Part shown: positions 1 to 64,000 of the stretch, piece after piece
Numbering within the stretch: position 1 is the stretch's first letter
Layout of the letters: the number at the start of each line of letters is the position of its first letter
Assembly (NCBI GenBank): GCA_965246965.1
Contig: CBDFGD010000002.1
Location: 1,612,890 to 1,676,889 of the forward strand
DNA from: Vicinamibacteria bacterium
Lineage (GTDB): Bacteria > Acidobacteriota > Vicinamibacteria > Fen-336 > CBDFGD01
Direction: 5' to 3'
DNA: 64,000 nucleotides
Made by a program: the position numbers and the translations under genes
The notes under the pieces: model-generated
What the model was told of the DNA's origin: nothing
Seen by the model: only the letters and a program-made list of their open reading frames with translations
Databases searched by the model: none

Positions 1-31
1 GCCGCCATCAACAGGCCGTCGACGAGCACGG

Positions 32-769
32 CTAGAAACCCACGCGGCGCATCACGGCGCGCGGGAGCCAGCGAATCACGAGCGTGATCAGCCCCCAGGG
101 CGCCGGAGCGTAGACGACAGGTTTGCCCCGATCGATGGCGCGCAGCACCCGGCGGGCCACGCTCTCGGGCTCACCGGCGAACGGCGGTGGCCTGAGCCCC
201 TCGGTCATTCCCGTCTTTACGAAGCCCGGCTTGACACAGACGGTCACGAGCCCCTGGGCGCGATATCTGTGATCCAGCGCTTCGAGGTAGCGGGTCAGGC
301 CCGCCTTGGCGGCGCCGTACAGGACGACGGGCTTGCGACCCCGCTCGCCTGCCACGGAGCTGAAGACGCACAACGTGCCGCCACCTCGCGCGAGCAGGCG
401 GCGCCTCGCCTCCTCGCAGAAGCTCACGGTGTGAGCGAAGTTCACGGTGAGCAGACGCCGCGTCAGATCGGCATCCGCTTCGAGCGTCTCCTGGGTCGCG
501 AAGAGCCCAGCCGTCACCACGACGGTGTCCAGGTCACCGAGGACCTCGACGGCGGCGTCGAGGGCCGGACCGAACTGCTCCGGCTGCTCCAGGTCGCAGC
601 GGGCCACGCCGATCGGATGGGTGCCCCCGCGCGCTTCGAGGTCACGTGCGCTGCGCTCCAGGTCCTCTACGTTGCGGCCCAGCAGGAACAGGGTGTCCCC
701 GCGGATCGCCATCTGCCGCGCGAGCGCCCGTCCCATACCCTTCGTGGCGCCGAGGATGGCGACCTTCAC
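32..769 (-). CDS. dprE2: Short-chain dehydrogenase/reductase, DprE2-like (decaprenylphosphoryl-2-keto-ribose reductase homolog)
   Basis: 245-aa ORF with an SDR Gly-rich NAD(P)-binding N-terminus (ILGATKGMGRALA). It has a YGAAK catalytic motif and C-terminal similarity to mycobacterial DprE2 as recalled from memory. Its start overlaps the stop of the upstream FAD oxidase at 766-769, the same order as dprE1-dprE2. Confidence 0.7.
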   Translation of the reverse strand: MKVAILGATKGMGRALARQMAIRGDTLFLLGRNVEDLERSARDLEARGGTHPIGVARCDLEQPEQFGPALDAAVEVLGDLDTVVVTAGLFATQETLEADADLTRRLLTVNFAHTVSFCEEARRRLLARGGGTLCVFSSVAGERGRKPVVLYGAAKAGLTRYLEALDHRYRAQGLVTVCVKPGFVKTGMTEGLRPPPFAGEPESVARRVLRAIDRGKPVVYAPAPWGLITLVIRWLPRAVMRRVGF

Positions 770-2076
770 GCCGGGTCACCGAGGACCCGAACCGATTGAG
801 CCGAGCGGAAGCGCCCTTCCGGGTCCCAACGCCGCCTGACCTCCCGCCACTCCGCGAGGCGCGGCTCCATCGCCGCGAAGTGATCGGGCCGGGTGAACTG
901 GTCCTTGGCGAGGTAGACGCGGCCGCCTTCCCGGATCACGGCCCCATTCAGCGCGTCGACGAGCGACTGAGTGTCGTCGCGAACCGGAATGTCGAGTGCG
1001 ATCGAGATGCCGCGCTTCGGAAACGACAGGAGACCTTCCCCTTCGTCACCACAGTCCTTGATCACACACAGCATCGACGCCCCGCCCCGCCGGCTCAGCA
1101 GCTCGAGGAAGCGGCGGGCGGCATCGCGACCCGCGGCCTTCGGCAGCACGCACTGGTACTGAGCAAAACCGCGCGGCCCGTACATCTTGTTCCAGCCGCC
1201 GATCGCGTCGAGCGGATAGAAGAACTTCTCCGGGTTCATCACGCGTCGACGCACGCCACGCGGATGCACGCCGTAGAGCAGGGCGTTGAAGATCCGGACC
1301 GACCAGCGATCGATGAGCCAACCCGGCAGAACGACCGGCAGCGCCGGGCGTTGCAACGGACCCGGGACGCCGCTCGGGGCCTCGTCCGACGCGGCCCAGC
1401 GGCCGCGCGCCAGGATGCCACGGCCGAGCGCCTTTCCGCGCGAGAGGCAGTCGATCCAGCCCATCGTGTACGGCCAGCCGTCGGCCGACGCCTTGAGAGC
1501 GTCGATGAACGCATCGATGTCCTGGACCCGCTCGCTCTCGACGAGCATCCAGGGCGACGGGATCGTGGCGAGCTTCAGCTCGACCTCGAGGATGGCACCG
1601 GTCAAGCCCATCCCTCCTACCGTTGCGCGGAACAGATCGGTGTTCTCCGTGGGAGAGCATTCCAGCACGCGCCCATCGGCCACCCGCATGCGAAGCCCCT
1701 GGACGTGTCGGCCGACACAGCCGTCGCGATGGTGGTTCTTGCCGTGGACGTCCGCGGCCACCATGCCCCCGAGGGTGATCTGCTGCGTGCCCGGCGTCAC
1801 GGGACTGTAGAAACCGCGGGGTAGGTAGAGACGGTTGAGGTCCCGCAAGGCGAGTCCCGCCTCGGCACGCAGCGTGGCAGTCGGTGAGTGGAACGAGAGG
1901 ATGCGATCCGCCAGCGTCGTCCCGGCGACGATCGGCTGGCCGGGCGGCGGCAGCGAGGAGTCCCCGTAGGACCGCCCCAGACCGCGACACAGCGTCGCGT
2001 CCCGCGTCAGCGCGACGAGGTCCTCGGAGCGCACCTCCCGGCCCGGGAGCGGCACCCGTCCCCAGCCGGAGAGCAT
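766..2076 (-). CDS. dprE1: FAD-dependent oxidoreductase, DprE1-like (decaprenylphosphoryl-beta-D-ribose oxidase homolog)
   Basis: The ORF runs to 2250, but similarity begins at MLSGWGRV (ATG at 2076). Motifs LGRSYGD, PGTQQITLGG, HGKNHH and TVGGMGLTG match the FAD-binding PCMH-type domain and mycobacterial DprE1 as recalled from memory. It is followed directly by the SDR gene. Confidence 0.7.
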   Translation of the reverse strand: MLSGWGRVPLPGREVRSEDLVALTRDATLCRGLGRSYGDSSLPPPGQPIVAGTTLADRILSFHSPTATLRAEAGLALRDLNRLYLPRGFYSPVTPGTQQITLGGMVAADVHGKNHHRDGCVGRHVQGLRMRVADGRVLECSPTENTDLFRATVGGMGLTGAILEVELKLATIPSPWMLVESERVQDIDAFIDALKASADGWPYTMGWIDCLSRGKALGRGILARGRWAASDEAPSGVPGPLQRPALPVVLPGWLIDRWSVRIFNALLYGVHPRGVRRRVMNPEKFFYPLDAIGGWNKMYGPRGFAQYQCVLPKAAGRDAARRFLELLSRRGGASMLCVIKDCGDEGEGLLSFPKRGISIALDIPVRDDTQSLVDALNGAVIREGGRVYLAKDQFTRPDHFAAMEPRLAEWREVRRRWDPEGRFRSAQSVRVLGDPA

Positions 2077-2240
2077 CTCGTCACGAGAGAGGGAGGTCGC
2101 GCCAGGCTCGCGCGCGGCCCTGGTCAGCTCGGCCTGCAAGCGTGTCGCGCGAGGGAGGGGCGCGGCGGCCGTTTGGAGCTTTCGTGCGGCGCCGGCATGG
2201 CGAGAGTGTAGCATTGGGCCGTTTTTCGATAGGAGAACCC

Positions 2241-5200
2241 ATGCGCCCATCGATGCTCAGCGCCGTGCTGCTCGCTTGCCTCGCACTTCCGGCCGGCGCC
2301 CAGGAGGACCAGGAGAAGGAAGAGGAGAAGTGGGACGTCGACAAACCACCGGGCCCGCACTCCTCCGTCGAGATCGACACCGACGAGGGGACGTGGCTCA
2401 GCGTCGACGTCTCCCCGGACGGGAGCGAGATCGCCTTCGATCTGCTCGGCGACATCTACAGGATCCCGATCGAGGGAGGAGACGCCGAAGCCCTGACATC
2501 GGGGGTGGCGTGGGACATGCAACCCCGCTACAGCCGCGACGGAAAGAGCATCGCGTTCACGAGCGACCGCGGCGGCGGCGACAACATCTGGGTCATGGGG
2601 CGCGACGGCTCGGAGGCCGTTACCGAAGAGACGTTCCGGCTGCTCAACAGCCCGGTCTGGACGCCTGACGGCGAGTACCTGATCGCGCACAAGCACTTCA
2701 CGAGCGCGCGCTCGCTCGGCGCCGGCGAGATGTGGCTCTACCACCGATCCGGCGGCGCGGGAGTGCAGCTCACCGAGAAGCCGAACGACCAGAAAGACGC
2801 CGGGCCGCACCTTCCAGTACAACAAGGACTCGAACACGGAGATCTACGTCATCCAGCGGCTCGACCGCGAGACGGGCGAAACGGAGGAGTACATCAGCGG
2901 CCCGGGCGGTTCGATCCGCCCGACGCCTTCGCCCGATGGGAAGTCGCTGGCGTTCGTGCGCCGGATCCGCTTCCAGTCCGTGCTCTTCGTCCAAGACATC
3001 GAGTCGGGTCTGGAGACGCCGATCTATCACGCCCTCGATCGCGACATGCAAGAGACCTGGGCGATTCACGGCGTCTACCCATCGATGGCCTGGACACCGG
3101 ACAGCTCTTCCATCGTGTTCTGGGCGGGCGGGAAGATCCGCCGCGTCGACGTCTCCTCGCACGAGGCTGCGGTCATACCGTTCCGCGTCAAGGCGACGCG
3201 TCGGGTCGCCGAGGCCCTTCGCTATCCGGTCGACGTGGCCCCCGAGAAGTTCCCCGTGCGCATGCTGCGCTGGGTGCAGGTGTCGCCGAGCGGTGACCGC
3301 GTCGTCTATCAGGCGCTCGGACACCTGTACGTGCGCTCGCTGCCGGACGGAACGCCGGAACGGCTGACGTCACAATCTGACCACTTCGAGCACTACCCCT
3401 CGTGGTCGCGTGACGGCAGCCAGATCGTCTACACCACTTGGGACGATGACGAGCTGGGCAGCGTTCGCGTCGTCTCGGCGATCGGCGGCGAGGGTCGCGT
3501 CGTGACGGACCGGAAAGGTCACTATCTGGAGCCGGTCTTCTCGCCCGACGGCGCGACGATCGTCTACCGCCGTGCTGCGTCTCCAGGGTTCATCCGCTCG
3601 CCGCTCTACTCGTCCGACCCAGGCGTCTACCAGGTCGACGCCAGCAGTGGCGTATCGAAGCTCGTGACGAGAAGCGGAGTGCAACCGCACTTCGGGGCCG
3701 CGAGCGACCGTGTCTTCTTGCTGCGTCGCGAGGAAGAGGACAAGCGCTCGCTCGTGAGCATCGAGCTCGACGGCAGCGATGAGCGTTCGCACCTGGGCAG
3801 CGTCAAGGCGACCGAGTACCAGGTCTCGCCCGACGGCAATTGGGTGGCCTTCGGTCACGGCTTCAACGCGTTCATCTCGCCGTTTCCTGCGACGGGCAAG
3901 AGGATCGAGATCGGGCCCGATTCGGAGGCACTTCCGGTGAAGAAGGTCTCCGGCGAGAGCGGCGAGTATCTCCACTGGTCGGGAGACAGCTCGCGCCTGC
4001 ATTGGTCGCTGGGGCCCGAGCTCTACACACGTGAGCTGAAGGACGCGTTCGACTTCCTGCCGGGCGCGCCGGAGGAGCTGCCCGACCCGCCAAGGAGCGG
4101 CGCCCCGATCGGCTTCACGGCGGACACGGATGTGCCGAGCGGTCGCGTCGCCCTCGTCGGAGGGCGCCTCATTACCATGCGCGGCGACGAGGTGATCGAG
4201 GATGGCGTGGTCGTCATCGAGCGGAATCGGATCGTCGCCGTCGGGCCAAGAGCGAGTACCAGCGTTCCGAGCGACGCCGAGACGATCGATGTCGCCGGAC
4301 ACACCGTCATCCCCGGGCTCGTCGACGTTCACTGGCACGGCGTGATCGGCACCCAGGAGTTCATCCCGGAGAGCAACTGGGTGCTCTACGCTGGTCTGGC
4401 GTTCGGTGTCACGACGGCTCACAACCCGTCGTTCGACACGAGCACCATCTTCTCCGGCGCCGAGATGGCGATGGCGGGTCGAGTCGTCTCGCCGCGCATC
4501 TTCTCGACCGGGACGATTCTCTACGGCGCGACCACCGCGTTCACCGCCGAGATCGACAGCCTCGACGATGCACGTTTCCACGTCGGGCGGATGAAGGCCG
4601 TCGGCGCCATCACCGTCAAGAGCTACAACCAGCCGCGGCGCGACCAGCGCCAGCAGGTGATCGCGGCGGCCCGCGAGATGGAGATGATGGTGGTTCCGGA
4701 GGGCGGGTCTCTCTACGAGCACAACATGACCATGGTCGTGGACGGCCACACCGGAATCGAGCACGCGATTCCCGTCGGGGCCATCTACGAGGACACTCTT
4801 CAGCTCTGGGGCGGCAGCGACGTTGGCTACACCCCGACGATCGGAGTCGGCTACGGCGGCCTCAACGGCGAGTCCTACTGGTATGCGAAGACGAACGTGT
4901 GGGAGAACGAGCGGCTGATGGAGTTCGTGCCCCGGCGCGTCGTCGACTCGAGGGCGCGGCGTCGCACACTCGCCCCGGACAATGAGTGGAACCATATGAA
5001 CATCGTGCGCATCGCGAAGGAGCTGACCGACGTCGGTGTCAGCGTCCAGATCGGCGCCCACGGTCAGCGCGAAGGTCTCGCAGCGCACTGGGAACTCTGG
5101 AGCCTCGCCCAGGGAGGCATGACGCCGCTCGAGGTGATCCGCGCAGGGACGCTGAACGGAGCCGAGTACCTCGGACTCGATGGGGACCTTGGCTCCATCG

Positions 5201-5388
5201 AGGTGGGCAAGCTCGCCGATCTCGCGGTGATCGGCGGCAACCCTCTCGAGGACATTCGAGAGACCGAGCGGGTGCGCTACACCGTCCTGAATGGTCGCGT
5301 CTACGACGCCGCCAACATGAACGAGATCGGCAACCACCCGAAAGAGCGCGGCAGTTTCTTCTGGGAGGATATGGACGGCGAGCGTTAG
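2241..5388 (+). CDS. TolB-like beta-propeller + amidohydrolase family protein; apparent +1 frameshift near 2805-2812
   Basis: A signal peptide is followed by repeated WD40-like/TolB-like 'SPDG...' blades and a C-terminal metal-dependent amidohydrolase domain (GLVDVHWHG, HT..EHA). The reading frame switches from frame 0 to frame 1 at about 2808 (…KDAGPH / TFQYNKDSN…). Both parts read as one continuous protein of about 1049 aa. Confidence 0.7.
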
Positions 5389-5426
5389 GGGTCGCTCGGG
5401 TACCGCTCCGGGGCAGGCCACGCTAA

Positions 5427-5458
5427 CCAAGGGCAGCGGTTACCACCGCTGCCCTTGG
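5427..5458. terminator. Perfect 13-bp stem hairpin (CCAAGGGCAGCGG-TTACCA-CCGCTGCCCTTGG) 39 nt after the amidohydrolase stop
   Basis: Perfect inverted repeat read directly from the sequence. It is not followed by a U-tract, so it is a putative rho-dependent or structural terminator. Confidence 0.45.
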
Positions 5459-5478
5459 TATCACATTCACCAAAGAGG
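5456..5478 (+). repeat. 23-bp direct repeat copy 1 (TGGTATCACATTCACCAAAGAGG)
   Basis: Identical 23-mer to 5544-5566. Relatively AT-rich. It overlaps the 3' arm of the hairpin and lies in the intergenic region upstream of the SGNH hydrolase gene. Confidence 0.6.
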
Positions 5479-5543
5479 CCTGCCCTACGCGGCACCACTC
5501 GCTCAGGCTGAACAGATCGCATCGTTCGCCGGCACCGCGCTCC

Positions 5544-5566
5544 TGGTATCACATTCACCAAAGAGG
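5544..5566 (+). repeat. 23-bp direct repeat copy 2 (TGGTATCACATTCACCAAAGAGG)
   Basis: Perfect copy 88 bp downstream of copy 1 and about 55 bp upstream of the start at 5620. It is a candidate regulator-binding or promoter element. Confidence 0.6.
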
Positions 5567-5619
5567 GCCACTCGTCGCGACAGCTCTGGCTTGGGCCGGA
5601 CGAGCCGAGTGTGTGAGGC

Positions 5620-6843
5620 TTGCGCATGAGTCTCGTGCCGCGGCGGGTGCTGGGCAACCTCGTCCTGCTCGTCGTCACAGCCGCGCTCAGTCTCGGCGTG
5701 CTGGAGCTCGGGATGCGAGCGGCTCGGCTGGGGCGAGGGGGTGGCAAAGAGCAGTCGGAAGTACTGCAGTACAACGAGTACGATCCGCTGCTCGGCTGGC
5801 GCAAGACGCCGGGAGCCCGCGTCAGCTACCACCGCCGTGAGTACTCGGTCGAAGTGGCCATCAACAACAAGGGTCTGCGAGACGTCGAGCGTCCCTACGC
5901 GCCGAGCGCCGGATCGAGTCGCATCCTCGCGCTGGGCGATTCGTTCGTCGAGGGCTACACCGTCCGAGCCGACGAGACCGTCACGGCGCAGCTCATGCGA
6001 GAGCTCGCCCGGCCCGGGTGCCTGACCGAGATCATCAACGCCGGAACCGCAGCGTACAGCACCGACCAGGAGCTTCTCTTCTTCCGAAGCGAGGGCATCC
6101 GCTATCAGCCCGAGATCGTGATCGTCTTCTTCTTTTACAACTACATCATCCACAACGATCGGCAGCTCTACTACGGTCGCCCCAAGCCGATCTTTCAGAC
6201 GACCGACGAGGGCATCGAGCTGCATCGGTATCCGCTGCCCCGCGTCAGCCCACCGCCGCCGAGCGGTGAAGCGCCCGGGGAGGCCGGCTCGGCGCTGCTC
6301 GGCTTCGTCCGTAGCCGACTGTATTCGGGAGCGCCGGACCTGCACGACCGTCTCGCGAAGCTGGGGCTCTGGCCCCCGATTCAGGAGCGGGGCGCGAGAT
6401 TGGAGCTGCGCGTCTTCGAAACGCGCGCTATCCCGGACCTGGAAGAGGCGTGGAGCAAGACGGCGGCGATCCTTCGAACACTGCGCGACGACGTCGAGGC
6501 ATCCGGAGCGCAGCTGCTCGTGGCCTACATCCCCAGCCGGATGGAAGTCCACGACGACTCGTGGCGTCTCACGCAGCGCCTCTACGGCTTCGAGCCGGGC
6601 TCATGGGACCGTCGCCGCGTGGCGGAGCGCCTGCTCGCCCTCGGCGAGCGCGATGGCCTCTCCGTCCTGGACCTGACGACCCCGCTGCGGGACGTCGACC
6701 GCGGGCTCATGGGACGCCCCTACTTCGACGACGACGGCCACTGGACCGCGATCGGCCATCGCGCCGCGGCCCAGGCGATCGCCAATCTGCTGAGGCTCGA
6801 GCGATGGCTGGAACCGTGCGAAGCAGGCTCAGCTGGAACGTAG
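5620..6843 (+). CDS. SGNH/GDSL hydrolase family protein (AlgX/AlgJ-like) with N-terminal transmembrane anchor
   Basis: GDSFVEG block I of SGNH hydrolases sits after an N-terminal transmembrane helix. The protein is 407 aa. Confidence 0.65.
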   Translation: MRMSLVPRRVLGNLVLLVVTAALSLGVLELGMRAARLGRGGGKEQSEVLQYNEYDPLLGWRKTPGARVSYHRREYSVEVAINNKGLRDVERPYAPSAGSSRILALGDSFVEGYTVRADETVTAQLMRELARPGCLTEIINAGTAAYSTDQELLFFRSEGIRYQPEIVIVFFFYNYIIHNDRQLYYGRPKPIFQTTDEGIELHRYPLPRVSPPPPSGEAPGEAGSALLGFVRSRLYSGAPDLHDRLAKLGLWPPIQERGARLELRVFETRAIPDLEEAWSKTAAILRTLRDDVEASGAQLLVAYIPSRMEVHDDSWRLTQRLYGFEPGSWDRRRVAERLLALGERDGLSVLDLTTPLRDVDRGLMGRPYFDDDGHWTAIGHRAAAQAIANLLRLERWLEPCEAGSAGT

Positions 6844-8007
6844 TCGCTTCAGTCGCGCCGTCGCCGCGATGCCGACCGCGGGGCCGAGTGCCAGGATGGG
6901 AAAGGCCCAGCGCCAGGAGAACGCGTCGGCCAGCATCGGAACCAGCTGAATGGTCACGATCGTGAGCAGGAACCCGAGCGAGGTCTGAAGCGCGAGCGCC
7001 GTTCCCACCGCGTGGGAAGGCGCTATCTCCGTCACCAGCGCGCTGAATTGGGCGGAGTCGGCGATCACGAGCACGCCCCACCCGAGAGAGACGATCACCA
7101 ATGGCCAGAGCGGGCCGCCGAAGAGGATTCCAGTGAGCAGACAGCAGAGCCCGCTGCCGAGCAGAGCCACCTGCACCAGGCGCTCCCGCCCCCAGCGATC
7201 CGCGAGCCAGCCACCTGCGACACAGCCGACGGCGCCGGCTGCGACGGCGAGAAACGCCACGAGATCCGTCGCGAAGGGCACGCCGCTGGCTGCGGCGCTC
7301 GCCGCCAGGAAGGCAGGCAGCCATGTCCACATGGCGTACAGCTCCCACATGTGACCGAGGTACCCGACCGTCGCCAGTCGGGTCGGACGATGCCGGAGCA
7401 CGATGCCGACCAGCGCCCAGCTGAAGGGTCGGCGCTCGAAAGTATGGGGGCCGTCCCGGTAGCCCGCGCCGATCAAAAGCGCCGCCGCGAAAGCGCCCAG
7501 CGACGTCGCGAGAACGACGGTCTGCAGATCGCCGCCCCCAAGCGAGCGGATCAGGTAAGGCGTCCCCTTGCCGATCGTCAGGGCCCCGACGACGGCGCCG
7601 ATCGCGAGGCCGCGAGCGTCCCTGAACCACGTCGCCGCCATCTTCATCGCGGGCGGATAGACGCCGGCCAGGCAGAAGCCGGTCAAGAAGCGCAGCGTGA
7701 GAGCGCCTTCGTAGCCCGAGGTCGCGAGAAGCGCCAGGTTGGCCAGCGCGGCCATCATCGCGCTCAGCGCGAACAGCCAGCGCGTCGCGATCAGGTCGAC
7801 GAGATTCAGAAGCGCGAGCATCGCCGTGCCGGCGACGAAGCCGATCTGCACGGCGCTCGTGAGAGCAGCGCTCCGCGAGGCGTCGAGGGCCCAGAGCGCC
7901 TGCATGTGCTGCGCGGCGGCACTGGCGCCAAACCACGGCGACATGCCCAGCAGCTCGGCCGTCGCGATCAACCCGAGCGCACGCCAACGACCGTCGTTGC
8001 TGGTCAT
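6829..8007 (-). CDS. MFS transporter
   Basis: About 12 predicted transmembrane helices with a typical MFS composition. Start chosen at the ATG at 8007 (MTSNDGRW…). It is convergent with the SGNH gene and overlaps it by 15 bp. Confidence 0.7.
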   Translation of the reverse strand: MTSNDGRWRALGLIATAELLGMSPWFGASAAAQHMQALWALDASRSAALTSAVQIGFVAGTAMLALLNLVDLIATRWLFALSAMMAALANLALLATSGYEGALTLRFLTGFCLAGVYPPAMKMAATWFRDARGLAIGAVVGALTIGKGTPYLIRSLGGGDLQTVVLATSLGAFAAALLIGAGYRDGPHTFERRPFSWALVGIVLRHRPTRLATVGYLGHMWELYAMWTWLPAFLAASAAASGVPFATDLVAFLAVAAGAVGCVAGGWLADRWGRERLVQVALLGSGLCCLLTGILFGGPLWPLVIVSLGWGVLVIADSAQFSALVTEIAPSHAVGTALALQTSLGFLLTIVTIQLVPMLADAFSWRWAFPILALGPAVGIAATARLKRLRSS

Positions 8008-8183
8008 CCTGATCGCGCAAGCTAGCACGTGGGGCCGCCACGACCCGGTGTTAGGCTGCCCCACCCCGACGCAATGATCCGCCGCGGTTTCCTGTCGCTC
8101 GGTTGCTACGGCTCCGTAGGGAGCTGGTTGCTCGGAGCTCGTCGGACCCAGGCCAGGCGCGCGGGCCAGAACCGAGGAGAGGC

Positions 8184-8948
8184 GTGATCCAGCTCGAGCA
8201 TCTGACGCGGCGCTTCGCGGGTGTCGCCGCGGTGGACGACGTGTCGCTCTCGGTGCGCGAAGGTGAGCTGCTCGTGCTGCTCGGCAGCTCGGGCTCCGGG
8301 AAGACCACTACGTTGAAGATGGTCAACCGGCTCATCGAACCGAGCTCGGGTCATATCGTCATCGACGGCCAGGACGTCCGCGACGTCGAGGTCCACGAGC
8401 TGCGACGTCACATCGGCTACGTGTTCCAGAAGGTCGGGCTCTTCCCGCACATGACCGTGTCCGAGAACATAGGCATCACGCCGCGACTGCTCGGGTGGCC
8501 TCGCGAGAGGATCGACGCCCGCGTTGCCGAGTTGCTCGAGTTGGTCGAGCTCGATCCTTCGCTGCTTGCGCGGCGTCCGGCCCAGCTCTCGGGCGGTCAG
8601 CAGCAACGCGTCGGCGTCGCCCGAGCGCTGGCGGCCGAGCCCTCGTTGATGCTGCTCGACGAGCCGTTCGGTGCGCTCGATCCGCTCACGCGCGATCGCC
8701 TCCAGCAATCCTTTCTCGAGATTCGACGCCGGTTGGGGATGACCGCGATCTTCGTGACGCACGACATGACCGAGGCCCTTCTGCTCGGCGATCTGATCGC
8801 CGTGATGCGGGCTGGGCGCCTCGTGCAGCTCGGCACGCCACGCGAGCTCGTGCAGCGCCCCGCCGATGACTACGTGTCGGAGCTCATGCAGACGCCGCGC
8901 AGGCAAGCCTCGGTGTTCGACGCACTCGCAAAAGGCGAGGGTCCTTGA
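8184..8948 (+). CDS. ABC transporter ATP-binding protein, glycine betaine/choline (Opu/ProV-like) type
   Basis: Walker A GSSGSGKTT, signature LSGGQQQRV and Walker B LLLDEP. GTG start at 8184 preceded by GAGGAGAGG. It is immediately followed by the permease/substrate-binding gene. Confidence 0.8.
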   Translation: MIQLEHLTRRFAGVAAVDDVSLSVREGELLVLLGSSGSGKTTTLKMVNRLIEPSSGHIVIDGQDVRDVEVHELRRHIGYVFQKVGLFPHMTVSENIGITPRLLGWPRERIDARVAELLELVELDPSLLARRPAQLSGGQQQRVGVARALAAEPSLMLLDEPFGALDPLTRDRLQQSFLEIRRRLGMTAIFVTHDMTEALLLGDLIAVMRAGRLVQLGTPRELVQRPADDYVSELMQTPRRQASVFDALAKGEGP

Positions 8949-10477
8949 GCGCGCAGCTGGCGCTGCTTCCCGAGCTACTCACGGCTCACCTGCAGCTGAC
9001 GCTGTCGGCGCTGCTGGTCGGCGTGCTGATCAGCGTGCCGGCCGGAATCGCGGTGACCCGAATCCGTTCGCTCGAACAGCCGGTACTCGGCGTCGCCAGC
9101 GTCATCCAGACGATTCCAGGCCTCGCGCTGCTCGCGCTGATGGTGCCGACGCTGGCCGCGCTGAACTTGCCGGCGATCGGGTTTCTGCCGGCGTTCCTCG
9201 GCCTCTGCCTGTACAGCCTGCTCCCCATCCTCCGCAACACGGTCACCGGCATCTCTCAGGTCGACCCCGCCATCATCGAGGCGGCGCGCGGAGTCGGGAT
9301 GACATCTCGGCAGCGACTCAGGCGAGTCGAGCTGCCGCTCGCGATGCCGGTCATCGTGGCAGGCTTGCGCACGTCGACGGTCTGGACCGTCGGCATGGCG
9401 ACGCTTGCGACACCGATTGGCGCCACGAGCCTGGGTAACTACATCTTCAGCGGGCTAGCGACCCGCAACTCGTACGCGGTCCTCGTGGGGTGCCTGGCAT
9501 CGGCCGCGCTGGCGATCCTGCTCGACGGCCTGGTGCGCCTGCTGGCAGAAGGCCTGGAACGATCGCGCAGGAGCTGGGTGGCGGGCTCGCTCGTCGTCGC
9601 CGGCGGGCTGTACGCCTACGCCGTCGTCGCGGCCGCGACGAGGCTCGCGGCTCCGAGCGGGCCATCTGTCGTCGTCGGCGCCAAGTCCTTCACCGAGCAG
9701 TACATCCTGCGGGCGGTTCTCGCCCTTCAGATCGAGCGGAGAACCGGACTGCCGACCCTGGCCCGTGAGTCGCTTGGATCGACGGTGGCCTTCGACGGCG
9801 TGCGCAGCGGCGACATCGACCTCTACGTCGACTACTCGGGGACGATCTGGGCGACCATCATGAAGCGCCCGACGCGTGGGGAGTCTCGACAGGCCGTGCT
9901 CGAGCAGGTTCGCGTTTTTCTGAAGACGGAGCACGAAATCACGATCGCCGCAGCCCTGGGCTTCGAGAACACGTACGCCCTGGCGATGCGCCGCGAACAG
10001 GCCGCTCGGCTCGACCTGGACAGCATCAGCGACCTGGCGCGTCACGCGCCAGGCCTGACCATGGGCGGCGACCTCGAGTTCTTTCAACGCGCGGAGTGGC
10101 GTTCCCTGCAGGAGGCCTACGGTCTCGAGTTCAGAGAGCGGCGCGACATGGATCCGTCCTTGATGTATCAGGCGGTCGCGGAGAGTGCCGTCGACGTGAT
10201 CAGCGCCTTCTCGACGGACGGCCGCATCGCGGCGTACGACCTCATCGTGCTGACGGACGATCGGGCCGCAATCCCACCGTACGATGCGATCGTCCTCGCC
10301 GGGGGGAGGCTCGCGCGGGAGCATCCCGAGGTGATGGCCGCCGTCGCCGCTCTCGATGGAACGATTAGCGCCGACAAGATGCGTGACCTGAATCACGCCG
10401 TGGACGAGCTCGGCCGACAGCCGGAGCAGGTCGCCGCGGATTTCTTGAAGGGGCTCGAGGCGGGGTCATCACCCTGA
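8945..10477 (+). CDS. Osmoprotectant ABC transporter, fused permease + periplasmic substrate-binding domain (OpuBC/OsmX-like)
   Basis: An N-terminal ABC permease domain (EAA-like loop region) is fused to a C-terminal OpuAC-type substrate-binding domain. The 4-nt overlap with the upstream ATPase gene suggests translational coupling. Confidence 0.75.
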   Translation: MSAQLALLPELLTAHLQLTLSALLVGVLISVPAGIAVTRIRSLEQPVLGVASVIQTIPGLALLALMVPTLAALNLPAIGFLPAFLGLCLYSLLPILRNTVTGISQVDPAIIEAARGVGMTSRQRLRRVELPLAMPVIVAGLRTSTVWTVGMATLATPIGATSLGNYIFSGLATRNSYAVLVGCLASAALAILLDGLVRLLAEGLERSRRSWVAGSLVVAGGLYAYAVVAAATRLAAPSGPSVVVGAKSFTEQYILRAVLALQIERRTGLPTLARESLGSTVAFDGVRSGDIDLYVDYSGTIWATIMKRPTRGESRQAVLEQVRVFLKTEHEITIAAALGFENTYALAMRREQAARLDLDSISDLARHAPGLTMGGDLEFFQRAEWRSLQEAYGLEFRERRDMDPSLMYQAVAESAVDVISAFSTDGRIAAYDLIVLTDDRAAIPPYDAIVLAGGRLAREHPEVMAAVAALDGTISADKMRDLNHAVDELGRQPEQVAADFLKGLEAGSSP

Positions 10478-10589
10478 GCCCCCGGGAACCGCGGACGATC
10501 AACGGATAGCCACGGAGACACAGAGACACGCAGGAGCTCGATCCTTCGCCATCCCAATCGAGGGCAGTTTCAGGGCGAACCCAGTAGTG

Positions 10590-10884
10590 CTGCGCTCGCC
10601 TCGGCCAGCGAGGTGAGATCTCTCCTCTGGTATCGAGTGAAGAGGAGCAGACGGATTCTTCGCTCCAGGCGGAGACGAGCGGTCTCTCAGAATGGCGAGG
10701 GGACGAACTTTCGATCGGGCCAACGGCGATTGACGGATCGTCTCCTCGTCATCCTGAGGCCGGGTCAGTCCCGCACGAGCCGAAGGATCCGCCGGCGAGG
10801 TGATGTGGCCGCCTGCGCTCCTGGGGAACGAGGAGCGGACGGATTCTTCGCTCCAAGCCGAGACGAGCGGTCGCTCAGAGTGAC
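10590..10884. repeat. Intergenic ~190-bp repeat family, locus A (about two tandem copies; inverse orientation relative to locus B)
   Basis: The reverse complement of 10646-10695 and of 10835-10884 matches the 5' ends of the locus B units (GTCATTCTGAGCGACCG…CGAAGAATCCGTCTGC). The internal segment …CTCCTCGTCATCCTGAGGCCGGGTCAG… is also shared. Confidence 0.7.
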
Positions 10885-12445
10885 GAAGCCTTGGCCGTTC
10901 TCTGTGCCTCCGTGACTCTGTGGCTTTCGTTGCGGGCAAAAAGCCACGTCACGTACGTCACGCATGCCAGGGCCGCGACGCTCGTCGCCGTGAACAGCTC
11001 GTCGTACCAACCCGTAAACGCGGGGATGACGCACGAGATGGCCGCGAACGCGAGGAGCGCGACGCCGACACGACGTTCCCGCGACCAGAGCAGGCCGAGG
11101 CAGAGGAAGCCCGAGAAGTAGTAGCAGGTCAGCTCCGACCCGACCGGGATCAGCCCCACGGCCAGGCAGGCCGTCACCCAGTCCTCGCGCCCCCGGATGG
11201 CCCGGGCAAAAAGCACGACGTAGAGGCTGACGGCCAGCCAGTAGAGCACCCGGCGTCTCGCGAAGGTGGAGCGACGGGCTTCCTTCCAGGGTGTGTAGGG
11301 ATCTTGAAGCGACTCGTCCTTGACGATGCGGGCGCGAGTCGCGTGATCGTAGGCGACGACCGTCGGTAGGCCCATGTCGTTCGTCAGCGACGTATCGAGA
11401 TGCAGCCGCGTGTTCCTGGCAAAATCGGTCCAGACGCCCGCGTCCCCGGCCACCCACATCGACGCGGGCACGAGCACGGCCAGCGCGACCAGAGCTCCCA
11501 TCGCGAAGCGTCGGTGTTCGGAGCTGACCATCACCCGCCGTTCGTCCCACATGCGCAGACCTGCCGCCATCCCGATCGCACCCAGAAACACGGCGGGGAA
11601 GACGCGAAGCGTCGCGCTCCACGCGAGCAGCGCCCCGGCCCACCCGTGGCAGCCGCGACGCAGGAAGCAGATCCCGATCACCGCGGCGCTCAGCCAGTCC
11701 TGTCGAAGAAACGACCCGCCGGTCCACCAGAAGCGGGCGGGGTAGTTGGAACCCCAGAAGATCGCGGCGACGCTGGCCGCACGCCACCCGAAGGCCCACC
11801 AGACCGCGATCCACATCACGACGAGCGACAGGGAGTCGATCAGCGCCAGGGCGGTGACGGAGAGCGTGGAAACGGGCGTCAGGTTGGCGAGCGGCGATCC
11901 CGCTACGAGCCAGGCGGGTGTGGCGTTGAAGCCGTGATCCTGCTGCGCTTCCCGCCAGCGCAAGGCCGACATCTGTCCCCTGAACCAGCCGATGTCGGCC
12001 TTGAAGGCCGCCCAGCGCTCGGTCGTGAAACGCGCCCCTCGCAACGGCCGGGGTCGTGGAGCACCGTCTCCGCTGATTCGATCCGGTTTGTCGCCAGGTT
12101 TCGGATCGAGCGCCCGCGCACGTCGTCGGCTCCCAACGCCTCGGCATCGGCCACCGTCGAGCAACGGTACAGGCCCTCGTAGCCGAGCTCGCGGAAGTAC
12201 TTGGCTCCGACGACATAGTGGTACAGCTCCCACCGATGCAGGTAGGTCGAGAAGTGGAACTTGCCGAGATTCCACCAGCAGAGCAGCGCGAAAAAGCCCA
12301 GGACGAGAAGCGCCTTGTCCCACGGGCGGCGGTGGCTCTCGCCCACGCGTGGCTCCCGAAGGACGCCCCATACCGCCAGCGCGACCCCCAGCACCGCCAC
12401 CCCGCCCTTGATCTGATCGAGATGGAGTTGGGTGAGCGGCGCCAT
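10875..12445 (-). CDS. Polytopic integral membrane protein (GT-C-like / DUF-type), apparent frameshift near 12030-12060
   Basis: The N-terminal 180 aa (12445 to about 12040) and the C-terminal roughly 400 aa (about 12060 to 10875) lie in different frames. Both parts are strongly hydrophobic multi-transmembrane sequence. Family assignment is tentative. Confidence 0.45.
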
Positions 12446-12628
12446 CCCCTAAAGCCTGTGTCGAGCGGGCGCTGGCCCAGCCGTTCTCCCGTGTTGGCGG
12501 GCGGCAAGGAGAGCGCCTCCCAGAGCGTGCATTCGTGTCACCTTAAACCATGCGGAGCGCCGCGACCGGGCCGTCGAGCGGCGCATGTTACTCTGGCTCA
12601 TCGGCACTGATTCGGCGGACCTCACTTC

Positions 12629-13384
12629 ATGAGAACGCGCTTCACAACTGCCACGGCGCTCATCCTCACCACGCTCGCCGGAAGCGCCTCGGCGGAGACC
12701 GACCCGACGAAAATCATCGAGCGCGTCGACCGGCTGCTGCGCGGTGATTCGAGCCGTGGGGTGGCCACGATGGAAGTGGCGACCGAGCACTGGAGCCGGA
12801 GCCTGAGTATGGAGGTCTGGTCCCTCGGAACCGACTACTCCCTCGTGCGCATCACGTCCCCTGCCAAGGAGGCCGGAACCGCCACGCTGAAGGCAGACGA
12901 CGACATCTGGAACTACCTGCCGAAGGTCGACCGGACGATCAAGATCCCGGCGTCGATGATGATGGGCGCCTGGATGGGCTCCCACTTCACGAACGACGAT
13001 CTCGTGAAGGACAGCCAGCTGATCGAGGAGTACGACATCACGATCAGCTTCGAAGGGGAGCGTGACGGGACCGAGGTCTGGGAGCTGAGGCTCACTCCAA
13101 AACCCGAGGCGCCTGTGGTCTGGGGGCACGTCGAGTACCAGGTCCGCAAGAAGGACATGATGCCGCTCCAGGCTCGCTACTTCGACGAGGACGGCGGGCT
13201 GGCTCGCACCATGACGTTCAGCGAGTTCCGGGTTCTGGGTGGACGCCTCGTTCCCTCGGTCATGACCTTGCAGCCGGAGGACAGGCCTGCCGAGAGCACG
13301 TCGTTTCGCTACGACGAAATCGAGTTCGACGTCGACCTCGACGAAGGCTTCTTCTCCCTCCGCGCCCTGAAGCGGCGGCGCTAG
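12629..13384 (+). CDS. LolA-like outer-membrane lipoprotein-sorting family protein (secreted)
   Basis: Signal peptide plus a LolA/DUF4292-like fold composition. It is the first gene of an operon with two FtsX permeases and an ABC ATPase. Confidence 0.55.
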   Translation: MRTRFTTATALILTTLAGSASAETDPTKIIERVDRLLRGDSSRGVATMEVATEHWSRSLSMEVWSLGTDYSLVRITSPAKEAGTATLKADDDIWNYLPKVDRTIKIPASMMMGAWMGSHFTNDDLVKDSQLIEEYDITISFEGERDGTEVWELRLTPKPEAPVVWGHVEYQVRKKDMMPLQARYFDEDGGLARTMTFSEFRVLGGRLVPSVMTLQPEDRPAESTSFRYDEIEFDVDLDEGFFSLRALKRRR

Positions 13385-13387
13385 CTC

Positions 13388-14650
13388 GTGGCGTCGAGCT
13401 CCCCCTGGTGGCGGATCGGCTGGCGCAACCTCGGGCGCAACCGCCGCCGCACGCTCCTCACCGCCCTCGGCCTGGGAGTGGGCTACTTCGCCGTCGTGTT
13501 CATCGTCGGCTGGGCGGATGGGCTAACGGCCGAGATGCTCGAAACCGGCACGGGGCTGCTGAGCGGACAGCTGCAGGTTCACGACGCCGACTTCCGCCCC
13601 GAGCGCAGCATCTACGACACGATCGGGGGGCGCAGCGGAGTCGACGTCGAGGAGCTCATCGATACGGTCACGCTCGACCCGGCCATCGCTGCGGCCACGC
13701 CGCGCGTCTATGCGGGTGGCCTCGTCAGCTCCGGCGAGTCGACCTCGGCGGGAATCCTGATGGGCGTCGACGTCGAGCGCGAGCAACGCGTCAGCCGCAT
13801 CATGGCGGGCTTGCAGTCCGGCCGACTCCCCGAGCCGGGCCGCAACGAGATCCTGATCGGTACCGAGATGGCGCGCCAGCTCGAAGTCGAAGTGGGTGAC
13901 GAGGTCGTCCTGGTCGCCCCGGGCGCCGACGGCTCGATGGGAAACGACGTCTACGGCGTCAGCGGAGTTTACCGATCGGGAATGGCCGAGCTCGACGGAT
14001 CGTACGCCCTCCTCCCGATCGCCGCCCTCCAAACGCTCTTGACGCTTTCACCGAACCGTATCCATGAGGTCGCCGCGTCCACGACTGACGCCTGGCTGGC
14101 TCCCGAGGCGGCGGCCCGTATCTCGACAGCGCTCGCGCCACAGGATCAGGGCCTGGAGGTCGTGGCCTGGACGCAGCTTCGGCCGGAGATGGTCGACTAC
14201 ACGCGGTTGCTGGAGTCCTACTACTTCGTCATCATCGCGATCGTCTTCGGCGTCGCGACGTTCGGTGTGGCCAACACGATGCTGATGGCGACATTCGAGC
14301 GACGCCGCGAGTTCGCGGTGATGCTGGCTCTCGGGACCACGCCGCTCCAGGTCGTGCGCGCCGTGATGTACGAGGCGCTCGCGCTCGGTGTGCTGAGCCT
14401 GCTCGTCGGCGCCGCTGTCACGTTCCCGCTGATTGCGTGGTGGCAAACAGCGCCGCCCGACATGAGCTGGGCTTTCGGCGAGCTGACGATGTTGGGCTCC
14501 CTGATCCGCCCGAAGCTGCGCGTCGAGTTCAACACGACGATCGCCGTCTGGGGCGCGATCGCATTGTTCGCGACGGCGCTGCTCGCGGCGCTCTACCCGG
14601 CGGCCCGCGCCTCACGGGTCCCGCCGGCCGACACGCTCTCGGGTCTATGA
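13388..14650 (+). CDS. ABC transporter permease, FtsX/MacB/LolC family
   Basis: N-terminal transmembrane helix, a large periplasmic domain and a C-terminal FtsX three-transmembrane-helix bundle. GTG start. Confidence 0.8.
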   Translation: MASSSPWWRIGWRNLGRNRRRTLLTALGLGVGYFAVVFIVGWADGLTAEMLETGTGLLSGQLQVHDADFRPERSIYDTIGGRSGVDVEELIDTVTLDPAIAAATPRVYAGGLVSSGESTSAGILMGVDVEREQRVSRIMAGLQSGRLPEPGRNEILIGTEMARQLEVEVGDEVVLVAPGADGSMGNDVYGVSGVYRSGMAELDGSYALLPIAALQTLLTLSPNRIHEVAASTTDAWLAPEAAARISTALAPQDQGLEVVAWTQLRPEMVDYTRLLESYYFVIIAIVFGVATFGVANTMLMATFERRREFAVMLALGTTPLQVVRAVMYEALALGVLSLLVGAAVTFPLIAWWQTAPPDMSWAFGELTMLGSLIRPKLRVEFNTTIAVWGAIALFATALLAALYPAARASRVPPADTLSGL

Positions 14651-15924
14651 ACCAGAGACTGAGCGTCTTGGCGGGGCTGGCGCTTCGCAACCTCCAGCGG
14701 AACCTCGGCCGCACTTTGCTCACCTCGTCCGCGATGGTCATCGGCGGCACCTTCCTGATGATTTCGCTGCCGCTCGGCGACGGCACCCACGAGGCCTGGA
14801 TCGAGTCCGCCGTGAGAATGGGGAGCGGTCACATCACGCTCCAGCATCCCGGCTTCCAGACCAGCCGAAAGATCGAGGACCGCCTCGGTGAGAAGACCCG
14901 CGCCGCAGGCGAGGCAGCCCTCGCGCGGCCCGAGATTCGAGGGATGGTCCGGGCCGTTTCGCCGCGCCTCACGATCGGCGGCCTCGCCAGCTCTCCGAGC
15001 GGGGCGCGCCCGGCGCAGGTCGTGGGCGTCGACCCGATCGCCGAGAGCGAGTTCTCGATCCTCGACGAGAAGGTCGTCGCGGGACGCTACCTGGAGCCCG
15101 CTGACCGCCTCGCGGCCTTCGTCGGCAGTGGCCTCGCCGAAGCTCTCGAGCTGCGCGTCGGCGCCAGGCTCGTCGTGACCGCCCAGGACGCGGAGGGCGA
15201 GATCGCCGGACAGCTCGTGAGGGTCGTTGGCCTCTTCCGATCAGGAGTCCCCGAAGTGGATCAGTCGCTGATCCACGTCCCCCTCGCTACGGCGGGGGCG
15301 TGGCTCCAGGTCGGAGATGCCGTGACCGGCCTGGCGGTCCTCGTCGAGAACAGCGGTGACGTTCCTCGTCTCACCCAGGCCCTCGGCGCTGAGTTGAGTT
15401 CGAGCGCCGACGCGAGCGCGTTGAAAGTCATGGGATGGCGCGAGTCGATGCCCGCACTCGACGCCGCCGTGAGGATCGACGACTTCGGCAACTATCTCTT
15501 TCAGGGGATCCTTTTCACGATCATCGGGCTCGGTATCGTCAATACCGTGCTCATGTCGGTGCTGCACCGGCATCGCGAGTTCGGGGTGCTCCAGGCCCTC
15601 GGCCTCACGCCGCGTCAGACCGGCGGCCTCGTCATGATCGAAGGGCTCGTGCTCACAGTCGTGAGCGGCGCCATCGGCATCGGCCTCGGCCTGTTCATCA
15701 CGTGGTTCTTCTGGGCGGACGGCCTGGACATCTCGGGAACGTGGAATGAGGAATGGAGCTTCTCCGGCGTCGTGATGGATCCGGTCATCGTCCCGGCGTT
15801 CGGGCTGGCGCGAGTCATCCAGGGGCTGGTCTTCATCCTCCTGATCGGGACCCTCGCCTCGATCTACCCTGCTTTCCGCGCCTCCCACATCGACGTCTCG
15901 GAAGCCATGAAGTTCGAGCGGTGA
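14647..15924 (+). CDS. ABC transporter permease, FtsX/MacB/LolE family (second copy)
   Basis: Same architecture as the upstream permease. The ATGA start/stop overlap indicates a translationally coupled pair. Confidence 0.8.
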   Translation: MNQRLSVLAGLALRNLQRNLGRTLLTSSAMVIGGTFLMISLPLGDGTHEAWIESAVRMGSGHITLQHPGFQTSRKIEDRLGEKTRAAGEAALARPEIRGMVRAVSPRLTIGGLASSPSGARPAQVVGVDPIAESEFSILDEKVVAGRYLEPADRLAAFVGSGLAEALELRVGARLVVTAQDAEGEIAGQLVRVVGLFRSGVPEVDQSLIHVPLATAGAWLQVGDAVTGLAVLVENSGDVPRLTQALGAELSSSADASALKVMGWRESMPALDAAVRIDDFGNYLFQGILFTIIGLGIVNTVLMSVLHRHREFGVLQALGLTPRQTGGLVMIEGLVLTVVSGAIGIGLGLFITWFFWADGLDISGTWNEEWSFSGVVMDPVIVPAFGLARVIQGLVFILLIGTLASIYPAFRASHIDVSEAMKFER

Positions 15925-15931
15925 TCCAGCC

Positions 15932-16636
15932 ATGAGCGAAACGACCCTCGCGGCCGTCCGCACCGACGAGGTCTGGAAGATCTTCCAGCAGGAGGCCGAG
16001 GAGGTCCGAGCCGTGCGCGGAGTCACACTCAGCGTGGAGCGAGGTGAGTTCACGGCCCTCGCCGGACCCTCCGGCTCGGGCAAGACCACGCTGCTCAACC
16101 TGATCGGCGGACTCACCCGTGCGTCGCGGGGTCGCGTGCTCGTGGCGGGCCGCGACCTGACCGAGATGTCGAACCCGCAGCTCGCCCAGCTGAGGCTCCA
16201 GGACGTCGGCTTCGTGTTCCAGGCCTACAACCTGCTCCCGGTGCTGACCGCGCTCGAGAACGCCGAGTTTCCGCTGCTGCTTCAGGGCCGGGGCGCCGAG
16301 GAGCGCCGGCAGCGGGTCAGCGAGCTGTTCGAGCGCACCGGGCTCGCCGGCCTGGAAGACCGCCGACCGGGCAAGCTGTCTGGCGGGCAGCAACAACGCG
16401 TCGCCGTCATCCGCGCCGTGGTCGGGCGCCCCGCGCTCGTCCTGGCCGACGAGCCGACCGCCAACCTCGACACGGCAGCGAGCGAGCTGCTGCTCGACAT
16501 GATGCTGGAGCTGAACCAGAGCCTCGGGAGCACGTTCGTTTTCGCGACCCACGACGATCGGGTGATGGAGCGCTGCCGTCGCATCGTGCGCCTCCACGAC
16601 GGCTCCATCTCCTCCGACGATTCAAGAGCGGGTTGA
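15932..16636 (+). CDS. ABC transporter ATP-binding protein (LolD/MacB-type)
   Basis: Walker A GPSGSGKTT, signature LSGGQQQRV and Walker B LVLADEP. Confidence 0.85.
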   Translation: MSETTLAAVRTDEVWKIFQQEAEEVRAVRGVTLSVERGEFTALAGPSGSGKTTLLNLIGGLTRASRGRVLVAGRDLTEMSNPQLAQLRLQDVGFVFQAYNLLPVLTALENAEFPLLLQGRGAEERRQRVSELFERTGLAGLEDRRPGKLSGGQQQRVAVIRAVVGRPALVLADEPTANLDTAASELLLDMMLELNQSLGSTFVFATHDDRVMERCRRIVRLHDGSISSDDSRAG

Positions 16637-17820
16637 CCCGCGCCGCAGCCGGCGCGATCGCGCTCGAGGCGCTGCTGCTGGGGGCCACGCCGCTCGCGGC
16701 CCAGACGACGGTCAGCGGCTACTACCAGAACGTCCCGCTGTTTGCGGAGCAGACGACTCTCGCTCCCGGCGGCTTCAGCGACTTCAACCGCCTGCGGCTC
16801 GGAATCGACTCGGGCTTCGGCCAGTTCACGTTCGTGGCGGCCTACGAGCAGCTCGCCACGCTTCGGGGGCACCGGTCAACGGACTTCTTCGTCGGCTCCG
16901 CGCCCGGGGGCGGCGAGTGGCTCGATCTCCAATGGACGATCGCCGATGACGAAAACCTGCTCTGGCAACACCGCTTCGATCGGCTGGAGCTCGGCTGGAC
17001 GCCGGCCGCGTGGATGGAGATCGGCGTCGGGCGTCAGGCCGTTTCGTGGGCGACCACGCTGTTCCTGACACCGGCCGATCCCTTCTCGCCACTCGATCCT
17101 GCCGATCCGTTCCGCGAGTTCCGCGCCGGAGTCGATGCCGCGCGGCTCAGGCTCTACCCCGGCGCGTTGAGCGAGATCGATATCGTCGTTCGCCCCACCG
17201 ACTCCGAGGATGTCGGTGAAGAGCTCACGGTGCTGGGGCGAGGGTTGACCGCCTGGAAGGGCTGGGAGCTGTCGACGTGGGCCGGGTCGCTCTACGGCGA
17301 CATCTCCTTCGCCCTCGGAGCCGCGGGCGCCATTCGTGGCACGGCCGTGCGTTTCGAGGGTGTGGTGCGCGAGGACGAAAGCAATGACGGCGTGATCTTG
17401 CGAACCACCCTGGGCCTGGATCACCGCTTCGCTCCGGGAGGCAAGGACCTCTTCGTCATCCTGGAGTACCAGCGCGACGAGCTGGGCGGCTCGAGCCCCG
17501 ACGACTACGTCAGCGTCCTCACTTCAAACTCTTTCGCGCGAGGCGAGCTTCAGGTCCTCGGAAGAGACGAGATCGTGGTTCAGGCCTCTTACCAAGTGCA
17601 CCCGCTCTGGAACATCGCGGCGCTCGGTATCTCGAACCTGAACGACGGTAGCTTCCTGCTCTCACCGAGCATCGCGTACTCGGCGAGTGGCGAGATCGCG
17701 CTGAGCGGGGGCGCGTTCTTCGGCTTCGGGGACGATGAGTCCACGCCGGCCCGGCCCCTCCCTTCGGAGTACGGCCTGGCCGGTACGACAGGCTACGCCT
17801 CCTTCAGCATCTTCTTCTAG
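16633..17820 (+). CDS. Putative outer-membrane beta-barrel protein
   Basis: Signal peptide, alternating beta-strand pattern, ends in a C-terminal …FSIFF. Overlaps the ABC ATPase stop, so it is co-operonic. Confidence 0.45.
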   Translation: MTRAAAGAIALEALLLGATPLAAQTTVSGYYQNVPLFAEQTTLAPGGFSDFNRLRLGIDSGFGQFTFVAAYEQLATLRGHRSTDFFVGSAPGGGEWLDLQWTIADDENLLWQHRFDRLELGWTPAAWMEIGVGRQAVSWATTLFLTPADPFSPLDPADPFREFRAGVDAARLRLYPGALSEIDIVVRPTDSEDVGEELTVLGRGLTAWKGWELSTWAGSLYGDISFALGAAGAIRGTAVRFEGVVREDESNDGVILRTTLGLDHRFAPGGKDLFVILEYQRDELGGSSPDDYVSVLTSNSFARGELQVLGRDEIVVQASYQVHPLWNIAALGISNLNDGSFLLSPSIAYSASGEIALSGGAFFGFGDDESTPARPLPSEYGLAGTTGYASFSIFF

Positions 17821-17829
17821 CGAGCAGCG

Positions 17830-18639
17830 CTACATCTGGACGAGGGTGGCGACGATCCCGATACAGTCGATTAGCAATATGTCGCCGTTCGTCGACCCCT
17901 GCGGACCGAGGTTGAGAACGATGTCCGAGTTGGCCGGAGCCTCGGGTACCAGCGCGAGCAGGTGGGGATTGATCGGATCGACGGGGGCGTACTGGCCGGG
18001 GTAGGGCGCGCCACCAGTCGGGAAAGAACTCGAGAACGAGTCGCTGAGCTGCACGTCACAGCTCTCAAAGGTGCCGAGACGATTGCCGTTGACGACGCCC
18101 GTGCTCGCGCTTATCAGATCGATAAAGTTCGGGGACCCTGTTATGTTCGCCCAGGTCCAACGGGCGGAAACACCGTCGGCGCTGAGGTTTCCCGGACCCG
18201 GGGCCACTATCTGAGGATCATCGACGATCCTTGCACTGAACGTGACCGTCAAATCGGTGATCGTGCAGTTGTCGGTATAGAGAACTTGCGCCGTCGCTCG
18301 AGCTGTCGATCCACCCAGCGGGGGAGTCAAGTTAGGAAACGGGCAGAGGACGGGGTCGGCACACAGCGTCGTGAGCAGGTCGGCACCCGTGAACGACTGC
18401 ACGCGGCTCCCGGGACAAATCGCAGGAGACGGGGTCGGGGTCGGCGTCCCGCCCGTTCCGCCACCGGTTGGCCCGCCCGTGCCGCCGCCCCCGGGGCCAG
18501 TCAATGCGCCGGCGGTTCCATCGCCGGGCTGCGTGTTCGCCGGCGTCGTGTCAGGCGCGACGGGCGAGCGAGAGTTCTGACACGCGATCGCTATCGCGGC
18601 TCCGAAGGCCACGACGACCAACCATCGAGTGGTCCTCAT
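17830..18639 (-). CDS. Hypothetical lipoprotein with Gly/Pro/Thr-rich linker
   Basis: Signal peptide with a lipobox-like AIAC followed by a GGGTGGPTGGGTGG linker. No recognisable catalytic motif. Confidence 0.45.
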   Translation of the reverse strand: MRTTRWLVVVAFGAAIAIACQNSRSPVAPDTTPANTQPGDGTAGALTGPGGGGTGGPTGGGTGGTPTPTPSPAICPGSRVQSFTGADLLTTLCADPVLCPFPNLTPPLGGSTARATAQVLYTDNCTITDLTVTFSARIVDDPQIVAPGPGNLSADGVSARWTWANITGSPNFIDLISASTGVVNGNRLGTFESCDVQLSDSFSSSFPTGGAPYPGQYAPVDPINPHLLALVPEAPANSDIVLNLGPQGSTNGDILLIDCIGIVATLVQM

Positions 18640-18909
18640 GACGCCCTCCAAACAACTCTCTGTGAGGCGGATCCTGGGTCAGGCAACTTGAGTCTAGTAT
18701 TGAGTGTCGCAGCGGAGTTAGGTACTGTCAACTCAGGAATCGCTTTAGATCTAGCTGCTCCGGGTAAAGCGGTGCACGCTAAATCTCGTTCGTGAAAGGA
18801 CTTTCCACCGTGACGGGCGTCACAGGTATCGGTCCCGAACTCGTCGCGGGCGGGGCTGTCGCGGCCCGGGGCATCCGCCAGACTCGCTCGGAATGACGAA
18901 CGGCAACCG

Positions 18910-20289
18910 TCAAGCCACCACGTAGGTCGGCACAGCGCCGCCTCCCGCGCTGATGTTGATGACGGCTTCGCGCGACAAGCGGGTGATCGCACCGACCTCG
19001 CCTCCGCTCACGTAGAACGGATTCGTATTCAGCTTCAGCGATTCGAACCGGAGGTCTCCATCGATGACCATCGGGAAGCGCTCCTCAGGGATCTCGACCC
19101 GCTCCTGAACGACGGTCGGACGGCGCAGCGCGGTCTCGACGGCCGCGAGCCACTCTGCCTCTGTGACCTGATCTCCCACCACGACAGCCTCGCCGCCGTA
19201 CCCTTCGGTGGGCTTCAGCACGAAATCCCGCCGATGCGCCAGGACGTGCGGGACCAGATCCACCTCCCGGGCATGCCACAGGGTCTTGCGATCCTCGAGG
19301 CGGCGCGTCCAGGGCAGGCAGCGCAGAACGAGATCGCGCTCTTCCTCGCTCAATAGGTGCGCCCAGCTCTCGTCCGTCAGGATAGCGAAGAACCCCTTGT
19401 CCTCGGAGAGGTTGCAACGGAATGTGTTGATGAAGAGCGCCAGGCCCCTCTCATACGCCGTGAGGAAGGCCATGAGCTCGTCCGCCCGCGGGGCGATCTC
19501 CCAGGAGACTCCCCTTCGGAAGACGACGTCGACCGGCATCTCACCGCAGTACAGCCGCTCGCGCCGAATCTCGACGTCACGCATGTCGGCCACCACGCAG
19601 CGTGCGCCGCGCGCCTTGAAAACCTTCGACAGGATTTCCTGATCCGGGCGCGCCTTCACGTCGGTCCAGTCCAGGACCGCGACGTTTGGCACGCCACGGC
19701 CCCCGCGCCGACGCCAGAGCGAGGCGAAGGCGTCGACGAGCACCCCCGCGGAGCGCTGGTAGTGGACGCTCTTCTCCTTCGCGAAGGTCCGGAACAGGGG
19801 CAACCGCGCGAACACGTTGGCCATGCTGTCGCCGTAGCCGAAGCCCGCCGGCGCATCCGAGTTGATCTCGATGAAGCGCGGGCCGTCTGCGGTCGGGAAT
19901 GCGTCGACGCGCGAGTAGACGACATCCGGCTCTCCGGGATCGACACGCAACAGGCGCGCCCGCTCTTCGGGGATCCCCAGGTGAGCGCATAACCTGTCGA
20001 CGTCGCCATCGAAGACGCGCCGGGCAACGCGAGCGGCGATCTCGACCACGCGCCGCGCGCTCTGCCGGAGCCGACGCCAGTCCTCGACGTCAATGAAATG
20101 GGGGCGCAGGCAGGTAGGCATTGCGCTTCCGCCGAACGTGATGCCGGCGCTCCGAAACGCGTCTTGGAGCCACTCGTGTTGCGCGACCGCCGCGCCCGGG
20201 TCCGCAGCCACCCGCTCGTTGTAGGCGGCCACGGCAGCCTGGGCGGGAGTCACCGGCGCCGGGTGCGGCGCTTCCCGGGGATCGGCCAC
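18910..20289 (-). CDS. ATP-grasp-fold protein (circularly permuted type-2 / COG2308-like), function unknown
   Basis: 459-aa ORF. The assignment rests on overall resemblance recalled from memory, so it is low confidence. The putative start overlaps the pyrC 3' end by 40 bp. Confidence 0.35.
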   Translation of the reverse strand: MADPREAPHPAPVTPAQAAVAAYNERVAADPGAAVAQHEWLQDAFRSAGITFGGSAMPTCLRPHFIDVEDWRRLRQSARRVVEIAARVARRVFDGDVDRLCAHLGIPEERARLLRVDPGEPDVVYSRVDAFPTADGPRFIEINSDAPAGFGYGDSMANVFARLPLFRTFAKEKSVHYQRSAGVLVDAFASLWRRRGGRGVPNVAVLDWTDVKARPDQEILSKVFKARGARCVVADMRDVEIRRERLYCGEMPVDVVFRRGVSWEIAPRADELMAFLTAYERGLALFINTFRCNLSEDKGFFAILTDESWAHLLSEEERDLVLRCLPWTRRLEDRKTLWHAREVDLVPHVLAHRRDFVLKPTEGYGGEAVVVGDQVTEAEWLAAVETALRRPTVVQERVEIPEERFPMVIDGDLRFESLKLNTNPFYVSGGEVGAITRLSREAVINISAGGGAVPTYVVA

Positions 20290-21563
20290 ACGCGCCGCCC
20301 GCCCACGAAGGTCATCTCGGGCCAGCCGGTCAGAGTCCAGCCGTGAAAAGGCGAGTTACGCCCCTTGCTCTCGAATGACCCGACGTCGACACTGCGGCGT
20401 CGCTTCGGCGCGATCACCGCCACATCGGCCGCAGCGCCGGGCGCCAGGGTGCCCCCCGGCAGCCCCAGGCAACGGGCCGGAGCAGTCGAGAGCGCATCGA
20501 CGAATCGCAGCCAGTCGATCAGCCCCGGTCGCACCAACCGGTCGAGGATCAACGGGACCGCCGTCTCCAAGCCGACGATGCCGAACGCCGCGCGGTCGTA
20601 CTCGACGAGCTTGTCGTCGATCGCGTGAGGGGCATGATCCGTGGCGATGCAGTCGATGGTGCCATCGCGCAGCCCCTCGACGACCGCTTCCCGATCCGCC
20701 GCGGAGCGGAGCGGCGGGTTCATCTTGGTCGCCGTGTCGTAGTCCGTCTCCCGCACCGCCGCATCGGTCAGCAGCAGATGGTGTGGGGTCACCTCGGCCG
20801 TGACGCGCACACTCCTCTGCTTGCCCCTGCGCACGGCATCCACGGCGCCGGCCGTGCTGATGTGAGCGACGTGCAGCCTGCCGCCGGTCAGCTGGGCGAG
20901 CTGTACGTTGCGCTCGACCGCGATCGTCTCGGCCGCCGCCGGAGCGCCTCGTAGTCCGAGGGTGGTGGACACGGGCCCCTCGTTCATAGGCGCTCCGCGA
21001 GACAGAGCGGGCTCGTCGCTGTGCTCGATGACCGGCAGATCGAAGGTGAGCGCGTACTCGAGCGCGCGCCTCAGCATTCCGGCGTCGGCCACAGGGCGGC
21101 CGTCGTCCGACACCGCCACGCACCCGGCGTCTTTGAGATCGCCGAACTCCGCCAGCTCTTCCCCCTGCGAGCCGCGTGTGATCGCCCCGATCGGGTAGAC
21201 GCGCGCGGCGCCCTGCTTCTCGGCTTTGTCGATGATCGATCGCGTGATGCCGGCGTTGTCGTTGACGGGATATGTGTTCGGCATCGCGCATACGGCACTG
21301 AAGCCTCCCGCAGCAGCCGACAACGTACCCGTCGCGATCGTCTCCTTGTCCTCCTGCCCCGGTTCCCGGAGGTGCACGTGCAGGTCGATGAAGCCCGGGC
21401 AGACGATGCGGCCAGCGACATCGACCGTCTCGGCGCCGCGACGCAGGACCTTCTTTCCACACTCGGCGACCCGGCCGTCGACGATGAGAATGTCGGCGTC
21501 GCCGTCGATTCCCTGAGAGGGATCGACGACGCGCCCACCGCTGAGCAGGATGCGGCTCACTGG
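20250..21563 (-). CDS. pyrC: Dihydroorotase
   Basis: Metal-binding HVHLREPG near the N-terminus, plus DHAPH and amidohydrolase motifs. GTG start at 21563, overlapping the pyrB stop. Confidence 0.85.
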
Positions 21564-22492
21564 CGTTCCTCCTGATTCGAACCGAGCAGCAGATAGAGCA
21601 CGGCCATCCGCACCGCGACGCCGTTGGTGACCTGGTCGAGGATCACCGAATAGGGACCGTCCGCCACTTCGCTGGCTATCTCGACACCGCGGTTCATGGG
21701 GCCGGGGTGCATGATCAGAACGTCCCGCACGGCGTGATCGAGGCGCGCCTCGGTGAGACCGAAGCGCTGGTGATACTCCCTCGTCGACGGGAGAAAGCCG
21801 CCGCTCATGCGTTCCCGCTGCAGGCGCAGCATCATGATCGCGTCGGCACCCTCGACTGCGCGATCGAGATCGTGAACGACGGGAGCCAACGCTTCGATGC
21901 CCGGCGGAATCAGAGTCGGAGGTCCGCACAGAACGACGCTGGCCCCCATCTTCGAGAGCAGCCAGAGGTTCGACCTCGCGACGCGGCTGTGGGTTACGTC
22001 GCCGACGATCGCCACGCGCAGGCCGGCGAGGCCGCCCGTGCGTTGCCGCAGCGTGAGCGCGTCCAGGAGCGCCTGGGTCGGATGCTCGTGGGCGCCGTCG
22101 CCCGCGTTGACGATGGACGAGCGACAGTTGCGCGCGATGAAGTGGGGCACGCCAGCCGACGGGTGTCGAATCACGATGACGTCCGGGCTCATCGCCTCGA
22201 GGTTCCGCACCGTGTCGAGGAGCGTTTCGCCCTTTTGCGCACTCGAGTTCGACGCGGCAATCGAAAGGCTGTCGGCCGACAGCACTTTCTCCGCCACCTC
22301 GAAGGAGGCGCGGGTTCGCGTCGAGGGCTCGTAGAACAGATTGACCACCGTCTTTCCCCGCAACGCCGGGACCTTCTTGATCGGGCGATCGAGAACCTCG
22401 CGAAGCCCCTCGGCTGTATCGAGCAGCGTCTCGATCTCGTCTTTCTCGAGCGTCTCGATGCCGAGCAGGTGACGCGTTCGCAGGCCGCTCAC
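21557..22492 (-). CDS. pyrB: Aspartate carbamoyltransferase catalytic subunit
   Basis: STRTR carbamoyl-phosphate-binding motif, HPTQ and an HP.QAL block. 311 aa. Confidence 0.9.
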
Positions 22493-23127
22493 GACCGTCC
22501 CCTGGCAGTACGCCGCTTCTTGACCGACCGATTCTTCCCGTCCGCCGGGGATCGCTTGATCGCTCGCGACTTCGCGAGGGTCCTCGGCTTGCGGGCGGCG
22601 CGTGCGCCCTTCTTCTCGAGCAACACCACCCGATCTGCGCCGTCCTGCTCCTCGACCGAGACCTGGACGTTCTCGTCCAAGCCGGTCGTCACCAGCTTGC
22701 CGGCGTAGTCCGCGTGTATCGGTAGCTCGCGGCGACCCCGATCGACGAGCACCGCCAGCTCGATGCGAGCCGGGCGGCCGAAGTCGATGAGCTCGTCGAG
22801 GGCCGCGCGCACCGTCCTGCCCGTGTAGAGAACGTCGTCGACGAGGATCACCGTCCGGGCGTCGATCGAGCCGGGGATGTCCGTGCCACGCAGTATCGGG
22901 TGCGGCGCCAGAGCCGTCAGGTCATCGCGGTACAGCGTGATGTCCAGGGCCCCCACGGGCGGCACCGAGCCTCTGGCAAGATCGCCGGTCAACTGTGCGA
23001 GGCGCGCGGCCAGCGGGACGCCGCGGCTGCGGATCCCCACGAGGACGACGCCGGAAAGACCCGGGTGGCGCTCGACGATCTCGGAGGCGATGCGACGCAG
23101 CGTGCGCGCCATGCGCGCGCGATCCAT
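22489..23127 (-). CDS. pyrR: Bifunctional pyrimidine operon regulator / uracil phosphoribosyltransferase PyrR, with an about 35-aa Lys/Arg-rich C-terminal extension
   Basis: PRTase motif [13 protein letters not shown] plus a PyrR N-terminal block. An alternative GTG start at 23163 would overlap the upstream phosphatase stop in a GTGA arrangement. Confidence 0.75.
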
Positions 23128-23159
23128 CAGTTCCCGGCGCTCCCGGAAGCCGTGAGGGG

Positions 23160-24743
23160 TCACGTGGCGAGCGCGGATCCTTTTGCCGCGGCGCTGGGCG
23201 GCATCTCGAGCCGCGTCTTCAAAACAACGAGCGTGGCGTCGTCCCGCGGCTCGGCGCGCCCGCGAAAGGCGCGCACGCCGTCCTGGACGTGGGCCAGCAT
23301 GCCGTCGACGGAACGCTCGCGCGACGCCACGAGTAGCTCGGCGAGCCGTTCCTCCCCCAGCTCCTCGCCCGTCGGATCCTCGGCCTCGGAGAGGCCGTCG
23401 GTGAAGGCGCACAGTGCGCCCCCGACGCCGAGCTCGATGCGTCCGACCTCGTAGCCGCCACCCGGCAGCAGCGCCAGTGGCCTACCGGTGGACGGGAGGC
23501 GCCGCCTCTCGCCGTTCGTCGCCACGAGCACGGGCTCGGCGTGACCCGCGTTCAGGTAACGCAGCTCTCGGCCGGCCGGATCGACGACTCCCGCGAACAA
23601 CGTGAGGTAGTGGCCCGTGTTGGTGCTGGCCGCGATCTCGTGGTCCAGCTCGTCGGCGACACGGGCGAGATCTCGCCTCGAGATCAGGCGCGCGCGAAGT
23701 GTCGCCTGGAGATTGGCCATCAAAAGGGCCGCCGGAACGCCCTTCCCCGAGACGTCCCCTACGAGTACGACGAGCGCGCCGTCCGGCAGCCGGAAGTAGT
23801 TGTAGAAGTCGCCTCCGACGGCGCGAGCCGCGACGGACCAGCCGCTCACCTCCGCCGTGAGCGTGCGCAGCGACGTGCGTGGAAGGAACTCGTTCTGGAT
23901 CCGCTGGCACAGCTCGAGCTCCCTGCGCAAGCTCTCGCGCCGCACCAGCTCCAGCTGGTGCAACGCCAGGTCCTCGGCCATCCGGTTGAAGGACTCGGCC
24001 AGCTCGCCGAGCTCGTCCTTGGAGCGGACCGGGACGCGCACGGTGAGGTCTCCCTTGGCCAGGCGCTCCGCGCCTTCGGTGACGCGAGCGAGATTTCGGG
24101 TCAGGCGGCGCGACAATGGACGAATCGTCAGCAGGGCAGCGATCGCCATGGCGAGCCCGTAGCCCAGGTTGCGCAGCGCAGCCTCCCGGATGTCCCGCAG
24201 CTCCGCGCCGACCGGTCGCGCGATCCCGAGCGTGAGGCCGGAGGCTGGATCGCGGCGCATCACTACGATCCAGTCGCCGAGCGCCTGGACCGAGCCGCCG
24301 GGGTCGGTCGGGGCCCGAAGGCCGGTCTCGGTGAAGGTGTTCAGCACGGGCTGATCGGTCGCGTGGCGCGCGATCAGCTGCCCGCCGGCGTCGAGTCCGA
24401 AAGGAATCTCGCCCTGCTCCACCTCGGCGCGAGCCAACACGCCCTGCAAGGTGTCGAGCGCCTGGTCCCGCTCGGCCTGGGCCAGCGCGTCGCGACGAGC
24501 CTTCTCGTAGTCTTCGCTCCGGTCCGGCTTGGGTTGCTGCAGAAGCCGGGCCATGCGCCGGCTGAGCTCCAGCGTGAAGCGCTCCATTTCGGTACCCATG
24601 CTCTCGGCGAGGGTTTCCGCCTCGGCCTCGACGGCCCGCCGGTAGCTGCCCTCCGAGCTGAAGTAGCCCTGCAGCGTCACGACCGTCAGCGGGACGATCG
24701 CCACGATCGCGAACGTCAACATCAGCTGGGTTCGCAGCCTCAC
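23160..24743 (-). CDS. HAMP-domain SpoIIE/RsbU-like PP2C serine phosphatase (membrane anchored)
   Basis: N-terminal transmembrane helix, a HAMP linker (…FNRMAEDL…) and a PP2C/SpoIIE domain (GDVSGKG, DG..E). Confidence 0.75.
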
Positions 24744-26614
24744 TTGACGGGCTCCTGGTCCTCGAGAGGCGGAACGTCGACGGGCGGCGGCGGGGGTTCA
24801 GTCACGGCGAGGCTCTCGTAGCTCGGGATGTAGGTTACGGGATGAGAGCGCGCGAAGCTCTCATCGAGCATGCCCGTGAGGACGACTCCCTCCATGTCCC
24901 GGGCCACCGGCAATCCCATCAGGTAGAGGACCGTCGGCGTCACGTCGAGCACCGAGGCGCCCAGCATCTCCGTGCCCGGCCGGATCCCCTCTCCGACTGC
25001 GATCAGAAACCCGGGGGGTGCACCGGCGTGGGATCCGCTCATCGACGAGCCGCCGAGCACACCGGTGATGGCGCGACGCCACAATGGGACGGGGCGCATC
25101 CCGTACCCGGACACGACCAGCAGCACCTCGTCCGGCTCCAACGATTCGTGAAGCTCCCCCACCCACTCGCCGAGCTGGGCCGTGTAGCGCTCGATCACAT
25201 CGCCGTAACGTCGCACCTCCATGGGAGTGACGTCGCCGAAGCGCTCGGGGTTCGCGAACCTGTGGAAGGTGTGCCCCACGATGTCCGCTCCGAAGAAATA
25301 GGTCGCAAAGAAAGCCGGCTGGTACGCCGCCCTCAGCACCTCCCCGGCCCTCTTGTAGGTGAGGTCCCGGGCCAGGGCGCGCTCCAACAGCTCGCGCTCC
25401 AGCTCCACGTCCACGGCATCGCCCGAGACCGAGACGTCTACGAAGCGACCGAGCGAGCTCTCGACGGCCGCGAACGACACGGCCCGCGCCCCGATCTCGT
25501 CGACGAGATCGGTCGGAAACAAGGTCTCGAGCCGGCGCCCCGGAACCTCGCCCAGCAAGTGAAAGTAGTTGGACAGCATGAAACCCGATACGTGCTCGGG
25601 TGGGTGAGTTCCCCAGAAGCGAATCACGCCCGCTTGAATCCCGAACGCGTTGAGCGCATGCCAGAGCGCCCGACGCCGCCGCGACGCCGCCGTCACCGGA
25701 GATCTCGTCACCAGGCGCAGGCCCTCGAGCGCGCTCACGAGCACGCCCTTCGGCAGCAGCTGCATCGGAGGGCCGTCCGCCGCGAGCCGGTAGTCCACGA
25801 AGCTCTTGACGCCGTGCGCGCTGGGCGAGCGCCCCGTGAAGATCGACGCCCAGATGGGCGGCCCCTCGGTCGGTTGAAGCGTGCCGAGGGACGCGAAAGC
25901 GCCTTGCCGCAGCAGCGAAGCGAAGACCGGCAGGCGCCCCGCGCGGGCCGCTTCCCGCAGCGCCTCGGCATCGACTCCGTCGACCCCCACCAGGATGACG
26001 CGTTTGACGGGGGCGACGGGCTCAGTCGCGAGCCTGGCGGGTTCCGCCCCCGTCGCGGGTTTCGGACGCAAAGCGAGCGGCACCGCGAGCGCAGCGCCGA
26101 AGGCCAGCACGATCAGCGCGGAATGCCCACCCCGTCGTCTGTAGGGGAACGCCAGGAGGGAAACACCCACCGCCAGCAGCAAGGCAACGATGCAGCTGAG
26201 GCCGATCGCTGACAACTCCAGGGCGTGAAGCGATGCCGGGGAGACGGAGTCCTCGTACGCGTAGCGATTGAACCAGTAGAGACCCGCCGTGGCCGAAACG
26301 GAGAGGAACAAAAGGGACGCAAACCACGGTAGCTCCACGATCAGGGCTTGCGACGCCCGTGGCCACCACTCGACGGCGCTGATCAAGCGCAGCACGAACA
26401 GGAGCGCGAGGGTGCCGACCACCCAGTACGGAAGGAACAGCGACCCAAACAGCGCCCCCGCGCTCGCGCCCAGCTCGAAGGAAGGATTGAGGATCAGCGC
26501 GAGAACCGTGATCCCCGAGGCGAGCTGGACGGCCGCCAGAGCGGCACTCGCCAGGATCCTGGTCCACACGGTGGCAATACTAGCCTTCCACCGTGGAACA
26601 GGAACGACAGCCAC
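24740..26614 (-). CDS. Membrane-anchored alkaline-phosphatase-superfamily protein (type I phosphodiesterase / sulfatase-like)
   Basis: Several N-terminal transmembrane helices, then VILVGVDGVD (metal-binding Asp block of the AlkP core) and GHTFH. Its start/stop overlaps the downstream phosphatase gene. Confidence 0.55.
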   Translation of the reverse strand: MAVVPVPRWKASIATVWTRILASAALAAVQLASGITVLALILNPSFELGASAGALFGSLFLPYWVVGTLALLFVLRLISAVEWWPRASQALIVELPWFASLLFLSVSATAGLYWFNRYAYEDSVSPASLHALELSAIGLSCIVALLLAVGVSLLAFPYRRRGGHSALIVLAFGAALAVPLALRPKPATGAEPARLATEPVAPVKRVILVGVDGVDAEALREAARAGRLPVFASLLRQGAFASLGTLQPTEGPPIWASIFTGRSPSAHGVKSFVDYRLAADGPPMQLLPKGVLVSALEGLRLVTRSPVTAASRRRRALWHALNAFGIQAGVIRFWGTHPPEHVSGFMLSNYFHLLGEVPGRRLETLFPTDLVDEIGARAVSFAAVESSLGRFVDVSVSGDAVDVELERELLERALARDLTYKRAGEVLRAAYQPAFFATYFFGADIVGHTFHRFANPERFGDVTPMEVRRYGDVIERYTAQLGEWVGELHESLEPDEVLLVVSGYGMRPVPLWRRAITGVLGGSSMSGSHAGAPPGFLIAVGEGIRPGTEMLGASVLDVTPTVLYLMGLPVARDMEGVVLTGMLDESFARSHPVTYIPSYESLAVTEPPPPPVDVPPLEDQEPVK

Positions 26615-26650
26615 GGAGGCGCAGAGACTCGGAGAACGGCCAAGGCGGCG

Positions 26651-27060
26651 TCATTGTGAGATTCCGACTCCGCAGCGTCATTCTGAGTGAGCGCTAGTCC
26701 CCGCTTGGAGGGAAGAATCCGTCTGCTCCTCTTCACTCGATCGTCAGCCGTTTCCACAAAGAGGGGCGGGCGGATCCTTCGGCCCGACCACGACTGACCC
26801 GGACTCAGGATGACGAGGAGTCGATCCGTCAATCGCCATCGCCGCCATCGAAAGCTTCGTCCCCTCGTCATTCTGAGCGACCGATCGTCTCCGCCTGGAG
26901 CGAAGAATCCGTCTGCCCTTCCTCACTTAATCGTCAGCCGTTTCCACAGAGAGGAGCTGGCGGATCCCTCGGCCCGGCCACGACTGAGCCGGCCTCAGGA
27001 TGACGAGGAGTCGATACCGTCGATCGCCGTCGACTTCATCGAAGTTGTGGCGCGTCTGCT
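26651..27060. repeat. Intergenic ~190-bp repeat family, locus B (two tandem units 26677-26866 and 26867-~27060, plus a partial upstream copy)
   Basis: The two units share a GTCATTCTGAGYGAVCG… start, an …AAGAATCCGTCTGC… segment, …CGTCAGCCGTTTCCACA… and …CTCAGGATGACGAGGAGTCGAT…. Its reverse complement is at locus A. Confidence 0.75.
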
Positions 27061-27196
27061 CCCCTTCCCCTCCCCGTGCATTCTCCACTGCTCCTCGCTC
27101 AACCCGAGTTCGTGACGACAGGAGACGCGCCGAGAGGCCTGTTATCATCAGCCTCGATCTCGTGACGCAAACGGCTCAGCGCAGCGCGCTCCGCAT

Positions 27197-28030
27197 TTGG
27201 CAGTAGATCTCGACGTCGCGCTCGTCGGCAAAGAACGCATCCTTGGCGACTACTTCCTACTGACCTTCGAACATGCCGAGGTCGCGGCGACGGCGCGGCC
27301 GGGCCAATTCGTCATGATCAAGGCGGGCTTGTCGCGAGAGCCCCCGCTGCGGCGACCGTTCTCGATCATGACGGTCGAGGCCAGGGCGTCCACGTTCACG
27401 CTGTTCATCAAGGCTATCGGCCCGGGCACCGCGGCCTTGTGCTCGCTCCAGGAAGGACAGTCCGCGCGCTGCCTGGGGCCGCTCGGCACACCGTTCAGCC
27501 TGCCGCCTCCGGGCGACCTGCTCGTTCTCGTCGCGGGCGGGTACGGCGTCGCGCCGTTCGTGATGCTGCTCGAGGAGCGCTCGGCCAATACGCGGCTCTT
27601 CTACGGCGGCCGCACGGCGAGCGAGCTTCCCCTTCTCGATCGTCTCGCCCCACACGGCTGGAACGTGGTGCCGGCGACCGAGGACGGCAGCGCGGGTGAA
27701 CACGGCCGGGTGACCCAGCCGCTCGAAAAGCACCTCGCCGATTCGCAGGCGCCCGCCACGCTGCTGGCTTGCGGCCCCGAGGCGATGCTCGAGGCGGTCG
27801 GCGAGATCGCAGAGCGAAGGGGACTTCACGCGCAGGTGAGCCTCGATCCCTGGATGGGCTGCGGGGTCGGCACCTGCCTCGGCTGCGTCGTCCCAATCCA
27901 GGAGGAGAGCGAAGATCGTCCGCGACTCCGCTGCGCTTGCACTCAGGGGCCGGTCTTCGACGCGCGCAACGTCGTGTGGCCCGGCGCAACCCGATCCGCT
28001 GCCGGAAGGCGAGCGCTGGCGAGCTCGTGA
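27197..28030 (+). CDS. pyrK: Dihydroorotate dehydrogenase electron-transfer subunit
   Basis: FAD/NAD-binding ferredoxin-reductase-like fold with a C-terminal 4-Cys cluster (CGVGTCLGC…C). Confidence 0.8.
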   Translation: MAVDLDVALVGKERILGDYFLLTFEHAEVAATARPGQFVMIKAGLSREPPLRRPFSIMTVEARASTFTLFIKAIGPGTAALCSLQEGQSARCLGPLGTPFSLPPPGDLLVLVAGGYGVAPFVMLLEERSANTRLFYGGRTASELPLLDRLAPHGWNVVPATEDGSAGEHGRVTQPLEKHLADSQAPATLLACGPEAMLEAVGEIAERRGLHAQVSLDPWMGCGVGTCLGCVVPIQEESEDRPRLRCACTQGPVFDARNVVWPGATRSAAGRRALASS

Positions 28031-28965
28031 GGCTCGCGGTCGAGATCGGCGCACTGAAACTGAAGAACCCCGTGATCGCCGCCTCCGGTACCTTCGGCTA
28101 CGGCGTGGAGGTCGCGAGCGTCACGGAGCTTTCGCGTCTAGGCGGTATCGTCACCAAAGGGCTCTACCTCGAGCCGCGAGAGGGTTGCCCGACTCCGCGC
28201 GTGGCCGAGACGCCTTCTGGTCTGCTCAATGCGATCGGGCTGCAGGGAGTTGGCGTCAAGGCCTTCGTGCGGGAGGTCCTTCCGAGGCTGGCCGAGCACG
28301 ACACGGCCGTGATCGTGAACGTGTGCGGAGATACGGTGCGTGAGTACGCGGACGTCTCATCCATTCTGGACGCTACCGCCGGTGTCTCGGCACTCGAAAT
28401 CAACATCTCCTGCCCGAACGTGGAGCGCGGCGGGCTTCAGTTCGGAATCGACGCCCGCATGACGCACGAGGTGGTCGCCGCGGTGCGCAAGGCGACGAGC
28501 CTACCGATCATCCCCAAGCTGTCCCCCAACGTTACGGACATCACGGTCTTCGCCCGGGCCGCCGAGGAGGCGGGAGCGGACGCCCTCTCCTGCGTCAATA
28601 CGCTGCTCGGACTGGCCGTCGACATCCAGACGCGGCGCCCGAAGCTCGCGTTCGGAACCGGCGGACTCTCCGGCCCCGCCATCCGTCCCGTGGCGCTGAG
28701 ACTCGCCTGGCAAGCCGTCCAGGCGGTTTCGATTCCCGTCATCGGAATCGGAGGCATCGCCGAAACGCCCGATGCTCTCGAGTTCCTGATGGCGGGGTGC
28801 CGTGCGGTCCAGGTGGGAACCGCCAACTTCGTGGACCCAGCAGCTGGCGCGGGAATCGTTGCCGGACTCGAGGACTACCTGGAACGCGAGGGGCTCGCTT
28901 CGATAGGCGAGGTGATCGGCACCCTTCAGATGCCGCGCCGCGAGCCAACGGCGGCGCCCGGTTGA
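28027..28965 (+). CDS. pyrD: Dihydroorotate dehydrogenase catalytic subunit (class 1B)
   Basis: N-terminal NPVIAASGTFGYG, catalytic Cys region and FMN-binding IGIGGI. GTG start overlaps the pyrK 3' end. Confidence 0.85.
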   Translation: MRLAVEIGALKLKNPVIAASGTFGYGVEVASVTELSRLGGIVTKGLYLEPREGCPTPRVAETPSGLLNAIGLQGVGVKAFVREVLPRLAEHDTAVIVNVCGDTVREYADVSSILDATAGVSALEINISCPNVERGGLQFGIDARMTHEVVAAVRKATSLPIIPKLSPNVTDITVFARAAEEAGADALSCVNTLLGLAVDIQTRRPKLAFGTGGLSGPAIRPVALRLAWQAVQAVSIPVIGIGGIAETPDALEFLMAGCRAVQVGTANFVDPAAGAGIVAGLEDYLEREGLASIGEVIGTLQMPRREPTAAPG

Positions 28966-29663
28966 CGGGCCGGGAGCGCCTGATCGTGGCTCTCGACGTG
29001 TCGAGCGCGGGCGCGGCACGGCAGCTCGTCGACCTTCTCGGTGGCCATGTAGGCATGTTCAAGGTGGGTAAGCAGCTCTTCACCCGAGAGGGACCCGGAT
29101 TCGTACGAGAGCTCATCGCGCAGGGCGAGCGGGTCTTTCTCGACCTCAAGTTCCACGACATTCCGAATACCGTCGGGGCAGCGGTGTCGGCGAGCGTCGA
29201 CCTGGGCGTCTCGCTCGTCAACGTTCACGCCGCCGGTGGAAGAAAGATGGTCGCGGCCGCCGCACGTGCCGTTGACGGCTCCGATACCCGTCTGCTGGCA
29301 GTGACAGTGCTCACCAGCCTCGACGATCTGGCCCTGGCCGAGACGGGAATGGCCGAACCGGTTGCAGCCACGGTAGCGAAGCTGGCGAGCCTGGCGCACG
29401 TCGCCGGCGCGGCGGGCGTCGTCGCGTCGCCACGCGAGATCGTTCACGTGCGCAAAGCCTGCGGCAGCAACTTCCTGATCGTCACTCCCGGCGTGCGTCC
29501 GGCGCACGCCGCCCAGGACGACCAGGCGCGCGTCGCCTCCCCGGGCGAGGCCGTGGCGCTCGGCGCCGACTACCTCGTCGTGGGACGCCCCATCACCAAA
29601 GCGGCGGACCCTGCGGGAGCAGCAGACGAAGCCGCGGCCGAAATCGACTCGGCCGGGCTCTAG
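28962..29663 (+). CDS. pyrF: Orotidine 5'-phosphate decarboxylase
   Basis: LIVALD…DLKFHDIPNT (catalytic DxKxxD). TTG start overlapping the pyrD stop. Confidence 0.85.
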   Translation: MTGRERLIVALDVSSAGAARQLVDLLGGHVGMFKVGKQLFTREGPGFVRELIAQGERVFLDLKFHDIPNTVGAAVSASVDLGVSLVNVHAAGGRKMVAAAARAVDGSDTRLLAVTVLTSLDDLALAETGMAEPVAATVAKLASLAHVAGAAGVVASPREIVHVRKACGSNFLIVTPGVRPAHAAQDDQARVASPGEAVALGADYLVVGRPITKAADPAGAADEAAAEIDSAGL

Positions 29664-29696
29664 GACTACCGCCCGGGCCGGTGGACAATCACGTCC

Positions 29697-30166
29697 GTGC
29701 GCTGCTTTAGGTGGCTGGACGACGGGATGCTGCGCATCGAGCCACGCGTCGCCGTCGAGGGCGCCGCCTCGTACGTCACCCGGCAGCGAGGCCCGGCGTT
29801 CATCGGCCACACGGTCAACAGCTACGCACTGATCCTGGCGGGTGTCGGCGTTCAGGCGCGCTGGCTCGTGAGTCGCAGCGCCCGCATCGGGCGACGGCAG
29901 GCCGCGATCCTGATCGCGAGTGCTCTGACGACGATGTTGGTAAACCTCATCTACCTCTTCGGCCCTTCGGTGCAGAGCGCGCGATCGAGCCCGTCTACAC
30001 GACGCGCCACGACGGAACCGGACTCGGGCTGGCCATCTGCCACAAGATGGTGTCGCTCCACGGCGGGCGACTGCGTGTCGGCAACGCCGAGACAGGCGGC
30101 GGGGAGGTTCGCCTGAGCCTGCCGAGAACGCGGCCACCGGATGCCGGGGCGGCCGCAGCCCGCTGA
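29697..30166 (+). pseudogene. Histidine-kinase remnant (transmembrane segments plus a C-terminal HATPase_c G2-box fragment in two frames)
   Basis: …HDGTGLGLAICHKMVSLHGGRL… lies in one frame. Hydrophobic transmembrane sequence lies in another. There are no H-box or N-box and only about 470 bp in total. Confidence 0.4.
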
Positions 30167-30246
30167 GCCGCGTGCTATAGTCCGGCTCCCTTCGCTCGGT
30201 AAAAGAAGCCCCGAACGGCTGTTGGGGCCCTACCGGGGCAGCGCAG

Positions 30247-30984
30247 ATGGGCGAGTTTTTCCAAGCGGCCTTCGCCTTCCCCACCGTGGTTCTCACGGCG
30301 CTGATGGGGCTGGTGCTCGCCTACTGGCTGGTCTTCATGATGGGGATGGCCGACCTGGACATCCTCGGCTCCGGCGACGCGATAGGCGGAGCGGGTGAAG
30401 AAGCGGCTGAGGCCGCAGTCGAGGCGGTCGCGGGGGATGGCGGCGGGGTCGATGGGCTGGACGGTGGTGAAGGCGGTTGGCTGGAGAGGCTCCGCAACGC
30501 CGGGCTGACCCAGGTCCCCATCACGCTGACGTTGAGCATCCTCATCTTCTTCTCCTGGACGCTCAGCCTGCTCGGCGTCCGGCTGCTCCAGCGCTTCGGC
30601 ATCGCCGCGGAGAGTGCCGACGGACCGGGGCCCGTGTGGGCGTCGGTCATTCTCGTGGCGGCTCTGTTCGGCGGCGCGCTGGCCACCCTCGCCTCGCTGA
30701 ACCCGCTGCGCCCGCTGTTCGTGCGCCACGACGCGCCTTCGCGCGCCAGCTTCGTCGGCACCGAGTGCACGATCTTCTCCCAGAGAGTCGACGCCAGCTT
30801 CGGCCTCGCCGAGATCGAGGACGGCGGCGCCGGATTGCGTGTCGACGTCCGCTGCCTCGAGGCGACCCTGAAACGCGGCGACAAGGCGCGAGTCGTCCGC
30901 TGCGACGAAGACGTCGAGGTCTTCTTCGTCCGCGCGCTCGAGGCCGCATCGAACGAGTCCCCCTCAACACCAACAAACAAGTGA
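30247..30984 (+). CDS. YqiJ-like inner-membrane protein with NfeD-type C-terminal OB-fold
   Basis: Two transmembrane hairpins separated by a Gly/Asp/Ala-rich loop, then a C-terminal beta-rich domain. Position immediately upstream of a flotillin gene matches the yqiJ-yqiK/nfeD-floT arrangement. Confidence 0.55.
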   Translation: MGEFFQAAFAFPTVVLTALMGLVLAYWLVFMMGMADLDILGSGDAIGGAGEEAAEAAVEAVAGDGGGVDGLDGGEGGWLERLRNAGLTQVPITLTLSILIFFSWTLSLLGVRLLQRFGIAAESADGPGPVWASVILVAALFGGALATLASLNPLRPLFVRHDAPSRASFVGTECTIFSQRVDASFGLAEIEDGGAGLRVDVRCLEATLKRGDKARVVRCDEDVEVFFVRALEAASNESPSTPTNK

Positions 30985-30991
30985 GGTCACC

Positions 30992-33010
30992 ATGTCGGGA
31001 TTGATACTAGGTCCGATCTTCGCCGGCGCGATCATCCTGCTCGGCCTGCTCGGCAGCCTGGCTCGCTTCTACAAGAAGGTCGAGCAGGGCAAGGCGCTCG
31101 TCGTCAACCGGCTGCGCCCCGACCAGCTGGACGTGACCTTCACGGGCACCTACGTCCTGCCGATCATCCACAAAGCCGAGCTGATGGACATCTCGGTCAA
31201 GACGCTCGAGATCGATCGCCGGGCCGAAGACGGCCTGATCTGCCAGGACAACATCCGTGCCGACATCAAGGTGACGTTCTTCGTCCGCGTCAACAAATCG
31301 AAGAACGACGTGATCAAGGTCGCCCAGTCGATCGGCTGCAAGCGGGCGTCGGACAAGGTGACGCTCGACGAGCTGTTCAGCGCCAAGTTCTCCGAGGCGC
31401 TCAAGACGGTCGGCAAGCAGCTCGACTTCGTCGACCTCTACACCAAGCGCGAGGAGTTCCGCGACCAGATCATCGGCGTCATCGGCCGCGACCTGAACGG
31501 CTACTTCCTCGAGGATTGCGCGATCGACTACCTGGAGCAGACGCCGCTCAAGGCTCTCGACCCGAACAACATCCTCGACGCCCAGGGGATCCACAAGATC
31601 ACCCAGCTGACCGCCTCCGAGCACGTCTCTACGAACGAGTGGCAGAACGACGAGCAGAAGAAGATCCGCAAGCAGGACGTCGAGGCGACCGAGGCGATCC
31701 TCGAGCTGAATCGTCAGCAGGCGGACGCCGAGGCCAAGCAGCAGCGCGAGATCCAGAGCGTCCGCGCCCGCGAGGAGGCCGAGACCCGCAAGATCCAGTC
31801 CGAGGAGCGGCTCAAGGCCGAGAACGCCCGCATCAAGGCCGACGAGGAGATCGCGATCAACGAGGAGAACATGCGCCGCCAGGTCGAGGTCGCGCAGAAG
31901 AACCGCGAGCGCGTCATCGGCGTCGAAACCGAGCGTGTCGAGAAGGACCGGCACCTGGAGCAGATCTCGCGCGAACGCGAGACGGAGCTGCAGACCATAG
32001 AGAAGGATAAGGAGGTCGAAAAGGAGAAGCGCGAGATCGCCAACGTGATCCGCGAGCGCATCGCCGTCGAGAAGACCGTCGCCGAGCAGGAGGAGGCGAT
32101 CAAGCGCGTGCGCGTCGTGGAGGAGGCCGAGCGCCTCAGGGAGGCGGCGGTCATCACGGCATCAGCGGAGGCCGAGGAGCTGCTGATCAAGGACATCAAG
32201 GCCGCCGAGGCGGCCGAGAAGGCGGCCAAACACCGGGCGCAGGAGCAGATCACGCTCGCCGATGCCGATCTCGAGGCGTCGGACCGGACCGCTCGCGCCA
32301 AGATCCGCCTCGCCGAAGGCGTGCAGGCCGAGGAGGCGGCGAGCGGTCTCGCCACTGTGAAGGTCAAGGAAGCCGACGCGATCGCCGTCGAGAAGCTGGG
32401 CCGCGCCGAGGCGATTGTCACGCGCGACAAGGGCGACGCCGAGGCCGAGGTGATCCGCAAGACGGGCCTCTCCGAGGCGGAGGCACTGCGCGAGAAGCTG
32501 CTCGGCGAAGCCGCGGGTCTGACCGAAAAGGCCACCGCGATGAAGGAGTTCGACGACGCTACCCGGGAGCACGAGGAGTTCCGCCTCGATATCGAGAACA
32601 AGCGAGTGCTGACGCTGGAAGAGATCCAGGCCCGCAAGGAGGTCGCCGAGGCGACGGCGAAGGTCCTCGCCACGGCGCTCAAGGAGGCCCGCATCGACAT
32701 CGTCGGCGGCGAGAGCATGTTCGTCGATCGCCTCGTCAGCGCGATCTCGATGGGCAAGGCGGCCGACGGCTTCGTGGATCGTTCCGACAAGACCCAGGCC
32801 CTGCTCGGGGAGTACCTCGACGGGCGCACGAGCCTGCCCAGCGAGGTGAAGGGAGCGCTCGAGGCCGTTGCCGCGAGCAGCGCCAGGGGCGTCACCCTCG
32901 GCGCGCTGCTCGGCAAGCTCGCCGAGCAGACCAGTGGACGCGACAAGACCGCGCTGCGCTCTCTGCTCGACAAGGTCAAGGAGCTCAAGCTGGACACACT
33001 CGGGACCTAG
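30992..33010 (+). CDS. Flotillin-family SPFH/band-7 protein (YqiK-like) with long coiled-coil
   Basis: N-terminal transmembrane helix, an SPFH domain and an extended E/A/K/R-rich coiled-coil with Ala-Glu-Ala repeats. 672 aa. Confidence 0.8.
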   Translation: MSGLILGPIFAGAIILLGLLGSLARFYKKVEQGKALVVNRLRPDQLDVTFTGTYVLPIIHKAELMDISVKTLEIDRRAEDGLICQDNIRADIKVTFFVRVNKSKNDVIKVAQSIGCKRASDKVTLDELFSAKFSEALKTVGKQLDFVDLYTKREEFRDQIIGVIGRDLNGYFLEDCAIDYLEQTPLKALDPNNILDAQGIHKITQLTASEHVSTNEWQNDEQKKIRKQDVEATEAILELNRQQADAEAKQQREIQSVRAREEAETRKIQSEERLKAENARIKADEEIAINEENMRRQVEVAQKNRERVIGVETERVEKDRHLEQISRERETELQTIEKDKEVEKEKREIANVIRERIAVEKTVAEQEEAIKRVRVVEEAERLREAAVITASAEAEELLIKDIKAAEAAEKAAKHRAQEQITLADADLEASDRTARAKIRLAEGVQAEEAASGLATVKVKEADAIAVEKLGRAEAIVTRDKGDAEAEVIRKTGLSEAEALREKLLGEAAGLTEKATAMKEFDDATREHEEFRLDIENKRVLTLEEIQARKEVAEATAKVLATALKEARIDIVGGESMFVDRLVSAISMGKAADGFVDRSDKTQALLGEYLDGRTSLPSEVKGALEAVAASSARGVTLGALLGKLAEQTSGRDKTALRSLLDKVKELKLDTLGT

Positions 33011-33034
33011 CCGCTCCTCCGCGAGAGCCATCGA

Positions 33035-36000
33035 GTGGCGGATCAAGAGCAGACCGAGCCGCAAGCGAGCCCGGAGATCGAACGCGGGGCCTACGAGGTC
33101 ATCCGCGAGCGACTCGTCGCGCGTGCGAAGGAGCTTCAGCAGAAGACGGACTCCCTCAACGAGCGCCGCGTCGAGCTGTTTGGTCGCACGGAGTTCGAGC
33201 TGCTCGGGACGGAGCGCCTGCGCACGGCGAACAACTGTGTGCCGCGGGACGTGGTGCAGGTGGGGGGTCGCCTGCTGTTCGGCTACAACGTGCACATCGG
33301 CCTGCGCACGGAGACGCGCGTGGACGACGTCTTCTCATTGCACCGCTTCGAGGCGGAGGAGAACGGCTTTCGCTTCGAGGAGATCCAGCAGGGACCGGAG
33401 CGAGCGTTCCTCGACGACGAGGCGTTCGTCCGGGACTTCAAAGAGCTGTACCAGTACTACAAGTCGGCGAGGCTGCTGCAGCTGCGCCAGCTCGAGACGA
33501 AGCTGCTCGCCGCGTTCCAGATCGGCGCCCAGCTCAGCGACATCAAAGTGTTCCGTTGGGACGTCGATGGGGATGGGCTCGCCAGCTACCGCGACAACCG
33601 CGGCGAGCGCGACCACGCCTTCCCCGCCCCCCACGACTTCGAGTGGACCCAGACGACCCGCGAGAACCACGTCCAGGGTCGCTTCCCACACGTCTCGATC
33701 CTCGACGAGGTCTTCGTCGAGACCGTCGGCGGCGACCTCACGATCAAGATCGAGAACAACACCGATGCTGGCCTCGGAATATATGCCGAGCCGGTCGAGG
33801 ACGAGCGCCAGTCTCTCGATGACGCCGAGATCCACTACGCCAAGGTCGGCCCCCTCATCATTATTAAGGTGCTTCCCTACCGGGAGCGCGAGTTCCGCTA
33901 CTTCGTCTTCAACACGCTGACACACGGCGTCGAACGGATCGACGCGATCGGCCAGGCGTGTCTCCAACTCCCCGAGGATCATGGCCTCGTCTTCCCCGGC
34001 GGCTACTACCTGCGCTCGGGCCACAAGAAGCTCTTCGACGGCGACTGGACCAGCCTCGAGTTCCAGCGGCAGGTCCGGGCGCCGAACGGCGAGGACGTGC
34101 TCTACGTGTTCCACGAGCGCGCTGAGGGGCGCTCCGTCCTGCTCCCCTACAACCTGATCCGCAAGGAGGTCCGCAACCCCGTCCCTTGTCACGGCTTCAG
34201 TCGCTTCGCCGACGGGCGCATGGTCGTGCTGCGCGCGCAATCGGAAGAGCCGACGCGGGTTCACCCGATGCAGACGTGGCAGACGCCATTCTGCAGCGAG
34301 GAGCACGCGGCCGAGGCACCGGAGGTGGAAGGCGACCTCGGCAAGATCGGCAACACCGAGCTGGTGCGCGGGATCTCCGAAGCTCTCAGCCTCGTGCGCA
34401 TGACGAATGACGTCGAGCCGACGCGCGAGGTCTACGAGGAGCTGATCTCGACGGCACAGCGGATGCTCGACGCGTACTACTGGCTGGACTCGCCCGACGC
34501 CTCGGGCATGAACGAGAGCGTCGAGTCGATTCGCGAGACGGCCGAGAAGGTCATCGACGAGTTCGAGAAGGTCGAGGCGATCCGCCGCTCGACGCGGGGG
34601 CGCGTCGCCGAAGCCGCCGGCAACGTCCAGGAGCTGCTTCGGACTCTCGACCCTGAGGCGTGGAAGAGCGTGCCGCCCTTCGTCGACGCGCTCGTCGAGC
34701 TGCGCCGTCAGCGCGGCATGGTCATCACGCTGCGCGACCTTCGCTACGTCGACCGGGCGGCGCTCGATGGCCTCGAGGCACGCGTCGTGGAGGCGTTCGA
34801 CAAAGTGGCCGCCGGGGCGACCGACTTCCTCGCCACCGAGGAGGCTCTCCAGCCCTATCACGCCGAGATCGCCGCGCTCGAGGAGGCGAGCGAGGCCGTC
34901 GCCACCGTCCATGAGCTGCAGCCTCAGCTCGAAGGGCTGAATGACCTCGCCGGCAAGCTGGATGCGCTCTCGGAGATCGTGACCGGCATCGAGATCGACG
35001 ACGCTACGGTGCGCACGCGCATCCTCGAGGGGATCTCCGAGGTGCTGGGCGGCCTCAACCGCGCTCGCGCCGTCGTCGAGGGGCGCCGCAAGCAGCTGCG
35101 CTCGGGTGAGGCGGTCGCGGAGTTCGGCGTGCAGTTCCAGCTCTTCAGCCAGAGCGTCACGAGCGCCCTGGCCATGGCCGATTCGCCCGAGCGCTGCGAC
35201 GAGCAGCTCTCGCGCCTGATGCTGCAGCTCGAGGAGCTGGAAGGGCGCTTCGGCGAGTTCGACGACTTTCTGCTCCAGCTTCAGACGAAACGGGAGGAGG
35301 TCTACGAAGCCGTCAGCTCCAAGAAGCAGCTGCTGCTGGACCAGCGCCAGCGTCGTAGCGACGCCCTCGTCGAGGCCGCCGAACGGATTCTCTCGAGCAT
35401 CACGCGGCGCACGGCCGGGATCGCCAGCGACGACGAGCTGGCCGCCTACTTCGCCGGCGACGCGATGGTCGCAAAGCTGCGCGACCTGGTCGAGAAGCTG
35501 CGCGCTCTCGGCGCGGCCGTGCGAGCCGACGAGCTCGAGGCCCGGCTCAAGGCAACGCGTACAGACGCGTCCCGATCGCTGCGCGACCGCGAGGATCTCT
35601 ACGAGGAGGGAGCGGAGGTCATCCGTCTCGGCAAGCACCGCTTCGCCGTCAACACCCGCCGCCTCGACCTGACCCTCGTCCCCCGCGGCGACGGCATGTC
35701 CCTGCATCTCACCGGGACCGAGTTCTACGAGCCGTTCGACGACCCGGAGTTCGAGAAGACGAAGGATCTATGGAGCCAGGAGCTGGTGTCGGAGACGACC
35801 GACGTCTATCGCGGCGAATACCTGGCCGCCGAGATCCTCGCCGCCGCAGAGGAAGAGCGCGACGGCTTGACGTTGTCCCTGTTGCTCGAGAAGTCACACG
35901 ACAAAGCCTCCGGCGAGCTGCTCGAGCTGGTTCGCAAGTACGCTTCGGAGCGATACGACGAGGGGTACGAGCGCGGCGTTCACGACGCCGACACCGCACT

Positions 36001-38533
36001 CATCCTCCAGAAGCTGCTCGGCATCTACGCCACGGCCGACCTGCTGCGCTTCGCGCCCCGTCCCCGCGCGTTCGCCTCTCTCTTCTGGTCGCAGCTGGGC
36101 GACCGTACGCTGCGTGAGTCGTGGCAACGGCGGGCGCGTAGCCTCGGACGGATGCGCGCGAGCTTCGCGCACAGCCCGGCGATCGATGCCTTCACGCTGG
36201 AGCTGGCGCGGGCCATCGGCGCGTTCTGTGAAGAGCGTGCCATCGCGCTCGACCCGCAGGACACACGCGTGGCCGGCTCCTACCTGTTCGAGGAGTTGGG
36301 GCGCGACCCCATGCGCTTCACCGTCAGCGCGGAGGCCGTGCAGCTGCGCGACGCCTTCTTCGAGCAGCTGGCGGCCGACGGCTCGCGCCGCGAGCTCGAG
36401 CACGACATCCGAGAACTGCAGGGAGACCTGAAGAACCTCTACTCCCTGGTCGAGGCCTGGGTGGCCGCCTTCGTCGACCGAACGGAGCGGCCGGAGATCG
36501 CCGATTTCCGGCCGGCGCTCGAAGGCGCGGCGGTGCTCATCGTCGCCGACGAGCGCCTCGATCGCGACACGTCGAGCGCGTTGCCGAAGGTGTCCGTCGC
36601 CGGCCTGCTCGGCCATCACGGTCGGATCAACGATCGCAGCCTCTCGTTGCGACTGGACGAGTTCCTCTCGCGTCTCGGTCGCTTCCGACACGAGCGCGTC
36701 CCGGCATTCCGGGCTTTCCAGGAGCTGCGCCACTCGCTGCTCGAGCGCGAGCGCCGCCGCCTCCGGATCACCGAGTTCGAGCCCCGCGTGATGAGCTCGT
36801 TCGTCAGGAACCGGCTGATCGACGAGGTGTATCTACCGATCATCGGAGACAACCTCGCCAAGCAGATTGGCGCCACAGGCGAGGGCAAGCGTACCGACCT
36901 GATGGGACTGCTGCTCCTGATCTCACCGCCGGGCTATGGCAAGACCACGCTGATGGAGTACATCGCCAATCGGCTGGGCATGGTCTTCATGAAGATCAAC
37001 GGGCCGGCCCTCGGCCACTCCGTCACCTCCCTCGACCCCGCCGCCGCGGGCAACGCAACCGCGCGCCAGGAGGTCGACAAGATCAACCTCGCCCTCGAGA
37101 TGGGCAGCAACGTCCTGCTCTACCTCGACGACATTCAACACACGCACCCGGAGCTGCTGCAGAAGTTCATCTCGCTGTGCGACGCGCAGCGCCGCATCGA
37201 AGGCGTGTGGAGGGACCACACGCGCACCTACGACCTGAAGGGCAAGCGCTTCTACGTGTGCATGGCCGGCAACCCGTACACCGAGTCAGGCGAGAAGTTC
37301 CAGATCCCCGACATGCTCGCCAACCGTGCCGACGTCTACAACCTCGGCGAGGTGCTCGAGGGGAAGGACGACCTCTTCGCGTTGAGCTACCTCGAGAACG
37401 CCCTCACATCGAGCGCGACACTGGCGCCCCTGACGACGCGAGATCACGACGACATCCACAAGCTGGTCGGCCTCGCGAAGAACGACGGGACGACGCCCGA
37501 CCAGCTCTCCCACCCCTACTCGGCACCCGAGCTGGAGGAGATCGTCTCCGTGCTCCGCAAGCTGATGAGCGTTCAGGAAGTCGTGCTGACGGTGAATCGT
37601 CAGTACATCCTCTCGGCATCGCAGGAAGACGCTTTCCGCACCGAGCCCCGCTTCCAGCTTCAGGGCAGCTACCGCAACATGAACAAGCTCGCCGAGAAGA
37701 CCGTCGCGGTGATGAACGATGACGAGCTGGAAGCGCTCGTTGACGACCACTACCTCGGAGAGTCGCAGACGCTGACGACGGGCGCCGAACACAACCTGCT
37801 CAAGCTGGCCGAGCTGCGGGGCCGGATGAGCGACGAGCAGAAACTGCGCTGGACCGAGATCAAGCGCACCTACGCCCGCATCCAGACGACCGGGGGCGAC
37901 GACGATCCGGTGACGCGGGTGACGGGTCAGCTCGGCCTCATGTCCGATCGTCTGGCAGACATCGCGGCGCGCATCGCGACGGCAGTGACGGACGGAGGGA
38001 GCGCGGCGGGAAGGCAGGACCTGGGAGCATCGCTGCTCCCCGTCCTCGAGAAGATGCAGCAGGCCGGCGTGGGCACGCCGCGCGAGACGGGCCTCAGCCC
38101 CGAGGCCGTCTCGGTCATCACGACGCACCTCGGTGAGCTGTCAGCCAAGCTCGGCGCGATCGGCGCGGCGATCGACGACGCCGCCAGCCGAGCACCCGCC
38201 GCGGCCGAAGCCGAGGCGCCGCTGCAGCCCTACCTCGACAAGCTGCAAGATGCCGTCGAAGCGATGTCGGCCAAGGGCGGCACGCGCCGCGAGGTGATTC
38301 AGACCCTGCCCGGCGGCGTCGGCGACCTGCTCGACGATCTGGCTCAGCAGGTCTCGGACTCGGTGATGCCGGCCCTACGGGGCATCTCGCGTCGCATCGA
38401 GGGCTCGGACGACAAGGTCGACCGCCGCGCCCGCACCGAAATCTCCAAGGCCCTCAAGCAGCTCGACCAGCTTCGCGATCTCGCCGGTGCGCTGCGGCGG
38501 CTGGACACCCGCGGCATCGGGGAGGAAAGCTAG
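33035..38533 (+). CDS. Giant (1832-aa) AAA+/P-loop ATPase-containing protein of unknown function, co-operonic with flotillin
   Basis: Walker A …LLISPPGYGKTTL… at about 36925-36950 and Walker B …VLLYLDDIQH… at about 37117-37143. Long predicted coiled-coil/helical regions. About 450-aa N-terminal and about 350-aa C-terminal regions carry no recognisable motif. Only 25 bp separate it from the flotillin stop. Confidence 0.7.
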   Translation: MADQEQTEPQASPEIERGAYEVIRERLVARAKELQQKTDSLNERRVELFGRTEFELLGTERLRTANNCVPRDVVQVGGRLLFGYNVHIGLRTETRVDDVFSLHRFEAEENGFRFEEIQQGPERAFLDDEAFVRDFKELYQYYKSARLLQLRQLETKLLAAFQIGAQLSDIKVFRWDVDGDGLASYRDNRGERDHAFPAPHDFEWTQTTRENHVQGRFPHVSILDEVFVETVGGDLTIKIENNTDAGLGIYAEPVEDERQSLDDAEIHYAKVGPLIIIKVLPYREREFRYFVFNTLTHGVERIDAIGQACLQLPEDHGLVFPGGYYLRSGHKKLFDGDWTSLEFQRQVRAPNGEDVLYVFHERAEGRSVLLPYNLIRKEVRNPVPCHGFSRFADGRMVVLRAQSEEPTRVHPMQTWQTPFCSEEHAAEAPEVEGDLGKIGNTELVRGISEALSLVRMTNDVEPTREVYEELISTAQRMLDAYYWLDSPDASGMNESVESIRETAEKVIDEFEKVEAIRRSTRGRVAEAAGNVQELLRTLDPEAWKSVPPFVDALVELRRQRGMVITLRDLRYVDRAALDGLEARVVEAFDKVAAGATDFLATEEALQPYHAEIAALEEASEAVATVHELQPQLEGLNDLAGKLDALSEIVTGIEIDDATVRTRILEGISEVLGGLNRARAVVEGRRKQLRSGEAVAEFGVQFQLFSQSVTSALAMADSPERCDEQLSRLMLQLEELEGRFGEFDDFLLQLQTKREEVYEAVSSKKQLLLDQRQRRSDALVEAAERILSSITRRTAGIASDDELAAYFAGDAMVAKLRDLVEKLRALGAAVRADELEARLKATRTDASRSLRDREDLYEEGAEVIRLGKHRFAVNTRRLDLTLVPRGDGMSLHLTGTEFYEPFDDPEFEKTKDLWSQELVSETTDVYRGEYLAAEILAAAEEERDGLTLSLLLEKSHDKASGELLELVRKYASERYDEGYERGVHDADTALILQKLLGIYATADLLRFAPRPRAFASLFWSQLGDRTLRESWQRRARSLGRMRASFAHSPAIDAFTLELARAIGAFCEERAIALDPQDTRVAGSYLFEELGRDPMRFTVSAEAVQLRDAFFEQLAADGSRRELEHDIRELQGDLKNLYSLVEAWVAAFVDRTERPEIADFRPALEGAAVLIVADERLDRDTSSALPKVSVAGLLGHHGRINDRSLSLRLDEFLSRLGRFRHERVPAFRAFQELRHSLLERERRRLRITEFEPRVMSSFVRNRLIDEVYLPIIGDNLAKQIGATGEGKRTDLMGLLLLISPPGYGKTTLMEYIANRLGMVFMKINGPALGHSVTSLDPAAAGNATARQEVDKINLALEMGSNVLLYLDDIQHTHPELLQKFISLCDAQRRIEGVWRDHTRTYDLKGKRFYVCMAGNPYTESGEKFQIPDMLANRADVYNLGEVLEGKDDLFALSYLENALTSSATLAPLTTRDHDDIHKLVGLAKNDGTTPDQLSHPYSAPELEEIVSVLRKLMSVQEVVLTVNRQYILSASQEDAFRTEPRFQLQGSYRNMNKLAEKTVAVMNDDELEALVDDHYLGESQTLTTGAEHNLLKLAELRGRMSDEQKLRWTEIKRTYARIQTTGGDDDPVTRVTGQLGLMSDRLADIAARIATAVTDGGSAAGRQDLGASLLPVLEKMQQAGVGTPRETGLSPEAVSVITTHLGELSAKLGAIGAAIDDAASRAPAAAEAEAPLQPYLDKLQDAVEAMSAKGGTRREVIQTLPGGVGDLLDDLAQQVSDSVMPALRGISRRIEGSDDKVDRRARTEISKALKQLDQLRDLAGALRRLDTRGIGEES

Positions 38534-38534
38534 C
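38291..38534 (+). repeat. 244-bp direct repeat copy 1 = native 3' end (last 77 codons plus stop) of the giant gene
   Basis: Aligns base-for-base with 40791-41034 at about 93% identity. Confidence 0.85.
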
Positions 38535-38558
38535 CGCCGCAGCAGTGCCGACCGGGGA

Positions 38559-39152
38559 TCAGAAAAGGCGGCAGCTCTTCATCACCATCTTGGTGATGCC
38601 TCTACCGTCGGTCGCGCGGGAATCGGACGGGTACTCAGTCTGGCCGGCGAAGTGCAGCGCTTCGTGAATCAGGATGATTGCGGCCCGTTTGTCGGACAGC
38701 CGGGCGAAGCGCGGGCACAGACCGACTGCCGAGCTTCCCACCGTCGTGACAGCGAGGCTGCCGCGACGGCAGTGCCTTCTCCGGTGTCTGGCGCCGGCGG
38801 GGTAGTACGAGCTGCTGTTGAGCTTCGCCTCGCCATCGACGCCGAAGCTCGCGACCAACGCTCGACAGGAAGGATTGTCGCGGAGGTGCTGCAATGCAAC
38901 CGGAATCGCAGTGTCGAGCCTGCTTGCGATGCCTGGTGACAGGCCCGGGTGCAGGACGGGTCCTTGCGCCGGAGTACCACTCGTGACCGCTGGCGGGCAC
39001 GAACGGCTCTCCAGAGAAGCGCGCTCCGAGGCGCCCTTCTCGACCGCCATCGCCCCCGGTTCTCCCGAGCCGGGATCCTGTTCAGACCCATAGACGACGG
39101 AAGCGACGATGACCGTCGTGAAGACGAGCGTCGAAGGACGATACGCCGACAT
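38559..39152 (-). CDS. Small secreted/membrane-anchored HExxH protein (putative zinc metallopeptidase)
   Basis: N-terminal hydrophobic segment and an ILIHEALHFAG motif near the C-terminus. 197 aa. Located inside the cassette bounded by the 244-bp repeats. Confidence 0.4.
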   Translation of the reverse strand: MSAYRPSTLVFTTVIVASVVYGSEQDPGSGEPGAMAVEKGASERASLESRSCPPAVTSGTPAQGPVLHPGLSPGIASRLDTAIPVALQHLRDNPSCRALVASFGVDGEAKLNSSSYYPAGARHRRRHCRRGSLAVTTVGSSAVGLCPRFARLSDKRAAIILIHEALHFAGQTEYPSDSRATDGRGITKMVMKSCRLF

Positions 39153-39574
39153 GCGAACACCCGAATCGCCCCCCGCGGCACGTCCACTCTCGCGTTCAAG
39201 CTCTCCGACTCGAACACGCCCTCTTGCTTAGTTAGTCACTTGGACGTCGGCGCGCGGGGTAAGGTTCGCGCGAAGTGCCGTTCACTTTCATTCTGCATGT
39301 TTTGCCACTTCGATAGTTCAAGCCCTCACACGAGTGCATGAGGATTGAACCGCAGATGCTCAATCTTTGAAACTAGTTGGCCATCGCCGAACGCAATCGT
39401 TCGCGGCCACGATCACGCAGATCAAACCATTCAATGAGTGGAACAACTCGGACGACACGGATGGTGAGACCGCGATCTCAGCGATGGCGCGCCTGACATC
39501 AGTGAGTGCGACGTCCAGGATCGCTGCCGCGGCGATGGAGACTACCGCGCCTCCCGACCAGCCCGATCACGCCG

Positions 39575-39778
39575 TCAGAAGATGGCGCCGACCTTCACGC
39601 GAACCCAGCGGACGTTCCTGTCCTGAAGGCAGTAGCAGGTGGCGGGCCCCTGGATCTCCCCGTCGATCCAACCGACCTCTTTCAGTACCTTGAGCTGCTG
39701 AGAGACGGTCGCCTGCGCTATGGCCCGGTGCTCGACCACATCCCGTGTGGCTGTTTCACTGCCTTCCCGCGTCAGCAC
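39575..39778 (-). pseudogene. ArsR/SmtB-family HTH regulator fragment (N-terminally truncated)
   Basis: …AIAQATVSQQLKVLKEVGWI…ATCYCL matches the ArsR recognition helix and wing. The N-terminal helices are missing. 67 codons. Confidence 0.45.
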
Positions 39779-39832
39779 GCATCGAGTAGTTGTTCGAATG
39801 GAGGAATCCGGCTGGCGGTCGCGCTCATCGCT

Positions 39833-40687
39833 GTGGCCGATCTCGCGCGGCTCGGGTTCGAGCGACGGCGCGGCTCGCCCGGCCTGATTCGGGCGGCAGC
39901 GTGGTATCTGACCGCAGCCGTGACCACTGCCCTGCTGTACCTATCTCAGGCCGGCTACGTGATGCACTATCTCGGTACCGGAAACCTGGCGGGGCGGCAC
40001 TTCCTGAAGCTGTCTGCCAGGTTCGCGTGGCAGCTGGCGGCGCGCTGGACGGTGGGCGACAACTGGGTCACCGTACCGGTTCTGCTCGCCTTTCTCGCGG
40101 GCGTCATCGCGATCCTGACTCGCCAGCGCGACGCGTACGCCCTTGCCAGGGCGCCTGACGAGCGGGGCTACCGACTGGCTCGGCTGGCCCGCCGCGAGGA
40201 GCGCCTGGAGGCCCTGTCATCTAGGCTCTCCCCGGCCGCGACGCTGCTCCGCTTCGATTTCGCCTACCAACCCGCCGGCCTGCTGATCTGGTTCGTCGCG
40301 CCGTTTCTGCCTTTCGTTGTGATTCCGTTCAGCAAGTTCTTCGATATCCGGTTCGTCATCGCCGCGCTGCCACCGTTCCTGTTGGTGAGCGCAACGGGCC
40401 TCGTCCACCTGGGACGGTGGGCGGCGGGCCTGGCTTCAACGCGCCAAGCGGACGCGAGGCGTCAGTCGTTGCTCCGTGTCGGGGTCCCAGCGCTGTTGAG
40501 CCTGGTGATCGTGTGCGCCAGCTCGCGGTCTTACATCGTGTTTCGAAGCACGGACTATCGGTGCAGCGACTTCTTCGCGCAGCCAGAACTCCTGTCCCGA
40601 AACGACGGCTTTTGCCGCGACCACATAATCCTCAACACGATCTACTCAGAGCACCGCTTCTTGCTGCGTCCGGCCCGTAACCCCTGA
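39833..40687 (+). CDS. Hypothetical polytopic membrane protein (start uncertain)
   Basis: At least 6 strongly hydrophobic helices. No confident start codon. The open frame overlaps the ArsR fragment in antisense, so the start must lie after 39778. Confidence 0.3.
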   Translation: MADLARLGFERRRGSPGLIRAAAWYLTAAVTTALLYLSQAGYVMHYLGTGNLAGRHFLKLSARFAWQLAARWTVGDNWVTVPVLLAFLAGVIAILTRQRDAYALARAPDERGYRLARLARREERLEALSSRLSPAATLLRFDFAYQPAGLLIWFVAPFLPFVVIPFSKFFDIRFVIAALPPFLLVSATGLVHLGRWAAGLASTRQADARRQSLLRVGVPALLSLVIVCASSRSYIVFRSTDYRCSDFFAQPELLSRNDGFCRDHIILNTIYSEHRFLLRPARNP

Positions 40688-40790
40688 GGAGCGACGCTCG
40701 AGCTCGTTCCCAGTGCCGACCACAACGACGTCGTGGGCGCCGTGGAACCCGGCTACAGCCGGCTCGCTCGGCTACGAATGTAGAGAGCAG

Positions 40791-41034
40791 GAGGTGATTC
40801 AGACGTTGCCGGGTGGCGTCGGCGACCTACTCGACGACCTCGCCCAGCAGGTCTCGGACTCGGTGATGCCGGCCCTGCGCGGCATCTCGCGTCGCATCGA
40901 GGGCTCGGACGACAAGGTCGACCGCCGCGCCCGCACCGAAATCTCCAAGGCGCTCAAGCAGCTCGACCAGCTTCGCGATCTCGCCGGCGCGCTGCGGCGT
41001 CTGGACACGCGAAGGATCGGCGAGGAAAGCTAGC
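40791..41034 (+). pseudogene. Orphan copy of the giant-gene 3' end (repeat copy 2), embedded in ORF 40713-41033
   Basis: About 18 nt differences from copy 1 but only 1 amino-acid difference (G to R) over 77 codons. Homology starts abruptly at GAGGTGATTCAGAC. Confidence 0.7.
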
Positions 41035-41394
41035 GGGCGAACCTCGTAGCGACTGCGTCGAGTCGAGTTGACGCCGCTACGCCGCCCGAGAATCGGGGGG
41101 CCGCTCATCTAGTTGCCGTTTCTCGAGCGGACGGTGTGGGTCGTCGGTGACGACGCCGTCATAGCGGCGGCGAGTGGGTCGTTCTACCGCGACGGCGAGC
41201 TACTGGCGCCGGAGGCGTACGGTGGACGGCTGGCCGAAGCCGAACAGCTGATGAGACTGTTCACCAGGCGTTAGCGGCAGGGGTCTCGTCGGGCGCGGCT
41301 GGCCTGCCAGCCGGCCGCGTATCGTCCTCGCGATCCCAGGAAGACATCGCTCTATCCGACTCCTCGAGGTTTTCTAAGCTTGTATCGCCGATCA

Positions 41395-41796
41395 CTACCC
41401 GAAGCGCGAGTGGACCAGGATCGTAACGCTGGCGCTGGCAACCGCGCGATTCGCCTTGTGCAGGATCAGGCGAACGCGGTGGTTGCCGGCGTGCCGGTAC
41501 ACGTGATACGCCGTGAAGTGGCGCTGCAGCTGATCCCCGGGCTCGAAGGGTGGACAGTCGGACTCGACGGCGCTGCGGCTGCCATCTCCCCAGTCCCAGA
41601 CGAGCCCCGGGCAGTAGTACTCCTCGAGGTCGTCGCCACCCTCCAGCTCTGCCACGACGAAAACGTCGATGGGCGAGAACGCCACCCGTCGCGCCGTTCT
41701 GAGGCTGAGGCGCGGTTCGTCCGCGTCGGCATCGCTGCCAGCCGTCGAGGGTAACAGGAGGGCGAGTCCCACAAGCATGCTCACCGCGGACCTCAT
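41395..41796 (-). CDS. Hypothetical small secreted protein
   Basis: Signal peptide and a 133-aa Cys-containing Asp/Glu-rich domain. No recognisable family. Confidence 0.3.
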   Translation of the reverse strand: MRSAVSMLVGLALLLPSTAGSDADADEPRLSLRTARRVAFSPIDVFVVAELEGGDDLEEYYCPGLVWDWGDGSRSAVESDCPPFEPGDQLQRHFTAYHVYRHAGNHRVRLILHKANRAVASASVTILVHSRFG

Positions 41797-42334
41797 GCAA
41801 CCCCCTCTCGCCGCCTCGCACGGCCATCATCCGGTCGTTCCTTCTTGCGCGAATCACATCGGCAATCCGCGATCGGCGGGAATCGCCGGTGTCGATCTCC
41901 CGCCCAATCGTTGTAAGTGCAATACGCATTCCCCGGGCCGAAAGGCCGTGAGCCGGATCACCCGGCTCAGTGATCAAGCTGCTTTCTGCCTCAGGGGGAA
42001 GGAGTTAGGCCGGCAAGGATGTGGTGCTACGGCCTCGGGAATCGCGGGCCTCCGCCGGCGGCACGACAGCCTCGGTGTCGAATGACCTCAAACCGGTCAA
42101 CTTGTGTCGTGCCGATGCTGAAGATCGCTTCGTAAAGCGGACCCGGTTTTCTTGGACACGAAACTAGGGAAAGTCATCTTGTTCAAGGAGACTCGATCGA
42201 TGAAGCAGGTCAGGCGCAAGAGGTCTGAGAGGAAGAAGGGGGTGGGCGAGACGGAGGGAGCCCGGAGGGCGACCGGAGTTTCGCCCACCGGCGGCGCGGT
42301 GGTGGGCGCCTTGGGTCCCGGGCAGCGTTGAAGC

Positions 42335-42613
42335 GTGGTGCGCAAGCGGGAGGTCGCACTGCGGCTGCTGCGCGGGGAGTCACTCGAAGCGCTGTCTCGT
42401 GAGCTGTCCGTGGAGATGCACCGGCTGCAGCGCTGGCGTGATCAAGCCATGGCCGGGATCGACGAGTCGCTGCGGGAGCGCAATGGCGACCCGCTGAAGG
42501 TGGAGCTGGACGCGGCGGTCAAGCGGGTGGGCGAGCTCAGCATGGAGAACGAGCTGTTGCGGAAGAAGATCGGGGCGGCCCGCCCTTTGGCCTTCGGGAG
42601 GTCGCGGCGATGA
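42335..42613 (+). CDS. IS3-family transposase OrfA (HTH / leucine-zipper)
   Basis: 92-aa basic protein with an HTH-like N-terminus and a leucine-zipper-like heptad C-terminus. GTG start. Confidence 0.7.
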   Translation: MVRKREVALRLLRGESLEALSRELSVEMHRLQRWRDQAMAGIDESLRERNGDPLKVELDAAVKRVGELSMENELLRKKIGAARPLAFGRSRR

Positions 42614-43503
42614 GTGCGGCGATCTCCCCTGCGACAGGCCGGGCCTACGGGGTGGAGCGGGTGTGCCGGGTGTGGAAGCTGGCCCGCTCGAGCTACTACT
42701 CCCAGCTCGGCGAGGCGGCTCCCGAGATGGTCCGCGCTGGCCGACGTGGTCCCAAGCCCAAGGTGTCTGACGAGGAGCTGTTGCGGCTGATCCGAGAGGA
42801 CCTGGCGGCCTCGCCGTTCGTAGGAGAAGGACATCGCAAGGTCTGGGCGCGGCTCAAGGTGCTGCGCCAGGTGCGCGTGTCGCGCAAGCGGGTGCTGCGG
42901 ATCATGCGTGAGCACCACCTGCTGTCGCCGCGTCGGGTACGCCAGGGCGAGGGGCTGCTCCACGAGGGGACGATCACAACCGATGCGCCCAACCTGATGT
43001 GGGGGACGGACGGGGCGAGAGTTCTCACGGCAAAGGACGGCTGGGGCTGGATCTTCGTCGGCGTCGAGCACTTCAACAGCGAGTGCGTCGGCTACCACGT
43101 GTGCAAGAAGGGGACGCGCTACGAGGCCCTCCAGCCCATCGCCATGGGGCTGACGCAGCTCTTCGGCTCGGTCGAGGCGGGTGTGGCTCGTGGCCTCGAG
43201 CTGCGCATGGACCACGGGACGCAGTACCTCTCGGACCACTTCCTCAACCAGCTGCGTTTCTGGGGCATCACGCCCAGCTTCGCCTTCGTCGAACAGCCGC
43301 AGACCAACGGAGTGGCCGAGCGTTTCATCCGGACTCTCAAGGAACAGATCATTCATGGCCGCGTCTTCCACACCCTCGAGGAGGTGCGCCAGGCCGTGGC
43401 TGCCTTCGTCAAGCGCTACAACCAGCAGTGGCGCGTCGAGAAGCTGGGATTCCTCACCCCGCGCGAGGCCCGCGACCAGCACGGCCAGGGAAAGGCCGCG
43501 TGA
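42610..43503 (+). CDS. IS3-family transposase OrfB (rve integrase core, DDE)
   Basis: Integrase-core motifs (…WGTD…, …HGTQY…, …NGVAERF…). -1 frame relative to orfA with a 4-nt overlap. Confidence 0.8.
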   Translation: MSAAISPATGRAYGVERVCRVWKLARSSYYSQLGEAAPEMVRAGRRGPKPKVSDEELLRLIREDLAASPFVGEGHRKVWARLKVLRQVRVSRKRVLRIMREHHLLSPRRVRQGEGLLHEGTITTDAPNLMWGTDGARVLTAKDGWGWIFVGVEHFNSECVGYHVCKKGTRYEALQPIAMGLTQLFGSVEAGVARGLELRMDHGTQYLSDHFLNQLRFWGITPSFAFVEQPQTNGVAERFIRTLKEQIIHGRVFHTLEEVRQAVAAFVKRYNQQWRVEKLGFLTPREARDQHGQGKAA

Positions 43504-43992
43504 ACCTCGAGGTCATCAAAGAGGGGCTACCCCAGGTATGGACTCACCCCGCCGCGTCGATCCTGGGGCATCCTCGTGCGTCGTTTTCGGGATCGTCTGC
43601 CAAACGAACCCGAGATCGTCAAACTGGTGTCCAAGAAACCGGGCGTGGTACATGAAGATCGCTTCGCGCTGCCGCGTGGAGGGGGGAGGCCCGGGCATGC
43701 GCGTCAATCCGCATCCGCACCTCCACCCCCTCGTTCCTCCGCGTCCCCTACGTGGATCCGGCTGTCGCGCAGCGCATCTTCCAGCACAAAATCCTCGCTC
43801 TACTCGAGCGCGAGGCACGGATCACGCCCGAGCGTTTCGCGCGACGGGAGCACCTGCGGTCTGCGGGCATTCCTCCCGAATCATGCGGAGCTTCCTCCCG
43901 GTGAGCGCCGACTGCGCTCCCTTGCTGAGACGCGCAAGCTCGGCGCGGCCCGGCACGCGTCTTGGAGGAAGCGTGGTCCGAGGGAGGAGGAC

Positions 43993-45189
43993 ATGGACCT
44001 GACACTGCCGTTGGGAACGTTGCTGCTGGCCGCGACGCTGGCGAGCGCCCTGGTGCCCCCGAGCCGGAAGCTGGCGCGTTGGGCCGGCGCCCTGGACGCG
44101 CCCGGTCACCGAAAGATCCACGCCAACCCCACGCCGCGGATGGGCGGCATCGCCGTCTTCGCGGCGTTCGCCGGGGTAGCCATCGGCGGCTATCTGCTCG
44201 TTCCGGCGCTGCAGCGCCTCGACGGACTCGGCGAGAGTCTCGGGCCAGCCGTCGCCGCTCTCGCCGAGGCCCACCGCATCGAGGGCCGGCTGGTGGCGCT
44301 GCTCCTGGGCGCCGCGGTCGTCTTTGGCGTCGGCGCGCTCGACGACGTGGTCGGCGTGCGCTTTCCGGCACGCCTGAAGGCCCTCGGACAGCTGTTCGCC
44401 GCGCTGATCCTGGTGATCGGAGGCGGCGTCACGACCTCGTTCCTGCCCTACGCCTGGATGAACGTCGCGCTGTCGCTGCTGTGGGTCGTTGGCATCACCA
44501 ACGCCTTCAACCTGCTCGACAACATGGACGGCCTCTCGGCGGGCGTGGCACTGGTCGCATCGGTGATTCTTCTCGGCAGCGCCTCCCTGCGCGGCGAGTA
44601 CTTCATCGCGCTGGTTCTCGCGGCGTTCATCGGCAGCCTCGCGGGCTTCCTGTTCTTCAACTTCAAGCCCGCCTCGGTCTTCCTGGGGGACTGCGGCAGC
44701 CACTTCGTAGGCTACATGATGGCGTCGCTGACACTGCTCGAGCGCTACGTGTGCGACGCCTCGAGCACGCTGTTCCCTGTGTTGATGCCGCTGGTGGTGC
44801 TGGCGGTGCCGATCGCCGACACCGCCAGCGTGGTCGCGCTGCGGCTCTACGAGAGGCGTCCGATCCACGTCGGCGACAGCCGCCACCTCTCGCACCAGCT
44901 CGTGGCGCTGGGCTTCTCCCAACGCGGCGCGGTGCTGCTCCTGTACCTGGTGACGGCGAGCTTGGGCCTGGGCGCCTTTTCGCTTCCCGACGCCACGCCC
45001 GTGCAGGGGCTTGCGCTCCTGGTTCAGGTGACGGTTCTCGTCAGCCTGACCATCGCTCTCGTGCTCGGGCCGACTGCCCGCGCCGCATGCGCCCGCCCGT
45101 CGCCCCCCCGCCAAGAGCGGGAGCCGGCCTCCCCGCAGCCTTTCGTCGCGCGCAGCCCCGGCGTCTACGCCCCCTTGTCTCTCACCTAG
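43993..45189 (+). CDS. Polyprenyl-phosphate N-acetylhexosamine-1-phosphate transferase (WecA/MraY GT4 family)
   Basis: About 10 transmembrane helices, an NAFNLLDNMDGL motif (DDxxD-like Mg site) and a VFLGDCGS block. ATG at 43993 preceded by GGGAGGAGG. Confidence 0.8.
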   Translation: MDLTLPLGTLLLAATLASALVPPSRKLARWAGALDAPGHRKIHANPTPRMGGIAVFAAFAGVAIGGYLLVPALQRLDGLGESLGPAVAALAEAHRIEGRLVALLLGAAVVFGVGALDDVVGVRFPARLKALGQLFAALILVIGGGVTTSFLPYAWMNVALSLLWVVGITNAFNLLDNMDGLSAGVALVASVILLGSASLRGEYFIALVLAAFIGSLAGFLFFNFKPASVFLGDCGSHFVGYMMASLTLLERYVCDASSTLFPVLMPLVVLAVPIADTASVVALRLYERRPIHVGDSRHLSHQLVALGFSQRGAVLLLYLVTASLGLGAFSLPDATPVQGLALLVQVTVLVSLTIALVLGPTARAACARPSPPRQEREPASPQPFVARSPGVYAPLSLT

Positions 45190-45300
45190 CCGCCAGGACG
45201 GCTCTTGCTCGCGAGTCGGGCACGGAACGAAGCGCTTGGACCAGATGAAGCATGGGCCGTCGGGAGCTGCCGGCGGCCCGTCCGCCCCGCCGCGGCCTTG

Positions 45301-45714
45301 TCAGCCGAGTGTGACGACGACCTGGTCGCCCTGGATCCGGGCCGGGTAGGTCTGCAGGCTGCGCGTCGCTGGTCCGTTGACGACGCCGCCGGACGTCGTG
45401 AATCGGGACCCGTGACACGGGCAGTCCAGCGTCGTCCCTGCCGCACCCGGCAGAAGCACCGTGCAGCCCTGGTGGGTGCAGACCCGAGAGACGGCGACGA
45501 CCATGCTCTCCGTGACACGCGTCACTGCGAGAGGACGGTCGCCATCGAATACCGGCGCCGTTTCGCCCACGCTCATCAAGGAAAGACGCAGCGTACGAGC
45601 CGCGGCGTCGGACGGCAACAACGGGCCCGTAGGAGAAGCCCCACCGCCGCGGCCCAGGCCGGCCGCGGCGGTGGCGGTCAGGGCTGCCTTTACGAACACG
45701 CGACGCTGGGACAT
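45301..45714 (-). CDS. Rieske (2Fe-2S) domain protein with Tat signal
   Basis: Twin-arginine SQRRVFVK in the N-terminus. Rieske boxes CTHQGC…CPCHGS. Confidence 0.7.
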   Translation of the reverse strand: MSQRRVFVKAALTATAAAGLGRGGGASPTGPLLPSDAAARTLRLSLMSVGETAPVFDGDRPLAVTRVTESMVVAVSRVCTHQGCTVLLPGAAGTTLDCPCHGSRFTTSGGVVNGPATRSLQTYPARIQGDQVVVTLG

Positions 45715-45750
45715 GCGCTCCACCCCTCGTTCAGACTTGGACCTTCGCAC

Positions 45751-47273
45751 GCTAGGAGTCTGCGCGGCAGTAGTTCAGCCCGGGTGTGTCATCGTGCCTT
45801 GTGACCCGAGAGATCATCTTGCCTGGGCTAAACGGCAGTAGTGGGCTCGCGGACGAGTGCTCGCGAGGGAGGACGGGCGGATCCAAGGCCGGGTGGTGGT
45901 CATACCCAGACCATCTTCCGATTGAGTCTCCTGAGGTTGAGCGCCAAGCAAACGAGATTCCACTCGGCGCTGGTTTTCTCAAGCCCTCGAAGGCTGAAGG
46001 ATTGGAAACCAAGCACAGCCTTGATCCATCCGAATGGCGGTTCGCCGAGTTTGCGCCGCTTGTACCACTTGCGACCACGTTTCGTCTTGAGCTTCGCCTT
46101 CATGCGGAGCGTCGCTTCGAGCTTCGAATTCGACGTTGGTGGAGAGTCTTTCTTTTCTCTCCCCAGAGCCACGAAACCGTCGATTCCGGTACGTTCCAAG
46201 TGCAGTAGGTTCTTTTCGGAACGGTAGCCGGCATCGGCCAGGGCACGCTTGGGCTTCTCACCGGTGTTGGCTTGAGCCGTTTTCAGCATCGGCTCGAGCT
46301 GACCGACATCCGCAGCGTTGTTGGTCAACCCGGTCGCAACGATCAGCTGCGATTTCTCGTCGACGGCGGCTTGGGCATTGAAGCACTGCTGGTAGCCACT
46401 CGAATCCTTCATGATGCGGCTTTCGGGATCGGTGAAGTTGTCCTGCTTCTTGTCCGGAGGTACGCCAAATCTCCTTTTGAACTTTGGCCCTCGCTTCGAT
46501 TCCTTGTCATCCCCTGGCCGACGTCCGGCCTGCTGATCTTCTTCCTTCTGACGGGCCTCCAGACGTGCCTTCGCTGCTTGGATTTTCTTGAGCCGTGAAT
46601 CTCGGCGCGCCAGCTCTTCTGGCAGTTCGTCGCCACGAAAATCAGGACCAAACTCGACGTCTTCCGCAGCATCTTCTTGTTTCGCAAGAGCGGTGATAGC
46701 CCGAATCTCTCGACGGAGCTGTTTCTCCGTTTTCTTCATACGCTCGTAGCTCATCGCCTTGTGCTTGCTGGCATTCGCCTTGACCTTCGTTCCATCCAGA
46801 ATCAACGTCCCAAGCTTGACCAAACCCACTTCTTGAGCCAGACGCACGACTTGGACGAATACAGATCGAAACTGGGACAAATGGTCACAACGGAAATCAC
46901 TGATCGTCCGGTGTGCCGGGAAATTGCCTCCGCTCAAATAACGGTATGCGACATCCTCTTCCAGCTTCTTCGCGATCCCACGAGACGAAAACGTCCCTGT
47001 CGCATAGCCGTAGATCAGAACCTTCAGCATCATTCGAGGATCGAATCGTCGGTTCCGACGTCCATCGCCCTCGTAGCGCTCGTAGAAAGCACGCACATCC
47101 ATCGCCTCCACCGTATCCGAGATGAAAAACGAAAGATGACCCTCCGGAAGCCAGTCTCGTGGATTCGACGGAAACAAACTCGATTGGTCAGGACTGTACG
47201 GACGGAAACTCGTTCCCATAACTTCAAAAACGCTCATTCACCCGATTTCGTTCCTGCCGCGCAGACTCCTAGC
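45751..47273 (-). mobile_element. IS1182-family insertion sequence, copy 1 (1523 bp)
   Basis: Perfect 17-bp terminal inverted repeats GCTAGGAGTCTGCGCGG / CCGCGCAGACTCCTAGC. Single intact transposase ORF. About 99% identical to copy 2, which lies in inverted orientation. Confidence 0.85.
45900..47237 (-). CDS. IS1182-family (DDE_Tnp_1 / DUF772) transposase, intact
   Basis: 445 aa. Conserved N-terminal block (…LIYGYATGTFSSRGIA…RYLSGG…) and DDE region. Confidence 0.85.
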   Translation of the reverse strand: MSVFEVMGTSFRPYSPDQSSLFPSNPRDWLPEGHLSFFISDTVEAMDVRAFYERYEGDGRRNRRFDPRMMLKVLIYGYATGTFSSRGIAKKLEEDVAYRYLSGGNFPAHRTISDFRCDHLSQFRSVFVQVVRLAQEVGLVKLGTLILDGTKVKANASKHKAMSYERMKKTEKQLRREIRAITALAKQEDAAEDVEFGPDFRGDELPEELARRDSRLKKIQAAKARLEARQKEEDQQAGRRPGDDKESKRGPKFKRRFGVPPDKKQDNFTDPESRIMKDSSGYQQCFNAQAAVDEKSQLIVATGLTNNAADVGQLEPMLKTAQANTGEKPKRALADAGYRSEKNLLHLERTGIDGFVALGREKKDSPPTSNSKLEATLRMKAKLKTKRGRKWYKRRKLGEPPFGWIKAVLGFQSFSLRGLEKTSAEWNLVCLALNLRRLNRKMVWV

Positions 47274-47274
47274 G

Positions 47275-48126
47275 CTCGAAAAAGACCCTGGATTCGCCCT
47301 GGCGTACACCGGCCTTGCGGAAATATGGGGAGCGCGCATGAACTGGGAACAGACGCCGCCGAGCGTTGGCATGCCCAAAGTGAGGGAGTTGGCGCTCCAG
47401 GCCATCGCTCTCGACGACTCGCTCGCCGAAGCTCACAACCTGTTGGCGAAGGCCTTCTACTACGGGGATTGGGACTGGCCGGCGGCCGAGCGGGAGTTCC
47501 GGCGAGCCATCGAGCTCAACCCCAACTATCCCTTCGCGCGCATGAACTACTCGTTGCTCCTGGGTTCCTCCAAACGCAACGAAGAAGGGATGGAACAGAT
47601 CGAGAGAGCCGTCGAATTGGACCCCCTCAATCTTCTTTGGAGAACGGGTCAGGGGTGGCAATTCATGATCTCGGATCGCTTTGGCGAGGCGATCGACGTT
47701 TTTCGGGAGACGCTGTCCGTAGGCCCCGTCATGCCAGCCCAACACTTTCTCTGGGCATCTTTGCGGCACGAAGGGAGGTTGGACGAGGCGTGGGCCGAGG
47801 GGAAGAAGACGTTCGTCCTCAGACGCGATCCGGAGGTCGTGGAAGCCTTGGACACGGGCTATCCGGAGTCGGGCTACGAGGGCGCGATGCACAAGGCGGC
47901 CGAGATCCTGGAAGATCGGTCGACGCGGGGGTACGTACAGGCGAGCATGATCGCACGGCTCTACGCCCACGCCGGGGAGGACGATCAGGCGATGGACTGG
48001 CTGCAAAGGGCGTACGAGGAGCGCGACATTATGATGACGCAGCTCGGGGTGGATCCGGACTGGGCCAGCCTCCGCGCCGACCCACGGTTTCGTGATCTCC
48101 TGGAGCGTATCGGGATTCCACAGTAG
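47275..48126 (+). pseudogene. C-terminal TPR-repeat fragment of a Ser/Thr kinase gene disrupted by IS insertion and inversion
   Basis: The frame is open from the IS boundary. …LEKDPGFALAYTGLAEIW… plus several 34-aa TPR-like repeats. It joins in-frame to the kinase fragment at 58728 once the IS is removed. Confidence 0.7.
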
Positions 48127-48179
48127 CCGAGGATCGACCCGTGACGATGGCGGCCCCAGGGAGAAAGGCAGGGAATCGC

Positions 48180-48791
48180 ATGAAGAAGGGACACACGGCA
48201 GCCGCATGCTTCCTGGCGCTGGGGTTTGGGACCATCACGTTCATTCTCTTTTTCGTCGAACCGGGAATGGGGTTCTCCGGGCCAGCCGACTTCTTCGATC
48301 CCGCGAAGGTCGTGAAGGGCAGCGCATCCCTTGCCTGGCTGGTGGGCGATCTCGTCCTTCTCGGCTTCGGCGCAGCGCTCGGGTATCTGGCCTCATCCTC
48401 CAATGACCGATACCTCCGTGCGAGCGGGCTGAGCGCCGCCGTCCTCTTTGTCTTCATCGGCTGCCTGGGGCGCGTTCTGGCCGGGCTCCCGGCCTTCATT
48501 GGGAACGCCGGCCACCTGGAGATCGCGGTGTTGGGGCTCGTCCCCGTTCGGCTCGCCGCACTCCGAACCGCAGTCCTGGCCTTCGGCTTCTTCGCCTGGC
48601 GCACCACCCGAGACAATGAGCCCGGGGAGCCGACTCCCGCCGCCTGGCGAGGCCTCGGCTATCTGGTGCTCGCCGCCAGTGCCGTCTTCGTCTTCGTCTT
48701 CGTTCCGGCGCCTCCGCTGTTCGCGATCTGGGCGGCCTGGTTCGCGCTCCGCCTGGCTCGAACGCCGAACGAGATAGATTCATCGGCCTGA
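48180..48791 (+). CDS. Hypothetical membrane protein
   Basis: Five hydrophobic helices. No recognisable family. Confidence 0.3.
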   Translation: MKKGHTAAACFLALGFGTITFILFFVEPGMGFSGPADFFDPAKVVKGSASLAWLVGDLVLLGFGAALGYLASSSNDRYLRASGLSAAVLFVFIGCLGRVLAGLPAFIGNAGHLEIAVLGLVPVRLAALRTAVLAFGFFAWRTTRDNEPGEPTPAAWRGLGYLVLAASAVFVFVFVPAPPLFAIWAAWFALRLARTPNEIDSSA

Positions 48792-48866
48792 GTCGCTCGC
48801 TGCCGATCTCGACGACCGTGTCCTCCATTCCGGCGCAGGCGCAGGAGGAGCTCCATGAAGGCGACG

Positions 48867-49700
48867 CTACTTGCCCATCCCGTCGGGGGAGCCCTTGTAG
48901 TACCGGAAGGTCTCCACGATCTTGCCGTCTCTCTCTATCAACCGGCCGCGGCGCAACTCTTCTTGGGCCTCCTGTTCTTCGGGTGCAAGCTCGGGTCCCG
49001 TGTACTTCTCCCACCCCGGGCGGGACTGGCTGACGTACCTGGTGCGGGCGCGCACCTTCCGCTCCGCGTAGTCCGTGATGTCCACCCAGGTATTGATCGC
49101 CTCCTGCGGCGTGTCGTAGAAGAGGAACTCCGGGATGCGGTGGGCCGTCAGACCCTCTTGAACGATCTGCCCCTCGAATAGGAGGCGCCACATGGCCACG
49201 CGGGTGGCATCGGCGGCGAGATAGGAGGCCGCCCGATGGTCCGACTTGTGCCAGCGCCGGTGGACGGGCCCTGAATCGAAGGCGAGCAGAACGTCGGGCT
49301 TGTGGGTGCGGATGATCCGCACGAGCTTACCGACGACTTCCATCTTGTCCGCGAACTCGAGCAACCCGTCGTCGTAGCCCAGGTTGATGTAGTGATCCTC
49401 GGGAATGCCGATATCGGCCATCGCGGCGAGCTGCTCTTGTCGGCGGATCTTCGCCAGCTCGAAGCGCGACAAGTCCGGATCCTGGGTCCCGACGTTGCCG
49501 GTCGTGATGAGCGCGATGTACACCTCGTTGCCGTGGTCCTGAAGCATCGACAACGTGCCGTGGGATCTGGAGTCGTCGTCGGGGTGCGCGCCGATCAACA
49601 GGATCGTCTTGCCGGTCCACTCCTCGACCGGCACCTCGGGCTGTGCAAGGGCTGGAGTGCACAGAAAGAGCGTTGCCAAAAGGAAGACGAATAGGGCCAT
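48867..49700 (-). CDS. PIG-L/LmbE-family N-acetylglucosaminyl deacetylase (secreted)
   Basis: Signal peptide and the zinc-binding AHPDDD motif of the LmbE-like superfamily. Confidence 0.7.
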   Translation of the reverse strand: MALFVFLLATLFLCTPALAQPEVPVEEWTGKTILLIGAHPDDDSRSHGTLSMLQDHGNEVYIALITTGNVGTQDPDLSRFELAKIRRQEQLAAMADIGIPEDHYINLGYDDGLLEFADKMEVVGKLVRIIRTHKPDVLLAFDSGPVHRRWHKSDHRAASYLAADATRVAMWRLLFEGQIVQEGLTAHRIPEFLFYDTPQEAINTWVDITDYAERKVRARTRYVSQSRPGWEKYTGPELAPEEQEAQEELRRGRLIERDGKIVETFRYYKGSPDGMGK

Positions 49701-49803
49701 CGATCACCTCCGGGGGAAACGACAAGATGCCATCGCTGCGGGCGTCCGCAACCCGTCAACGCGCTCCGGCCACTCGGATTCTCGCTCAACATGCCGTGCT
49801 TGA

Positions 49804-50313
49804 TCAGTCAGCCGCATTGGGCGCGGGTTCCGGCGTGTCTCCCCACCCGAGCCACCGCCTCAGCAGCGAATCGACGCTGACAGGCCCCGGTCCGAAGACG
49901 ATCAGCCAGATCAGGAACAGCAGGAAGACGACGGGGACGACGTCGGTCAGCCCAGCGGCGCCCGTGCCTCGCAGCGCGTCGAGAAATCCGCCTCGGTCGG
50001 CGGTCATCAGGGCCACCACCATCGTCGACGCGAGGCCGATCGCCACGAACCGGGTCAGCAAGCCCAGGATGATCGCGATACCCCCGTAGTACTCGAGGCG
50101 CGACACGAACGCCGCGTTCAGCTCCGGGAAGGGGATGCCGAGGCTCGTGAAGAACGCGATCACGTTCTCCATGTTCGCGAGCTTGCCACCGCCCGTCTGA
50201 TAGAAGGCCTGTCCGATCGCCAGGCGCGTCAGAAGGGGTGGTAGGAAGGCCAAAGCGGCGGCCGCGGCGAGGCCGATTCTCTGAATTCGCAGCAGATCGT
50301 CCGTCGTCGACAT
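49804..50313 (-). CDS. DoxX-family membrane protein
   Basis: Four transmembrane helices with a DoxX-like composition. ATG at 50313 preceded by GGAGGTGATC. Confidence 0.55.
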   Translation of the reverse strand: MSTTDDLLRIQRIGLAAAAALAFLPPLLTRLAIGQAFYQTGGGKLANMENVIAFFTSLGIPFPELNAAFVSRLEYYGGIAIILGLLTRFVAIGLASTMVVALMTADRGGFLDALRGTGAAGLTDVVPVVFLLFLIWLIVFGPGPVSVDSLLRRWLGWGDTPEPAPNAAD

Positions 50314-50547
50314 GATCACCTCCGAGCCGGTACGGCAGGTTAACTTTCTCTGGGCGGCAGCGGTGCCGGGGCCGCCCCCGGGGGAGCAGCCGGGCAAGTG
50401 GCTCCGATCGCGAGCGAATCGAAACAGCTCGCAGTCCGGCGCATCGTACGGCGGTCCAACGGGCGGCGCCCAAACCGACACTTGCTAGAGTTCACGCGAT
50501 GAAGCCGACGACTCGCTACCGGAACGCCGAAAGACTTCTGAGCGGTC

Positions 50548-52352
50548 GTGCATCGCCGTGACGCGTCGATCACACTCGGCGCCAGCCGCGCACGCGATCG
50601 CCGTCGACCTGGGCTTCAAGAAGCCGTCAGACGAAGCGTTCGATCGATCGCCCGGCTCGTGACCCGCAGTCCGACAGCTGTCCCGTCCAGCGCGGCGCGC
50701 CGTTGGGTCTACGCGCTATTGGCTATAGGGGTGCTGTTGCGACTCGCGCTGCTCGGGCGAGACCTCCCCTACTACGCCGTCGACGAGAACGACGTCGTCG
50801 AGCAGACGTACATCTTTCTAGCTGGGGATTTGCGCCCATCCTTCTTCAGCTACGGTCCGCTGGTCAGCTACCTCCTGGCCGGCCTTTGCGCGCTCGGCTG
50901 GGGAGTCATGAGTGTCGTCGAGGGCTGGCATCTCTCGGACGTGATCTATCGGGCAGTCTTCGAGCCCACGCCGTTCTACGCCGCGGCACGGCTGCTTCAC
51001 GCCTCGGCGGACGTCGCCGCCGTGGCGCTCGCCGCTCGTCTGGGGGCGCGCCACGTCAGCGGCCCGACGGGCTGGGCAATCCTGGGCCTCGGCTCGGCGC
51101 CATTGCTCAGCCTCAACACCGACTTCACGATCGGCAACGACACCTTCCAGGGCTTGCTCGCATTGGCCGCCCTCGGGTTCGTCGGAAAGAAGGATCGAGC
51201 TCCGAATCGGGCCGTCGCATTCGCCGGTGCTGCGGCGGGCCTGTCTCTCGCGGTCAAGCCGCTGCAGGGGTTGCTGGTGATGCCCGCGCTCCTCCTGGCC
51301 ATCGTGATTCCATCAGCAGCCGAGTCGCGCCGCGCGGGATGGCGTTCCGTAGCCGCTTCCGCGAAGCTCCTGGCGGTCTTCGGCGCCTCTCTGGTCGGGA
51401 GTCATGCGGTGGCGAACCCGTACTCGGTCCTCGAGTTCGGCCGGTTCTGGCGAGAGAACGCCGGCTGGATCGAGCGGACGGCCCCCTCCACCGGGTCGGG
51501 GTGGCATTTCGGCTGGTGGCTCGATCTGGCCGGCTGGCCGCTCGCTCTCTTCGCCGCCGTCGCCGTCGCGGCCGGGTTCACCCTCGTCCGCAACACCGCG
51601 CCGCGCGCGTTGCTGCTCTACGTCCTGACTGTCGTCGGTGTCTATCTCTTCGTCGGCGTTCGCCCCTATTGGTACAACGCCGTGCTGCCGGCGGTTCTGG
51701 TCCTGTGCGGAGCGCTGATCGCGAAGTTGTCGGGTCGCAGCGGCTGGCGGTCGGCCGACGTGGCGATCGTGCTGGGCTCGGTGCTCGCCGCCGTGCCGCT
51801 CGCCAACTCCGCCGGCGAGGCCTGGCGGGCCTGGTCGCCGGAGCCATCTCTCGAGCGGCGGCCCGACCGAGCCGCGCAGGTTTGGATCGAGGAGCGCTCC
51901 CCTCCGGCAGCCGCCTATTGGTCGTGGGACGCTACGGGCAAGGGGCGCCGCGCCTGGTGGCAGAGACGCCCAAGGTGCACGGGGTGTGGGCCGACCACTT
52001 CATGTACGGTCGCGGATCCAGCCGCAAATGGAACGACGTGTTCCGCACGGCCTACAGGCGACATCGCCATAGCGGAGCTCCGCTGTACTGGATTACGAAC
52101 GTGCGGCGCGACTACACCGATCGCTGGCCGGATCCCGTGGTGGTGGAGCGGATGCACGAAGTCCCGCCCGCCCTGGCCCGAATCGCGAATGCCCGCTACA
52201 TCGTCACGGCGTCCTCGTCGCGTTTCGTCGGGCGTTGGGAGGGTCGGAGCGACGTGCGGCTCCTCGCGACCTTCACCGCGGAGCCCGGGGCCCGCGCCGA
52301 GAGCGAAGTGAAGATCTTCGAACTGGTCGCATCCGAAGACGAGCCTCGATGA
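50548..52352 (+). CDS. GT-C superfamily membrane glycosyltransferase (family 39 / ArnT/PMT-like), apparent frameshift near 51850-51920
   Basis: Multiple transmembrane helices with the loop …YYAVDENDVVEQTYIFLAG… of a DE-containing GT-C type. The C-terminal roughly 140 aa continue in another frame (…LLVVGRYGQGAPRLV…). Start uncertain. Confidence 0.45.
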
Positions 52353-52391
52353 ACAATCGGGAGGGCTGCTTTCATGTCGGTTTCGTCGTGA

Positions 52392-52823
<432 letters not shown>

Positions 52824-53019
52824 TTGCTGGCTAGAGGCAAACTCCCAAAGGTGGCCCTGGTCGCTGGCATGAGGAAGTCTCCATAGATCTGGAACGAAAA
52901 GTAGACGAGGCCCAGGGCCAGCGTGCTCCCGCGTTGGTCCTCGTAGTTCTCAAAGATCGCATCGACGTGGACAGCACACCCGCCGGAGTCTGCGCGAACT
53001 TCCCGACCTGAGACCTGAC

Positions 53020-53074
53020 CCCACGTGCTTCGCCACGTGCTTCGTGACCCCACGTGCTTCAAGCCCACGTGCCT
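53020..53074. repeat. Tandem array of four CCACGTGC(T/C)TC motifs (E-box-like CACGTG palindromes) at 12-17-bp spacing
   Basis: Read directly at 53020, 53032, 53049 and 53064. Intergenic, between the IS110 remnant and the 3' end of the lipoprotein gene. Confidence 0.6.
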
Positions 53075-53129
53075 CAGCCGGTGCGAAGCTGCCGGCGCTC
53101 CAGAGCCAGAAGTGGCTTCTATGCGAGCG

Positions 53130-53591
53130 TCAGTTCTGGGCCGGTTGACGGTTGGGGTATACGGGAGCGCGAATCAGCTTGATTTCGGGGCGGGCGGCCA
53201 GCGACCGCAAGGCGGAGAGCGGGAGACGCGCCGCGACACGATCAGAAGCGACTGCCTCGACCTTTCCGCCTGCTTGCCCGATGGCGTCGGCCGTCAGGTT
53301 CGGGTCGGCGCCATCCATCAACTCGAGGACAACCAGTACCATCCCCGTCTCGGCCTGCCAAGCGAGATCCTCGGACTCGAAAGCCTCGCCGGCGGCTTCG
53401 GCCGCAATCGCCAGCTTCAGCTGATCGGAAAATTTGGCGTCCGCCTGGGCCGCGGTAACTTCCGCACTAGCGCTCTCTGGCGCCGCTGCGGACGCTGGGC
53501 TCCCGGGGGCCTGCTCCGGTTCGGGGTTCGGCGGCGAACAGCCCGCGAATGTGAGCGCGGCGCAGAGAATAGCGAATTGTCGACACATCAT
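53130..53591 (-). CDS. Hypothetical lipoprotein
   Basis: Signal peptide with lipobox LTFAGCS. Ala/Glu-rich mature part. Confidence 0.4.
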   Translation of the reverse strand: MMCRQFAILCAALTFAGCSPPNPEPEQAPGSPASAAAPESASAEVTAAQADAKFSDQLKLAIAAEAAGEAFESEDLAWQAETGMVLVVLELMDGADPNLTADAIGQAGGKVEAVASDRVAARLPLSALRSLAARPEIKLIRAPVYPNRQPAQN

Positions 53592-53974
53592 AAGATCCCT
53601 CCAAAATGATCCGCGGGCGACGGTATCCCGAATGGACGGGCGTCTGCAAAGCGGTCATCGGCAGCACACGACGTGCCAGGGCACGCTGGGCAGTGGGGGA
53701 GACCTCTGCGTAGTGATCCCACCCAACGGCCGGAGGCCGGATCGGCACCGCGGCCGCGTGGACTGGTCGCGGTGGGCGTGGTCCCCGGATGGTCGGCGGC
53801 GCCCCGCTTCTGCTCGATGGGGACGGCACGGCGACCTACGCAGTCGACAAAGACGCCACGGCGACCTCCGCGCGACTCACACGCGAGCGAACAATGGCGA
53901 GCAAGGAAGAGGAGCTTGACCAGGGTGAACATCGCGGCGAGGTACCGCCGTGCCATGGATCTCCGCTACTCCGG

Positions 53975-54502
53975 TCAACGCCGTACGATCCCGAGAGAGA
54001 ACCGCCACTGCGACGCCTGGTCGTCGAGGCCGGTGAGCCGATAGTCGACCTGGGCTGCCCGCAGCGTCCAGCGATCGGACAGGCGCACGTCGACCCCGCC
54101 TCCCAGCTCGGAGGCGAAGCTTGTGCTCCAGGGGCAGCCGCCGCGGCAGACGCCGGCGGCGCCGATGGCGAGGCCGAACACTTCGACCTGCCGCCGCGAG
54201 CGCACGGCCCCCCCGAGGGCGTGGACGAACGGACTCAGCCGACGCTTTCTCAGAAAGGAGAGCCGCGGACCGACCAGCATCGCCAGCTCGTCCAGGGACT
54301 CGCCCGCCGTGGTGCCGAACTGTCCGTTCGCGACCGCCTGGAGCATCAGCGTATCGCCGAGGGACAGCGCGAAGCCGAGGCTCGCGCCGTGCACACCGTC
54401 GCCGCCGAGGCGGAGCTGCGAATAGGCGCCGGACAGCTCGGCAGCATCGGACCGTAGCCCGCTCGCGAAGATGGCGAGCCCGAGGAGTGCGGCGCGGCGC
54501 AT
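53975..54502 (-). CDS. Small outer-membrane beta-barrel protein (OmpW/OmpA-N-like)
   Basis: Signal peptide, alternating amphipathic strands and a C-terminal …FSLGIVRR. The longer annotated ORF upstream is antisense to DUF1501. Confidence 0.4.
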   Translation of the reverse strand: MRRAALLGLAIFASGLRSDAAELSGAYSQLRLGGDGVHGASLGFALSLGDTLMLQAVANGQFGTTAGESLDELAMLVGPRLSFLRKRRLSPFVHALGGAVRSRRQVEVFGLAIGAAGVCRGGCPWSTSFASELGGGVDVRLSDRWTLRAAQVDYRLTGLDDQASQWRFSLGIVRR

Positions 54503-54567
54503 CGCGCTTCTCACGCGAAGATCCCCGGATCCGGACCGGCCGCACCGGGGACGACCTGGGACGAATC

Positions 54568-55737
54568 CTACACGCCGAGCCAGCGCGCCGCCGCCACGAA
54601 GACGTCCCGAAAATCGGCCGTGTGCGCCAACTCGCGTCCATCGTTGAGCGCGGAGGCCGACAGCCCGGGCCAGTCGCCGTGGACGCGGCCGCCGCGCACC
54701 GAGCCTCCCAGGAACAGACCGCAGTGCGCCGCCCCGTGGTCCGTGCCCTGGCTGCCGTTCTGCGCCGCGGTCCGGCCGAACTCCGTCGTCACCATGAGCA
54801 GCACGTCGTCGATGCGAGAGCCCAGGTCCTGGCGAAAGGCCACGAGCGCCTCGCCGAGCGGTAGGTAGTCTGCGCTGTTGCCCGCGAGCTGGTTGGCGTG
54901 GGTGTCGAACGCCCCCGGGACGTTGACGTAGATGCAGCGCGTCCCCAGGTCCGCCCGCACCAGCTGAGCGGCCTGCCGCAAGCCGGACCCGGCGGGGCCC
55001 ACGGGGTACTCGGCACCGCCCTCGGGTAGAGCGTGCAGGGCGGGCGTCGTGCGCGCCAGGGCCACGGCATCGAAGACGTCGCGTCCGCTGCGGTGCGCGA
55101 CAGTGTCCTGGGCCGCGTGAACCTCGCGGAGCAACGACTCGGCCTCGGCCGCCCAGTCGGCCGCTCCGCTGCCCGCGCGCAAGGCGAAGCCTTCGAGGCT
55201 CTGGGCCACCAGCTCCGGGTGGGGCCCGAGCACCGCGCGGGGAGTCCGGCTCGAGAGCGCCACGAGCTGCCACAGCTCTTCGCCGGGCAACAGCCGAGCC
55301 ACGCGCTCGAGCCAGCCGTCCCGCGTGGTCCTGTCGCCGGGCGTGCCCGTGTCCATGAAGTCCTGGGCGTCGAAGTGCGAGCGCGTGAGCTGCGCGTTGC
55401 CGATCGACGGGTGCAGCGCCAACACTCCCTCCCGGTACAGGGGCTCGAGAGGCGCCAGGTCCGGGTGCAGCCCGAAGAACCCGTTCAGGTCGACCACGCC
55501 ATCCCCGGCGCGCAGCGCGATATCCGGCCGCAGCGCGTAGTAGTCGGCGTCTCCGTGCGGCACGCAGAGATTCAGCCCGTCCGCGCCGCCGCGCAGGAAC
55601 ACCTGGACCAGGACGCGGCCGTTTGGCAGGGCCGCCTCGGCGGCGCGGGTCAAAAACGCGGAGGGCGACAGACCGAAGCCCACCGCGGGCAGGCCGGCCC
55701 CATGGACGAAGATGCGGCGCGAGGGATCGAAAGCCAT
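54568..55737 (-). CDS. DUF1501 family protein (Tat-dependent sulfatase-like)
   Basis: Characteristic DUF1501 blocks and the pairing with the upstream DUF1800 gene. Confidence 0.75.
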   Translation of the reverse strand: MAFDPSRRIFVHGAGLPAVGFGLSPSAFLTRAAEAALPNGRVLVQVFLRGGADGLNLCVPHGDADYYALRPDIALRAGDGVVDLNGFFGLHPDLAPLEPLYREGVLALHPSIGNAQLTRSHFDAQDFMDTGTPGDRTTRDGWLERVARLLPGEELWQLVALSSRTPRAVLGPHPELVAQSLEGFALRAGSGAADWAAEAESLLREVHAAQDTVAHRSGRDVFDAVALARTTPALHALPEGGAEYPVGPAGSGLRQAAQLVRADLGTRCIYVNVPGAFDTHANQLAGNSADYLPLGEALVAFRQDLGSRIDDVLLMVTTEFGRTAAQNGSQGTDHGAAHCGLFLGGSVRGGRVHGDWPGLSASALNDGRELAHTADFRDVFVAAARWLGV

Positions 55738-57124
55738 CTATTTCACCTGAAAGGCCGGGCTGGCCAGGGCCAGGCCCACGGCTCGGAACGCAGCGGGCAG
55801 CGCAGACGAGCCGCTCACCCGCCCGCAGGCCGCGAGCACCTCAGGCGGCAGCGTCTCCGCGAAGATCAACCGATCGACGGCCTGCGCCGCTGCGGCCGCG
55901 TCGCCGGGGTCGCCATTGCCGATCAACGCCCGCAAATCCACACCGATGCCCGGAAGGGTCTGGCTCACGACCGACAGCGCGAAGTTGAAGCGCGTCAGGT
56001 GCGAGCCGGGGTTCGGGATCCAGTCGGAGCCGCGGTCGCTCCAACCTGTGGGATCGAGCGCGCCGTAGGTGGGCATGCCCATGGACTGCAGCCCATCGGC
56101 CCCCAGTAGCGCGCGCGGGTTCGCGACCTCCGCCCCGACCGCGCGCAGCACGGCGGTCACGTACTCGTGAGGGGTGCGTAGCTTTCCCGAGCCAAAGGCC
56201 TCGTCCCACAGCTCGGCCGAGCCCAGCAGCGTCCGCATCACCTCGGAGAGGTCGCCGCCGCTACTCGAGAAGGACGAGGCGACCTGCCCGACCAGGCTGT
56301 CCGGCGGATCGTCGGAGACGAAGCGGCGCGCGAGCTTGGTGGCGACGAACCGTGCGGTCGCAGGATGGCTGGCCAGCAGATCCAGGACGTCCTCGCCGTC
56401 CTTCTGGCCCTGTCCAGGCGGGAGGCGCCGGCCGAGCACGTCCTTGGCGCCGTCGTCATGAAGCCGGCCGCGGTAGGCGAATCCGCCGCCCCGGTTGAGC
56501 CCCCAGCCGGTGAAGGCCCGGGCGACCTCCTCGACGTCGCGCTGCGAGTAGCCGCCGTCGACGCCCAGCGTGTGCAGCTCCATCAGCTCGCGGGCGTAGT
56601 TCTCGTTGATGCTGCGGGCGGAGCTCAGGTAGTTGTCGAGATAGGCCATCATCGACCACGAGTGCGCCACGGCGCCCAGCAGATCGCGAAAACGTCCCAG
56701 CACGAAGGGGCGGATGGCGTCGTACTCGTAGCGGATCAAGCCGAGGAGCGTCAGGCGATCGCCGCCGAACACGTTGAAGTGGTTGAACCAGAAATCGGTC
56801 AGCACCTCCTGGAGCTGGTTTTTCCCGTGCACCGCGCGGATGAAATGCGCGCCGAGCAGCTCGAGCCGCGCGGTGGCCAAAACGCGCGGGTTGGCTTCGG
56901 AGCGCGTGAGCAGCTCGCCGATCGAGGCGTTCAGGCTCGAGTGCCCGACGAGCCTGCCGTCCAGGTTGGGATCCGTTCCCGGGTCGAGCTGGTCTTCCAG
57001 CCAGCGTTCGATGCCGCGGTCGGTGACCTCCGCCAGGCTCTCGGGGCGCGGCCCGAAGCCGAAGCGGTTCAGCGCGAAGCGAGCGAGCCGGGCTCCCGGC
57101 GAGGGCGTGTTCATGGGGGCAGGC
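55738..57124 (-). CDS. DUF1800 family protein
   Basis: Conserved DUF1800 blocks. ATG at 57124. It abuts the DUF1501 gene, the canonical pair. Confidence 0.75.
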
Positions 57125-57203
57125 CTCTTGTGCTTGGACCGGTTTCGGGGACCCCTGGTTGAAGCGCCAGCCCGAAGAATCTGCGGGACCCGCTTCAACC
57201 CCG

Positions 57204-58727
57204 GCTAGGAGTCTGCGCGGCAGGAACGAAATCGGGTGAATGAGCGTTTTTGAAGTTATGGGAACGAGTTTCCGTCCGTACAGTCCTGACCAATCGAGTT
57301 TGTTTCCGTCGAATCCACGAGACTGGCTTCCGGAGGGTCATCTTTCGTTTTTCATCTCGGATACGGTGGAGGCGATGGATGTGCGTGCTTTCTACGAGCG
57401 CTACGAGGGCGATGGACGTCGGAACCGACGATTCGATCCTCGAATGATGCTGAAGGTTCTGATCTACGGCTATGCGACAGGGACGTTTTCGTCTCGTGGG
57501 ATCGCGAAGAAGCTGGAAGAGGATGTCGCATACCGTTATTTGAGCGGAGGCAATTTCCCGGCACACCGGACGATCAGTGATTTCCGTTGTGACCATTTGT
57601 CCCAGTTTCGATCTGTATTCGTCCAAGTCGTGCGTCTGGCTCAAGAAGTGGGTTTGGTCAAGCTTGGGACGTTGATTCTGGATGGAACGAAGGTCAAGGC
57701 GAATGCCAGCAAGCACAAGGCGATGAGCTACGAGCGTATGAAGAAAACGGAGAAACAGCTCCGTCGAGAGATTCGGGCTATCACCGCTCTTGCGAAACAA
57801 GAAGATGCTGCGGAAGACGTCGAGTTTGGTCCTGATTTTCGTGGCGACGAACTGCCAGAAGAGCTGGCGCGCCGAGATTCACGGCTCAAGAAAATCCAAG
57901 CAGCGAAGGCACGTCTGGAGGCCCGTCAGAAGGAAGAAGATCAGCAGGCCGGACGTCGGCCAGGGGATGACAAGGAATCGAAGCGAGGGCCAAAGTTCAA
58001 AAGGAGATTTGGCGTACCTCCGGACAAGAAGCAGGACAACTTCACCGATCCCGAAAGCCGCATCATGAAGGATTCGAGTGGCTACCAGCAGTGCTTCAAT
58101 GCCCAAGCCGCCGTCGACGAGAAATCGCAGCTGATCGTTGCGACCGGGTTGACCAACAACGCTGCGGATGTCGGTCAGCTCGAGCCGATGCTGAAAACGG
58201 CTCAAGCCAACACCGGTGAGAAGCCCAAGCGTGCCCTGGCCGATGCCGGCTACCGTTCCGAAAAGAACCTACTGCACTTGGAACGTACCGGAATCGACGG
58301 TTTCGTGGCTCTGGGGAGAGAAAAGTAAAGACTCTCCACCAACGTCGAATTCGAAGCTCGAAGCGACGCTCCGCATGAAGGCGAAGCTCAAGACGAAACG
58401 TGGTCGCAAGTGGTACAAGCGGCGCAAACTCGGCGAACCGCCATTCGGATGGATCAAGGCTGTGCTTGGTTTCCAATCCTTCAGCCTTCGAGGGCTTGAG
58501 AAAACCAGCGCCGAGTGGAATCTCGTTTGCTTGGCGCTCAACCTCAGGAGACTCAATCAGAAGATGGTCTGGGTATGACCACCACCCGGCCTTGGATCCG
58601 CCCGTCCTCCCTCGCGAGCACTCGTCCGCGAGCCCACTACTGCCGTTTAACCCAGGCAAGATGATCTCTCGGGTCACAAGGCACGATGACACACCCGGGC
58701 TGAACTACTACCGCGCAGACTCTTAGC
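57204..58727 (+). mobile_element. IS1182-family insertion sequence, copy 2 (1524 bp; inverted relative to copy 1)
   Basis: Same inverted repeats, with the right repeat carrying a T for C (…GACTCTTAGC). One extra T at 58326 relative to copy 1. Confidence 0.85.
57240..58578 (+). pseudogene. IS1182-family transposase, frameshifted (1-nt insertion at 58326 creates an in-frame TAA)
   Basis: ORFs 57240-58328 and 58216-58578 together equal the copy-1 transposase. GAGAAAAGTAAAGACTC here versus GAGAAAAGAAAGACTC in copy 1. Confidence 0.75.
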
Positions 58728-60280
58728 TCGAAGTACTCCCTGGCCCTCTCGACCTGATCGGGGTTCAAGCTGTAGAAGTGGAAAAGGCCCTTGAGATAGT
58801 CATCGTAGGCTTGGGGGTCGACTGCGTCGGCCTCGCTCAGCCGATTCTCTTCGTTGGGTGTCAGCTTGGCCTGGATCTCGCGGGCGACCGCCCGGGCGAC
58901 CTCACTCTGCAACGCCAGCAGGTCACCCACGTCGCGCATATAGGTGCGCGCCCAGAGGTGACGATCGGTCGGGGCGTGGACGAGCTGGGCGGTGATCCGC
59001 ACTCGGTCACCCAACCGGGCCGCCGAGCCCTCGATTACGGCTTCGACGTCGAGCTCCGAGGCGATTTCCGGCAGGCTCTTGTCTCTTGCTCCTTTGTACT
59101 GCATCACCGAGGTCCGCGAGATCACCCGCAGTGAGCTGATCTGGGCGAGATCGGCGCTCAGTGCCTCGGTCATCCCGTCCGCGAAGTACGCCTGGTTCGG
59201 GTCTCCGGAGAGGTTCTGGAGCGGCAGGACCGCCAGCGATCGAATCGCCGGCAGGGCGAGCTCGGTGGCAAACGGCTCCTCGGCACCTGGCGACCTGAGA
59301 GCCGTCCAGCCCACCAGCCCGCCGATGACGGCCACGGCGACGAGCCCTACCATCCACCGAACACCGGTTCGTCGTCTCGCTCCGACTCCCCTGGTTGCCC
59401 CCTGCAACCGCGTCTCGGGCTCCCCGCGGGTGGTGAGCTGCTGGCGAATCTCGTCGACATGCTGCGGCCGTTCGTCCGGGTCCTTCTCGAGACAGCGCCT
59501 GACGAGCTCGTCCAAATAGCCGGGCACCGACGGTTTGAGCTCTCCCAAAGGCTGCGGCTGATCCCGAAGAACAGCCGCGAGGAGGTCCGCCGCGCTCCCA
59601 CCGGCGAACGGCCGGCGGCCGCTCAGCATCTCGTAGAAGATCACGCCCAGGCTGAACAGGTCCGAGCGCTGGTCCACGGGCTTGCCCTGCGCCTGCTCCG
59701 GGCTCATGTAAGTCGACGTGCCCAAGACCTGGCCGTCCCTGGTCAGCGCTTCGGTGGTTTCGGTCGCCCCGCTTCCCGCCTCCATTCGTCGCTGCTTGGC
59801 GAGCCCGAAGTCGAGGACCTTCAGCCGCCCGGTGTCGGTGACCATGACGTTGCGGGGCTCGAGATCCCGGTGGGTGATCCCCTCGGCGTGGGCGGCGGCG
59901 AGAGCGTCAGTCAAGGGAACTGCGATCTCCATGAAGTCGTCGATGCCCATGCCGCCGCCGGGGATCAGCTCGGTGAGTGTCGAACCCTCGACGAGCTCGG
60001 TCGCCAAGAACCGGACTCCGTCGGCTTCTTCGATGGAATAGATGGTGAGGATGTTCGGGTGATTCAGCGCGGCGAGGGCTCGGGCCTCACGTGCGAAGCG
60101 GCTCAGCCGATTGGCGTCGCCAAAGAGCTTCTCCGGCAGCACCTTGATGGCCACCTCGCGCCCGAGCTTGGTGTCCTCCGCCCGGAAGACAACTCCCATG
60201 CCGCCCTGTCCGAGCTTGGCAGTGATCCGGAAGTGGGCAAGGCTTCTGCCGATCACGAAACGAAACTCGGCCGGTTGCAC
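58728..60280 (-). pseudogene. Ser/Thr protein kinase (Hanks-type), N-terminal portion; 3' end severed by IS1182 copy 2
   Basis: GQGGMGVVF, VAIK, HRDLEPRN, DFGLAK and SPEQ subdomains. A transmembrane helix and the start of a TPR region (…AREYFE|) end exactly at the IS boundary. Continuation at 47275. Confidence 0.75.
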
Positions 60281-60405
60281 ACCGATGACCTCGACGTCGC
60301 GGAAGTGCCAGACCGCACGACCGTCAATGTACGCGCGAGAAGGACCCCACCGGTGGCAGCGCCCAGGTCACCGGCGGCTTGCGTCGAGCCAGGACCTCGC
60401 TCTCC

Positions 60406-62768
60406 TCACCAACTGAAGGTCGTGTGCGCCAAGGTGCGTCGCCCCAGAAGATCACTACCGAAAGCCTGGTAGTGCTTTTCGTTCAGCAGATTGGTGACGT
60501 TGACGCCAACGGACCAACGGTCGTCGACTGCGTAGTTTGCGGTCGCGCTCACCAGGTTGTAGGAAGGCACGGGCCCCATCCAGACGCCGCTGCCCCAGAA
60601 GAAACTGTCCACCCAGCGATACCGCATGGAGACATCGAACTTCGGCTGCGAGTACGTGAAGCCGAAGGCCAGCTTGTGCTCCGGCGTGTTGGGGAACAGC
60701 GTTCCGCCGACGCCCTCGTCCTTCACCTCGAAATCGAACCACGAGTACGTGAGATCGAGCAGCCACCCGGTTCCGATCGCGTAGCTGACGGCGACGTCGA
60801 CACCCTGGACGTCCACCCGGCCGGCGTTGGTGAAGCCGAGCGGAATGAAGACCGGGCTGCCGTCGACGTCACTCAGGAGGAAGGGGAAGAACGGTCCCAC
60901 CTCGTTTCGGAGGGCTGCCAGTACGGGGCCGGGGTCCGGATGTCCCGGCGGCGGCTGGTAGGGAGCGAACCTGGAGTTGAACGTGCCAAACGGATCGAGC
61001 AGGGGTTGGGTGATGAAGTTCTGAATCTCGTTGCGATAGTAGTCGATCGTCACGAACGCCCGGTCGCTGATGATGACCCGGTACCCGGCCTCGATGCTCG
61101 TGACGCTTTCGACGTCGAGATCTTCGTTGCCAACCAGGCGAACCGAGGTCGGCGTCTCGAAGCCGCAGGAGACGCCGAAAGGCGTGCACTGGCTGGCTTC
61201 CACTGCCGTGAGGTCGACGGCTGGGAGCGGCCCTTGTGGCGTCGGAAGGAAGAACGGCAGGTCGAGAAAGAAGTCCCCGTAGGTCGGCGCCTGGAAGGCG
61301 TCGTTGTAGGTCAGGCGCAGAGTGTGGCGCGGAGTGATCCCCCAGACCAGGCCGGCCTTGACCGATGCTCGCCCATCGAACAGCGTGCCCTCGTCCCAGC
61401 GCGCCGCGACCACGAGCCGGACGTCGTAGGGGAACGCGTAGTCAGCCTGGCCGAAGACCGCTTTCGAGTCAGCCTCGAGGGGGCCGAACCAGCGCGTGAC
61501 CGATGTCGTCAGTGCGGTAGGAGGCACCACCAACCAACCGCAGCCGCCCAAACTCGTCATGGGCGAGGATCTCCAGATGTCGGCGTTGCGAGTCGTCGAA
61601 GAAGCTTCCGCCGGTGGACAGGTCGACGAACTCGGGAGCCTGACGATCGGTGTAGTAGGCGCGAGCCTCGAAGCGCCGGCTGGTGAAGTCGAGCCGCAGC
61701 CATTTCTGCTCGATGGGCTCGGTCAAGTTGAAGCGCCCTGGAAAGGCTACCGCAACAGGGTTCCCACTGAGTTTTTGAAAGCCGGGCTCCAGAGTCAGCA
61801 GGGAGCCGCTCTCGAAGTGCTTGTCGAGGCGCACGGCGATGGTTCCAGACCCGACGCCGTTGTCGGACAGGGGCAGCAGCTCCGTAGGCAGTCCGGCGTA
61901 CTCCGTAGACTCGTGGCGGGAACGGGTGAAGTACTCGCCGTCCTGGTAGTTCCCCACCAGCTTGAAGAACCACCCGGCGCCGAAGCTGGAAGCCCAGCGC
62001 AGGTCGCCACGTAGGAAGGCGGGGTCGCCCGCGGTCAACCTGAGGCTGCCACCCCTGGCTGTCCCTGGGGCGCTTGGTGGTCAGGTTCAAGACCCCGTTG
62101 AAAGCGTTGGCCCCGTAAAGTGAGGAACTGGGCCCCTTGACCAACTCCGCACTCTCCAGATCCATGAGGTTGCGCGGGAAGTACTCCTGGAACGCGGCGA
62201 AGGGTACCAATTGGTCCACCCCGTCGAGGAAGACCTGGACGCGTCGATTGCTGTAACCGTTGAAGCCGCGGGCGTTCACCTCGGACAAGAAGCCCGAGGC
62301 GTTGACCACATGGATCCCTGGAGCGGACTCCAGCAGCTTCGGAATCTCCCCGGCTCCCGACTCGCGGGCGATGGCTGCTTCGCTCAGCGTGGCGACCGCG
62401 GCCGGAGCATCGATCGCGCGCTCGACCCGGCGCGACGCCGCCACGGTGATGTCTTCGAAGAAGCGTTGCTGCCAGTCGACCGTCTCCTCGATCGTGCGTG
62501 TCTCGCCTTCCTTCACCTCGATCTCGGGAACGGAGCGCGTCTGCCCACCAAGGCTCAGGGTGACCGAGTAGACGCCTTCGGGAACCCGCTCCAAGAGGAA
62601 CGAGCCGGCTCGATCGGTGATTCTGCCCGCTCCAGTCGGGTCGAGCGTCACTTCTACACCGGCGACCCCTCGGCCCGCCTCGTTGAGAACACTTCCTTCC
62701 AGCCGGCCCCTGGCCAGGGCCAGGTTGCTCCCCGACAGCCAGACGATCAGGACCAGCGCTACTCTCAT
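60406..62768 (-). pseudogene. TonB-dependent receptor with at least two frameshifts
   Basis: N-terminal carboxypeptidase-regulatory-like plus plug domain in frame A (62768 to about 62050). Barrel segments in frame B (62038 to 61469) and frame C (61560 to 60406, ending …TTFSW). Junctions near 62045 and 61520. Confidence 0.7.
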
Positions 62769-63156
62769 ATCGACCGCAAGTCTCTCCTCAGCCTGTTGCC
62801 GCGTTGACCTGGTGGCACAACCTGGAGAGCGTCTCGAGCGAGTAGCGTGCCCCCGAGGACAGGTATTGAGACGCGCCAGTATAGCGTCCGAGCTCCAACC
62901 CTGACGGTATCATCGGCCGCTCGCGAGGCCTGGAACCATGGCCGTCGAGCGACTCGGGCCGTACGTCGTCGAAGGGACGCACCTCCGAGCACGGCATGGT
63001 CGCTGCCAGACACACCAGGAGCGTCGACTGATTCCGGAAGTCGGAGACGGGGTCGTAGACTCCCGCTGAGAAGAGAAGCGCGAGAGCGGGTGGGTGGCCG
63101 GCCAGGCACTCGGGCCCCGCCCGCCGTGGCAGAACGATCGGAGAAAAGAGTGACGC

Positions 63157-63743
63157 AACCCGAGGGGGCGCCGAAGCGACTGATCGTAGCGATCACCGGC
63201 GCGACCGGGTCGATCTTCGGGATCCGGTTGCTCCAGGTGCTGCAGGGCACCGACGTCCAGACGCACCTCGTGATCAGTCGCTGGGGGGCTCGCACACTCG
63301 TCCACGAGACCGCCCACAGCGTCGCGGAGATCGAGTCGATGGCGAGCGTGTTTCATCGCGAGAACGACCAGGGGGCGGCCGTCTCGAGCGGGTCGTTCGT
63401 CACGGCGGGTATGGTGATCGCCCCGTGCAGCATGAAGACACTTTCCGCGATCGCCAACGGGCAGGCGGACGAGCTGATCACGCGAGCGGCGGACGTGGTC
63501 CTCAAGGAACGCCGACGCCTCGTGCTGCTCGTCCGCGAGACGCCGCTCAACGACATCCACCTGGAGAACATGTTGAAGCTGTCGCGCATGGGCGTGGTGA
63601 TCGCCCCTCCGGTGCCCGCCTTCTACAACCGGCCGCAGTCGCTCGACGACATCGTCAACCACACCGTGAGCCGCACACTCGACCTATTCGACATCCACCT
63701 CGACATCGCCGAGCGCTGGGGTGGCATCAAGGGGTCGTCGTGA
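63157..63743 (+). CDS. ubiX: Flavin prenyltransferase UbiX
   Basis: …[19 protein letters not shown]… and …[18 protein letters not shown]… match the UbiX/Pad1 flavoprotein. GTG start at 63157. Confidence 0.85.
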
Positions 63744-64000
63744 CGACGGGCCCCCTATCCTTCTCGCGGCGGACGGATCCCGGGACGGTGCTGGGCACGG
63801 TCGGATACATGTCGCCGGAGCAGGTGCGCGGGCAGGCGACGGACCCGCGGTCGGACATCTTCTCCTTCGGGGCGATCCTGTACGAGATGCTGACCGCGGC
63901 AGCAGGCCAGCGCTCCTCGTCCGCGCGCAGCGTGACCGCGGCCACCGATGCGGCCGCAGGCTCCGCCCGAAGCCCGCACAGCGCTCCGGCTGGCGCGCGC
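63740..64000 (+). CDS. C-terminal-lobe fragment of a Ser/Thr protein kinase (partial, runs off the window)
   Basis: …[10 protein letters not shown]…[13 protein letters not shown]… (kinase subdomains VIII-IX) with no upstream catalytic lobe. It overlaps the ubiX stop. It may be an N-terminally truncated remnant. Confidence 0.3.

Follow-up and report, generated by a model that had tools for sequence, protein, structure and literature searches.

Six frame breaks in five genes of a 64-kb stretch of acidobacterial DNA (64,000 nucleotides, here called the window) are, on balance, probably the result of genuine and recent pseudogenisation in an IS-active, Thermoanaerobaculia-like genome. In such a genome, accessory genes, mostly those of the cell envelope, would have been inactivated recently by ordinary mutations in an uncultured acidobacterium. 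All six breaks shift the reading frame, and insertions and deletions are mixed among them, with sizes of -59, +2, -1, +1, -2 and +1. We infer that the small indels exist in cells rather than in the consensus only. The earlier note had left the choice between pseudogenisation with IS activity and systematic indel error. The former is supported by the structural decay in the window and by the intact orthologs in relatives, whereas systematic single-base or homopolymer error does not fit the spectrum of the lesions.

The window has a G+C content of ~67%, and its proteins are nearest to those of metagenome-assembled genomes of Thermoanaerobaculia (Acidobacteriota), with the closest relatives sharing 84 to 93% amino acid identity with it. 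The relatives compared were a sister species represented by three assemblies (L001/L084, L085 and L086) and further lineages (L087, L088/L089, L002 and L090). A scan of genome contigs for a genome of the same species gave no match closer than 67%, and a metagenome scan with a conserved 34-mer gave a single distant homolog, which was intact. Frame breaks were mapped by three-frame translations, a codon-usage Viterbi path over six frames, a GC3 frame plot and ortholog alignments. Over the whole window, the Viterbi map and the GC3 plot revealed same-strand frame switches without a gene boundary at ~2797, 12034, 51943, 61501 and 62053, as well as the end of the ORF in the second IS1182 copy at 58311-58328, and no additional unexplained frame break was found in the window by these two methods. 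Indeed, translations, Viterbi map and ortholog alignments agree that a frame break is present at every site named by the earlier note. The orthologs of the amidohydrolase, receptor, glycosyltransferase-like and membrane genes in relatives are intact and read in a single frame (the membrane ortholog in L084), and the lesions are absent from the relatives. The junction of the flotillin and large ATPase genes at 33010 was considered as an in-frame stop but rejected, since it is an ordinary gene boundary. An Rfam search gave no match. The coordinates of the broken genes, their lesions and the insertion sequences are collected in Table 1.

Table 1. Broken genes, lesions and IS1182-family elements in the window
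Feature	Coordinates	Strand	Basis
TolB-like beta-propeller (PD40/Tricorn) plus amidohydrolase gene, now a pseudogene	2241..5388	+	Translations, ortholog alignments
Junction of the 59-nt deletion; CCGG microhomology common to both breakpoints	2800..2803	+	DNA and protein alignments
Multi-pass membrane protein gene, function unassigned, frame-broken	10875..12445	-	Alignments, Viterbi map
Two extra nt (GT on the gene strand) between GGGCGC and TTCACG	12030..12031	-	Gap relative to L084, L086 and L088
IS1182-family copy 1, intact 445-aa transposase, inverted relative to copy 2	45751..47273	-	Pfam, alignment
C-terminal TPR part of the kinase-TPR gene, adjoins IS1182 copy 1	47274..48126	+	ORF map
Membrane glycosyltransferase-like gene, frame-broken	50659..52352	+	Weak PMT_2 match, below the cutoff of Pfam
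One nt missing (GAGGAGC^GCTCCCC)	51895..51896	+	Homologs
IS1182-family copy 2, decayed	57204..58727	+	Alignment to copy 1
Ser/Thr kinase (N-terminal) part of that kinase-TPR gene, interrupted by IS1182 copy 2	58728..60336	-	ORF map
TonB-dependent receptor gene (CarboxypepD_reg, Plug, beta-barrel), over three frames	60406..62768	-	Domain matches, alignments
Two nt missing	61487..61488	-	Five homologs
One extra G: GGGG here, GGG in the ortholog of L002, flanks identical	62052..62055	-	Alignment

The product of the amidohydrolase gene has Tricorn/PD40 propeller domains followed by Amidohydro_1, in agreement with the precomputed Pfam domains of its homologs. The gene is split between two successive frames, with 189 N-terminal codons in the first and 860 C-terminal codons in the second: reading begins with a signal peptide at 2241, runs to ...KDAGP(H) and continues in the next frame from TFQYNKDSN... 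to 5388. Its orthologs in L084, L086, L087, L088 and L089 are intact and have 1070 to 1071 amino acids, and apart from the deletion the product is 87% identical to P0001 over its whole length. The earlier note had ascribed the break to one nucleotide skipped near 2808. The frame break is real, but the lesion is a deletion of 59 nt with its junction at 2800-2803 and a loss of ~20 residues. According to the DNA alignment, the 59 nt absent in the window are kept at all five relative loci (L084, L086, L087, L088 and L089). In the protein alignment, all homologs share ~20 conserved residues (EPAVSPDGRYVYYSQDTTPG..) that the window lacks, and in a tblastn search with the amidohydrolase ortholog, residues 191 to 207 were without a match in the window. 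It would therefore be wrong to repair the frame by a single base: the 20 conserved residues would still be absent, and with them a propeller blade segment. The 59-nt deletion is very likely a real mutation.

At the junction, the sequence is AAAGACGCCGGCGAG...(59 nt)...GACACGACCCCGGGCCGC in the relatives but AAAGACGCCGGGCCGC in the window. The breakpoints sit in an imperfect 8-bp direct repeat, GACGCCGG / GACCCCGG (GAC(G/C)CCGG motifs, 59 bp apart), of which one copy remains at the junction, with a perfect microhomology of 4 bp (CCGG, 2800-2803). Because the breakpoints lie in this imperfect direct repeat and CCGG is retained, replication slippage or microhomology-mediated deletion is the likely cause of the loss, as judged from the anatomy of the junction. 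By either route, the gene would have lost 59 bp between the two GAC(G/C)CCGG motifs, which would have removed one PD40 blade segment and shifted the frame. Translation from the native start and signal peptide would then stop out of frame at 3296. Replication slippage is known to delete DNA between short direct repeats, as in the classical lacI-type spontaneous deletions. The loss seen here is like these in that its endpoints lie in a short repeat, imperfect and of 8 bp, with one copy left, but it differs from them in that the end product alone is seen and that the perfect microhomology is merely 4 bp.

Four small indels affect the membrane, glycosyltransferase-like and receptor genes. In the membrane gene, whose ortholog in L084 encodes 498 amino acids, the two frames meet at ...PGRCEGR and FTTERW.... 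A loss of 1 nt in the T run at 12030 together with an extra codon was disfavoured as an explanation; since the C-x3-F spacing is kept in nine out of ten homologs of the membrane protein, an insertion of 2 nt at 12030-12031 is favoured. Between the membrane gene and a TP_0789-like gene, the window has ~180 bp (12445-12629) at the site where L084/L086 and L088 carry a gene for a 317-aa AraC-type regulator, and the AraC gene is absent from the window. The homologs of the glycosyltransferase-like gene all read EER[L/I/V]PSGS, with no length change at the site of the missing nucleotide, and the ortholog P0242 is intact (567 amino acids). The public gene call P0241 continues for 130 codons in the wrong frame past this break. 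Directly downstream of the broken gene lies an IS110-family remnant (52392-52820) that has retained the C-terminal domain of Transposase_20 only; in L090, a different gene, for 333 amino acids, is found there. The receptor gene, with an intact ortholog of 781 amino acids (P0121), carries two lesions. The second of them, at 61487/61488, could be described as an extra C in a C run combined with the loss of a codon, but this was disfavoured because the spacing is invariant in the homologs: the interval from DDIGH to KA is 11 residues in all five, and therefore a deletion of 2 nt is more parsimonious.

Two IS1182-family elements of 1523 nt (copy 1) and 1524 nt (copy 2) are present in the window. 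The family is identified by a transposase with DUF772 and DDE_Tnp_1 domains and by terminal inverted repeats, with the ends GCTAGGAGTCTGCGCGG and GCTAAGAGTCTGCGCGG. Copy 1 was used as the reference for lesions in copy 2. The alignment of the two copies confirmed the extra T that had been placed exactly at 58326 in the transposase of copy 2; it lies in GAGAAAAG^AAAG, outside any homopolymer, and leads to a TAA stop. Copy 2 also differs from copy 1 by four transitions (58559, 58650, 58710 and 58723), and the extra T and the four substitutions are all found within the last 400 nt. The differences between the copies are real divergence between resolved repeats, and the decayed copy is likely to reflect real mutation.

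The two copies also mark the ends of a rearrangement. The kinase ORF (58728-60336) extends into the end of copy 2, the TPR ORF begins exactly at the end of copy 1 (47274), and the two halves face away from each other beside the inverted IS copies. Joining 58728 to 47274 gave one continuous ORF of ~830 codons, and the homologous 705-aa protein of L001 aligns unbroken across this junction. The restored ORF and the unbroken alignment argue that a kinase-TPR gene was interrupted by the IS and that a 9.9-kb segment (47274-57203) was inverted. In the sequence of events that we propose, IS1182 would have inserted into the kinase-TPR gene, and recombination between the inverted copies would then have split the halves of the gene. 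We have little doubt that the split kinase is a real mutation.

Homopolymers in the window number 433 (4 nt), 94 (5 nt), 10 (6 nt) and 2 (7 nt). The frame breaks avoid all 12 that have at least 6 nt, and the lesions are not concentrated in the longest runs. The sole lesion that clearly lies in a run is the change from 3 to 4 nt at 62052-62055. Moreover, half of the six lesions (-59, +2 and -2) are not single-base changes. The description of the breaks as single-base disruptions therefore holds for 51895/51896 (-1), 62052-62055 (+1 G) and 58326 (+T) but not for 2800-2803, 12030-12031 and 61487/61488, and the placement of several breaks at short G or C runs is clear for 62055 only. Systematic error is a poor fit, given that half of the lesions involve more than one base, that the longest homopolymers have been spared and that the extra T stands outside any homopolymer in an IS copy that also carries substitutions.

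Other remnants and repeats were found in the window. In addition to the IS110 remnant, the truncated genes reported previously included a histidine-kinase stub and a kinase fragment, and both were recovered: the ORF at 29711-30166 contains the C-terminal half of an HATPase_c domain only and adjoins intact pyrimidine biosynthesis genes, and the 5'-truncated kinase fragment from 63730 onward begins in mid-domain. A remnant of an ArsR gene, also reported, was not found in the window. In an IS3-type element (42332-43503), orfA (HTH_Tnp_1, weak) overlaps orfB (rve integrase core) with a -1 frame relation. This is the only other same-strand overlap in the window and is normal for the IS3-type family; a classical A-AAA-AAG slippery site was not seen in 42540-42640. 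Short intergenic repeats of 60 to 150 nt with 85 to 92% identity occur in direct and inverted copies at 10632-10796 and 26676-27015 and may be a small mobile or regulatory repeat. A direct repeat of 249 nt with 92% identity (38291-38539 and 40791-41039) connects the 3' end of a gene for an 1832-aa ATPase with the end of an ORF 2.5 kb downstream, which suggests a partial duplication. Finally, ~530 nt on the minus strand downstream of a DUF1501 gene (53986-54513) have coding-like codon usage, with a C7 run at 54208; this region had no Pfam match and is a candidate for either a separate gene or a shifted C terminus.

Decay is also seen in the relatives. In L088 (11724-14680), an IS1182-family element that encodes a 500-aa transposase has split the ortholog of the membrane gene; the same membrane gene has thus been knocked out independently by an IS in a sister species. 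In L086 (~8224; 7700-8221 in L084), a deletion of 524 nt has removed the 3' ends of convergent GDSL-lipase and MFS genes. Since the membrane gene of L088 was broken independently by an IS and L086 carries the 524-nt deletion, gene loss is common in the clade. L085 belongs to the same strain as L084 and L086 (99.9% identity). In 7 kb (1473-8094), it has seven private +1 insertions relative to L084 and L086, some of them outside homopolymers, and these split three genes (adh_short, amidohydrolase and MFS). These insertions probably arose as consensus errors in a long-read metagenome contig of low coverage and, as such, indicate that related assemblies of this type are not free of +1 errors in the consensus. 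Comparison of the multi-megabase L086 with L084 revealed no small indels over 21 kb, an agreement that only bounds the error rate at roughly 1 per 7 kb or fewer.

The dN/dS ratio of the amidohydrolase gene was 0.15 between the window and L084 or L088 and 0.149 between two intact relatives, and that of the membrane gene was 0.18, which is inside the range of intact neighbours (0.07 to 0.27). In relative-rate tests of the four broken genes, the lineage-specific changes numbered 28 against 34 in the amidohydrolase, 48 against 39 in the glycosyltransferase-like protein, 33 against 20 in the receptor (p = 0.07) and 19 against 9 in the membrane protein (p = 0.06); none of these tests, in which control genes were without outgroups, was significant (p = 0.06 to 0.45). 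Relaxed selection after inactivation was thus not detected by dN/dS or by relative-rate tests. The broken genes have been under selection for nearly all their history. Since both dN/dS and codon usage are normal, the lesions are either very recent or artefactual, and both fit equally well.

The normal substitution pattern bears on the rival that survives best: the 59-nt deletion and the IS events would be real, but the four or five small indels would be consensus errors of a long-read assembly, and the genes would be intact in the organism. We regard this as unlikely, though it has to be taken seriously. It would account for broken genes without relaxed selection, and L085 demonstrates how seven private +1 insertions can split three genes, also in non-homopolymer contexts. 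The contig names of the relatives are of a type that we take to be made by the long-read metagenome assembler metaMDBG, and five small indels in 64 kb are within the range generally expected for a moderately covered nanopore-only assembly. In one project, metaMDBG was used with HiFi reads (PMC12166358), and nanopore soil metagenomes were reported to need frameshift correction (PMC12818350). However, two of the five small lesions are of 2 nt and insertions are mixed with deletions, whereas the errors of L085 are all +1. Also, the longest homopolymers are untouched, and the extra T is found in an IS copy that has four substitutions as well. Furthermore, the single 5.1-Mb contig implies good coverage, and a comparable sister contig of 6.5 Mb is free of small indels over 21 kb.

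Considerably less probable is a consensus of mixed strains, in which the lesions would be real alleles of different or minority haplotypes and no single cell would have all of them. The source is apparently an unannotated environmental genome, as its proteins bear neither names nor accessions, and close strains of the sister species differ by the 524-nt deletion, but no direct sign of heterogeneity was seen. Functional breaks, that is, programmed ribosomal frameshifting, transcriptional slippage or phase-variable contingency loci, are extremely improbable: although one receptor break (62052-62055) lies in a G run, surface proteins are typical phase-variable genes and the IS3-type element (42332-43503) shows the two-ORF arrangement usual for such elements, the orthologs are single-frame, the runs have at most 4 nt, no slippery heptamer was seen and the focal break removes 20 conserved residues, so that neither a slippery site or long repeat nor a frame structure conserved in relatives was found.

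We therefore return to recent pseudogenisation. The four small indels that affect the membrane, glycosyltransferase-like and receptor genes vary in size and direction, have no link to homopolymer length and stand in a decaying context; for these reasons they are, as far as the DNA can tell, more likely to be real than spurious. In addition to the loss of 59 bp and the inversion, these indels (+2, -1, -2 and +1) would have broken further genes, and one IS1182 copy would have decayed by the extra T and the four transitions.

Frameshift artefacts in long-read assemblies were reportedly described by Watson and Warr in 2019. Like these, the window has isolated 1-nt indels that split conserved genes, and L085 is a clear example; here, however, changes of more than one base make up half of the lesions, no relation to the length of homopolymers is seen and unambiguous structural mutations are found alongside. 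Whatever their origin, the gene calls of the contig should not be taken at face value, as is evident from P0241, of which 130 codons are read in a wrong frame. If frameshifts were corrected automatically by single bases, the amidohydrolase would be "repaired" in error to a protein short of 20 conserved residues.

Shigella, Burkholderia mallei and Sodalis are recently niche-restricted bacteria with pseudogene accumulation and IS expansion. The window is like their genomes in having frameshifted accessory and envelope genes, IS-split genes, an inversion and remnants within 64 kb, but here one 64-kb window is seen, and dN/dS is without long-term relaxation. Gene decay in an IS-rich genome is a well-known and ordinary process and not new. 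It is rather doubtful that the lesions are not only real but also non-random and that they mark an IS-active, uncultured Thermoanaerobaculia lineage that has only just entered reductive evolution or niche restriction. If this were true, surface and envelope functions would be shed within a short evolutionary time, namely, a TonB-dependent receptor, two membrane proteins (one of them glycosyltransferase-like), a secreted TolB-like amidohydrolase and a membrane kinase. Provided that the lesions are real, the window would show, on a small scale, gene loss and IS-driven rearrangement of very recent date in a little-known class of acidobacteria.

Follow-up and report, generated by a model that had tools for sequence, protein, structure and literature searches.

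The repeats analysed here are closest to the superfamily of CGTC- or TGTC-tagged REPs, which includes the dRS3/NIME elements of Neisseria and, in Rickettsia, RPE-4 as well as RPE-6 (Di Nocera, De Gregorio and Rocco 2013; PMC3733652). In that survey, which distinguishes four families, the repeats carry a CGTC or TGTC (or CCTC) tag, a continuous 8-9 bp stem with A-T and T-A at positions 1-2, a 4-5 nt loop, and a short tail of consensus CCA. Head-to-head dimers 20-100 bp apart predominate, heterodimers are common, and the survey reports no dedicated transposase for the CGTC repeats. The phyla that it covers do not include Acidobacteriota, and phage genomes go unmentioned there (PMC3733652).

In the 64-kb window (the whole stretch of Vicinamibacteria DNA that was analysed), two intergenic loci, A and B, contain arrays in which each unit is a head-to-head pair of inverted arms of the form CGTC-ATYCT-GAG…CGAAG-RAT-CCG with the tags outside. 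We consider it likely that both loci represent mosaics built from REP-like palindromes, in the manner of the BIMEs of E. coli and the NIMEs of Neisseria. On this reading, the arrays belong to a general kind of intergenic repeat that is already known, selfish or neutral in character, and do not constitute a new type of element. From sequence comparison, the 190-bp expanded form is judged to be restricted to one lineage, while its building block is a very widespread CGTC/TGTC-tagged hairpin. The family had been called novel in a preliminary description; this remains accurate for the expanded form, for which a single partial homologue was found, and does not extend to the building block. The same description had seen no evident inverted repeats in the units and had set them apart from palindromic REP elements, whereas every unit proves to consist of two tagged palindromic hairpins paired head to head, an architecture shared with REPs and BIMEs (PMC3733652).

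Set against that description, the window elements share with the CGTC/TGTC REPs the tag, the A-T/T-A start of the foot, the short tail, the predominance of head-to-head pairs, and the occurrence of heterodimers. Their location is likewise extragenic for the most part, with an occasional gene whose C-terminal end runs into them, and no dedicated transposase is known. However, the published continuous stem and loop are replaced in the canonical 25-mer by 5 bp, a 2x2 G-A/A-G internal loop, 2 bp, and a 3-nt (GNA) loop. The tail also differs in sequence from the published consensus, being C-(T/C)-N in the family and CCG in the window, and the window arms carry about 20 nt extra inside the hairpin. 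The peptide strings expected from the 25-mer are absent from the supplementary tables of the survey (PMC3733652).

Comparison with the BIME-2 arrays of E. coli and with REPINs, which are REP doublets that form hairpins, reveals palindromes that alternate in orientation, conserved linkers outside the palindromes, tandem dimers, and a dimer that can adopt a single long hairpin or a pair of small ones. Unlike BIME-2, each array holds about two repeats and conserves only one of its two inter-arm segments; moreover, the REPs of E. coli and Pseudomonas are GTAG-tagged and linked to RAYT (Y1 HUH) genes, whereas the tag here is CGTC. The NIMEs, in which 20-bp dRS3 inverted repeats lie on either side of each 50-150-bp RS segment, provide a second parallel, since in both cases variable segments of some tens of bp are bracketed by inverted CGTC-type hairpins in intergenic arrays. 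We take dRS3 with its flanks (GTCATTCCCGCG-N3-CGCGGGAATC) to have the same GTCATTC...GAATC foot, although hairpin interior, host phylum, and array size differ. The dRS3 repeat is a target for IS110-like recombinases and for the integration of filamentous prophages; the only hint of such targeting here is a pair of IS110-family copies located 15-60 nt from hairpins of this kind in a relative (L005). Finally, the ERIC/IRU elements of enterobacteria (~127 bp) are likewise intergenic imperfect palindromes of 100-150 nt that are present or absent at orthologous sites, and these and similar palindromes are often transcribed within neighbouring mRNAs. Nevertheless, ERIC is a single long palindrome without tagged sub-hairpins or a tandem mosaic, and it has no sequence relation to the units.

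Layout of the two arrays

Locus B lies on the + strand (26676-27055) and consists of two tandem 190-bp units, whereas locus A, the reverse complement of the locus B sequence (inverted repeat pairs), lies on the - strand (10885 to ~10537) and consists of one intact and one decayed unit. Tandem Repeats Finder reported 1.9 copies of period 190 at locus B (26676-27043, 85% matches, score 561). For a satellite reading, which calls for many near-identical units placed head to tail, the relevant figures are this period, the 1.9 copies at 85%, and the decay of the second unit of locus A. Self-comparison aligned 26676-26825 with 26866-27015 at 87%, and units B1 and B2 as a whole are 86% identical. Between the loci, BLASTN aligned unit A1 (10884-10696, -) with B1 at 79% over 192 nt (E 2.6e-37). 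These results bear out the proposal of a ~190-bp repeat family at two loci in opposite orientation; the further proposal of about two tandem units per locus is matched by two units at locus B and by one intact plus one decayed unit at locus A. Allowing at most one mismatch, the window contains 12 copies of the motif GTCATYCTGAG, where 2.05 would be expected, and 8 of the 12 fall inside the two loci.

The homologous block is larger than first described. At both loci, it begins with a shared leader (10925-10888, - strand; 26609-26646, + strand), and at locus A it reaches ~10537. The locus A leader (10888..10925, -) contains CACRGAG 8-mer repeats (AGCCACAGAGTCACGGAGGCACAGAG) followed by AACGGCCAAGGC and encodes the last ~15 residues of a membrane-protein ORF. 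Its counterpart at locus B (26609..26646, +), in which CACRGAG 8-mers are followed by GAACGGCCAAGGC, shares 79% identity with it. The left arm of unit A1 (10838..10885, -) reads CGTC-ACTCT-GAGCGA...GGAGCGA-AGAAT-CCGTC, a tagged hairpin of the expanded-loop type whose foot has undergone one T-to-C change, and contains the stop codon (TGA, 10877-10875) of the membrane-protein ORF (10875..12371). The internal spacer (10794..10837, -) separates this arm from the right arm (10747..10793, -), an inverted hairpin copy with the + strand reading CGTC-ATCCT-GAGGCCGGG...CCGA-AGGAT-CCGCC. A conserved linker (10698..10746, -; AGGAGACGATCCGTCAATCGCC...CGAAAGTTCGTCCCCT) leads to the left arm of unit A2 (10650..10697, -), which reads CGCC-ATTCT-GAGAGACCG...GGAGCGA-AGAAT-CCGTC. 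The decayed remainder of A2 (10537..10649, -) has a spacer like that of A1 and a right end degenerated to TTGGGATGGCGAAGGATCGAG. Locus A is closed by an inverted CACRGAG module (10508..10533, +; AGCCACGGAGACACAGAGACACGCAG), which is kept at the orthologous position in two relatives (L129 and L130).

In locus B, the leader is followed by an extra 27-nt partial arm found at this locus only (26649..26675, +; CGTCATTGTGAGATTCCGACTCCGCAG, including CGTCATTGTGAG...). The left arm of B1 (26676..26723, +) reads CGTC-ATTCT-GAGTGAGCG...GGAGGGA-AGAAT-CCGTC, and its right arm (26769..26815, +) is an inverted hairpin with the minus-strand reading GTC-ATCCT-GAGTCCGGG...GCCGA-AGGAT-C; the spacer between them (26724..26768, +) contains CGTCAGCCGTTTCCACA. 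A linker (26816..26865, +) connects B1 to the left arm of B2 (26866..26913, +; CGTC-ATTCT-GAGCGACCG...GGAGCGA-AGAAT-CCGTC), which is followed by the B2 spacer (26914..26958, +), a right arm with one foot mismatch (26959..27005, +; GGGAT, not AGGAT), and a trailing copy of the linker (27006..27055, +) that diverges past ~27043. All three complete units have a 44-45-nt spacer between the arms, and the 190-bp period arises because a conserved linker of ~50 nt joins successive dimers.

The loci share a collinear block of ~300 bp comprising leader, unit, linker, and second left arm, but identity between them is uneven: 79% in the leader, 81.5% in the left arm, 45% in the spacer, 86% in the right arm, 88% in the linker, and 90% in the second left arm (A2 versus B2). 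The array is thus a mosaic comparable to a BIME or NIME, with arms and linker conserved between the loci and unrelated spacers. Among the segments first listed as conserved, CGTCAGCCGTTTCCACA is kept only between the two locus-B units, the locus A spacer being unrelated. The flanking genes are those initially named, that is, an OpuAC/BPD_transp_1 fusion (the Opu transporter), the membrane protein, which has no family assignment, a Phosphodiest-family gene, and PyrK. As also proposed at the outset, the family is intergenic and without coding capacity, and both loci are extragenic except for the read-through of one ORF end. The two gene contexts are opposite, a convergent 3' end at one locus and a divergent 5' region at the other.

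The tagged hairpin in the window and elsewhere

The arms derive their form from a 25-nt hairpin, (T/C)GTC-ATYCT-GAGCG-N-AGCGA-AGR-AT-C, of which each is a version with an expanded loop, and both arms of every unit match GTC-ATYCT-GAG...CGAAG-RAT-C. The CGTC tag lies directly 5' of seven of the eight arm starts in the window (CGCC in A2), and the foot ATYCT/AGRAT, with its A-T, T-A start, is intact in five of seven arms, the exceptions being A1-left (ACTCT) and B2-right (GGGAT). The 5-bp foot encloses 31-33 nt, an interior larger by ~20 nt than that of the canonical hairpin, which shows that the interior tolerates inserts of ~20 nt while foot and tag are kept. Taken alone, the window arms are poor hairpins (DNA fold z -0.8 to +1.2), and the canonical 25-mer is itself thermodynamically weak (-1.9 to -7 kcal/mol with nearest-neighbour parameters, z ~0), although such parameters may underestimate the stability of a GNA triloop and of tandem G-A. 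All three complete units are head-to-head with mixed ATTCT/ATCCT feet, and in each the fold is one long hairpin, imperfectly paired, in which CGTCATTCTGAG and CTCAGGATGACG form an outer stem of 13-14 bp.

A pattern scan of IMG/VR with the canonical 25-mer matched >120 contigs, which is a lower bound. Among the matches listed, the Y and R of the foot covary in 148 of 149 copies, and when three stem positions per side were left free, 467 of 480 pairs were Watson-Crick in 160 distinct copies. At least nine fully complementary stem variants occur, with TA 96 times, CG 50 times, GC 8 times, and AT 4 times at position 1. The stem is maintained by compensatory change in hundreds of copies from several phyla and from phages. 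Mispaired foot versions are limited in all of IMG/VR to a single T-G and no C-A, numbers too small for wobble asymmetry to decide the strand. The T/C-GTC tag is present in 150 of 155 canonical copies, the tag elsewhere than in the window being mostly TGTC, and the 3' tail C-(T/C)-N is represented among the 155 copies by CTC (69), CTG (23), and CCC (19). Dimers in IMG/VR are head-to-head in 59 cases, head-to-tail in 24, and tail-to-tail in 18. ATTCT/ATCCT dimers have mixed stems in 26 cases and the same stem in 18; the two arms of the dimers vary independently.

The hairpin is present in MAGs of Acidobacteriota, Holophagales, and Chloroflexi, as well as in plasmids of the cyanobacteria Planktothrix, Calothrix, and Oscillatoria and of Hymenobacter and Granulicella, mostly in unannotated DNA. 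On longer contigs, its density reaches ~1.7 copies per kb. The cultured-phage database yielded one true match, in a record of an uncultured faecal phage, the others being partial chance matches; a literature search with hairpin sequence strings found no relevant paper printing the hairpin. These occurrences extend the CGTC/TGTC-tagged kind of hairpin to an Acidobacteriota lineage (Vicinamibacteria) and to uncultivated phages, and they supply a clean covariation data set for it. A scan of metagenomes with a three-block pattern returned three contigs (L126-L128) of the same architecture, including tandem copies, with different interiors. A 20-mer from the unit, a very specific pattern, gave three matches in the genome collection, all of them unrelated short-form hairpins, so the 190-bp form may be limited to these two places plus a partial relative. 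That relative is the single partial homologue found, at L005:2006-2049; a related expanded-loop arm lies at L005:2006-2105.

In IMG/VR, the hairpins lie 3' of genes in 61 cases and 5' in 28, but they show no preferred orientation relative to these genes (on the 3' side, 33 in the same sense and 28 antisense; on the 5' side, 13 and 15). CACRGAG modules, which form the leaders in the window, accompany GTCAT hairpins in only 3 of 60 clusters against 1.5% expected, a linkage too weak to be general.

The interior GAGCG/AGCGA is invariant across phyla, which is unusual for purely selfish REPs and, on sequence grounds, could reflect a specific binding function. There is a small chance that the tagged hairpin is a recognition module of environmental bacteria (in at least four phyla) and phages, read by one conserved protein or ribonucleoprotein. 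Such a module would be compatible with an invariant interior, tag, and tail next to a freely covarying stem, and also with the weak fold, the density, and the phage structural genes that neighbour the hairpin. The reader would then be either the missing mobilisation enzyme of the CGTC-type repeats or a DNA- or RNA-directed factor of the host or the phage, and the window arrays would be expanded-loop derivatives of the recognised site.

Comparison with relatives and alternative explanations

The preferred reading, mosaic arrays of dispersed REP-like hairpins, agrees with the distribution of the units among relatives. Orthologous intergenic regions free of the element measure 107 and 174 bp, compared with ~400 and ~600 bp at loci A and B, respectively. 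The region orthologous to locus B is the 174-bp one in L005, while in L004 it spans 268 bp and contains one degenerate 85-nt dimer. Similarly, the region orthologous to locus A is 107 bp without the element in L129, while in L130/L131 another insert occupies it and its length is 362 bp. The window has two loci, L004 and L005 have two elements each, and L129 has none. The comparators are only ~80% identical in protein, and the pattern therefore fits loss as well as gain. Insertion polymorphism of this kind favours, as the preliminary description did, a dispersed and probably mobile element over a regulatory site specific to one locus. In addition, the arrangement of a leader plus CGTCAT and a related expanded arm recur at other loci in relatives. 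The two intergenic regions may be hot spots for the turnover of small elements.

A MITE-like origin had been among the first suggestions, and in its classical form it is unlikely. In this case, the ~140-bp core (CGTCATTCTGAG...CTCAGGATGACG) would be a deletion derivative of an IS with a DDE transposase, moved by cut-and-paste through 12-15 bp terminal inverted repeats (TIRs). The TIRs are indeed present at the two ends of the core, the size is typical of a MITE, the core gives a long hairpin fold, orthologous sites differ in whether they contain the element, and in a relative this intergenic region houses other small inserts with TIRs. However, no target-site duplication or direct repeat was found at the borders of units B1, B2, and A1. 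A parent IS would be expected to have CGTCATYCTGAG terminal inverted repeats, and the sole IS in the window, a DDE_Tnp_1/DUF772 element at 45744-47280 with an inverted twin, has 27-bp ends unrelated to the units and was rejected as the parent. The behaviour of the arms is a further difficulty: in the wider family, single arms are common and head-to-tail and tail-to-tail pairs occur as well, which is a misfit for a two-ended element; complementarity is kept within each arm, whereas mismatches are tolerated in arm-to-arm pairing; and conservation between the loci extends to the linker outside the arms but not to the spacer that they enclose.

Still more doubtful is a functional structured RNA or cis-acting element, which would serve as a 3'-end stabiliser or insulator of the membrane-protein gene, as a 5' leader of pyrK, or as a small RNA. 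Compared with shuffled sequences, the tag-first strand of locus B had the lower RNA folding score (z -2.6 on + versus -1.05 on -), and the unit cores gave z -1.25, -1.9, and -3.2, of which only -3.2 is beyond the ready reach of shuffles. The array is co-oriented with an adjacent gene at both loci, among the family hairpins, positions 3' of genes are about double the number of 5' ones, and a covarying stem with an invariant interior resembles a protein-binding RNA motif. Nevertheless, the long hairpin of the units has only 3 compensatory pairs among 45 with an unfavourable covariation term, and covariation is thus confined to the small hairpin. Rfam 15 gave no match in the window, and a search with both loci, 12 related loci, and the canonical dimer returned only generic miRNA-precursor models of long hairpins below the gathering threshold. 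No promoter-like or terminator-like site was found in either locus. Moreover, random orientation to genes, the opposite gene contexts of the two loci, and orthologous loci without units all argue against this option, which the preliminary description had also raised. The Rfam searches additionally returned one Acido-Lenti-1 match, which is unrelated.

A single event in which ~300 bp was duplicated from one intergenic region to another nearby, with local tandem duplication afterwards and with neither family nor mobility, would account for the collinear block, the presence of just two loci in 64 kb, and the near absence of the 20-mer and three-block patterns from genome and metagenome collections. 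This is very improbable given the membership of the arms in a hairpin family that numbers hundreds of copies outside the window, the related arm and leader arrangement at other loci of relatives, and identity that falls to 45% in the spacer against 81-90% in arms and linker, which uniform decay would not produce.

Spread of the hairpin and effects on the host

Under the interpretation of the loci as mosaic arrays of REP-like elements, the mobile module would comprise the unpaired CGTC tag, the foot stem ATYCT/AGRAT, the interior GAGCG-N-AGCGA, and the short tail, and inverted arms with outside tags would flank a spacer of 44-45 nt under no constraint on its sequence. By analogy with the RAYT/IS200-type HUH transposases that act on GTAG-tagged REPs, the hairpins may be dispersed in trans by an enzyme that reads the tag and the hairpin in single-stranded DNA. 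The array would subsequently have grown locally by slippage or unequal recombination, as the high identity of B1 and B2 suggests, and a leader-unit-linker-unit block appears to have been copied in inverted orientation to a second site 16 kb away.

Candidates for such an enzyme were sought next to the hairpins. Among 150 ORFs beside IMG/VR hairpins, no transposase occurred in the 25 most frequent Pfam families, with 18 further single-member families lying outside these; the ORFs adjoining the hairpins on viral contigs are phage structural genes. A GIY-YIG nuclease is encoded by an ORF between the units in L127, but phmmer found no other in 1.24 Mb of hairpin-bearing loci, and it was rejected as a general partner. 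Regarding the mode of spread of CGTC-type repeats, hairpin-dense genomes and phage contigs would be good places to seek the enzyme.

Effects on the host are probably incidental. Transcripts would gain imperfect stem-loops at the 3' end of the membrane-protein mRNA and in the far-upstream region of pyrK, and the membrane-protein ORF seems to have acquired a new C-terminal tail, with its stop codon supplied by the element. For annotation, recognising the element removes a set of spurious ORFs and explains this tail and stop codon.

Besides the two arrays, the window contains a possible degenerate singleton of the same hairpin family (18883..18897, -; GTCATTCCGAGCGAG), located 13 nt past the point where the upstream gene stops. 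In L004, a CACGGAG leader followed by CGTCATCC is found at the equivalent site.

Tandem units built from inverted hairpin arms

Locus B, on the plus strand, consists of two head-to-tail units of 190 bp (B1, 26676-26865; B2, 26866-27055), for which Tandem Repeats Finder gave 1.9 copies with a period of 190, a score of 561, and 85% matches, while a repeat search of the window aligned the units at 87% identity across 150 nt. Locus A is the reverse complement of the locus B sequence. Its intact unit A1 (10884-10696, minus strand) aligns with B1 over 192 nt at 79% identity (E = 2.6e-37), and the initial 66 nt of the second unit, A2, are 89-90% identical to B1 and B2; the rest of A2 has degenerated yet is alignable, its terminal TTGGGATGGCGAAGGATCGAG being the counterpart of TCAGGATGACGAGGAGTCGAT. 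With at most one mismatch allowed, the window contains 12 copies of the 11-mer GTCATYCTGAG where 2.05 are expected, and 8 of them lie inside the two loci. The tandem units, the homology between the loci, and this excess confirm the preliminary description of tandem pairs at two oppositely oriented loci. The flanking genes are also those named there: an OpuAC/BPD_transp_1 fusion (8945-10477, plus strand) and a membrane protein with no match in Pfam (10875-12371, minus strand) around locus A, and a Phosphodiest-family gene (24740-26614, minus strand) and PyrK (27197-28030, plus strand) around locus B. The gene contexts are opposite: convergent genes end on either side of one locus, and divergent genes start on either side of the other. 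At 10875-10925 (minus strand), the membrane-protein ORF traverses a CACRGAG leader and terminates within the left arm of A1 (TGA, 10877-10875); its last ~15 residues (…ESHRVTEAQRTAKASSL) therefore differ from those of relatives and are without counterpart in an 83%-identical orthologue.

The units had been described as nonpalindromic and free of inverted repeats, which proved incorrect, as every unit holds facing inverted arms and folds into a long imperfect hairpin with an outer stem of 13-14 bp. A unit starts with CGTCATTCTGAG, followed ~116 nt on by CTCAGGATGACG, and more internally GAAGAATCCGTC opposes GGCGGATCCTTC. Because each arm alone fits the pattern GTC-ATYCT-GAG...CGAAG-RAT-C, in which a 5-bp foot (ATTCT/AGAAT on the left, ATCCT/AGGAT on the right) encloses ~32 nt, the unit is a module in two inverted copies with CGTC ends outward, a 44-45-nt spacer, and a 50-nt linker to the following unit. 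DNA-fold z-scores were -1.9 for B1, -3.2 for B2, and -1.25 for A1, and the RNA fold of the whole locus gave z = -2.6 on the plus strand versus -1.05 on the minus strand.

When locus A (minus strand) is aligned to locus B (plus strand), they form a single collinear block of uneven identity: 79% in the leader (CACRGAG 8-mers and GAACGGCCAAGGC), 81.5% in the first left arm, 45% in the first spacer, which is unrelated, 86% in the first right arm, 88% in the linker, and 90% in the second left arm, past which similarity falls off. Locus B carries an extra 27-nt partial arm. The contrast between the spacer and the arms and linker does not fit a uniformly decaying duplicate. As in bacterial interspersed mosaic elements, conserved palindromic arms and linker alternate with a replaceable segment.

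A widespread 25-nt hairpin

The window arms are expanded forms of a compact hairpin, with the insertion dividing GAGCG|AGCGA; loop insertions of 7-45 nt are common across the hairpin family. An Acidobacteriota MAG carries the related sequence GTCATTCTGAGCGGAGCGAAGAATCCGTC, and a Chloroflexi MAG holds a compact 70-nt dimer, GTCATCCTGAGCGGAGCGAAGAATC...GGATCCTTCTCTGCGTTCAGGATGAC. The 25-mer is also found on Planktothrix, Calothrix, Oscillatoria, Hymenobacter, and Granulicella plasmids, mainly in unannotated DNA, and is essentially absent from cultured-phage records. In IMG/VR, the pattern GTCATYCTGAGCG-N(0-30)-AGCGAAGRATC matched at least 120 contigs; among the matches listed, the Y/R foot pair was T/A in 92 of 149 instances, C/G in 56, T/G in one, and C/A in none. 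A looser pattern, GTCATNNNGAGCGNAGCGANNNATC, leaves three stem positions per side unconstrained. In the 160 distinct copies it retrieved, 467 of 480 free pairs were Watson-Crick, nine or more stem variants were complementary throughout, and the first free position showed all four pair types (TA 96, CG 50, GC 8, AT 4). The loop base N is unconstrained. Of 155 copies, 132 carry T at the upstream base and 18 carry C; the tail reads C-(T/C)-N.

Fold covariance, proposed as a check in the preliminary description, supports this small stem but not the long hairpin of the unit, for which RNAalifold, run on the window's three complete units, gave 45 pairs with 3 compensatory and an unfavourable covariation term. 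The maintained structure is the small hairpin and not the long one. In the predicted fold of the 25-mer, the 5-bp foot leads through a 2x2 G-A/A-G internal loop to two G-C pairs capped by a GNA triloop, a structure that nearest-neighbour parameters rate as weak (-1.9 to -7 kcal/mol, z ~0). Mini-hairpins of the type d(GCGNAGC) are unusually stable, which nearest-neighbour models may miss. The more intriguing point lies outside the window, in a strictly maintained, cross-phylum, phage-borne 25-nt hairpin.

We counted 363 hairpins across 1.09 Mb of hairpin-bearing IMG/VR loci. Pairs no more than 150 nt apart were head-to-head in 59 cases, head-to-tail in 24, and tail-to-tail in 18. The arms of a dimer vary independently, since head-to-head pairs often mix ATTCT with ATCCT stems (26 mixed versus 18 same-type). 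Three metagenome contigs (L126-L128) show the identical head-to-head architecture with different spacers; L127 has three opposed-arm pairs, two of them neighbouring dimers 159 nt apart and the third ~380-540 nt beyond. Uncultivated phage contigs L124, L076, L006, L036, L096, and L088 carry 1.1-1.7 hairpins per kb, and L006 has a hairpin or dimer at most gene junctions examined. Another IMG/VR contig, L074, bears three GTCAT hairpins and, at 5333-5379 (plus strand), an Acido-Lenti-1 RNA (RF01687; 45.8 bits versus a gathering score of 37) unrelated to the hairpin.

Orthologous loci in relatives

The orthologous pyr loci of two relatives, L004 and L005, were reached via PyrK homologues of 81% and 78% identity. 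The Phosphodiest-pyrK intergenic region measures ~600 bp in the window, 268 bp in L004, and 174 bp in L005; the L005 region holds no GTCAT element, and that of L004 a single degenerate 85-nt dimer, GTCATCCCGGAG...CTCAGGGTGAC. The pyrK-proximal sequence GTTATCATC.CCTCGATCTCGTGACGCAAA is kept in all three, and the window's array lies upstream of it. This conserved stretch, GTTATCATC-N-CCTCGATCTCGTGACGCAAAYGG (window 27125-27175, L004:9955-10000, L005:9965-10010), may be a promoter or pyrimidine-regulatory site. At the locus A orthologue of L129, found by an 83%-identical membrane-protein homologue, the 107-bp intergenic region has no units. In the 6.5-Mb relative L130, it spans 362 bp and holds a different, MITE-like insert of ~170 bp (L130:4497-4665) bounded by terminal inverted repeats of its own, AGTACTCGGATCCGCAATTACGG / CCGTATTTACGGATCAGAGTACT, which makes this region a hot spot where unrelated small elements insert. 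The insertion polymorphism that the preliminary description proposed to look for is present: the relatives have no units, a different insert, or one degenerate dimer. On this comparison of sequences, the arrays are best explained as gained in the source genome relative to its relatives.

A related expanded-loop arm occurs at another locus of L005 (2006-2049; 84% over 44 nt). The window also has a solitary, degenerate start of the hairpin, GTCATTCCGAGCGAG, at 18883-18897 (minus strand), 13 nt past the stop of the ORF at 18910-20289; the orthologous L004 site has a CACGGAG leader, then CGTCATCC, and farther on an IS110-family fragment. That L004 site, where a leader again precedes CGTCAT, lies downstream of an ATP-grasp-like gene.

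The leader belongs to a second repeat family of 8-nt periodic CACRGAG units (consensus ~GATNAACGG-NA-GCCACRGAG-RCACRGAG). Its modules occupy gene-proximal intergenic edges, usually as an inverted pair bracketing the region, and are conserved at orthologous positions in every relative examined, with the GTCAT units inside that frame. They lie at 10508-10533 (plus), 10888-10925 (minus), and 26609-26646 (plus) in the window, where they have no Rfam match, at 4446-4478 and 4520-4548 in L129, 4664-4692 and 4803-4830 in L130, 9876-9895, 9935-9960, and 4768-4812 in L005, and 4704-4733 and 1905-1942 in L004. Across IMG/VR, 36 contigs contain the core AGCCACRGAGRCACRGAG, frequently in the form of perfect ~70-nt hairpins, and the family in general is weakly linked to GTCAT hairpins.

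Relation to tagged REPs, function, and mobility

In REPs of the CGTC-tagged superfamily, the tag is often TGTC, the stem runs for 8-9 bp and nearly always opens on complementary A-T residues, the loop spans 4-5 nt, and the tail has 3 nt; these REPs mostly form head-to-head dimers 20-100 bp apart, commonly heterodimers, are now and then inserted in gene ends, and have no associated transposase (Di Nocera et al., PMC3733652). Neisseria dRS3, which forms the inverted repeats of NIMEs, belongs to this superfamily, as do Rickettsia RPE-4/6 (PMC3733652). The hairpin described here shares the tag, foot, tail, and dimer arrangement but lacks the uninterrupted 8-9 bp stem and 4-5 nt loop, and two of its host groups, Acidobacteriota and phages, are not in the host list of PMC3733652. 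Because of the shared features, the window elements, known from two loci and without the continuous stem, most probably belong to the CGTC/TGTC-tagged REP kind and work like it, as a BIME/NIME-like mosaic. The structures that flank class 3 Y1 transposases in Acidobacteria have a CnGA foot (Quentin et al., PMC6006769), which differs from the tag here. The arrays are best explained as lineage-specific, expanded-loop, tandemly duplicated head-to-head dimers of the widespread tagged hairpin.

No Rfam family reached threshold anywhere searched for the repeats or hairpins, and loci A and B contain no sigma-70-like promoter or intrinsic-terminator-like site. Across the lower-GC family loci, hairpins are about twice as frequent 3' as 5' of genes, and their strand shows no bias with respect to the nearest gene (same versus antisense, 33/28 on the 3' side and 13/15 on the 5' side). 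The arrays are most likely selfish or neutral.

By analogy, an enzyme reading the hairpin and tag would mobilise the elements. The sole IS of the window was rejected as a source of the units, its 27-bp ends being unrelated to them. Its two 1.5-kb copies (45744-47280 and ~57197-58734) are inverted and 99-100% identical, and each encodes a 445-aa DDE_Tnp_1/DUF772 transposase between terminal inverted repeats of 27 bp. They enclose ~9.9 kb, possibly forming a composite transposon with it; G+C is 0.65-0.73 over most of the enclosed segment and lower (0.58-0.65) over the IS copies and from ~56 kb onward. A 98-aa GIY-YIG (YhbQ/URI-like) ORF lies between the tandem hairpin dimers of L127, before the third pair (994-1375, minus strand); the 1.24 Mb of hairpin-bearing loci contained no second one. 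Among 150 hairpin-adjacent ORFs, Pfam scanning picked out phage structural families, with 8 ORFs matching SU10 adaptor and others matching capsid, tail tube, portal, and terminase; the 25 most frequent families include no transposase. In the pyrC-pyrB intergenic region of L005, two tandem IS110-family (DEDD_Tnp_IS110/Transposase_20) copies (2110-3310 and 3505-4715) each begin 15-60 nt past a GTCAT-type hairpin and are preceded by a similar short sequence, GGCTCTC-N-TG-N-TCTC. This placement recalls how IS110-like elements target REP or dRS3 sites and offers a lead toward hairpins as landing sites, rather than toward their own mobility.

The window has two other direct repeats. One, of 249 nt (38291-38539 and 40791-41039; 92% identity, spacing exactly 2500 nt), probably reflects tandem paralogous genes. 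The other is small and intergenic, with 63-nt copies (5451-5513 and 5539-5601) 88 nt apart that are 75% identical and have GGTATCACATTCACCAAAGAGG in common.

Follow-up and report, generated by a model that had tools for sequence, protein, structure and literature searches.

The 64,000-nucleotide stretch of DNA analysed here (the window) contains a real operon of three genes, encoding a YqiJ-like membrane protein, a flotillin and a giant soluble ATPase. On balance, we think it somewhat more likely than not that the three form a conserved bacterial envelope-maintenance module, in which the ATPase would be a flotillin-anchored, ATP-driven remodeller of sub-membrane assemblies. The genes are as follows.

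30247-30984, plus strand: gene 1, YqiJ/YuaF (NfeD2)-like membrane protein, 245 amino acids, ATG start (open reading frame and translation)
30992-33010, plus strand: gene 2, flotillin of the YqiK family (SPFH2), 672 amino acids, ATG start (open reading frame, BLASTP)
33035-38533, plus strand: gene 3, soluble beta-propeller/coiled-coil/AAA+ ATPase, 1832 amino acids, GTG start (open reading frame, Pfam)

The open reading frames, all on the plus strand, lie exactly where the initial annotation had placed three co-directional genes. The gaps between them are short, as it had said, and measure 7 nt (genes 1 and 2) and 24 nt (genes 2 and 3); its values of 8 and 25 bp were start-minus-end differences. 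A GAGG Shine-Dalgarno sequence overlaps the gene 1 stop codon. The exact sequences of all three proteins are present as unnamed gene calls in public collections.

The unit of three genes proposed by the initial annotation is genuine, and the association of the giant ATPase with the flotillin and the NfeD-like protein is strongly conserved. More than 6,367 homologs of gene 3 were found, and 71 loci were informative, having 3 kb or more of sequence upstream of the ATPase gene. The flotillin gene lies directly upstream of the ATPase gene in 63 of the 71 (median gap ~20 nt) and all three genes occur in the same order in 61, in loci that span Myxococcota, Acidobacteriota, Actinomycetota, Planctomycetota, Eremiobacterota and Gammaproteobacteria (at least six phyla). 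Across phyla the ATPase retains 47-56% identity over ~1800 residues and the flotillin 46-67%, and the layout persists where members are only 31-36% identical. No fourth gene family recurs beside the trio among the compared loci; TelA and TerD, both envelope-stress genes, adjoin some divergent copies. Pairwise distances of the three proteins correlate (r = 0.80-0.89), as would also be expected from shared vertical descent.

Since Pfam detected neither NfeD in gene 1 nor Band_7 in gene 2, the identity of these genes was established through other comparisons. The gene 1 product has three transmembrane-like segments by hydropathy (residues ~4-40, 85-114 and 127-154), an acidic loop rich in Gly and Asp, and a soluble, beta-rich domain at the C-terminus (~160-230), which forms a conserved block in the alignment and aligns to the C-terminus of YqiJ. 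Pairwise BLASTP gave no match to YqiJ, and a profile of 25 orthologs matched the E. coli protein in hhalign with a probability of 90.9% (E 1.2e-6) over 127 columns spanning the transmembrane segments and the C-terminal domain. The same profile matches (E 1e-39) the positional ortholog on a Hymenobacter plasmid, which is annotated as DUF1449, the family of YqiJ. It did not match solved NfeD structures, and an OB-fold is hinted at weakly by Pfam in a divergent ortholog. Judged by these comparisons, gene 1 encodes a three-transmembrane protein of the YqiJ/YuaF type.

The gene 2 product is, by sequence, a membrane-anchored Band-7, coiled-coil and flotillin protein. A hydrophobic N-terminal anchor (residues 1-27, from hydropathy) is followed by the SPFH region, a long coiled coil rich in Glu, Ala and Lys, and a flotillin region at the C-terminus. 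It is 27% identical to E. coli YqiK over 417 amino acids (BLASTP E 8e-36) and matches NCBIfam FloT weakly (E 6.5e-6); the ortholog at locus L083 carries a precomputed Band_7 match, and RefSeq names orthologs "SPFH domain-containing protein" or "flotillin family protein". In E. coli yqiJ-yqiK and B. subtilis yuaF-floT, the NfeD2-SPFH2 class (Hinderhofer et al. 2009, PMC2636767), an NfeD-like gene likewise stands immediately upstream of the flotillin gene, and by sequence genes 1 and 2 belong to this class. However, the E. coli operon stops after yqiK and has no ATPase gene, and the flotillin of the window is ~120 amino acids longer than YqiK and too divergent for Pfam Band_7.

The gene 3 product has no transmembrane-like window (maximum Kyte-Doolittle value 1.17). 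Its segments, including those seen in AF2 models with mean pLDDT of 83 and 77, are as follows.

33131-34480, plus strand: DUF3686 region, residues 33-482 (Pfam E 1.2e-209 over the whole profile)
34292-35599, plus strand: antiparallel helical bundles and coiled coils, residues ~420-855 (AF2 secondary structure)
34841-35095, plus strand: DUF7902, residues 603-687 (Pfam E 6.7e-28)
35735-36763, plus strand: conserved compact helical domain upstream of the ATPase, residues ~901-1243
36902-37894, plus strand: AAA+ module, residues ~1290-1620
36923-36949, plus strand: Walker A SPPGYGKTT, residues 1297-1305, with K1303
37118-37141, plus strand: Walker B LYLDDIQH, residues 1362-1369, with D1365-D1366
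37982-38533, plus strand: variable Ala/Glu/Leu-rich C-terminal tail, residues ~1650-1832

The N-terminal ~450 residues, described earlier as lacking any motif, thus hold DUF3686, matched over its whole profile. DUF3686 occurs almost exclusively at the N-terminus of proteins of 1600-2000 amino acids (775 clusters at 50% identity). In the AF2 model (pLDDT mostly 85-95 in this region) a helix (residues 19-49) precedes an all-beta domain (~55-416), which is a beta-propeller and, from its strand pattern, probably seven-bladed. Foldseek returned beta-propellers and propeller-plus-helical proteins with low TM-scores, and the match therefore indicates fold class only. The compact helical domain at ~901-1243 has no structural or sequence match outside the gene 3 family. 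The ~350 C-terminal residues had likewise been described as devoid of motifs, yet only the last ~200 are unconserved, and ~1450-1620 form a conserved AAA+ lid and helical region. In the tail, column conservation is 6-14%; it is absent or unalignable in many homologs, most tblastn matches to gene 3 end at residue ~1643-1690, and it is predicted to be helical with low pLDDT, matching only designed coiled coils among PDB sequences.

Both the Walker A and the Walker B motif reported earlier are present, and the P-loop residues are conserved among homologs. A beta-hairpin of the pre-sensor-1 type lies between helix 3 and strand 4 (~1387-1400), N1413 is assigned as sensor 1 and R1431 as the arginine finger, and the helical lid contains R1547 as a sensor-2 candidate. 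In the AF2 models, the stretch immediately ahead of Walker A and part of the core have low confidence. The ATPase site is intact: its catalytic residues do not vary even among homologs of only 33% identity. The Walker B motif had been called atypical, but a defect is not supported, since the "DD" is invariant throughout the family and therefore a family trait; with DD in place of DE, a slow ATPase or a nucleotide-dependent switch instead of a motor is possible. Many unfoldases have an aromatic pore loop between strand 2 and helix 2. Neither the sequence nor the family consensus shows a conserved aromatic residue in this loop, which makes classical polypeptide threading uncertain.

The nearest AAA+ folds belong to protein-remodelling machines: MoxR-type NorQ/CbbQ, ClpA/ClpB/Skd3, Lon, midasin and dynein. 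Identity to MoxR (NorQ/CbbQ) and to members of the HCLR clade (ClpA/ClpB/Skd3/Lon) is only ~15%, and unlike these, gene 3 has a single AAA+ module inside a multidomain protein of 1800 amino acids and a DD Walker B. MoxR proteins are ~300-residue AAA+ ATPases with a helix-2 insert and usually a VWA-domain partner; gene 3 shows no evident insert in helix 2, and a VWA partner is lacking. The AAA+ module is assignable to neither clade, and the gene 3 ATPase falls into no functionally characterised family.

NCBI calls members of this family "DNA repair ATPase" or "AAA family ATPase". This and the Pfam name, together with weak local similarity to the P-loop region of RuvB, are what speak for a DNA repair enzyme acting on DNA, SMC/Rad50/SbcC-like or RuvB-like, a reading to which we give hardly any credence. 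Enzymes of the SMC/Rad50/SbcC type have an ABC head, with an N-terminal Walker A, a C-terminal Walker B and signature, and a long coiled coil between them. In gene 3, Walker A and Walker B are adjacent in one AAA+ fold, and neither Pfam, NCBIfam nor PDB yielded an SMC or Rad50 match. Gene 3 does not answer to RuvB either, with its ~330 amino acids, its action with RuvA and its family cut-off score. As a name, "DNA repair ATPase" is unsupported and probably mistaken.

The initial annotation could name no earlier description of the three-gene arrangement. In fact the arrangement is not new: the same operon, comprising YqiJ/YuaF, Band-7/flotillin and a β-propeller-coiled-coil-AAA+ protein, was linked to the PspA membrane-stress system by Ravi et al. 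2024 (PMC11237479, preprint 2020) in one paragraph of comparative genomics. These authors found it often preceded by CesT/Tir-PspA, noted PspA-less "abbreviated" forms, list a Dokdonia entry with the same gene order and linked PspA (Table S3), and proposed ATP-dependent sub-membrane assembly and dynamics for the gene set. RefSeq, too, routinely annotates a "flotillin family protein" beside a "DNA repair ATPase". The window shares with the published operon the three protein types, gene order, membrane topology and the domain order of the ATPase (helix, beta-propeller, helical bundles, AAA+), and differs in lacking CesT/Tir, PspA and the phospholipase D of some Proteobacteria. A PspA profile, jackhmmer and Pfam all failed to find PspA in the 64-kb window, which therefore does not hold the full version with adjacent CesT/Tir and PspA/IM30; by gene content the locus is the abbreviated form.

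Elsewhere PspA adjacency recurs. PspA lies directly upstream and co-directional at L087, at L069 and L077 (Lysobacteraceae), and on the Hymenobacter plasmid, where a Tir-type chaperone accompanies it; on pQBR103 it is the first gene of a yjfI/yjfJ-like cluster, several genes long and co-directional, that runs into the module. In all, PspA is present at L069, L077, L087, L089 and L090, and the sources with PspA directly upstream are Lysobacteraceae, Hymenobacter, pQBR103 and a low-GC metagenomic contig. The PspA-containing operons of L087, the Hymenobacter plasmid and pQBR103 carry DUF3686 ATPases together with clear homologs of genes 1 and 2 of the window, which confirms the family identity. 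Popp et al. 2022 also describe, for Acidobacteriota and Bacteroidota, PspA genes adjoining those of Band7/Flot and NfeD. Recruitment of PspA to the membrane by an SPFH protein, YdjI, is reported from B. subtilis. With PspA undetectable in the window and in 78 of the 80 closest loci, this clade has only an indirect link to PspA, which the module may not need in order to work.

No experimental characterisation of any member of the ATPase family was found in the literature searched, and from the features above we infer how the three proteins would associate, and in what oligomeric state, on what substrate and in what role they would act. With its hydrophobic N-terminal segment as the anchor, the flotillin would oligomerise beneath the membrane and build a scaffold on the cytoplasmic side. 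Its partner within the membrane would be the YqiJ/NfeD-like protein, in contact through the C-terminal beta (OB-like) domain, as the analogy with other SPFH-NfeD pairs suggests. The single AAA+ module would mediate oligomerisation of the ATPase, probably into a hexamer, and the beta-propeller and the long helical arms would serve to dock it on the scaffold or on the scaffold's clients. ATP hydrolysis would then drive remodelling, assembly or disassembly of protein assemblies under the membrane, the likeliest targets being either polymers of the PspA/ESCRT-III type, with genes at other sites in the genome, or the assembly that the flotillin itself forms. Such an activity would parallel that of Vps4 on ESCRT-III (the Snf7/PspA/Vipp1 superfamily), a conceptual analogy in which an AAA+ ATPase remodels membrane-bound ESCRT-III-type polymers; PspA genes adjoin the module in several lineages.

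An SPFH-family scaffold is likewise coupled functionally to an AAA+ enzyme in HflK/C-FtsH and in mitochondrial prohibitin-m-AAA protease. The module might serve membrane protein quality control as a protease-less, PspA-independent functional analogue of these, the flotillin corralling client membrane proteins and the AAA+ protein acting on them as an unfoldase or chaperone. We regard this as rather unlikely. In its favour, partnership between SPFH cages and AAA+ enzymes is well established, as in HflK/C-FtsH; stabilisation of unfolded proteins has been reported for S. aureus FloA-NfeD; ClpA, ClpB, Skd3 and Lon are among the closest AAA+ folds; and most loci, the window included, have no adjacent PspA. 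Against it, the module has neither a protease domain nor a protease partner gene, no conserved aromatic pore-loop motif is evident, and the repeated adjacency of PspA across several lineages suggests that the partner is more specific. FtsH itself is a membrane-anchored enzyme of the classical AAA clade with an M41 peptidase, whereas gene 3 has no transmembrane segment or peptidase domain and combines a pre-sensor-1 hairpin-type core with a beta-propeller; no NfeD partner has been described for HflK/C.

The initial annotation also saw a resemblance to cargo-sensing or defence-type modules. As an anti-phage defence or conflict module, the flotillin and NfeD-like protein would form a membrane sensor and the large NTPase would carry a variable sensing tail, within mobile DNA. 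The tail is indeed variable, a few copies of the module are on megaplasmids, the divergent locus L085 lies beside RNA-ligase, R2K and HipA genes, and both in this genome and in its closest relative IS elements and a duplicated gene end occur in the 3' flank. We nevertheless consider defence very improbable. Searches of the three proteins against PADLOC-DB v2 gave only trivial P-loop-level matches, and the module lacks effector domains of the nuclease, protease, pore and toxin types. Residence in defence islands was not borne out: 3 of 113 flanking proteins match PADLOC models, all three being generic Ser/Thr kinases; the flanks are heterogeneous and mostly metabolic, the 25 flanking families listed include neither a transposase nor an integrase family, and in the window pyrD-like and pyrF-like housekeeping genes lie upstream. 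No relative was found on 2.9 million viral contigs, nor any consistent mobile-element or phage association across relatives, and the strong cross-phylum conservation is unlike that of fast-diversifying conflict systems.

The mobile and duplicated DNA noted earlier downstream of the genes is present.

40791-41039, plus strand: duplicate of the last 80 codons and stop codon of gene 3 (repeat search, alignment)
42610-43503: IS3-type integrase
45900-47237: DDE transposase

The duplicate, a 249-nt copy of 38291-38539 (92% identical, one amino-acid change), lies 2.5 kb downstream of gene 3 past an intervening segment (38540-40790), and begins in frame at codon 1753, with an open reading frame there at 40713-41033. 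Synteny with an 87%-identical relative stops at the gene 3 stop codon. The duplicate is outside the conserved module and, like the two IS elements, is specific to this lineage.

Six-frame ORF listing and translation bore out the three co-directional genes proposed in the initial annotation, which are separated by gaps of 7 nt (genes 1 and 2) and 24 nt (genes 2 and 3):

30247-30984, + strand: gene 1, 245 amino acids
30992-33010, + strand: gene 2, 672 amino acids
33035-38533, + strand: gene 3, 1832 amino acids, GTG start

A GAGG Shine-Dalgarno sequence overlaps the stop codon of gene 1. The exact sequences of all three proteins are present in public collections as unnamed gene calls. Scanning for promoters and terminators gave no signal exceeding shuffled expectation, and an Rfam search of the entire window returned zero matches.

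Pfam searches with the products of genes 1 and 2 returned nothing, even at E = 10, and their identities were therefore established via E. coli YqiJ and YqiK. Gene 2 and YqiK, an inner membrane protein of the flotillin family, share 27% identity across 417 aligned residues (E 8e-36). The gene 2 product, whose one hydrophobic anchor is N-terminal, is a flotillin of the YqiK/FloT type, and its Glu/Ala/Lys coiled coil is unusually long. The gene 1 product has three transmembrane-like segments and gave no pairwise match to E. coli YqiJ. A profile of 25 orthologs aligned with YqiJ (hhalign probability 91%, E 1e-6) through both the transmembrane region and the beta-rich C-terminal domain. It also matched (E 1e-39) the protein encoded at the corresponding place on a Hymenobacter plasmid, annotated as a "DUF1449 family protein", which is the YqiJ family. 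On the strength of the YqiK alignment and the two profile matches, genes 1 and 2 are a divergent NfeD2-SPFH2 pair; such pairs were catalogued by Hinderhofer et al. 2009 (PMC2636767). PDB sequence searches with the flotillin alone, the flotillin profile and the gene 1 profile yielded nothing useful.

The N-terminus of the gene 3 product had been thought free of motifs, but it contains a full-length match to the Pfam domain DUF3686 (E 1e-209). Domain matches and the elements seen in two AlphaFold2 models, built from 59-sequence alignments (mean pLDDT 83 and 77), are as follows, in residues of gene 3:

33-482: DUF3686, end to end (Pfam)
603-687: DUF7902 (Pfam)
about 1293-1420: AAA and AAA_5 (Pfam)
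19-49: predicted helix (AlphaFold2)
55-416: predicted all-beta domain (AlphaFold2)
420-855: predicted long helical bundles (AlphaFold2)
about 901-1243: predicted compact helical domain, very confident (AlphaFold2)
about 1290-1620: predicted AAA+ alpha/beta core and helical lid (AlphaFold2)
C-terminal end: predicted helical tail, low confidence (AlphaFold2)

No transmembrane-like segment was found in this protein. Its all-beta domain is predicted to be a beta-propeller: Foldseek retrieved generic propellers and propeller-plus-helix proteins at a TM of about 0.12, a match in fold class only. PDB sequence searches with the full protein and with the family profile found P-loop matches and designed coiled coils, and nothing else.

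The motifs SPPGYGKTT and LYLDDIQH, quoted in the initial annotation, lie at residues 1297-1305 and 1362-1369, respectively. Conservation was assessed with 68 full-length cluster representatives, which share only 33-52% identity with the window protein (69 sequences including it). Residues K1303 (Walker A), D1365-D1366 (Walker B), N1413 (sensor 1), R1431 (arginine finger) and R1547 (sensor-2 candidate) are each conserved in 68-69 of the 69 sequences; judging from this alignment, the ATPase active site is intact and invariant in the family. In 68 of 69 representatives the Walker B motif reads hhhhDD instead of hhhhDE (residues 1365-1366; window positions 37127-37132), hence what had been called atypical is a family hallmark and not decay. 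The second aspartate may make hydrolysis slow, switch-like or regulated. Conservation is highest in the AAA+ region (73-75%), and the last approximately 200 residues are essentially unconserved (6-14%). No aromatic pore-loop motif is conserved across the family. The window protein is equidistant (57-58%) from relatives in Myxococcota/"Deltaproteobacteria", Acidobacteriota and Actinomycetota.

A scan of one genome per GTDB species identified at least 552 relatives of gene 3, and 80 of their loci were fetched. Where at least 3 kb of upstream sequence was available (71 loci), a co-directional flotillin gene lies directly upstream in 63, with a median gap of about 20 nt, and all three genes occur in the same order in 61, so that the linkage with SPFH and NfeD genes holds among relatives. 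The loci are spread over Myxococcota, Acidobacteriota, Actinomycetota, Planctomycetota, Eremiobacterota, Longimicrobium and Gammaproteobacteria. Searching 1.84 billion representatives exhaustively yielded 775 DUF3686 clusters, in which the domain is nearly always N-terminal in proteins of 1600-2000 residues. Even the most divergent members (31-36% identity, from low-GC genomes) keep the layout of a gene for about 210 residues, a flotillin of about 650 residues and the ATPase. Pairwise distances of the three proteins are correlated (r = 0.80-0.89), which is compatible with inheritance as a unit; shared phylogeny contributes to this correlation. A fourth conserved gene was rejected: the best cluster was present in 13 of 80 loci at scattered positions, and no family recurs.

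Exceptions to the layout come mainly from Sorangium and other Polyangiaceae. Four loci (L027, L028, L039 and L058) have neither a flotillin nor a YqiJ-like gene within 10 kb of the ATPase gene, and in two others (L029 and L078) the flotillin is about 6 kb upstream. In the loci inspected, L027 and L029, the sequence immediately upstream of the ATPase gene holds a large ORF on the opposite strand, a DUF4215-repeat/PA14 gene in the case of L027. We rejected it as an alternative partner of the ATPase in Sorangium, where the opposite-strand DUF4215-repeat gene merely interrupts the operon. Evidently, the ATPase can be kept when uncoupled from its flotillin and YqiJ-like partners.

The initial annotation regarded the arrangement as undescribed, but Ravi et al. 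2024 (mSystems 9:e00847-23, PMC11237479; preprint 2020) had already reported the operon by comparative genomics. They described operons of CesT/Tir-PspA with three further genes, one of which encodes a 3TM protein prototyped by YqiJ/YuaF, and their Table S3 gives the order YqiJ-YuaF, Band-7/flotillin and beta-propeller+coiled-coil+AAA-ATPase for Dokdonia donghaensis. We confirmed that this ATPase is the DUF3686 family. Independently, Popp et al. 2022 (PMC9239133) reported PspA adjoining Band7/Flot and NfeD genes in Acidobacteriota and Bacteroidota. The locus studied here is thus an instance of an arrangement already noted computationally and no new kind of system. The searched literature contained no experimental study of any family member, no papers on DUF3686, PF12458, DUF7902 or flotillin with DNA repair ATPase, and nothing relevant on pQBR103 and PspA.

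The operon is recurrently fused to operons of PspA, a member of the ESCRT-III superfamily. In the divergent locus L087, PspA_IM30 precedes genes for 234 and 675 residues and the DUF3686 ATPase; its flotillin is 50% identical to that of the window, and its small protein matches gene 1 with an E of 9e-12. The Hymenobacter plasmid has the order Tir chaperone, PspA/IM30, DUF1449, hypothetical protein and "DNA repair ATPase". The well-studied megaplasmid pQBR103 of P. fluorescens SBW25 (NC_009444.1, 84437-97641) offers an experimental system at hand. On it, a multi-gene PspA cluster (YjfI, PspA (yjfJ), rhomboid, DUF2491, DUF350, DUF1190 and glutathionylspermidine synthase) runs co-directionally into YqiJ-like, SPFH and "DNA repair ATPase" genes; an MvaT/MvaU-family gene lies just downstream. 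A PspA profile also placed PspA directly upstream of the module in two Lysobacteraceae loci, L069 and L077. No PspA, CesT or TelA was detected in the window or the other 78 close loci; therefore the window carries the abbreviated, PspA-less form of the operon. A PspA-less form is also found on the chromosome of Proteus mirabilis.

Several low-GC divergent loci have a gene of the TelA family ("toxic anion resistance") on the downstream side of the module, at a distance of 0.1-2.4 kb and on varying strands:

L082, 11001-12221: TelA-family gene
L083/L084, 11502-12608: TelA-family gene
L085, 14176-15303: TelA-family gene

The L087 sequence ends at the ATPase gene. TelA was rejected as a module component, since it accompanies only these divergent low-GC copies, its position and strand vary, and all 80 close (high-GC) loci lack it. 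Near a Streptomyces plasmid copy (L093) there is a TerD gene. These neighbours may be another link to envelope stress.

The module first proposed stands as real, conserved and experimentally uncharacterised; its interpretation as a defence-type system does not. PADLOC searches with the module proteins gave matches at the level of the P-loop only. Of 113 genes flanking the module in 29 loci, only three matched PADLOC models, all through Ser/Thr kinase domains, and the Pfam families were heterogeneous, none occurring in more than three of the 113. No relatives were found on viral contigs, and plasmid relatives (13 of 72,556 records) are mostly on megaplasmids, chromids or mislabelled chromosomes. 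The flanks of L085 hold RNA-ligase, HD/KTI12/AAA_33 and R2K genes upstream (1575-4232) and an HTH_3-HipA pair downstream (12191-13811). Such a gene set resembles an RNA-repair, toxin-antitoxin or conflict neighbourhood, in a single case not seen elsewhere. Upstream of the module in the window lie pyrD-like and pyrF-like genes and a gene for a small HATPase_c protein. The latter (29711-30166, + strand, 151 amino acids), anti-sigma-factor-kinase-like in size, ends 80 nt before gene 1 on the same strand; it is probably unrelated to the module because it has no counterpart beside the module in other loci.

DUF3686 proteins are labelled "ATPase involved in DNA repair" in Pfam and "DNA repair ATPase" in RefSeq, which appears to have no experimental or structural basis. 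Identity with SMC/Rad50/SbcC proteins was rejected, as a single AAA+ fold holds Walker A and Walker B side by side, and so was identity with RuvB, where similarity spans 45 residues at 23 bits vs a cut-off of 282. Pfam found no DNA-related domain in gene 3, and its obligate partners are membrane proteins. The label may descend from the old SbcC COG name; this COG is often matched by coiled-coil proteins. It is probably a misleading name that is spreading through RefSeq. Gene context and fold instead suggest protein remodelling in association with the membrane.

The three genes are strictly co-conserved; their products are a YqiJ-like protein embedded in the membrane, a flotillin anchored to it and a soluble AAA+ protein of several domains. 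We lean towards a model, essentially the hypothesis of Ravi et al., in which the ATPase remodels sub-membrane assemblies on a flotillin/YqiJ-like scaffold. The flotillin and the YqiJ-like protein would form a cytoplasm-facing scaffold analogous to the QmcA-YbbJ cage and other SPFH assemblies. The ATPase would oligomerise via its AAA+ module, dock by its propeller and helical arms, and spend ATP on assembling, remodelling or dismantling sub-membrane assemblies. Where PspA is linked, the targets would be PspA polymers; in abbreviated systems, the target may be the flotillin assembly itself. The main rival is a quality-control unfoldase without a protease that would act, like HflK/C-FtsH, on clients corralled by the flotillin; this seems unlikely. 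Two caveats apply to the mechanism: the family lacks a conserved aromatic pore-loop motif, and hydrolysis may be slow and switch-like given the DD Walker B.

It is conceivable, if rather doubtful, that gene 3 encodes a mechano-enzyme dedicated to bacterial flotillin assemblies and independent of PspA. As a hexameric ring with six long, propeller-tipped helical arms, it would dock on flotillin domes and build, reshape or dismantle them at the expense of ATP. Such an enzyme would be a prokaryotic counterpart of coat-remodelling machines, e.g. Vps4 on ESCRT-III. If so, it would be the first energy-consuming partner dedicated to bacterial flotillins and would offer a direct way to learn what flotillin platforms do. 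The function of bacterial flotillins is still debated, and a conserved, dedicated 1,800-aa ATPase partner, present in at least 552 species representatives and about 775 clusters from Myxococcota to Proteus mirabilis and pQBR103, is a concrete experimental target for this question.

The mobile and duplicated DNA that the initial annotation associated with the module is genuine downstream of it in the window's lineage, but is not general among the relatives' loci. The last 80 codons and stop of gene 3 (38291-38539) are duplicated 2.5 kb downstream (40791-41039) at 92% identity; the duplicate begins in frame at codon 1753 and differs by one amino-acid change, all other differences being synonymous. 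It looks as if an insertion carried or regenerated the 3' end of gene 3, with the old end surviving as a remnant ORF. The intervening segment (38540-40790) and its surroundings contain the following features:

38559-39152, - strand: 197-aa ORF with a HEALH (HExxH) motif, hydrophobic N-terminus and weak Aspzincin_M35 match
39575-39778, - strand: 67-aa ArsR-type HTH fragment
39506-40687, + strand: 393-aa ORF, multi-transmembrane in appearance
40713-41033: putative remnant ORF with the old gene end
42610-43503, + strand: IS element with IS3-type rve integrase
45900-47237, - strand: IS element with DDE_Tnp_1/DUF772 transposase

Both IS elements lie less than 9 kb downstream of the module, and GC content dips to 0.576 around the DDE_Tnp_1/DUF772 transposase (46001-48000) vs about 0.67. 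The instability of the 3' flank is real in this lineage and local, and does not characterise the module in genomes at large. In L088, the closest relative (87% identical), synteny stops exactly at the ATPase stop codon, and an IS91/Y2 transposase follows directly.

What the first reader, a model, noticed from the sequence alone, without database searches (positions are those of the whole stretch)
38291..41034. 3' end of the giant gene duplicated 2.25 kb downstream with a purifying-selection signature; cassette of HExxH protein, ArsR fragment and membrane protein in between
The last 244 bp of the giant gene (77 codons, the stop and TAGC) recur at 40791-41034. The two copies differ at about 18 nucleotides but encode a single amino-acid change (G to R). 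Almost all differences are synonymous third-position changes. So the downstream copy is not a recent sloppy duplication. It looks like the 3' end of a diverged allele or paralog that evolved under protein-level constraint. Homology starts abruptly at GAGGTGATTCAGAC and ends 4 nt after the stop. This points to a precise recombination or integration junction. The intervening 2.25 kb carries a small HExxH protein, a truncated ArsR regulator and a membrane protein. There is no integrase. This is the pattern expected for cassette exchange at the 3' end of a gene, as with 3'-end-targeting islands or displaced orphan C-terminal modules in polymorphic loci. It would make the giant gene's C-terminus a hotspot for horizontally exchanged DNA.
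Basis: seen in the sequence. Interest (0 to 1): 0.75.

Follow-up and report, generated by a model that had tools for sequence, protein, structure and literature searches.

The report
Displaced gene tail flanking inserted DNA
The last 80 codons of a giant ATPase gene are present twice, 2.5 kb apart, because foreign DNA carrying its own version of the gene's end was inserted there and pushed the other version downstream as an orphan fragment; this scar resembles the E. coli e14/icd case and is of modest interest.

Summary
Window 38291-38534 (the last 80 codons, the stop and one further base C of a 1832-aa DUF3686/AAA+ gene) recurs at 40791-41034, exactly 2500 nt downstream. Both edges are sharp. 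The copies differ at 18 coding nucleotides: 16 synonymous codons and one Gly>Arg codon (dS 0.32, dN 0.0085, omega 0.03; P<1e-5 by randomisation). So one copy diverged inside a working gene of a related lineage.

The 2256-nt insert has lower GC and poorer codon usage than its flanks. It holds one intact gene, a secreted HExxH zincin-like protein, plus two 5'-truncated genes: an ArsR-type regulator and a PMT_2/ArnT-like glycosyltransferase. It has no recombinase.

Downstream of copy B lie relics of an IS91-family transposase, cut by an IS3. The nearest relative found has an IS91 transposase in the matching position after its gene. Copy B plus its right flank therefore looks like the older arrangement.

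My best reading (about 0.4) is a decayed integrative element that brought a replacement 3' end, as e14 does with icd/icdC. Import by homologous recombination is nearly as likely (about 0.3). None of 80 homologous loci has a duplicated tail, which gives no support to a recurrent hotspot. The polymorphic orphan-module analogy fails. No close relatives were found, so an empty site could not be checked.

The parts
30247..30984 (+). 245-aa gene, first gene of the conserved three-gene unit that ends with the giant gene
   Evidence: tblastn finds it upstream of the giant-gene homologue in 53 of 80 genome loci. No Pfam or NCBIfam hit.
30992..33010 (+). 672-aa flotillin-like gene, conserved partner just upstream of the giant gene
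   Evidence: Found in 65 of 80 loci at 57-67% identity. Weak FloT match, NF058507, E 6.5e-6.
33035..38533 (+). Giant gene, 1832 aa, DUF3686 + DUF7902 + AAA+ ATPase (databases call it 'DNA repair ATPase'). It is intact, and its last 80 codons are copy A.
   Evidence: Pfam PF12458 E 1.2e-209, PF25472 E 6.7e-28, AAA at residues 1293-1418. GC3 is 0.89.
38291..38534 (+). Copy A of the tail (80 codons, the stop and one further base C), attached to the gene. This is the attL-like repeat.
   Evidence: EVIQTLP opens a C-terminal block that is conserved across the subfamily.
38559..39152 (-). Intact 197-aa secreted HExxH (zincin-like) protein gene. It is convergent with the giant gene, and the two stop codons are 25 nt apart.
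   Evidence: 474 representative homologues, aligned over the full length. Invariant HEALH, four invariant Cys and an N-terminal signal-like segment. AF2 pLDDT 85.8. Weak fold matches to deuterolysin, abylysin and selecase. GC3 0.76.
39575..39811 (-). 5'-truncated ArsR/SmtB-type regulator fragment
   Evidence: NF033788 E 8.5e-9, matching profile positions 23-76 of 77. HTH_5 E 3e-4. The frame stays open up to the junction with the next fragment.
39812..40687 (+). 5'-truncated PMT_2/ArnT-like membrane glycosyltransferase fragment (about 290 of about 460 residues)
   Evidence: Homologues P0122-P0127 are 450-462 aa, and two of them carry PF13231. Nucleotide homology to L081 begins at window 39812, which is nt 547 of that 1383-nt gene. 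In relatives this gene is followed by a DUF2975-SpoIIE gene and is never next to a giant gene.
40688..40790 (.). 103-nt spacer of unknown origin between the glycosyltransferase stop codon and copy B
   Evidence: No similarity to any fetched locus.
40791..41034 (+). Copy B of the tail, an orphan 3' fragment with no 5' gene. This is the attR-like repeat. It lies inside a 106-aa ORF (40713-41033) whose first 26 codons are unrelated sequence.
   Evidence: The ORF is on record from the source contig as P0129.
41311..41355 (+). Possible N-terminal relic of an IS91-family transposase (YRPRxPRxTxLY), about 280 nt after the copy-B stop
   Evidence: tblastn against the L087 transposase, 10 of 15 identical, E 0.16. 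This is weak on its own. It is collinear with the stronger relic at 43694-43871 and with the L087 arrangement.
41395..41796 (-). 133-aa gene with a signal-like N-terminus and no known family
   Evidence: GC3 0.84. No Pfam or NCBIfam hit. Singleton cluster.
42133..43651 (+). IS3-family insertion sequence (orfA 42335-42613, orfB 42610-43503)
   Evidence: HTH_Tnp_1, rve, rve_3 and HTH_21 hits. Terminal inverted repeats 42143-42159 and 43627-43643. 14-nt flanking direct repeats. Many variants of this transposase sit on the same 5.1-Mb contig.
43694..43871 (+). Frameshifted relic of an IS91-family (Y2_Tnp) transposase
   Evidence: tblastn against the L087 transposase, residues 172-241, E 3.4e-10. 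The L087 protein is Zn_Tnp_IS91 + Y2_Tnp.

Best explanation
This is the scar of an insertion into the 3' end of the giant gene by DNA that carried its own version of the gene's last 80 codons. I think the most likely agent was an integrative element of the e14/phage-21 type.

Proposed steps:
1. The element recombined site-specifically at the left edge of the repeat. The 14 nt GAGGTGATTCAGAC are identical in both copies, and the start of the repeat encodes the conserved motif EVIQTLP.
2. The element's own tail (copy A) was fused to the resident gene, so the ORF stayed intact.
3. The resident tail (copy B) was pushed to the far side of the insert, where it survives as an untranslated orphan next to the original downstream DNA (IS91 relics).
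4. The element then decayed. The integrase and most of the cargo were deleted. What remains is one intact gene for a secreted HExxH protein and two 5'-truncated genes that abut each other at about 39780-39812.

Shown by tool results: the duplication, its sharp edges, the synonymous-only divergence, the intact gene alongside an orphan fragment, the foreign composition and fragmentary content of the insert, and the absence of a recombinase.

Inferred: that a site-specific recombinase did the insertion, which copy was the resident one, and that deletions followed.
For: 1. Direct repeats made of the target gene's 3' end flank the insert. The proximal copy completes the gene and the distal copy is an orphan.
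2. The repeat ends one base after the stop codon, and the downstream sequences are unrelated rather than merely diverged: 12-13/30 identity straight away, whereas about 75% would be expected for neutral DNA at dS 0.32. That fits an element that carries only the coding part needed to restore the gene.
3. dS 0.32 with omega 0.03, and the single replacement falls at a position that varies across the family. So the two tails diverged inside functional genes of related lineages.
4. The insert is compositionally deviant: GC 0.58-0.65, GC3 0.76-0.82, codon score -1.0 to -1.14 against -0.66 to -0.89 for core genes.
5. The glycosyltransferase and ArsR genes are both 5'-truncated and abut each other. 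This is a deletion or rearrangement scar, as expected in a decayed element.
6. Copy B is followed by IS91-transposase relics at about the distance and on the same strand as the IS91 transposase that follows the gene in the nearest relative, L087. Copy B plus its right flank therefore looks like the older arrangement.
7. The precedent is documented. e14 sits in icd, supplies the 3' end, and leaves a 163-bp icdC pseudogene at its other end with conservative or synonymous differences (PMC13626634, PMC6379469).
8. The region is rich in mobile DNA: an IS3, IS91 relics and two IS1182 copies.
Against: - No tyrosine or serine recombinase, or recognisable relic of one, lies in the 2256-nt insert or in any ORF I scanned between 23 and 63 kb of the window, which is not every ORF there.
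- At 2.25 kb the insert is very small for a former island.
- No other DUF3686 locus among 80 shows a duplicated tail within 10 kb. No phage, plasmid or viral contig carries the tail or the cassette. So no element with this target specificity is attested anywhere.
- The 14 identical bases at the left edge match the mean run length expected at 7.5% divergence, so they are not evidence of a core site.
- No close relative was found (best 60-74% amino-acid identity), so an empty site could not be examined.
Confidence: 0.4

Rival explanations
1. Import by homologous recombination without a site-specific recombinase. DNA from a related lineage (about 7.5% nucleotide divergence across the tail) carried the donor's giant-gene end plus the donor's downstream genes. 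It entered in one of two ways. Either a small circle integrated by a single Campbell-type crossover within the tail, or a linear fragment was anchored by homology inside the giant gene and its other end joined illegitimately at GAGGTG. Both routes duplicate the tail.
For: This explains the same repeat, the sharp edges and the synonymous divergence, and it needs no missing integrase. Differences between the copies cluster at both ends: codons 19-69 have 4 against 10.8 expected, scan P about 0.025. That would fit recombination or gene conversion acting within the repeat. From my own knowledge, the duplicated 3'-CS that flanks ISCR1 regions in complex class 1 integrons is a precedent for circle-plus-homology insertion.
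Against: Ordinary homologous replacement does not duplicate the anchor. The Campbell route needs a 2.5-kb circle made of a gene tail plus gene fragments, with no replicon or transposase to account for it. The anchored route needs the illegitimate end to land inside the anchor region. It also requires a donor, only dS 0.32 away, whose synteny breaks exactly one base after the stop codon.
Confidence: 0.3
2. Copy B is the last remnant of a second, once full-length paralogue (or a second copy of the operon) that lay downstream. Everything in that copy upstream of codon 1753 was later deleted or overwritten by the cassette.
For: A paralogue kept functional for a long time would also give synonymous-only divergence.
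Against: No other trace of the giant gene or its two partner genes exists in the 64-kb window. None of 80 homologous loci has a tandem second copy within 10 kb. The sequence after the two stop codons is unrelated from the first bases on, although a duplicated unit at dS 0.32 should still align. Copy B's right flank resembles the single-copy arrangement of the nearest relative.
Confidence: 0.1
3. Assembly chimera. Two co-existing strains with different tails and different downstream regions were stitched into one path.
For: The source is evidently a metagenome-type assembly of an uncultured lineage, since the closest hits are MAGs. Reads are not available here. The round spacing of 2500 nt is odd.
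Against: The junction at 40790/40791 has no shared sequence on which an assembler could have switched paths. The contig is 5.1 Mb and resolves many near-identical IS3 copies, which implies long reads that would span 2.5 kb with ease (inference). The possible gene-conversion pattern between the copies suggests they coexist physically (weak).
Confidence: 0.04
4. Copy B is kept because it is expressed as a stand-alone small protein, about 75-106 aa, consisting of the conserved C-terminal module. Its synonymous-only divergence would then reflect selection acting on it in place.
For: An open frame runs 40713-41033. The junction creates AGGAGGTGAT, and the synonymous CTG>TTG change puts a possible TTG start 11 nt after AGGAGG (read from the sequence).
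Against: No promoter-like site was found, and the DNA upstream is a truncated gene. No free-standing tail-only ORFs stood out among the homologues found, although most of those hits were contig-end fragments of unknown full length. Divergence before the insertion explains the pattern more simply.
Confidence: 0.05

Closest known systems
Cryptic prophage e14 (and phage 21) in the icd gene of E. coli K-12, with the icdC pseudogene
   Same: The element sits in the 3' end of a protein-coding gene and supplies a replacement 3' end, so the gene stays functional. The displaced native 3' end (163 bp) remains as an orphan pseudogene at the far end of the element. The two versions differ by synonymous and conservative changes and act as attL and attR (PMC13626634, PMC6379469).
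   Different: e14 is 15 kb and has its own integrase and excisionase, and its excision has been shown experimentally. Here the insert is 2.25 kb and has no recombinase, no phage genes and no evidence of excision. The target gene (DUF3686 ATPase) and the host lineage are different, and the repeat is longer (244 nt).
Integrase-less remnants of integrative elements flanked by att repeats, for example CIMEs derived from ICESt1/ICESt3 at the 3' end of fda in Streptococcus thermophilus (own knowledge, not checked here)
   Same: A short insert at the 3' end of a protein-coding gene, bounded by direct repeats, that has lost its recombination module.
   Different: The att repeats of those elements are short (tens of bp) and identical. 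Their relationship to intact ICEs is documented, whereas no intact sister element is known here.
Duplicated 3'-conserved segment around ISCR1 regions in complex class 1 integrons: a rolling-circle transposition circle integrated by homologous recombination (own knowledge)
   Same: A block of foreign DNA flanked by a direct duplication of the homologous segment used for integration. IS91-family relics are present at this locus.
   Different: There the IS91-like element lies between the repeats. Here the IS91 relics lie outside them, beyond copy B, so the gene order does not fit this model.
Orphan C-terminal modules downstream of polymorphic toxin genes (rhs, cdiA)
   Same: A 3' fragment of a large gene lies downstream of the full-length gene and shares a stretch of homology with it.
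   Different: In those loci the shared stretch is followed by a different toxin domain and a matching immunity gene. Here the two copies encode the same 80 residues apart from one, end at the same stop codon, and have no immunity-like partner.

Membership tests
Integrative element inserted in the 3' end of a protein-coding gene, carrying a replacement 3' end (e14/icd type) | Direct repeats made of the target gene's 3' end flank the insert | tested here: met
   38291-38534 and 40791-41034, 92% identical, with sharp edges
Integrative element inserted in the 3' end of a protein-coding gene, carrying a replacement 3' end (e14/icd type) | The target ORF stays intact through the proximal copy, and the distal copy is an orphan fragment | tested here: met
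   The 1832-aa ORF is complete with all its domains. Copy B has no gene body upstream.
Integrative element inserted in the 3' end of a protein-coding gene, carrying a replacement 3' end (e14/icd type) | The copies differ mainly by synonymous or conservative changes | tested here: met
   16 synonymous codons and 1 replacement; omega 0.027; randomisation P<1e-5
Integrative element inserted in the 3' end of a protein-coding gene, carrying a replacement 3' end (e14/icd type) | A site-specific recombinase (integrase) is encoded in the insert next to an att site | tested here: not met
   No integrase domain in any ORF or frame tested within 38535-40790. None in the ORFs scanned further right. The only rve protein belongs to a separate IS3 outside the repeats.
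Integrative element inserted in the 3' end of a protein-coding gene, carrying a replacement 3' end (e14/icd type) | The insert is of foreign origin (composition, mobile-element genes) | tested here: inconclusive
   Lower GC and GC3 and a poorer codon score, but no mobile-element genes inside, and no match in phages, plasmids or viral contigs
Integrative element inserted in the 3' end of a protein-coding gene, carrying a replacement 3' end (e14/icd type) | An empty site exists in related genomes, or excision can be detected | not testable with these tools
   No relative closer than about 60-74% amino-acid identity in the genome, metagenome or protein collections. No reads are available.
Polymorphic toxin locus with orphan C-terminal modules (rhs/cdiA type) | The orphan carries a different C-terminal domain after the shared stretch, followed by a cognate immunity gene | tested here: not met
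   The copies are colinear to the same stop codon with one residue different. No toxin, immunity or defence family hit.
Campbell-type integration of a circular replicon or rolling-circle transposition unit | A replicon or transposase function lies between the duplicated homologous segments | tested here: not met
   The insert holds only the HExxH gene and two gene fragments. The IS91 relics lie outside the repeats.
Tandem paralogues of the DUF3686 gene | A second gene body, or relics of one, lies upstream of the downstream tail | tested here: not met
   No further giant-gene similarity in the window. No tandem copy in 80 homologous loci.
DUF3686 'DNA repair ATPase' family (the giant gene itself) | N-terminal DUF3686 domain plus a central AAA+ module, in a unit with a flotillin-like gene | tested here: met
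   PF12458 E 1.2e-209 over 448/448 profile positions, plus AAA hits. The upstream partner genes are conserved in 53-65 of 80 loci.

The most novel reading that the evidence does not exclude
The 2.5-kb unit (tail plus cassette) could be a non-autonomous 'homing' cassette. It would carry a copy of the conserved C-terminal module of a widespread host gene and use that homology, not a recombinase of its own, to enter and leave the 3' end of the gene in related genomes. The orphan tail would serve as the substrate for reversible loop-out, or would be expressed as a free C-terminal module.
Probability: 0.08. Interest if true: 0.6.

Novelty: new member of a known kind. Interest (0 to 1): 0.3.

Why it matters
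This is a clean example, from an uncultured high-GC lineage (best hits are Acidobacteriota-type MAGs), of a general rule. DNA that inserts into the end of a gene can keep that gene working by bringing a substitute end, and the synonymous-only divergence of the leftover fragment dates and labels the event.

It has three practical uses:
- It marks 38291-40790 as acquired DNA, and 41035 onward as the older downstream region.
- It warns annotators that the 106-aa ORF at 40713-41033 is probably a pseudogene fragment.
- It shows that the 244-nt repeats could loop out the insert by ordinary recombination.

It says nothing new about what the DUF3686 ATPase does, and it does not reveal a new mobility mechanism.

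Tried and rejected
1. Close relatives, to look for an empty or occupied site. I ran a genome-contig scan (best 53-74%), two metagenome scans (nothing) and three protein searches (best 66% and 60-63%). The protein tool never returned proteins longer than about 900 aa. Exact look-ups of the window's own proteins returned no DNA.
2. Tail duplication or tandem paralogues in 80 homologous loci: none.
3. Conservation of the cassette genes next to other giant genes: none.
4. Context of the glycosyltransferase homologues. They are always followed by DUF2975-SpoIIE and are never near a DUF3686 gene. The 103-nt spacer matches nothing.
5. Phage, plasmid and viral-contig searches for the tail or cassette: nothing.
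6. Known defence systems: only trivial P-loop hits.
7. Codon-usage test of which tail is native: uninformative (sum of log ratios -2.0 and -0.9).
8. DNA-level orthology between copy B's downstream flank and L087's: not significant (score 29 against a shuffle maximum of 35).
9. Integrase relics in small ORFs and other frames of the insert: none.
10. An IS91 one-ended transposition model in which copy B was carried in by the IS. I rejected it because landing 2.25 kb from the homologous gene by chance has odds of about 1e-3, and the homologous-integration version of the model predicts the wrong gene order.
11. The idea that the repeat was planted or is not in the real record. I rejected it because the copy-B ORF is on record from the source contig.

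Full report
**Observation.** The window holds one long direct repeat, 38291-38539 versus 40791-41039. It is 92% identical, and the start-to-start spacing is exactly 2500 nt. The pairwise alignment shows 18 nucleotide differences in the coding part. Sixteen codons carry one synonymous change each, and one codon changes GGC to AGG, Gly to Arg. Identity is 26-30 per 30-nt block inside the repeat. It drops to 8-15 per 30, the random level, in every block on both sides. Nei-Gojobori counting gives dS 0.319, dN 0.0085 and omega 0.027. In 100,000 random placements of the same 18 substitutions, on average 12.1 codons changed amino acid and never fewer than four. The single replacement falls at a position that varies across the family (G, R, A, E, S). 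The factual core of the finding is therefore confirmed: one of the two tails diverged while it was part of a working gene.

**Not an artefact of the data set.** The 106-aa ORF that contains copy B, the giant protein, the glycosyltransferase fragment and the neighbouring genes are all on record from a single 5,117,661-bp NCBI/ENA contig. That contig also carries many near-identical IS3 transposase variants, which implies a long-read-quality assembly (inference). The junction at 40790/40791 offers no shared sequence on which an assembler could switch paths. I rate an assembly chimera at about 4%, but only reads can exclude it.

**The gene.** The 1832-aa protein has a full-length DUF3686 domain (E 1e-209), DUF7902 and an AAA+ module. 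Databases label it 'DNA repair ATPase'. Two upstream genes, of 245 aa and a flotillin-like 672 aa, are conserved with it in 53-65 of 80 genome loci. Nothing downstream is conserved. The duplicated 80 residues form a C-terminal block that is always terminal in homologues. It begins with the conserved motif (E/Q)V(I/V)QTL and shares 31-44% identity with most relatives and 69% with the nearest one found, P0001.

**The insert (38535-40790, 2256 nt).**
- A 197-aa gene lies on the minus strand at 38559-39152. Its stop codon is only 25 nt from the giant gene's stop. It is intact and belongs to a real but uncharacterised family with 474 representatives. Members have a signal-like N-terminus, four invariant Cys and an invariant HEALH motif followed by a Glu. 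A confident model (pLDDT 85.8) gives weak fold matches to small zincins: deuterolysin, abylysin and selecase.
- An ArsR/SmtB-type fragment lies at 39575-39811 on the minus strand. It lacks roughly the first 20 residues of the domain.
- A PMT_2/ArnT-like glycosyltransferase fragment lies at 39812-40687 on the plus strand. Homology to its 450-462-aa relatives begins at nt 547 of 1383, so about 180 N-terminal residues are missing. In relatives this gene is followed by a DUF2975-SpoIIE gene and is never next to a DUF3686 gene.
- A 103-nt spacer of unknown origin follows.

GC falls to 0.58-0.65 in the insert. GC3 is 0.76-0.82 against 0.88-0.93 in neighbouring core genes, and codon adaptation is poorer. 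The 'cassette' is thus one live gene plus two truncated genes that abut head to head, which is what a decayed or rearranged patch of acquired DNA looks like. It holds no recombinase, and no relic of one was found.

**Beyond copy B.** The stretch from 41035 to about 43990 is a mobile-element graveyard. It holds an IS3-family element at about 42133-43651. A frameshifted relic of an IS91-family transposase lies at 43694-43871 (E 3e-10), and a weak N-terminal match lies at 41311-41355. In the nearest relative available (L087, 72% nucleotide identity over the gene's 3' end), an IS91-family transposase (Zn_Tnp_IS91 + Y2_Tnp) starts 198 nt after the giant gene's stop on the same strand. Copy B plus its right flank therefore reproduces that relative's arrangement, whereas copy A is followed by unrelated DNA. 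This suggests, but does not prove, that copy B marks the older downstream context. Two identical inverted IS1182 copies lie further right. No integrase was found in the ORFs scanned from 47 to 63 kb.

**Mechanism.** Every workable model has the same outline. A 2500-nt block was added at the gene's end, and that block carried a homologous tail from a lineage about 7.5% diverged at the nucleotide level. The models differ in the enzyme involved.

The model I favour (about 0.4) is a decayed integrative element of the e14/phage-21 type. e14 sits in icd, provides the last codons of the gene, and leaves a 163-bp icdC pseudogene at its other end with synonymous and conservative differences (PMC13626634, PMC6379469). 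Four features fit it:
- the gene stays intact;
- the repeat stops one base after the stop codon, where the sequences become unrelated rather than merely diverged;
- the repeat starts in the most conserved motif of the tail;
- the insert is foreign in composition and fragmentary in content.

Against it, no integrase is present, the insert is very small, and no element with this specificity is attested anywhere. None of 80 DUF3686 loci has a duplicated tail, and there are no matches in phages, plasmids or viral contigs.

Import by homologous recombination is nearly as good (about 0.3). It could be a Campbell-type crossover of a small circle, or homology-facilitated illegitimate recombination. 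It needs no missing integrase, but it requires an unusual substrate or an unusual second junction. A mild clustering of the differences at both ends of the repeat (scan P about 0.025) hints at recombination or gene conversion within the repeat.

A deleted second paralogue (about 0.1) is disfavoured. There is no other gene relic, no tandem copy in other genomes, and the flanks are unrelated from the first bases on. I considered and rejected an IS91 one-ended transposition origin for copy B, because it predicts either a chance landing with odds of about 1e-3 or the wrong gene order.

A 3'-end-targeting island is my leading model too. The analogy with orphan C-terminal modules of polymorphic loci fails, because the copies encode the same peptide and no partner gene follows. 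The hotspot idea has little support. Downstream neighbours of the gene are simply unconserved (90 Pfam families in 132 ORFs from 70 loci), and only two of the closer relatives have a transposase just after the gene (L087 IS91; L002 IS200).

**Novelty and interest.** This is a new instance of a known kind of scar, in a new gene and lineage, with an unresolved enzyme. It would become more interesting only if the integrase-less 2.5-kb unit proved to be mobile through its carried homology, or if the orphan tail proved to be expressed. I give those readings together about 8%. Overall interest is 0.3.

Noticed in passing
window 42119-43665: An IS3-family element (orfA/orfB with overlapping reading frames, imperfect terminal inverted repeats) is flanked by a 14-nt direct repeat, TGAAGATCGCTTCG. 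That is much longer than the 3-5-bp target duplications usual for IS3. The same transposase occurs in many variants on the source contig.
   Followed up: partly
window 41311-41355 and 43694-43871; L087 1290-2036: Relics of an IS91-family (rolling-circle) transposase lie downstream of copy B. The nearest relative has an IS91-family transposase 198 nt after the stop of its giant gene. The association is either old or recurrent.
   Followed up: partly
window 45751-47273 and 57204-58727: Two inverted copies of an IS1182-family element (99-100% identical arms) bracket about 10 kb that carries PIG-L, DoxX, DUF1501 and DUF1800 genes. The layout is that of a composite transposon.
   Followed up: partly
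window 10632-10931 and 26603-27015: A family of 60-190-nt repeats (79-92% identical) occurs in direct and inverted orientation at two intergenic sites 16 kb apart. It looks like a MITE or REP-like element. A separate 63-nt direct repeat lies at 5451-5513 and 5539-5601.
   Followed up: no
window 38559-39152 (minus strand): The HExxH protein belongs to a sizeable family with no Pfam or NCBIfam model (474 representative homologues). Members are small secreted proteins with four invariant cysteines and the motif HEALHxAGxxE. The predicted fold is weakly zincin-like.
   Followed up: partly
window 38285-38290 and 38535-38540: The hexamer CGCCGC lies immediately before and immediately after copy A. 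The empirical chance is about 5e-4 per comparison in this window. No model I tried accounts for it, and it may be coincidence.
   Followed up: partly
window 38291-38530 vs 40791-41030: Differences between the copies cluster at both ends. Codons 19-69 carry 4 against 10.8 expected (scan P about 0.025). This may reflect gene conversion between the copies or uneven synonymous constraint.
   Followed up: partly
window 60406-62768 (minus strand): A TonB-dependent receptor appears split into two overlapping ORFs, plug/CarboxypepD_reg at 61557-62768 and beta-barrel at 60406-61560. This may be a frameshift or a pseudogene.
   Followed up: no
window 30247-38533: The three-gene unit (245-aa protein, flotillin-like 672-aa protein, DUF3686/AAA+ giant) is conserved across Acidobacteriota, Myxococcota, Actinomycetota and others. 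No paper in the searched library mentions DUF3686.
   Followed up: partly
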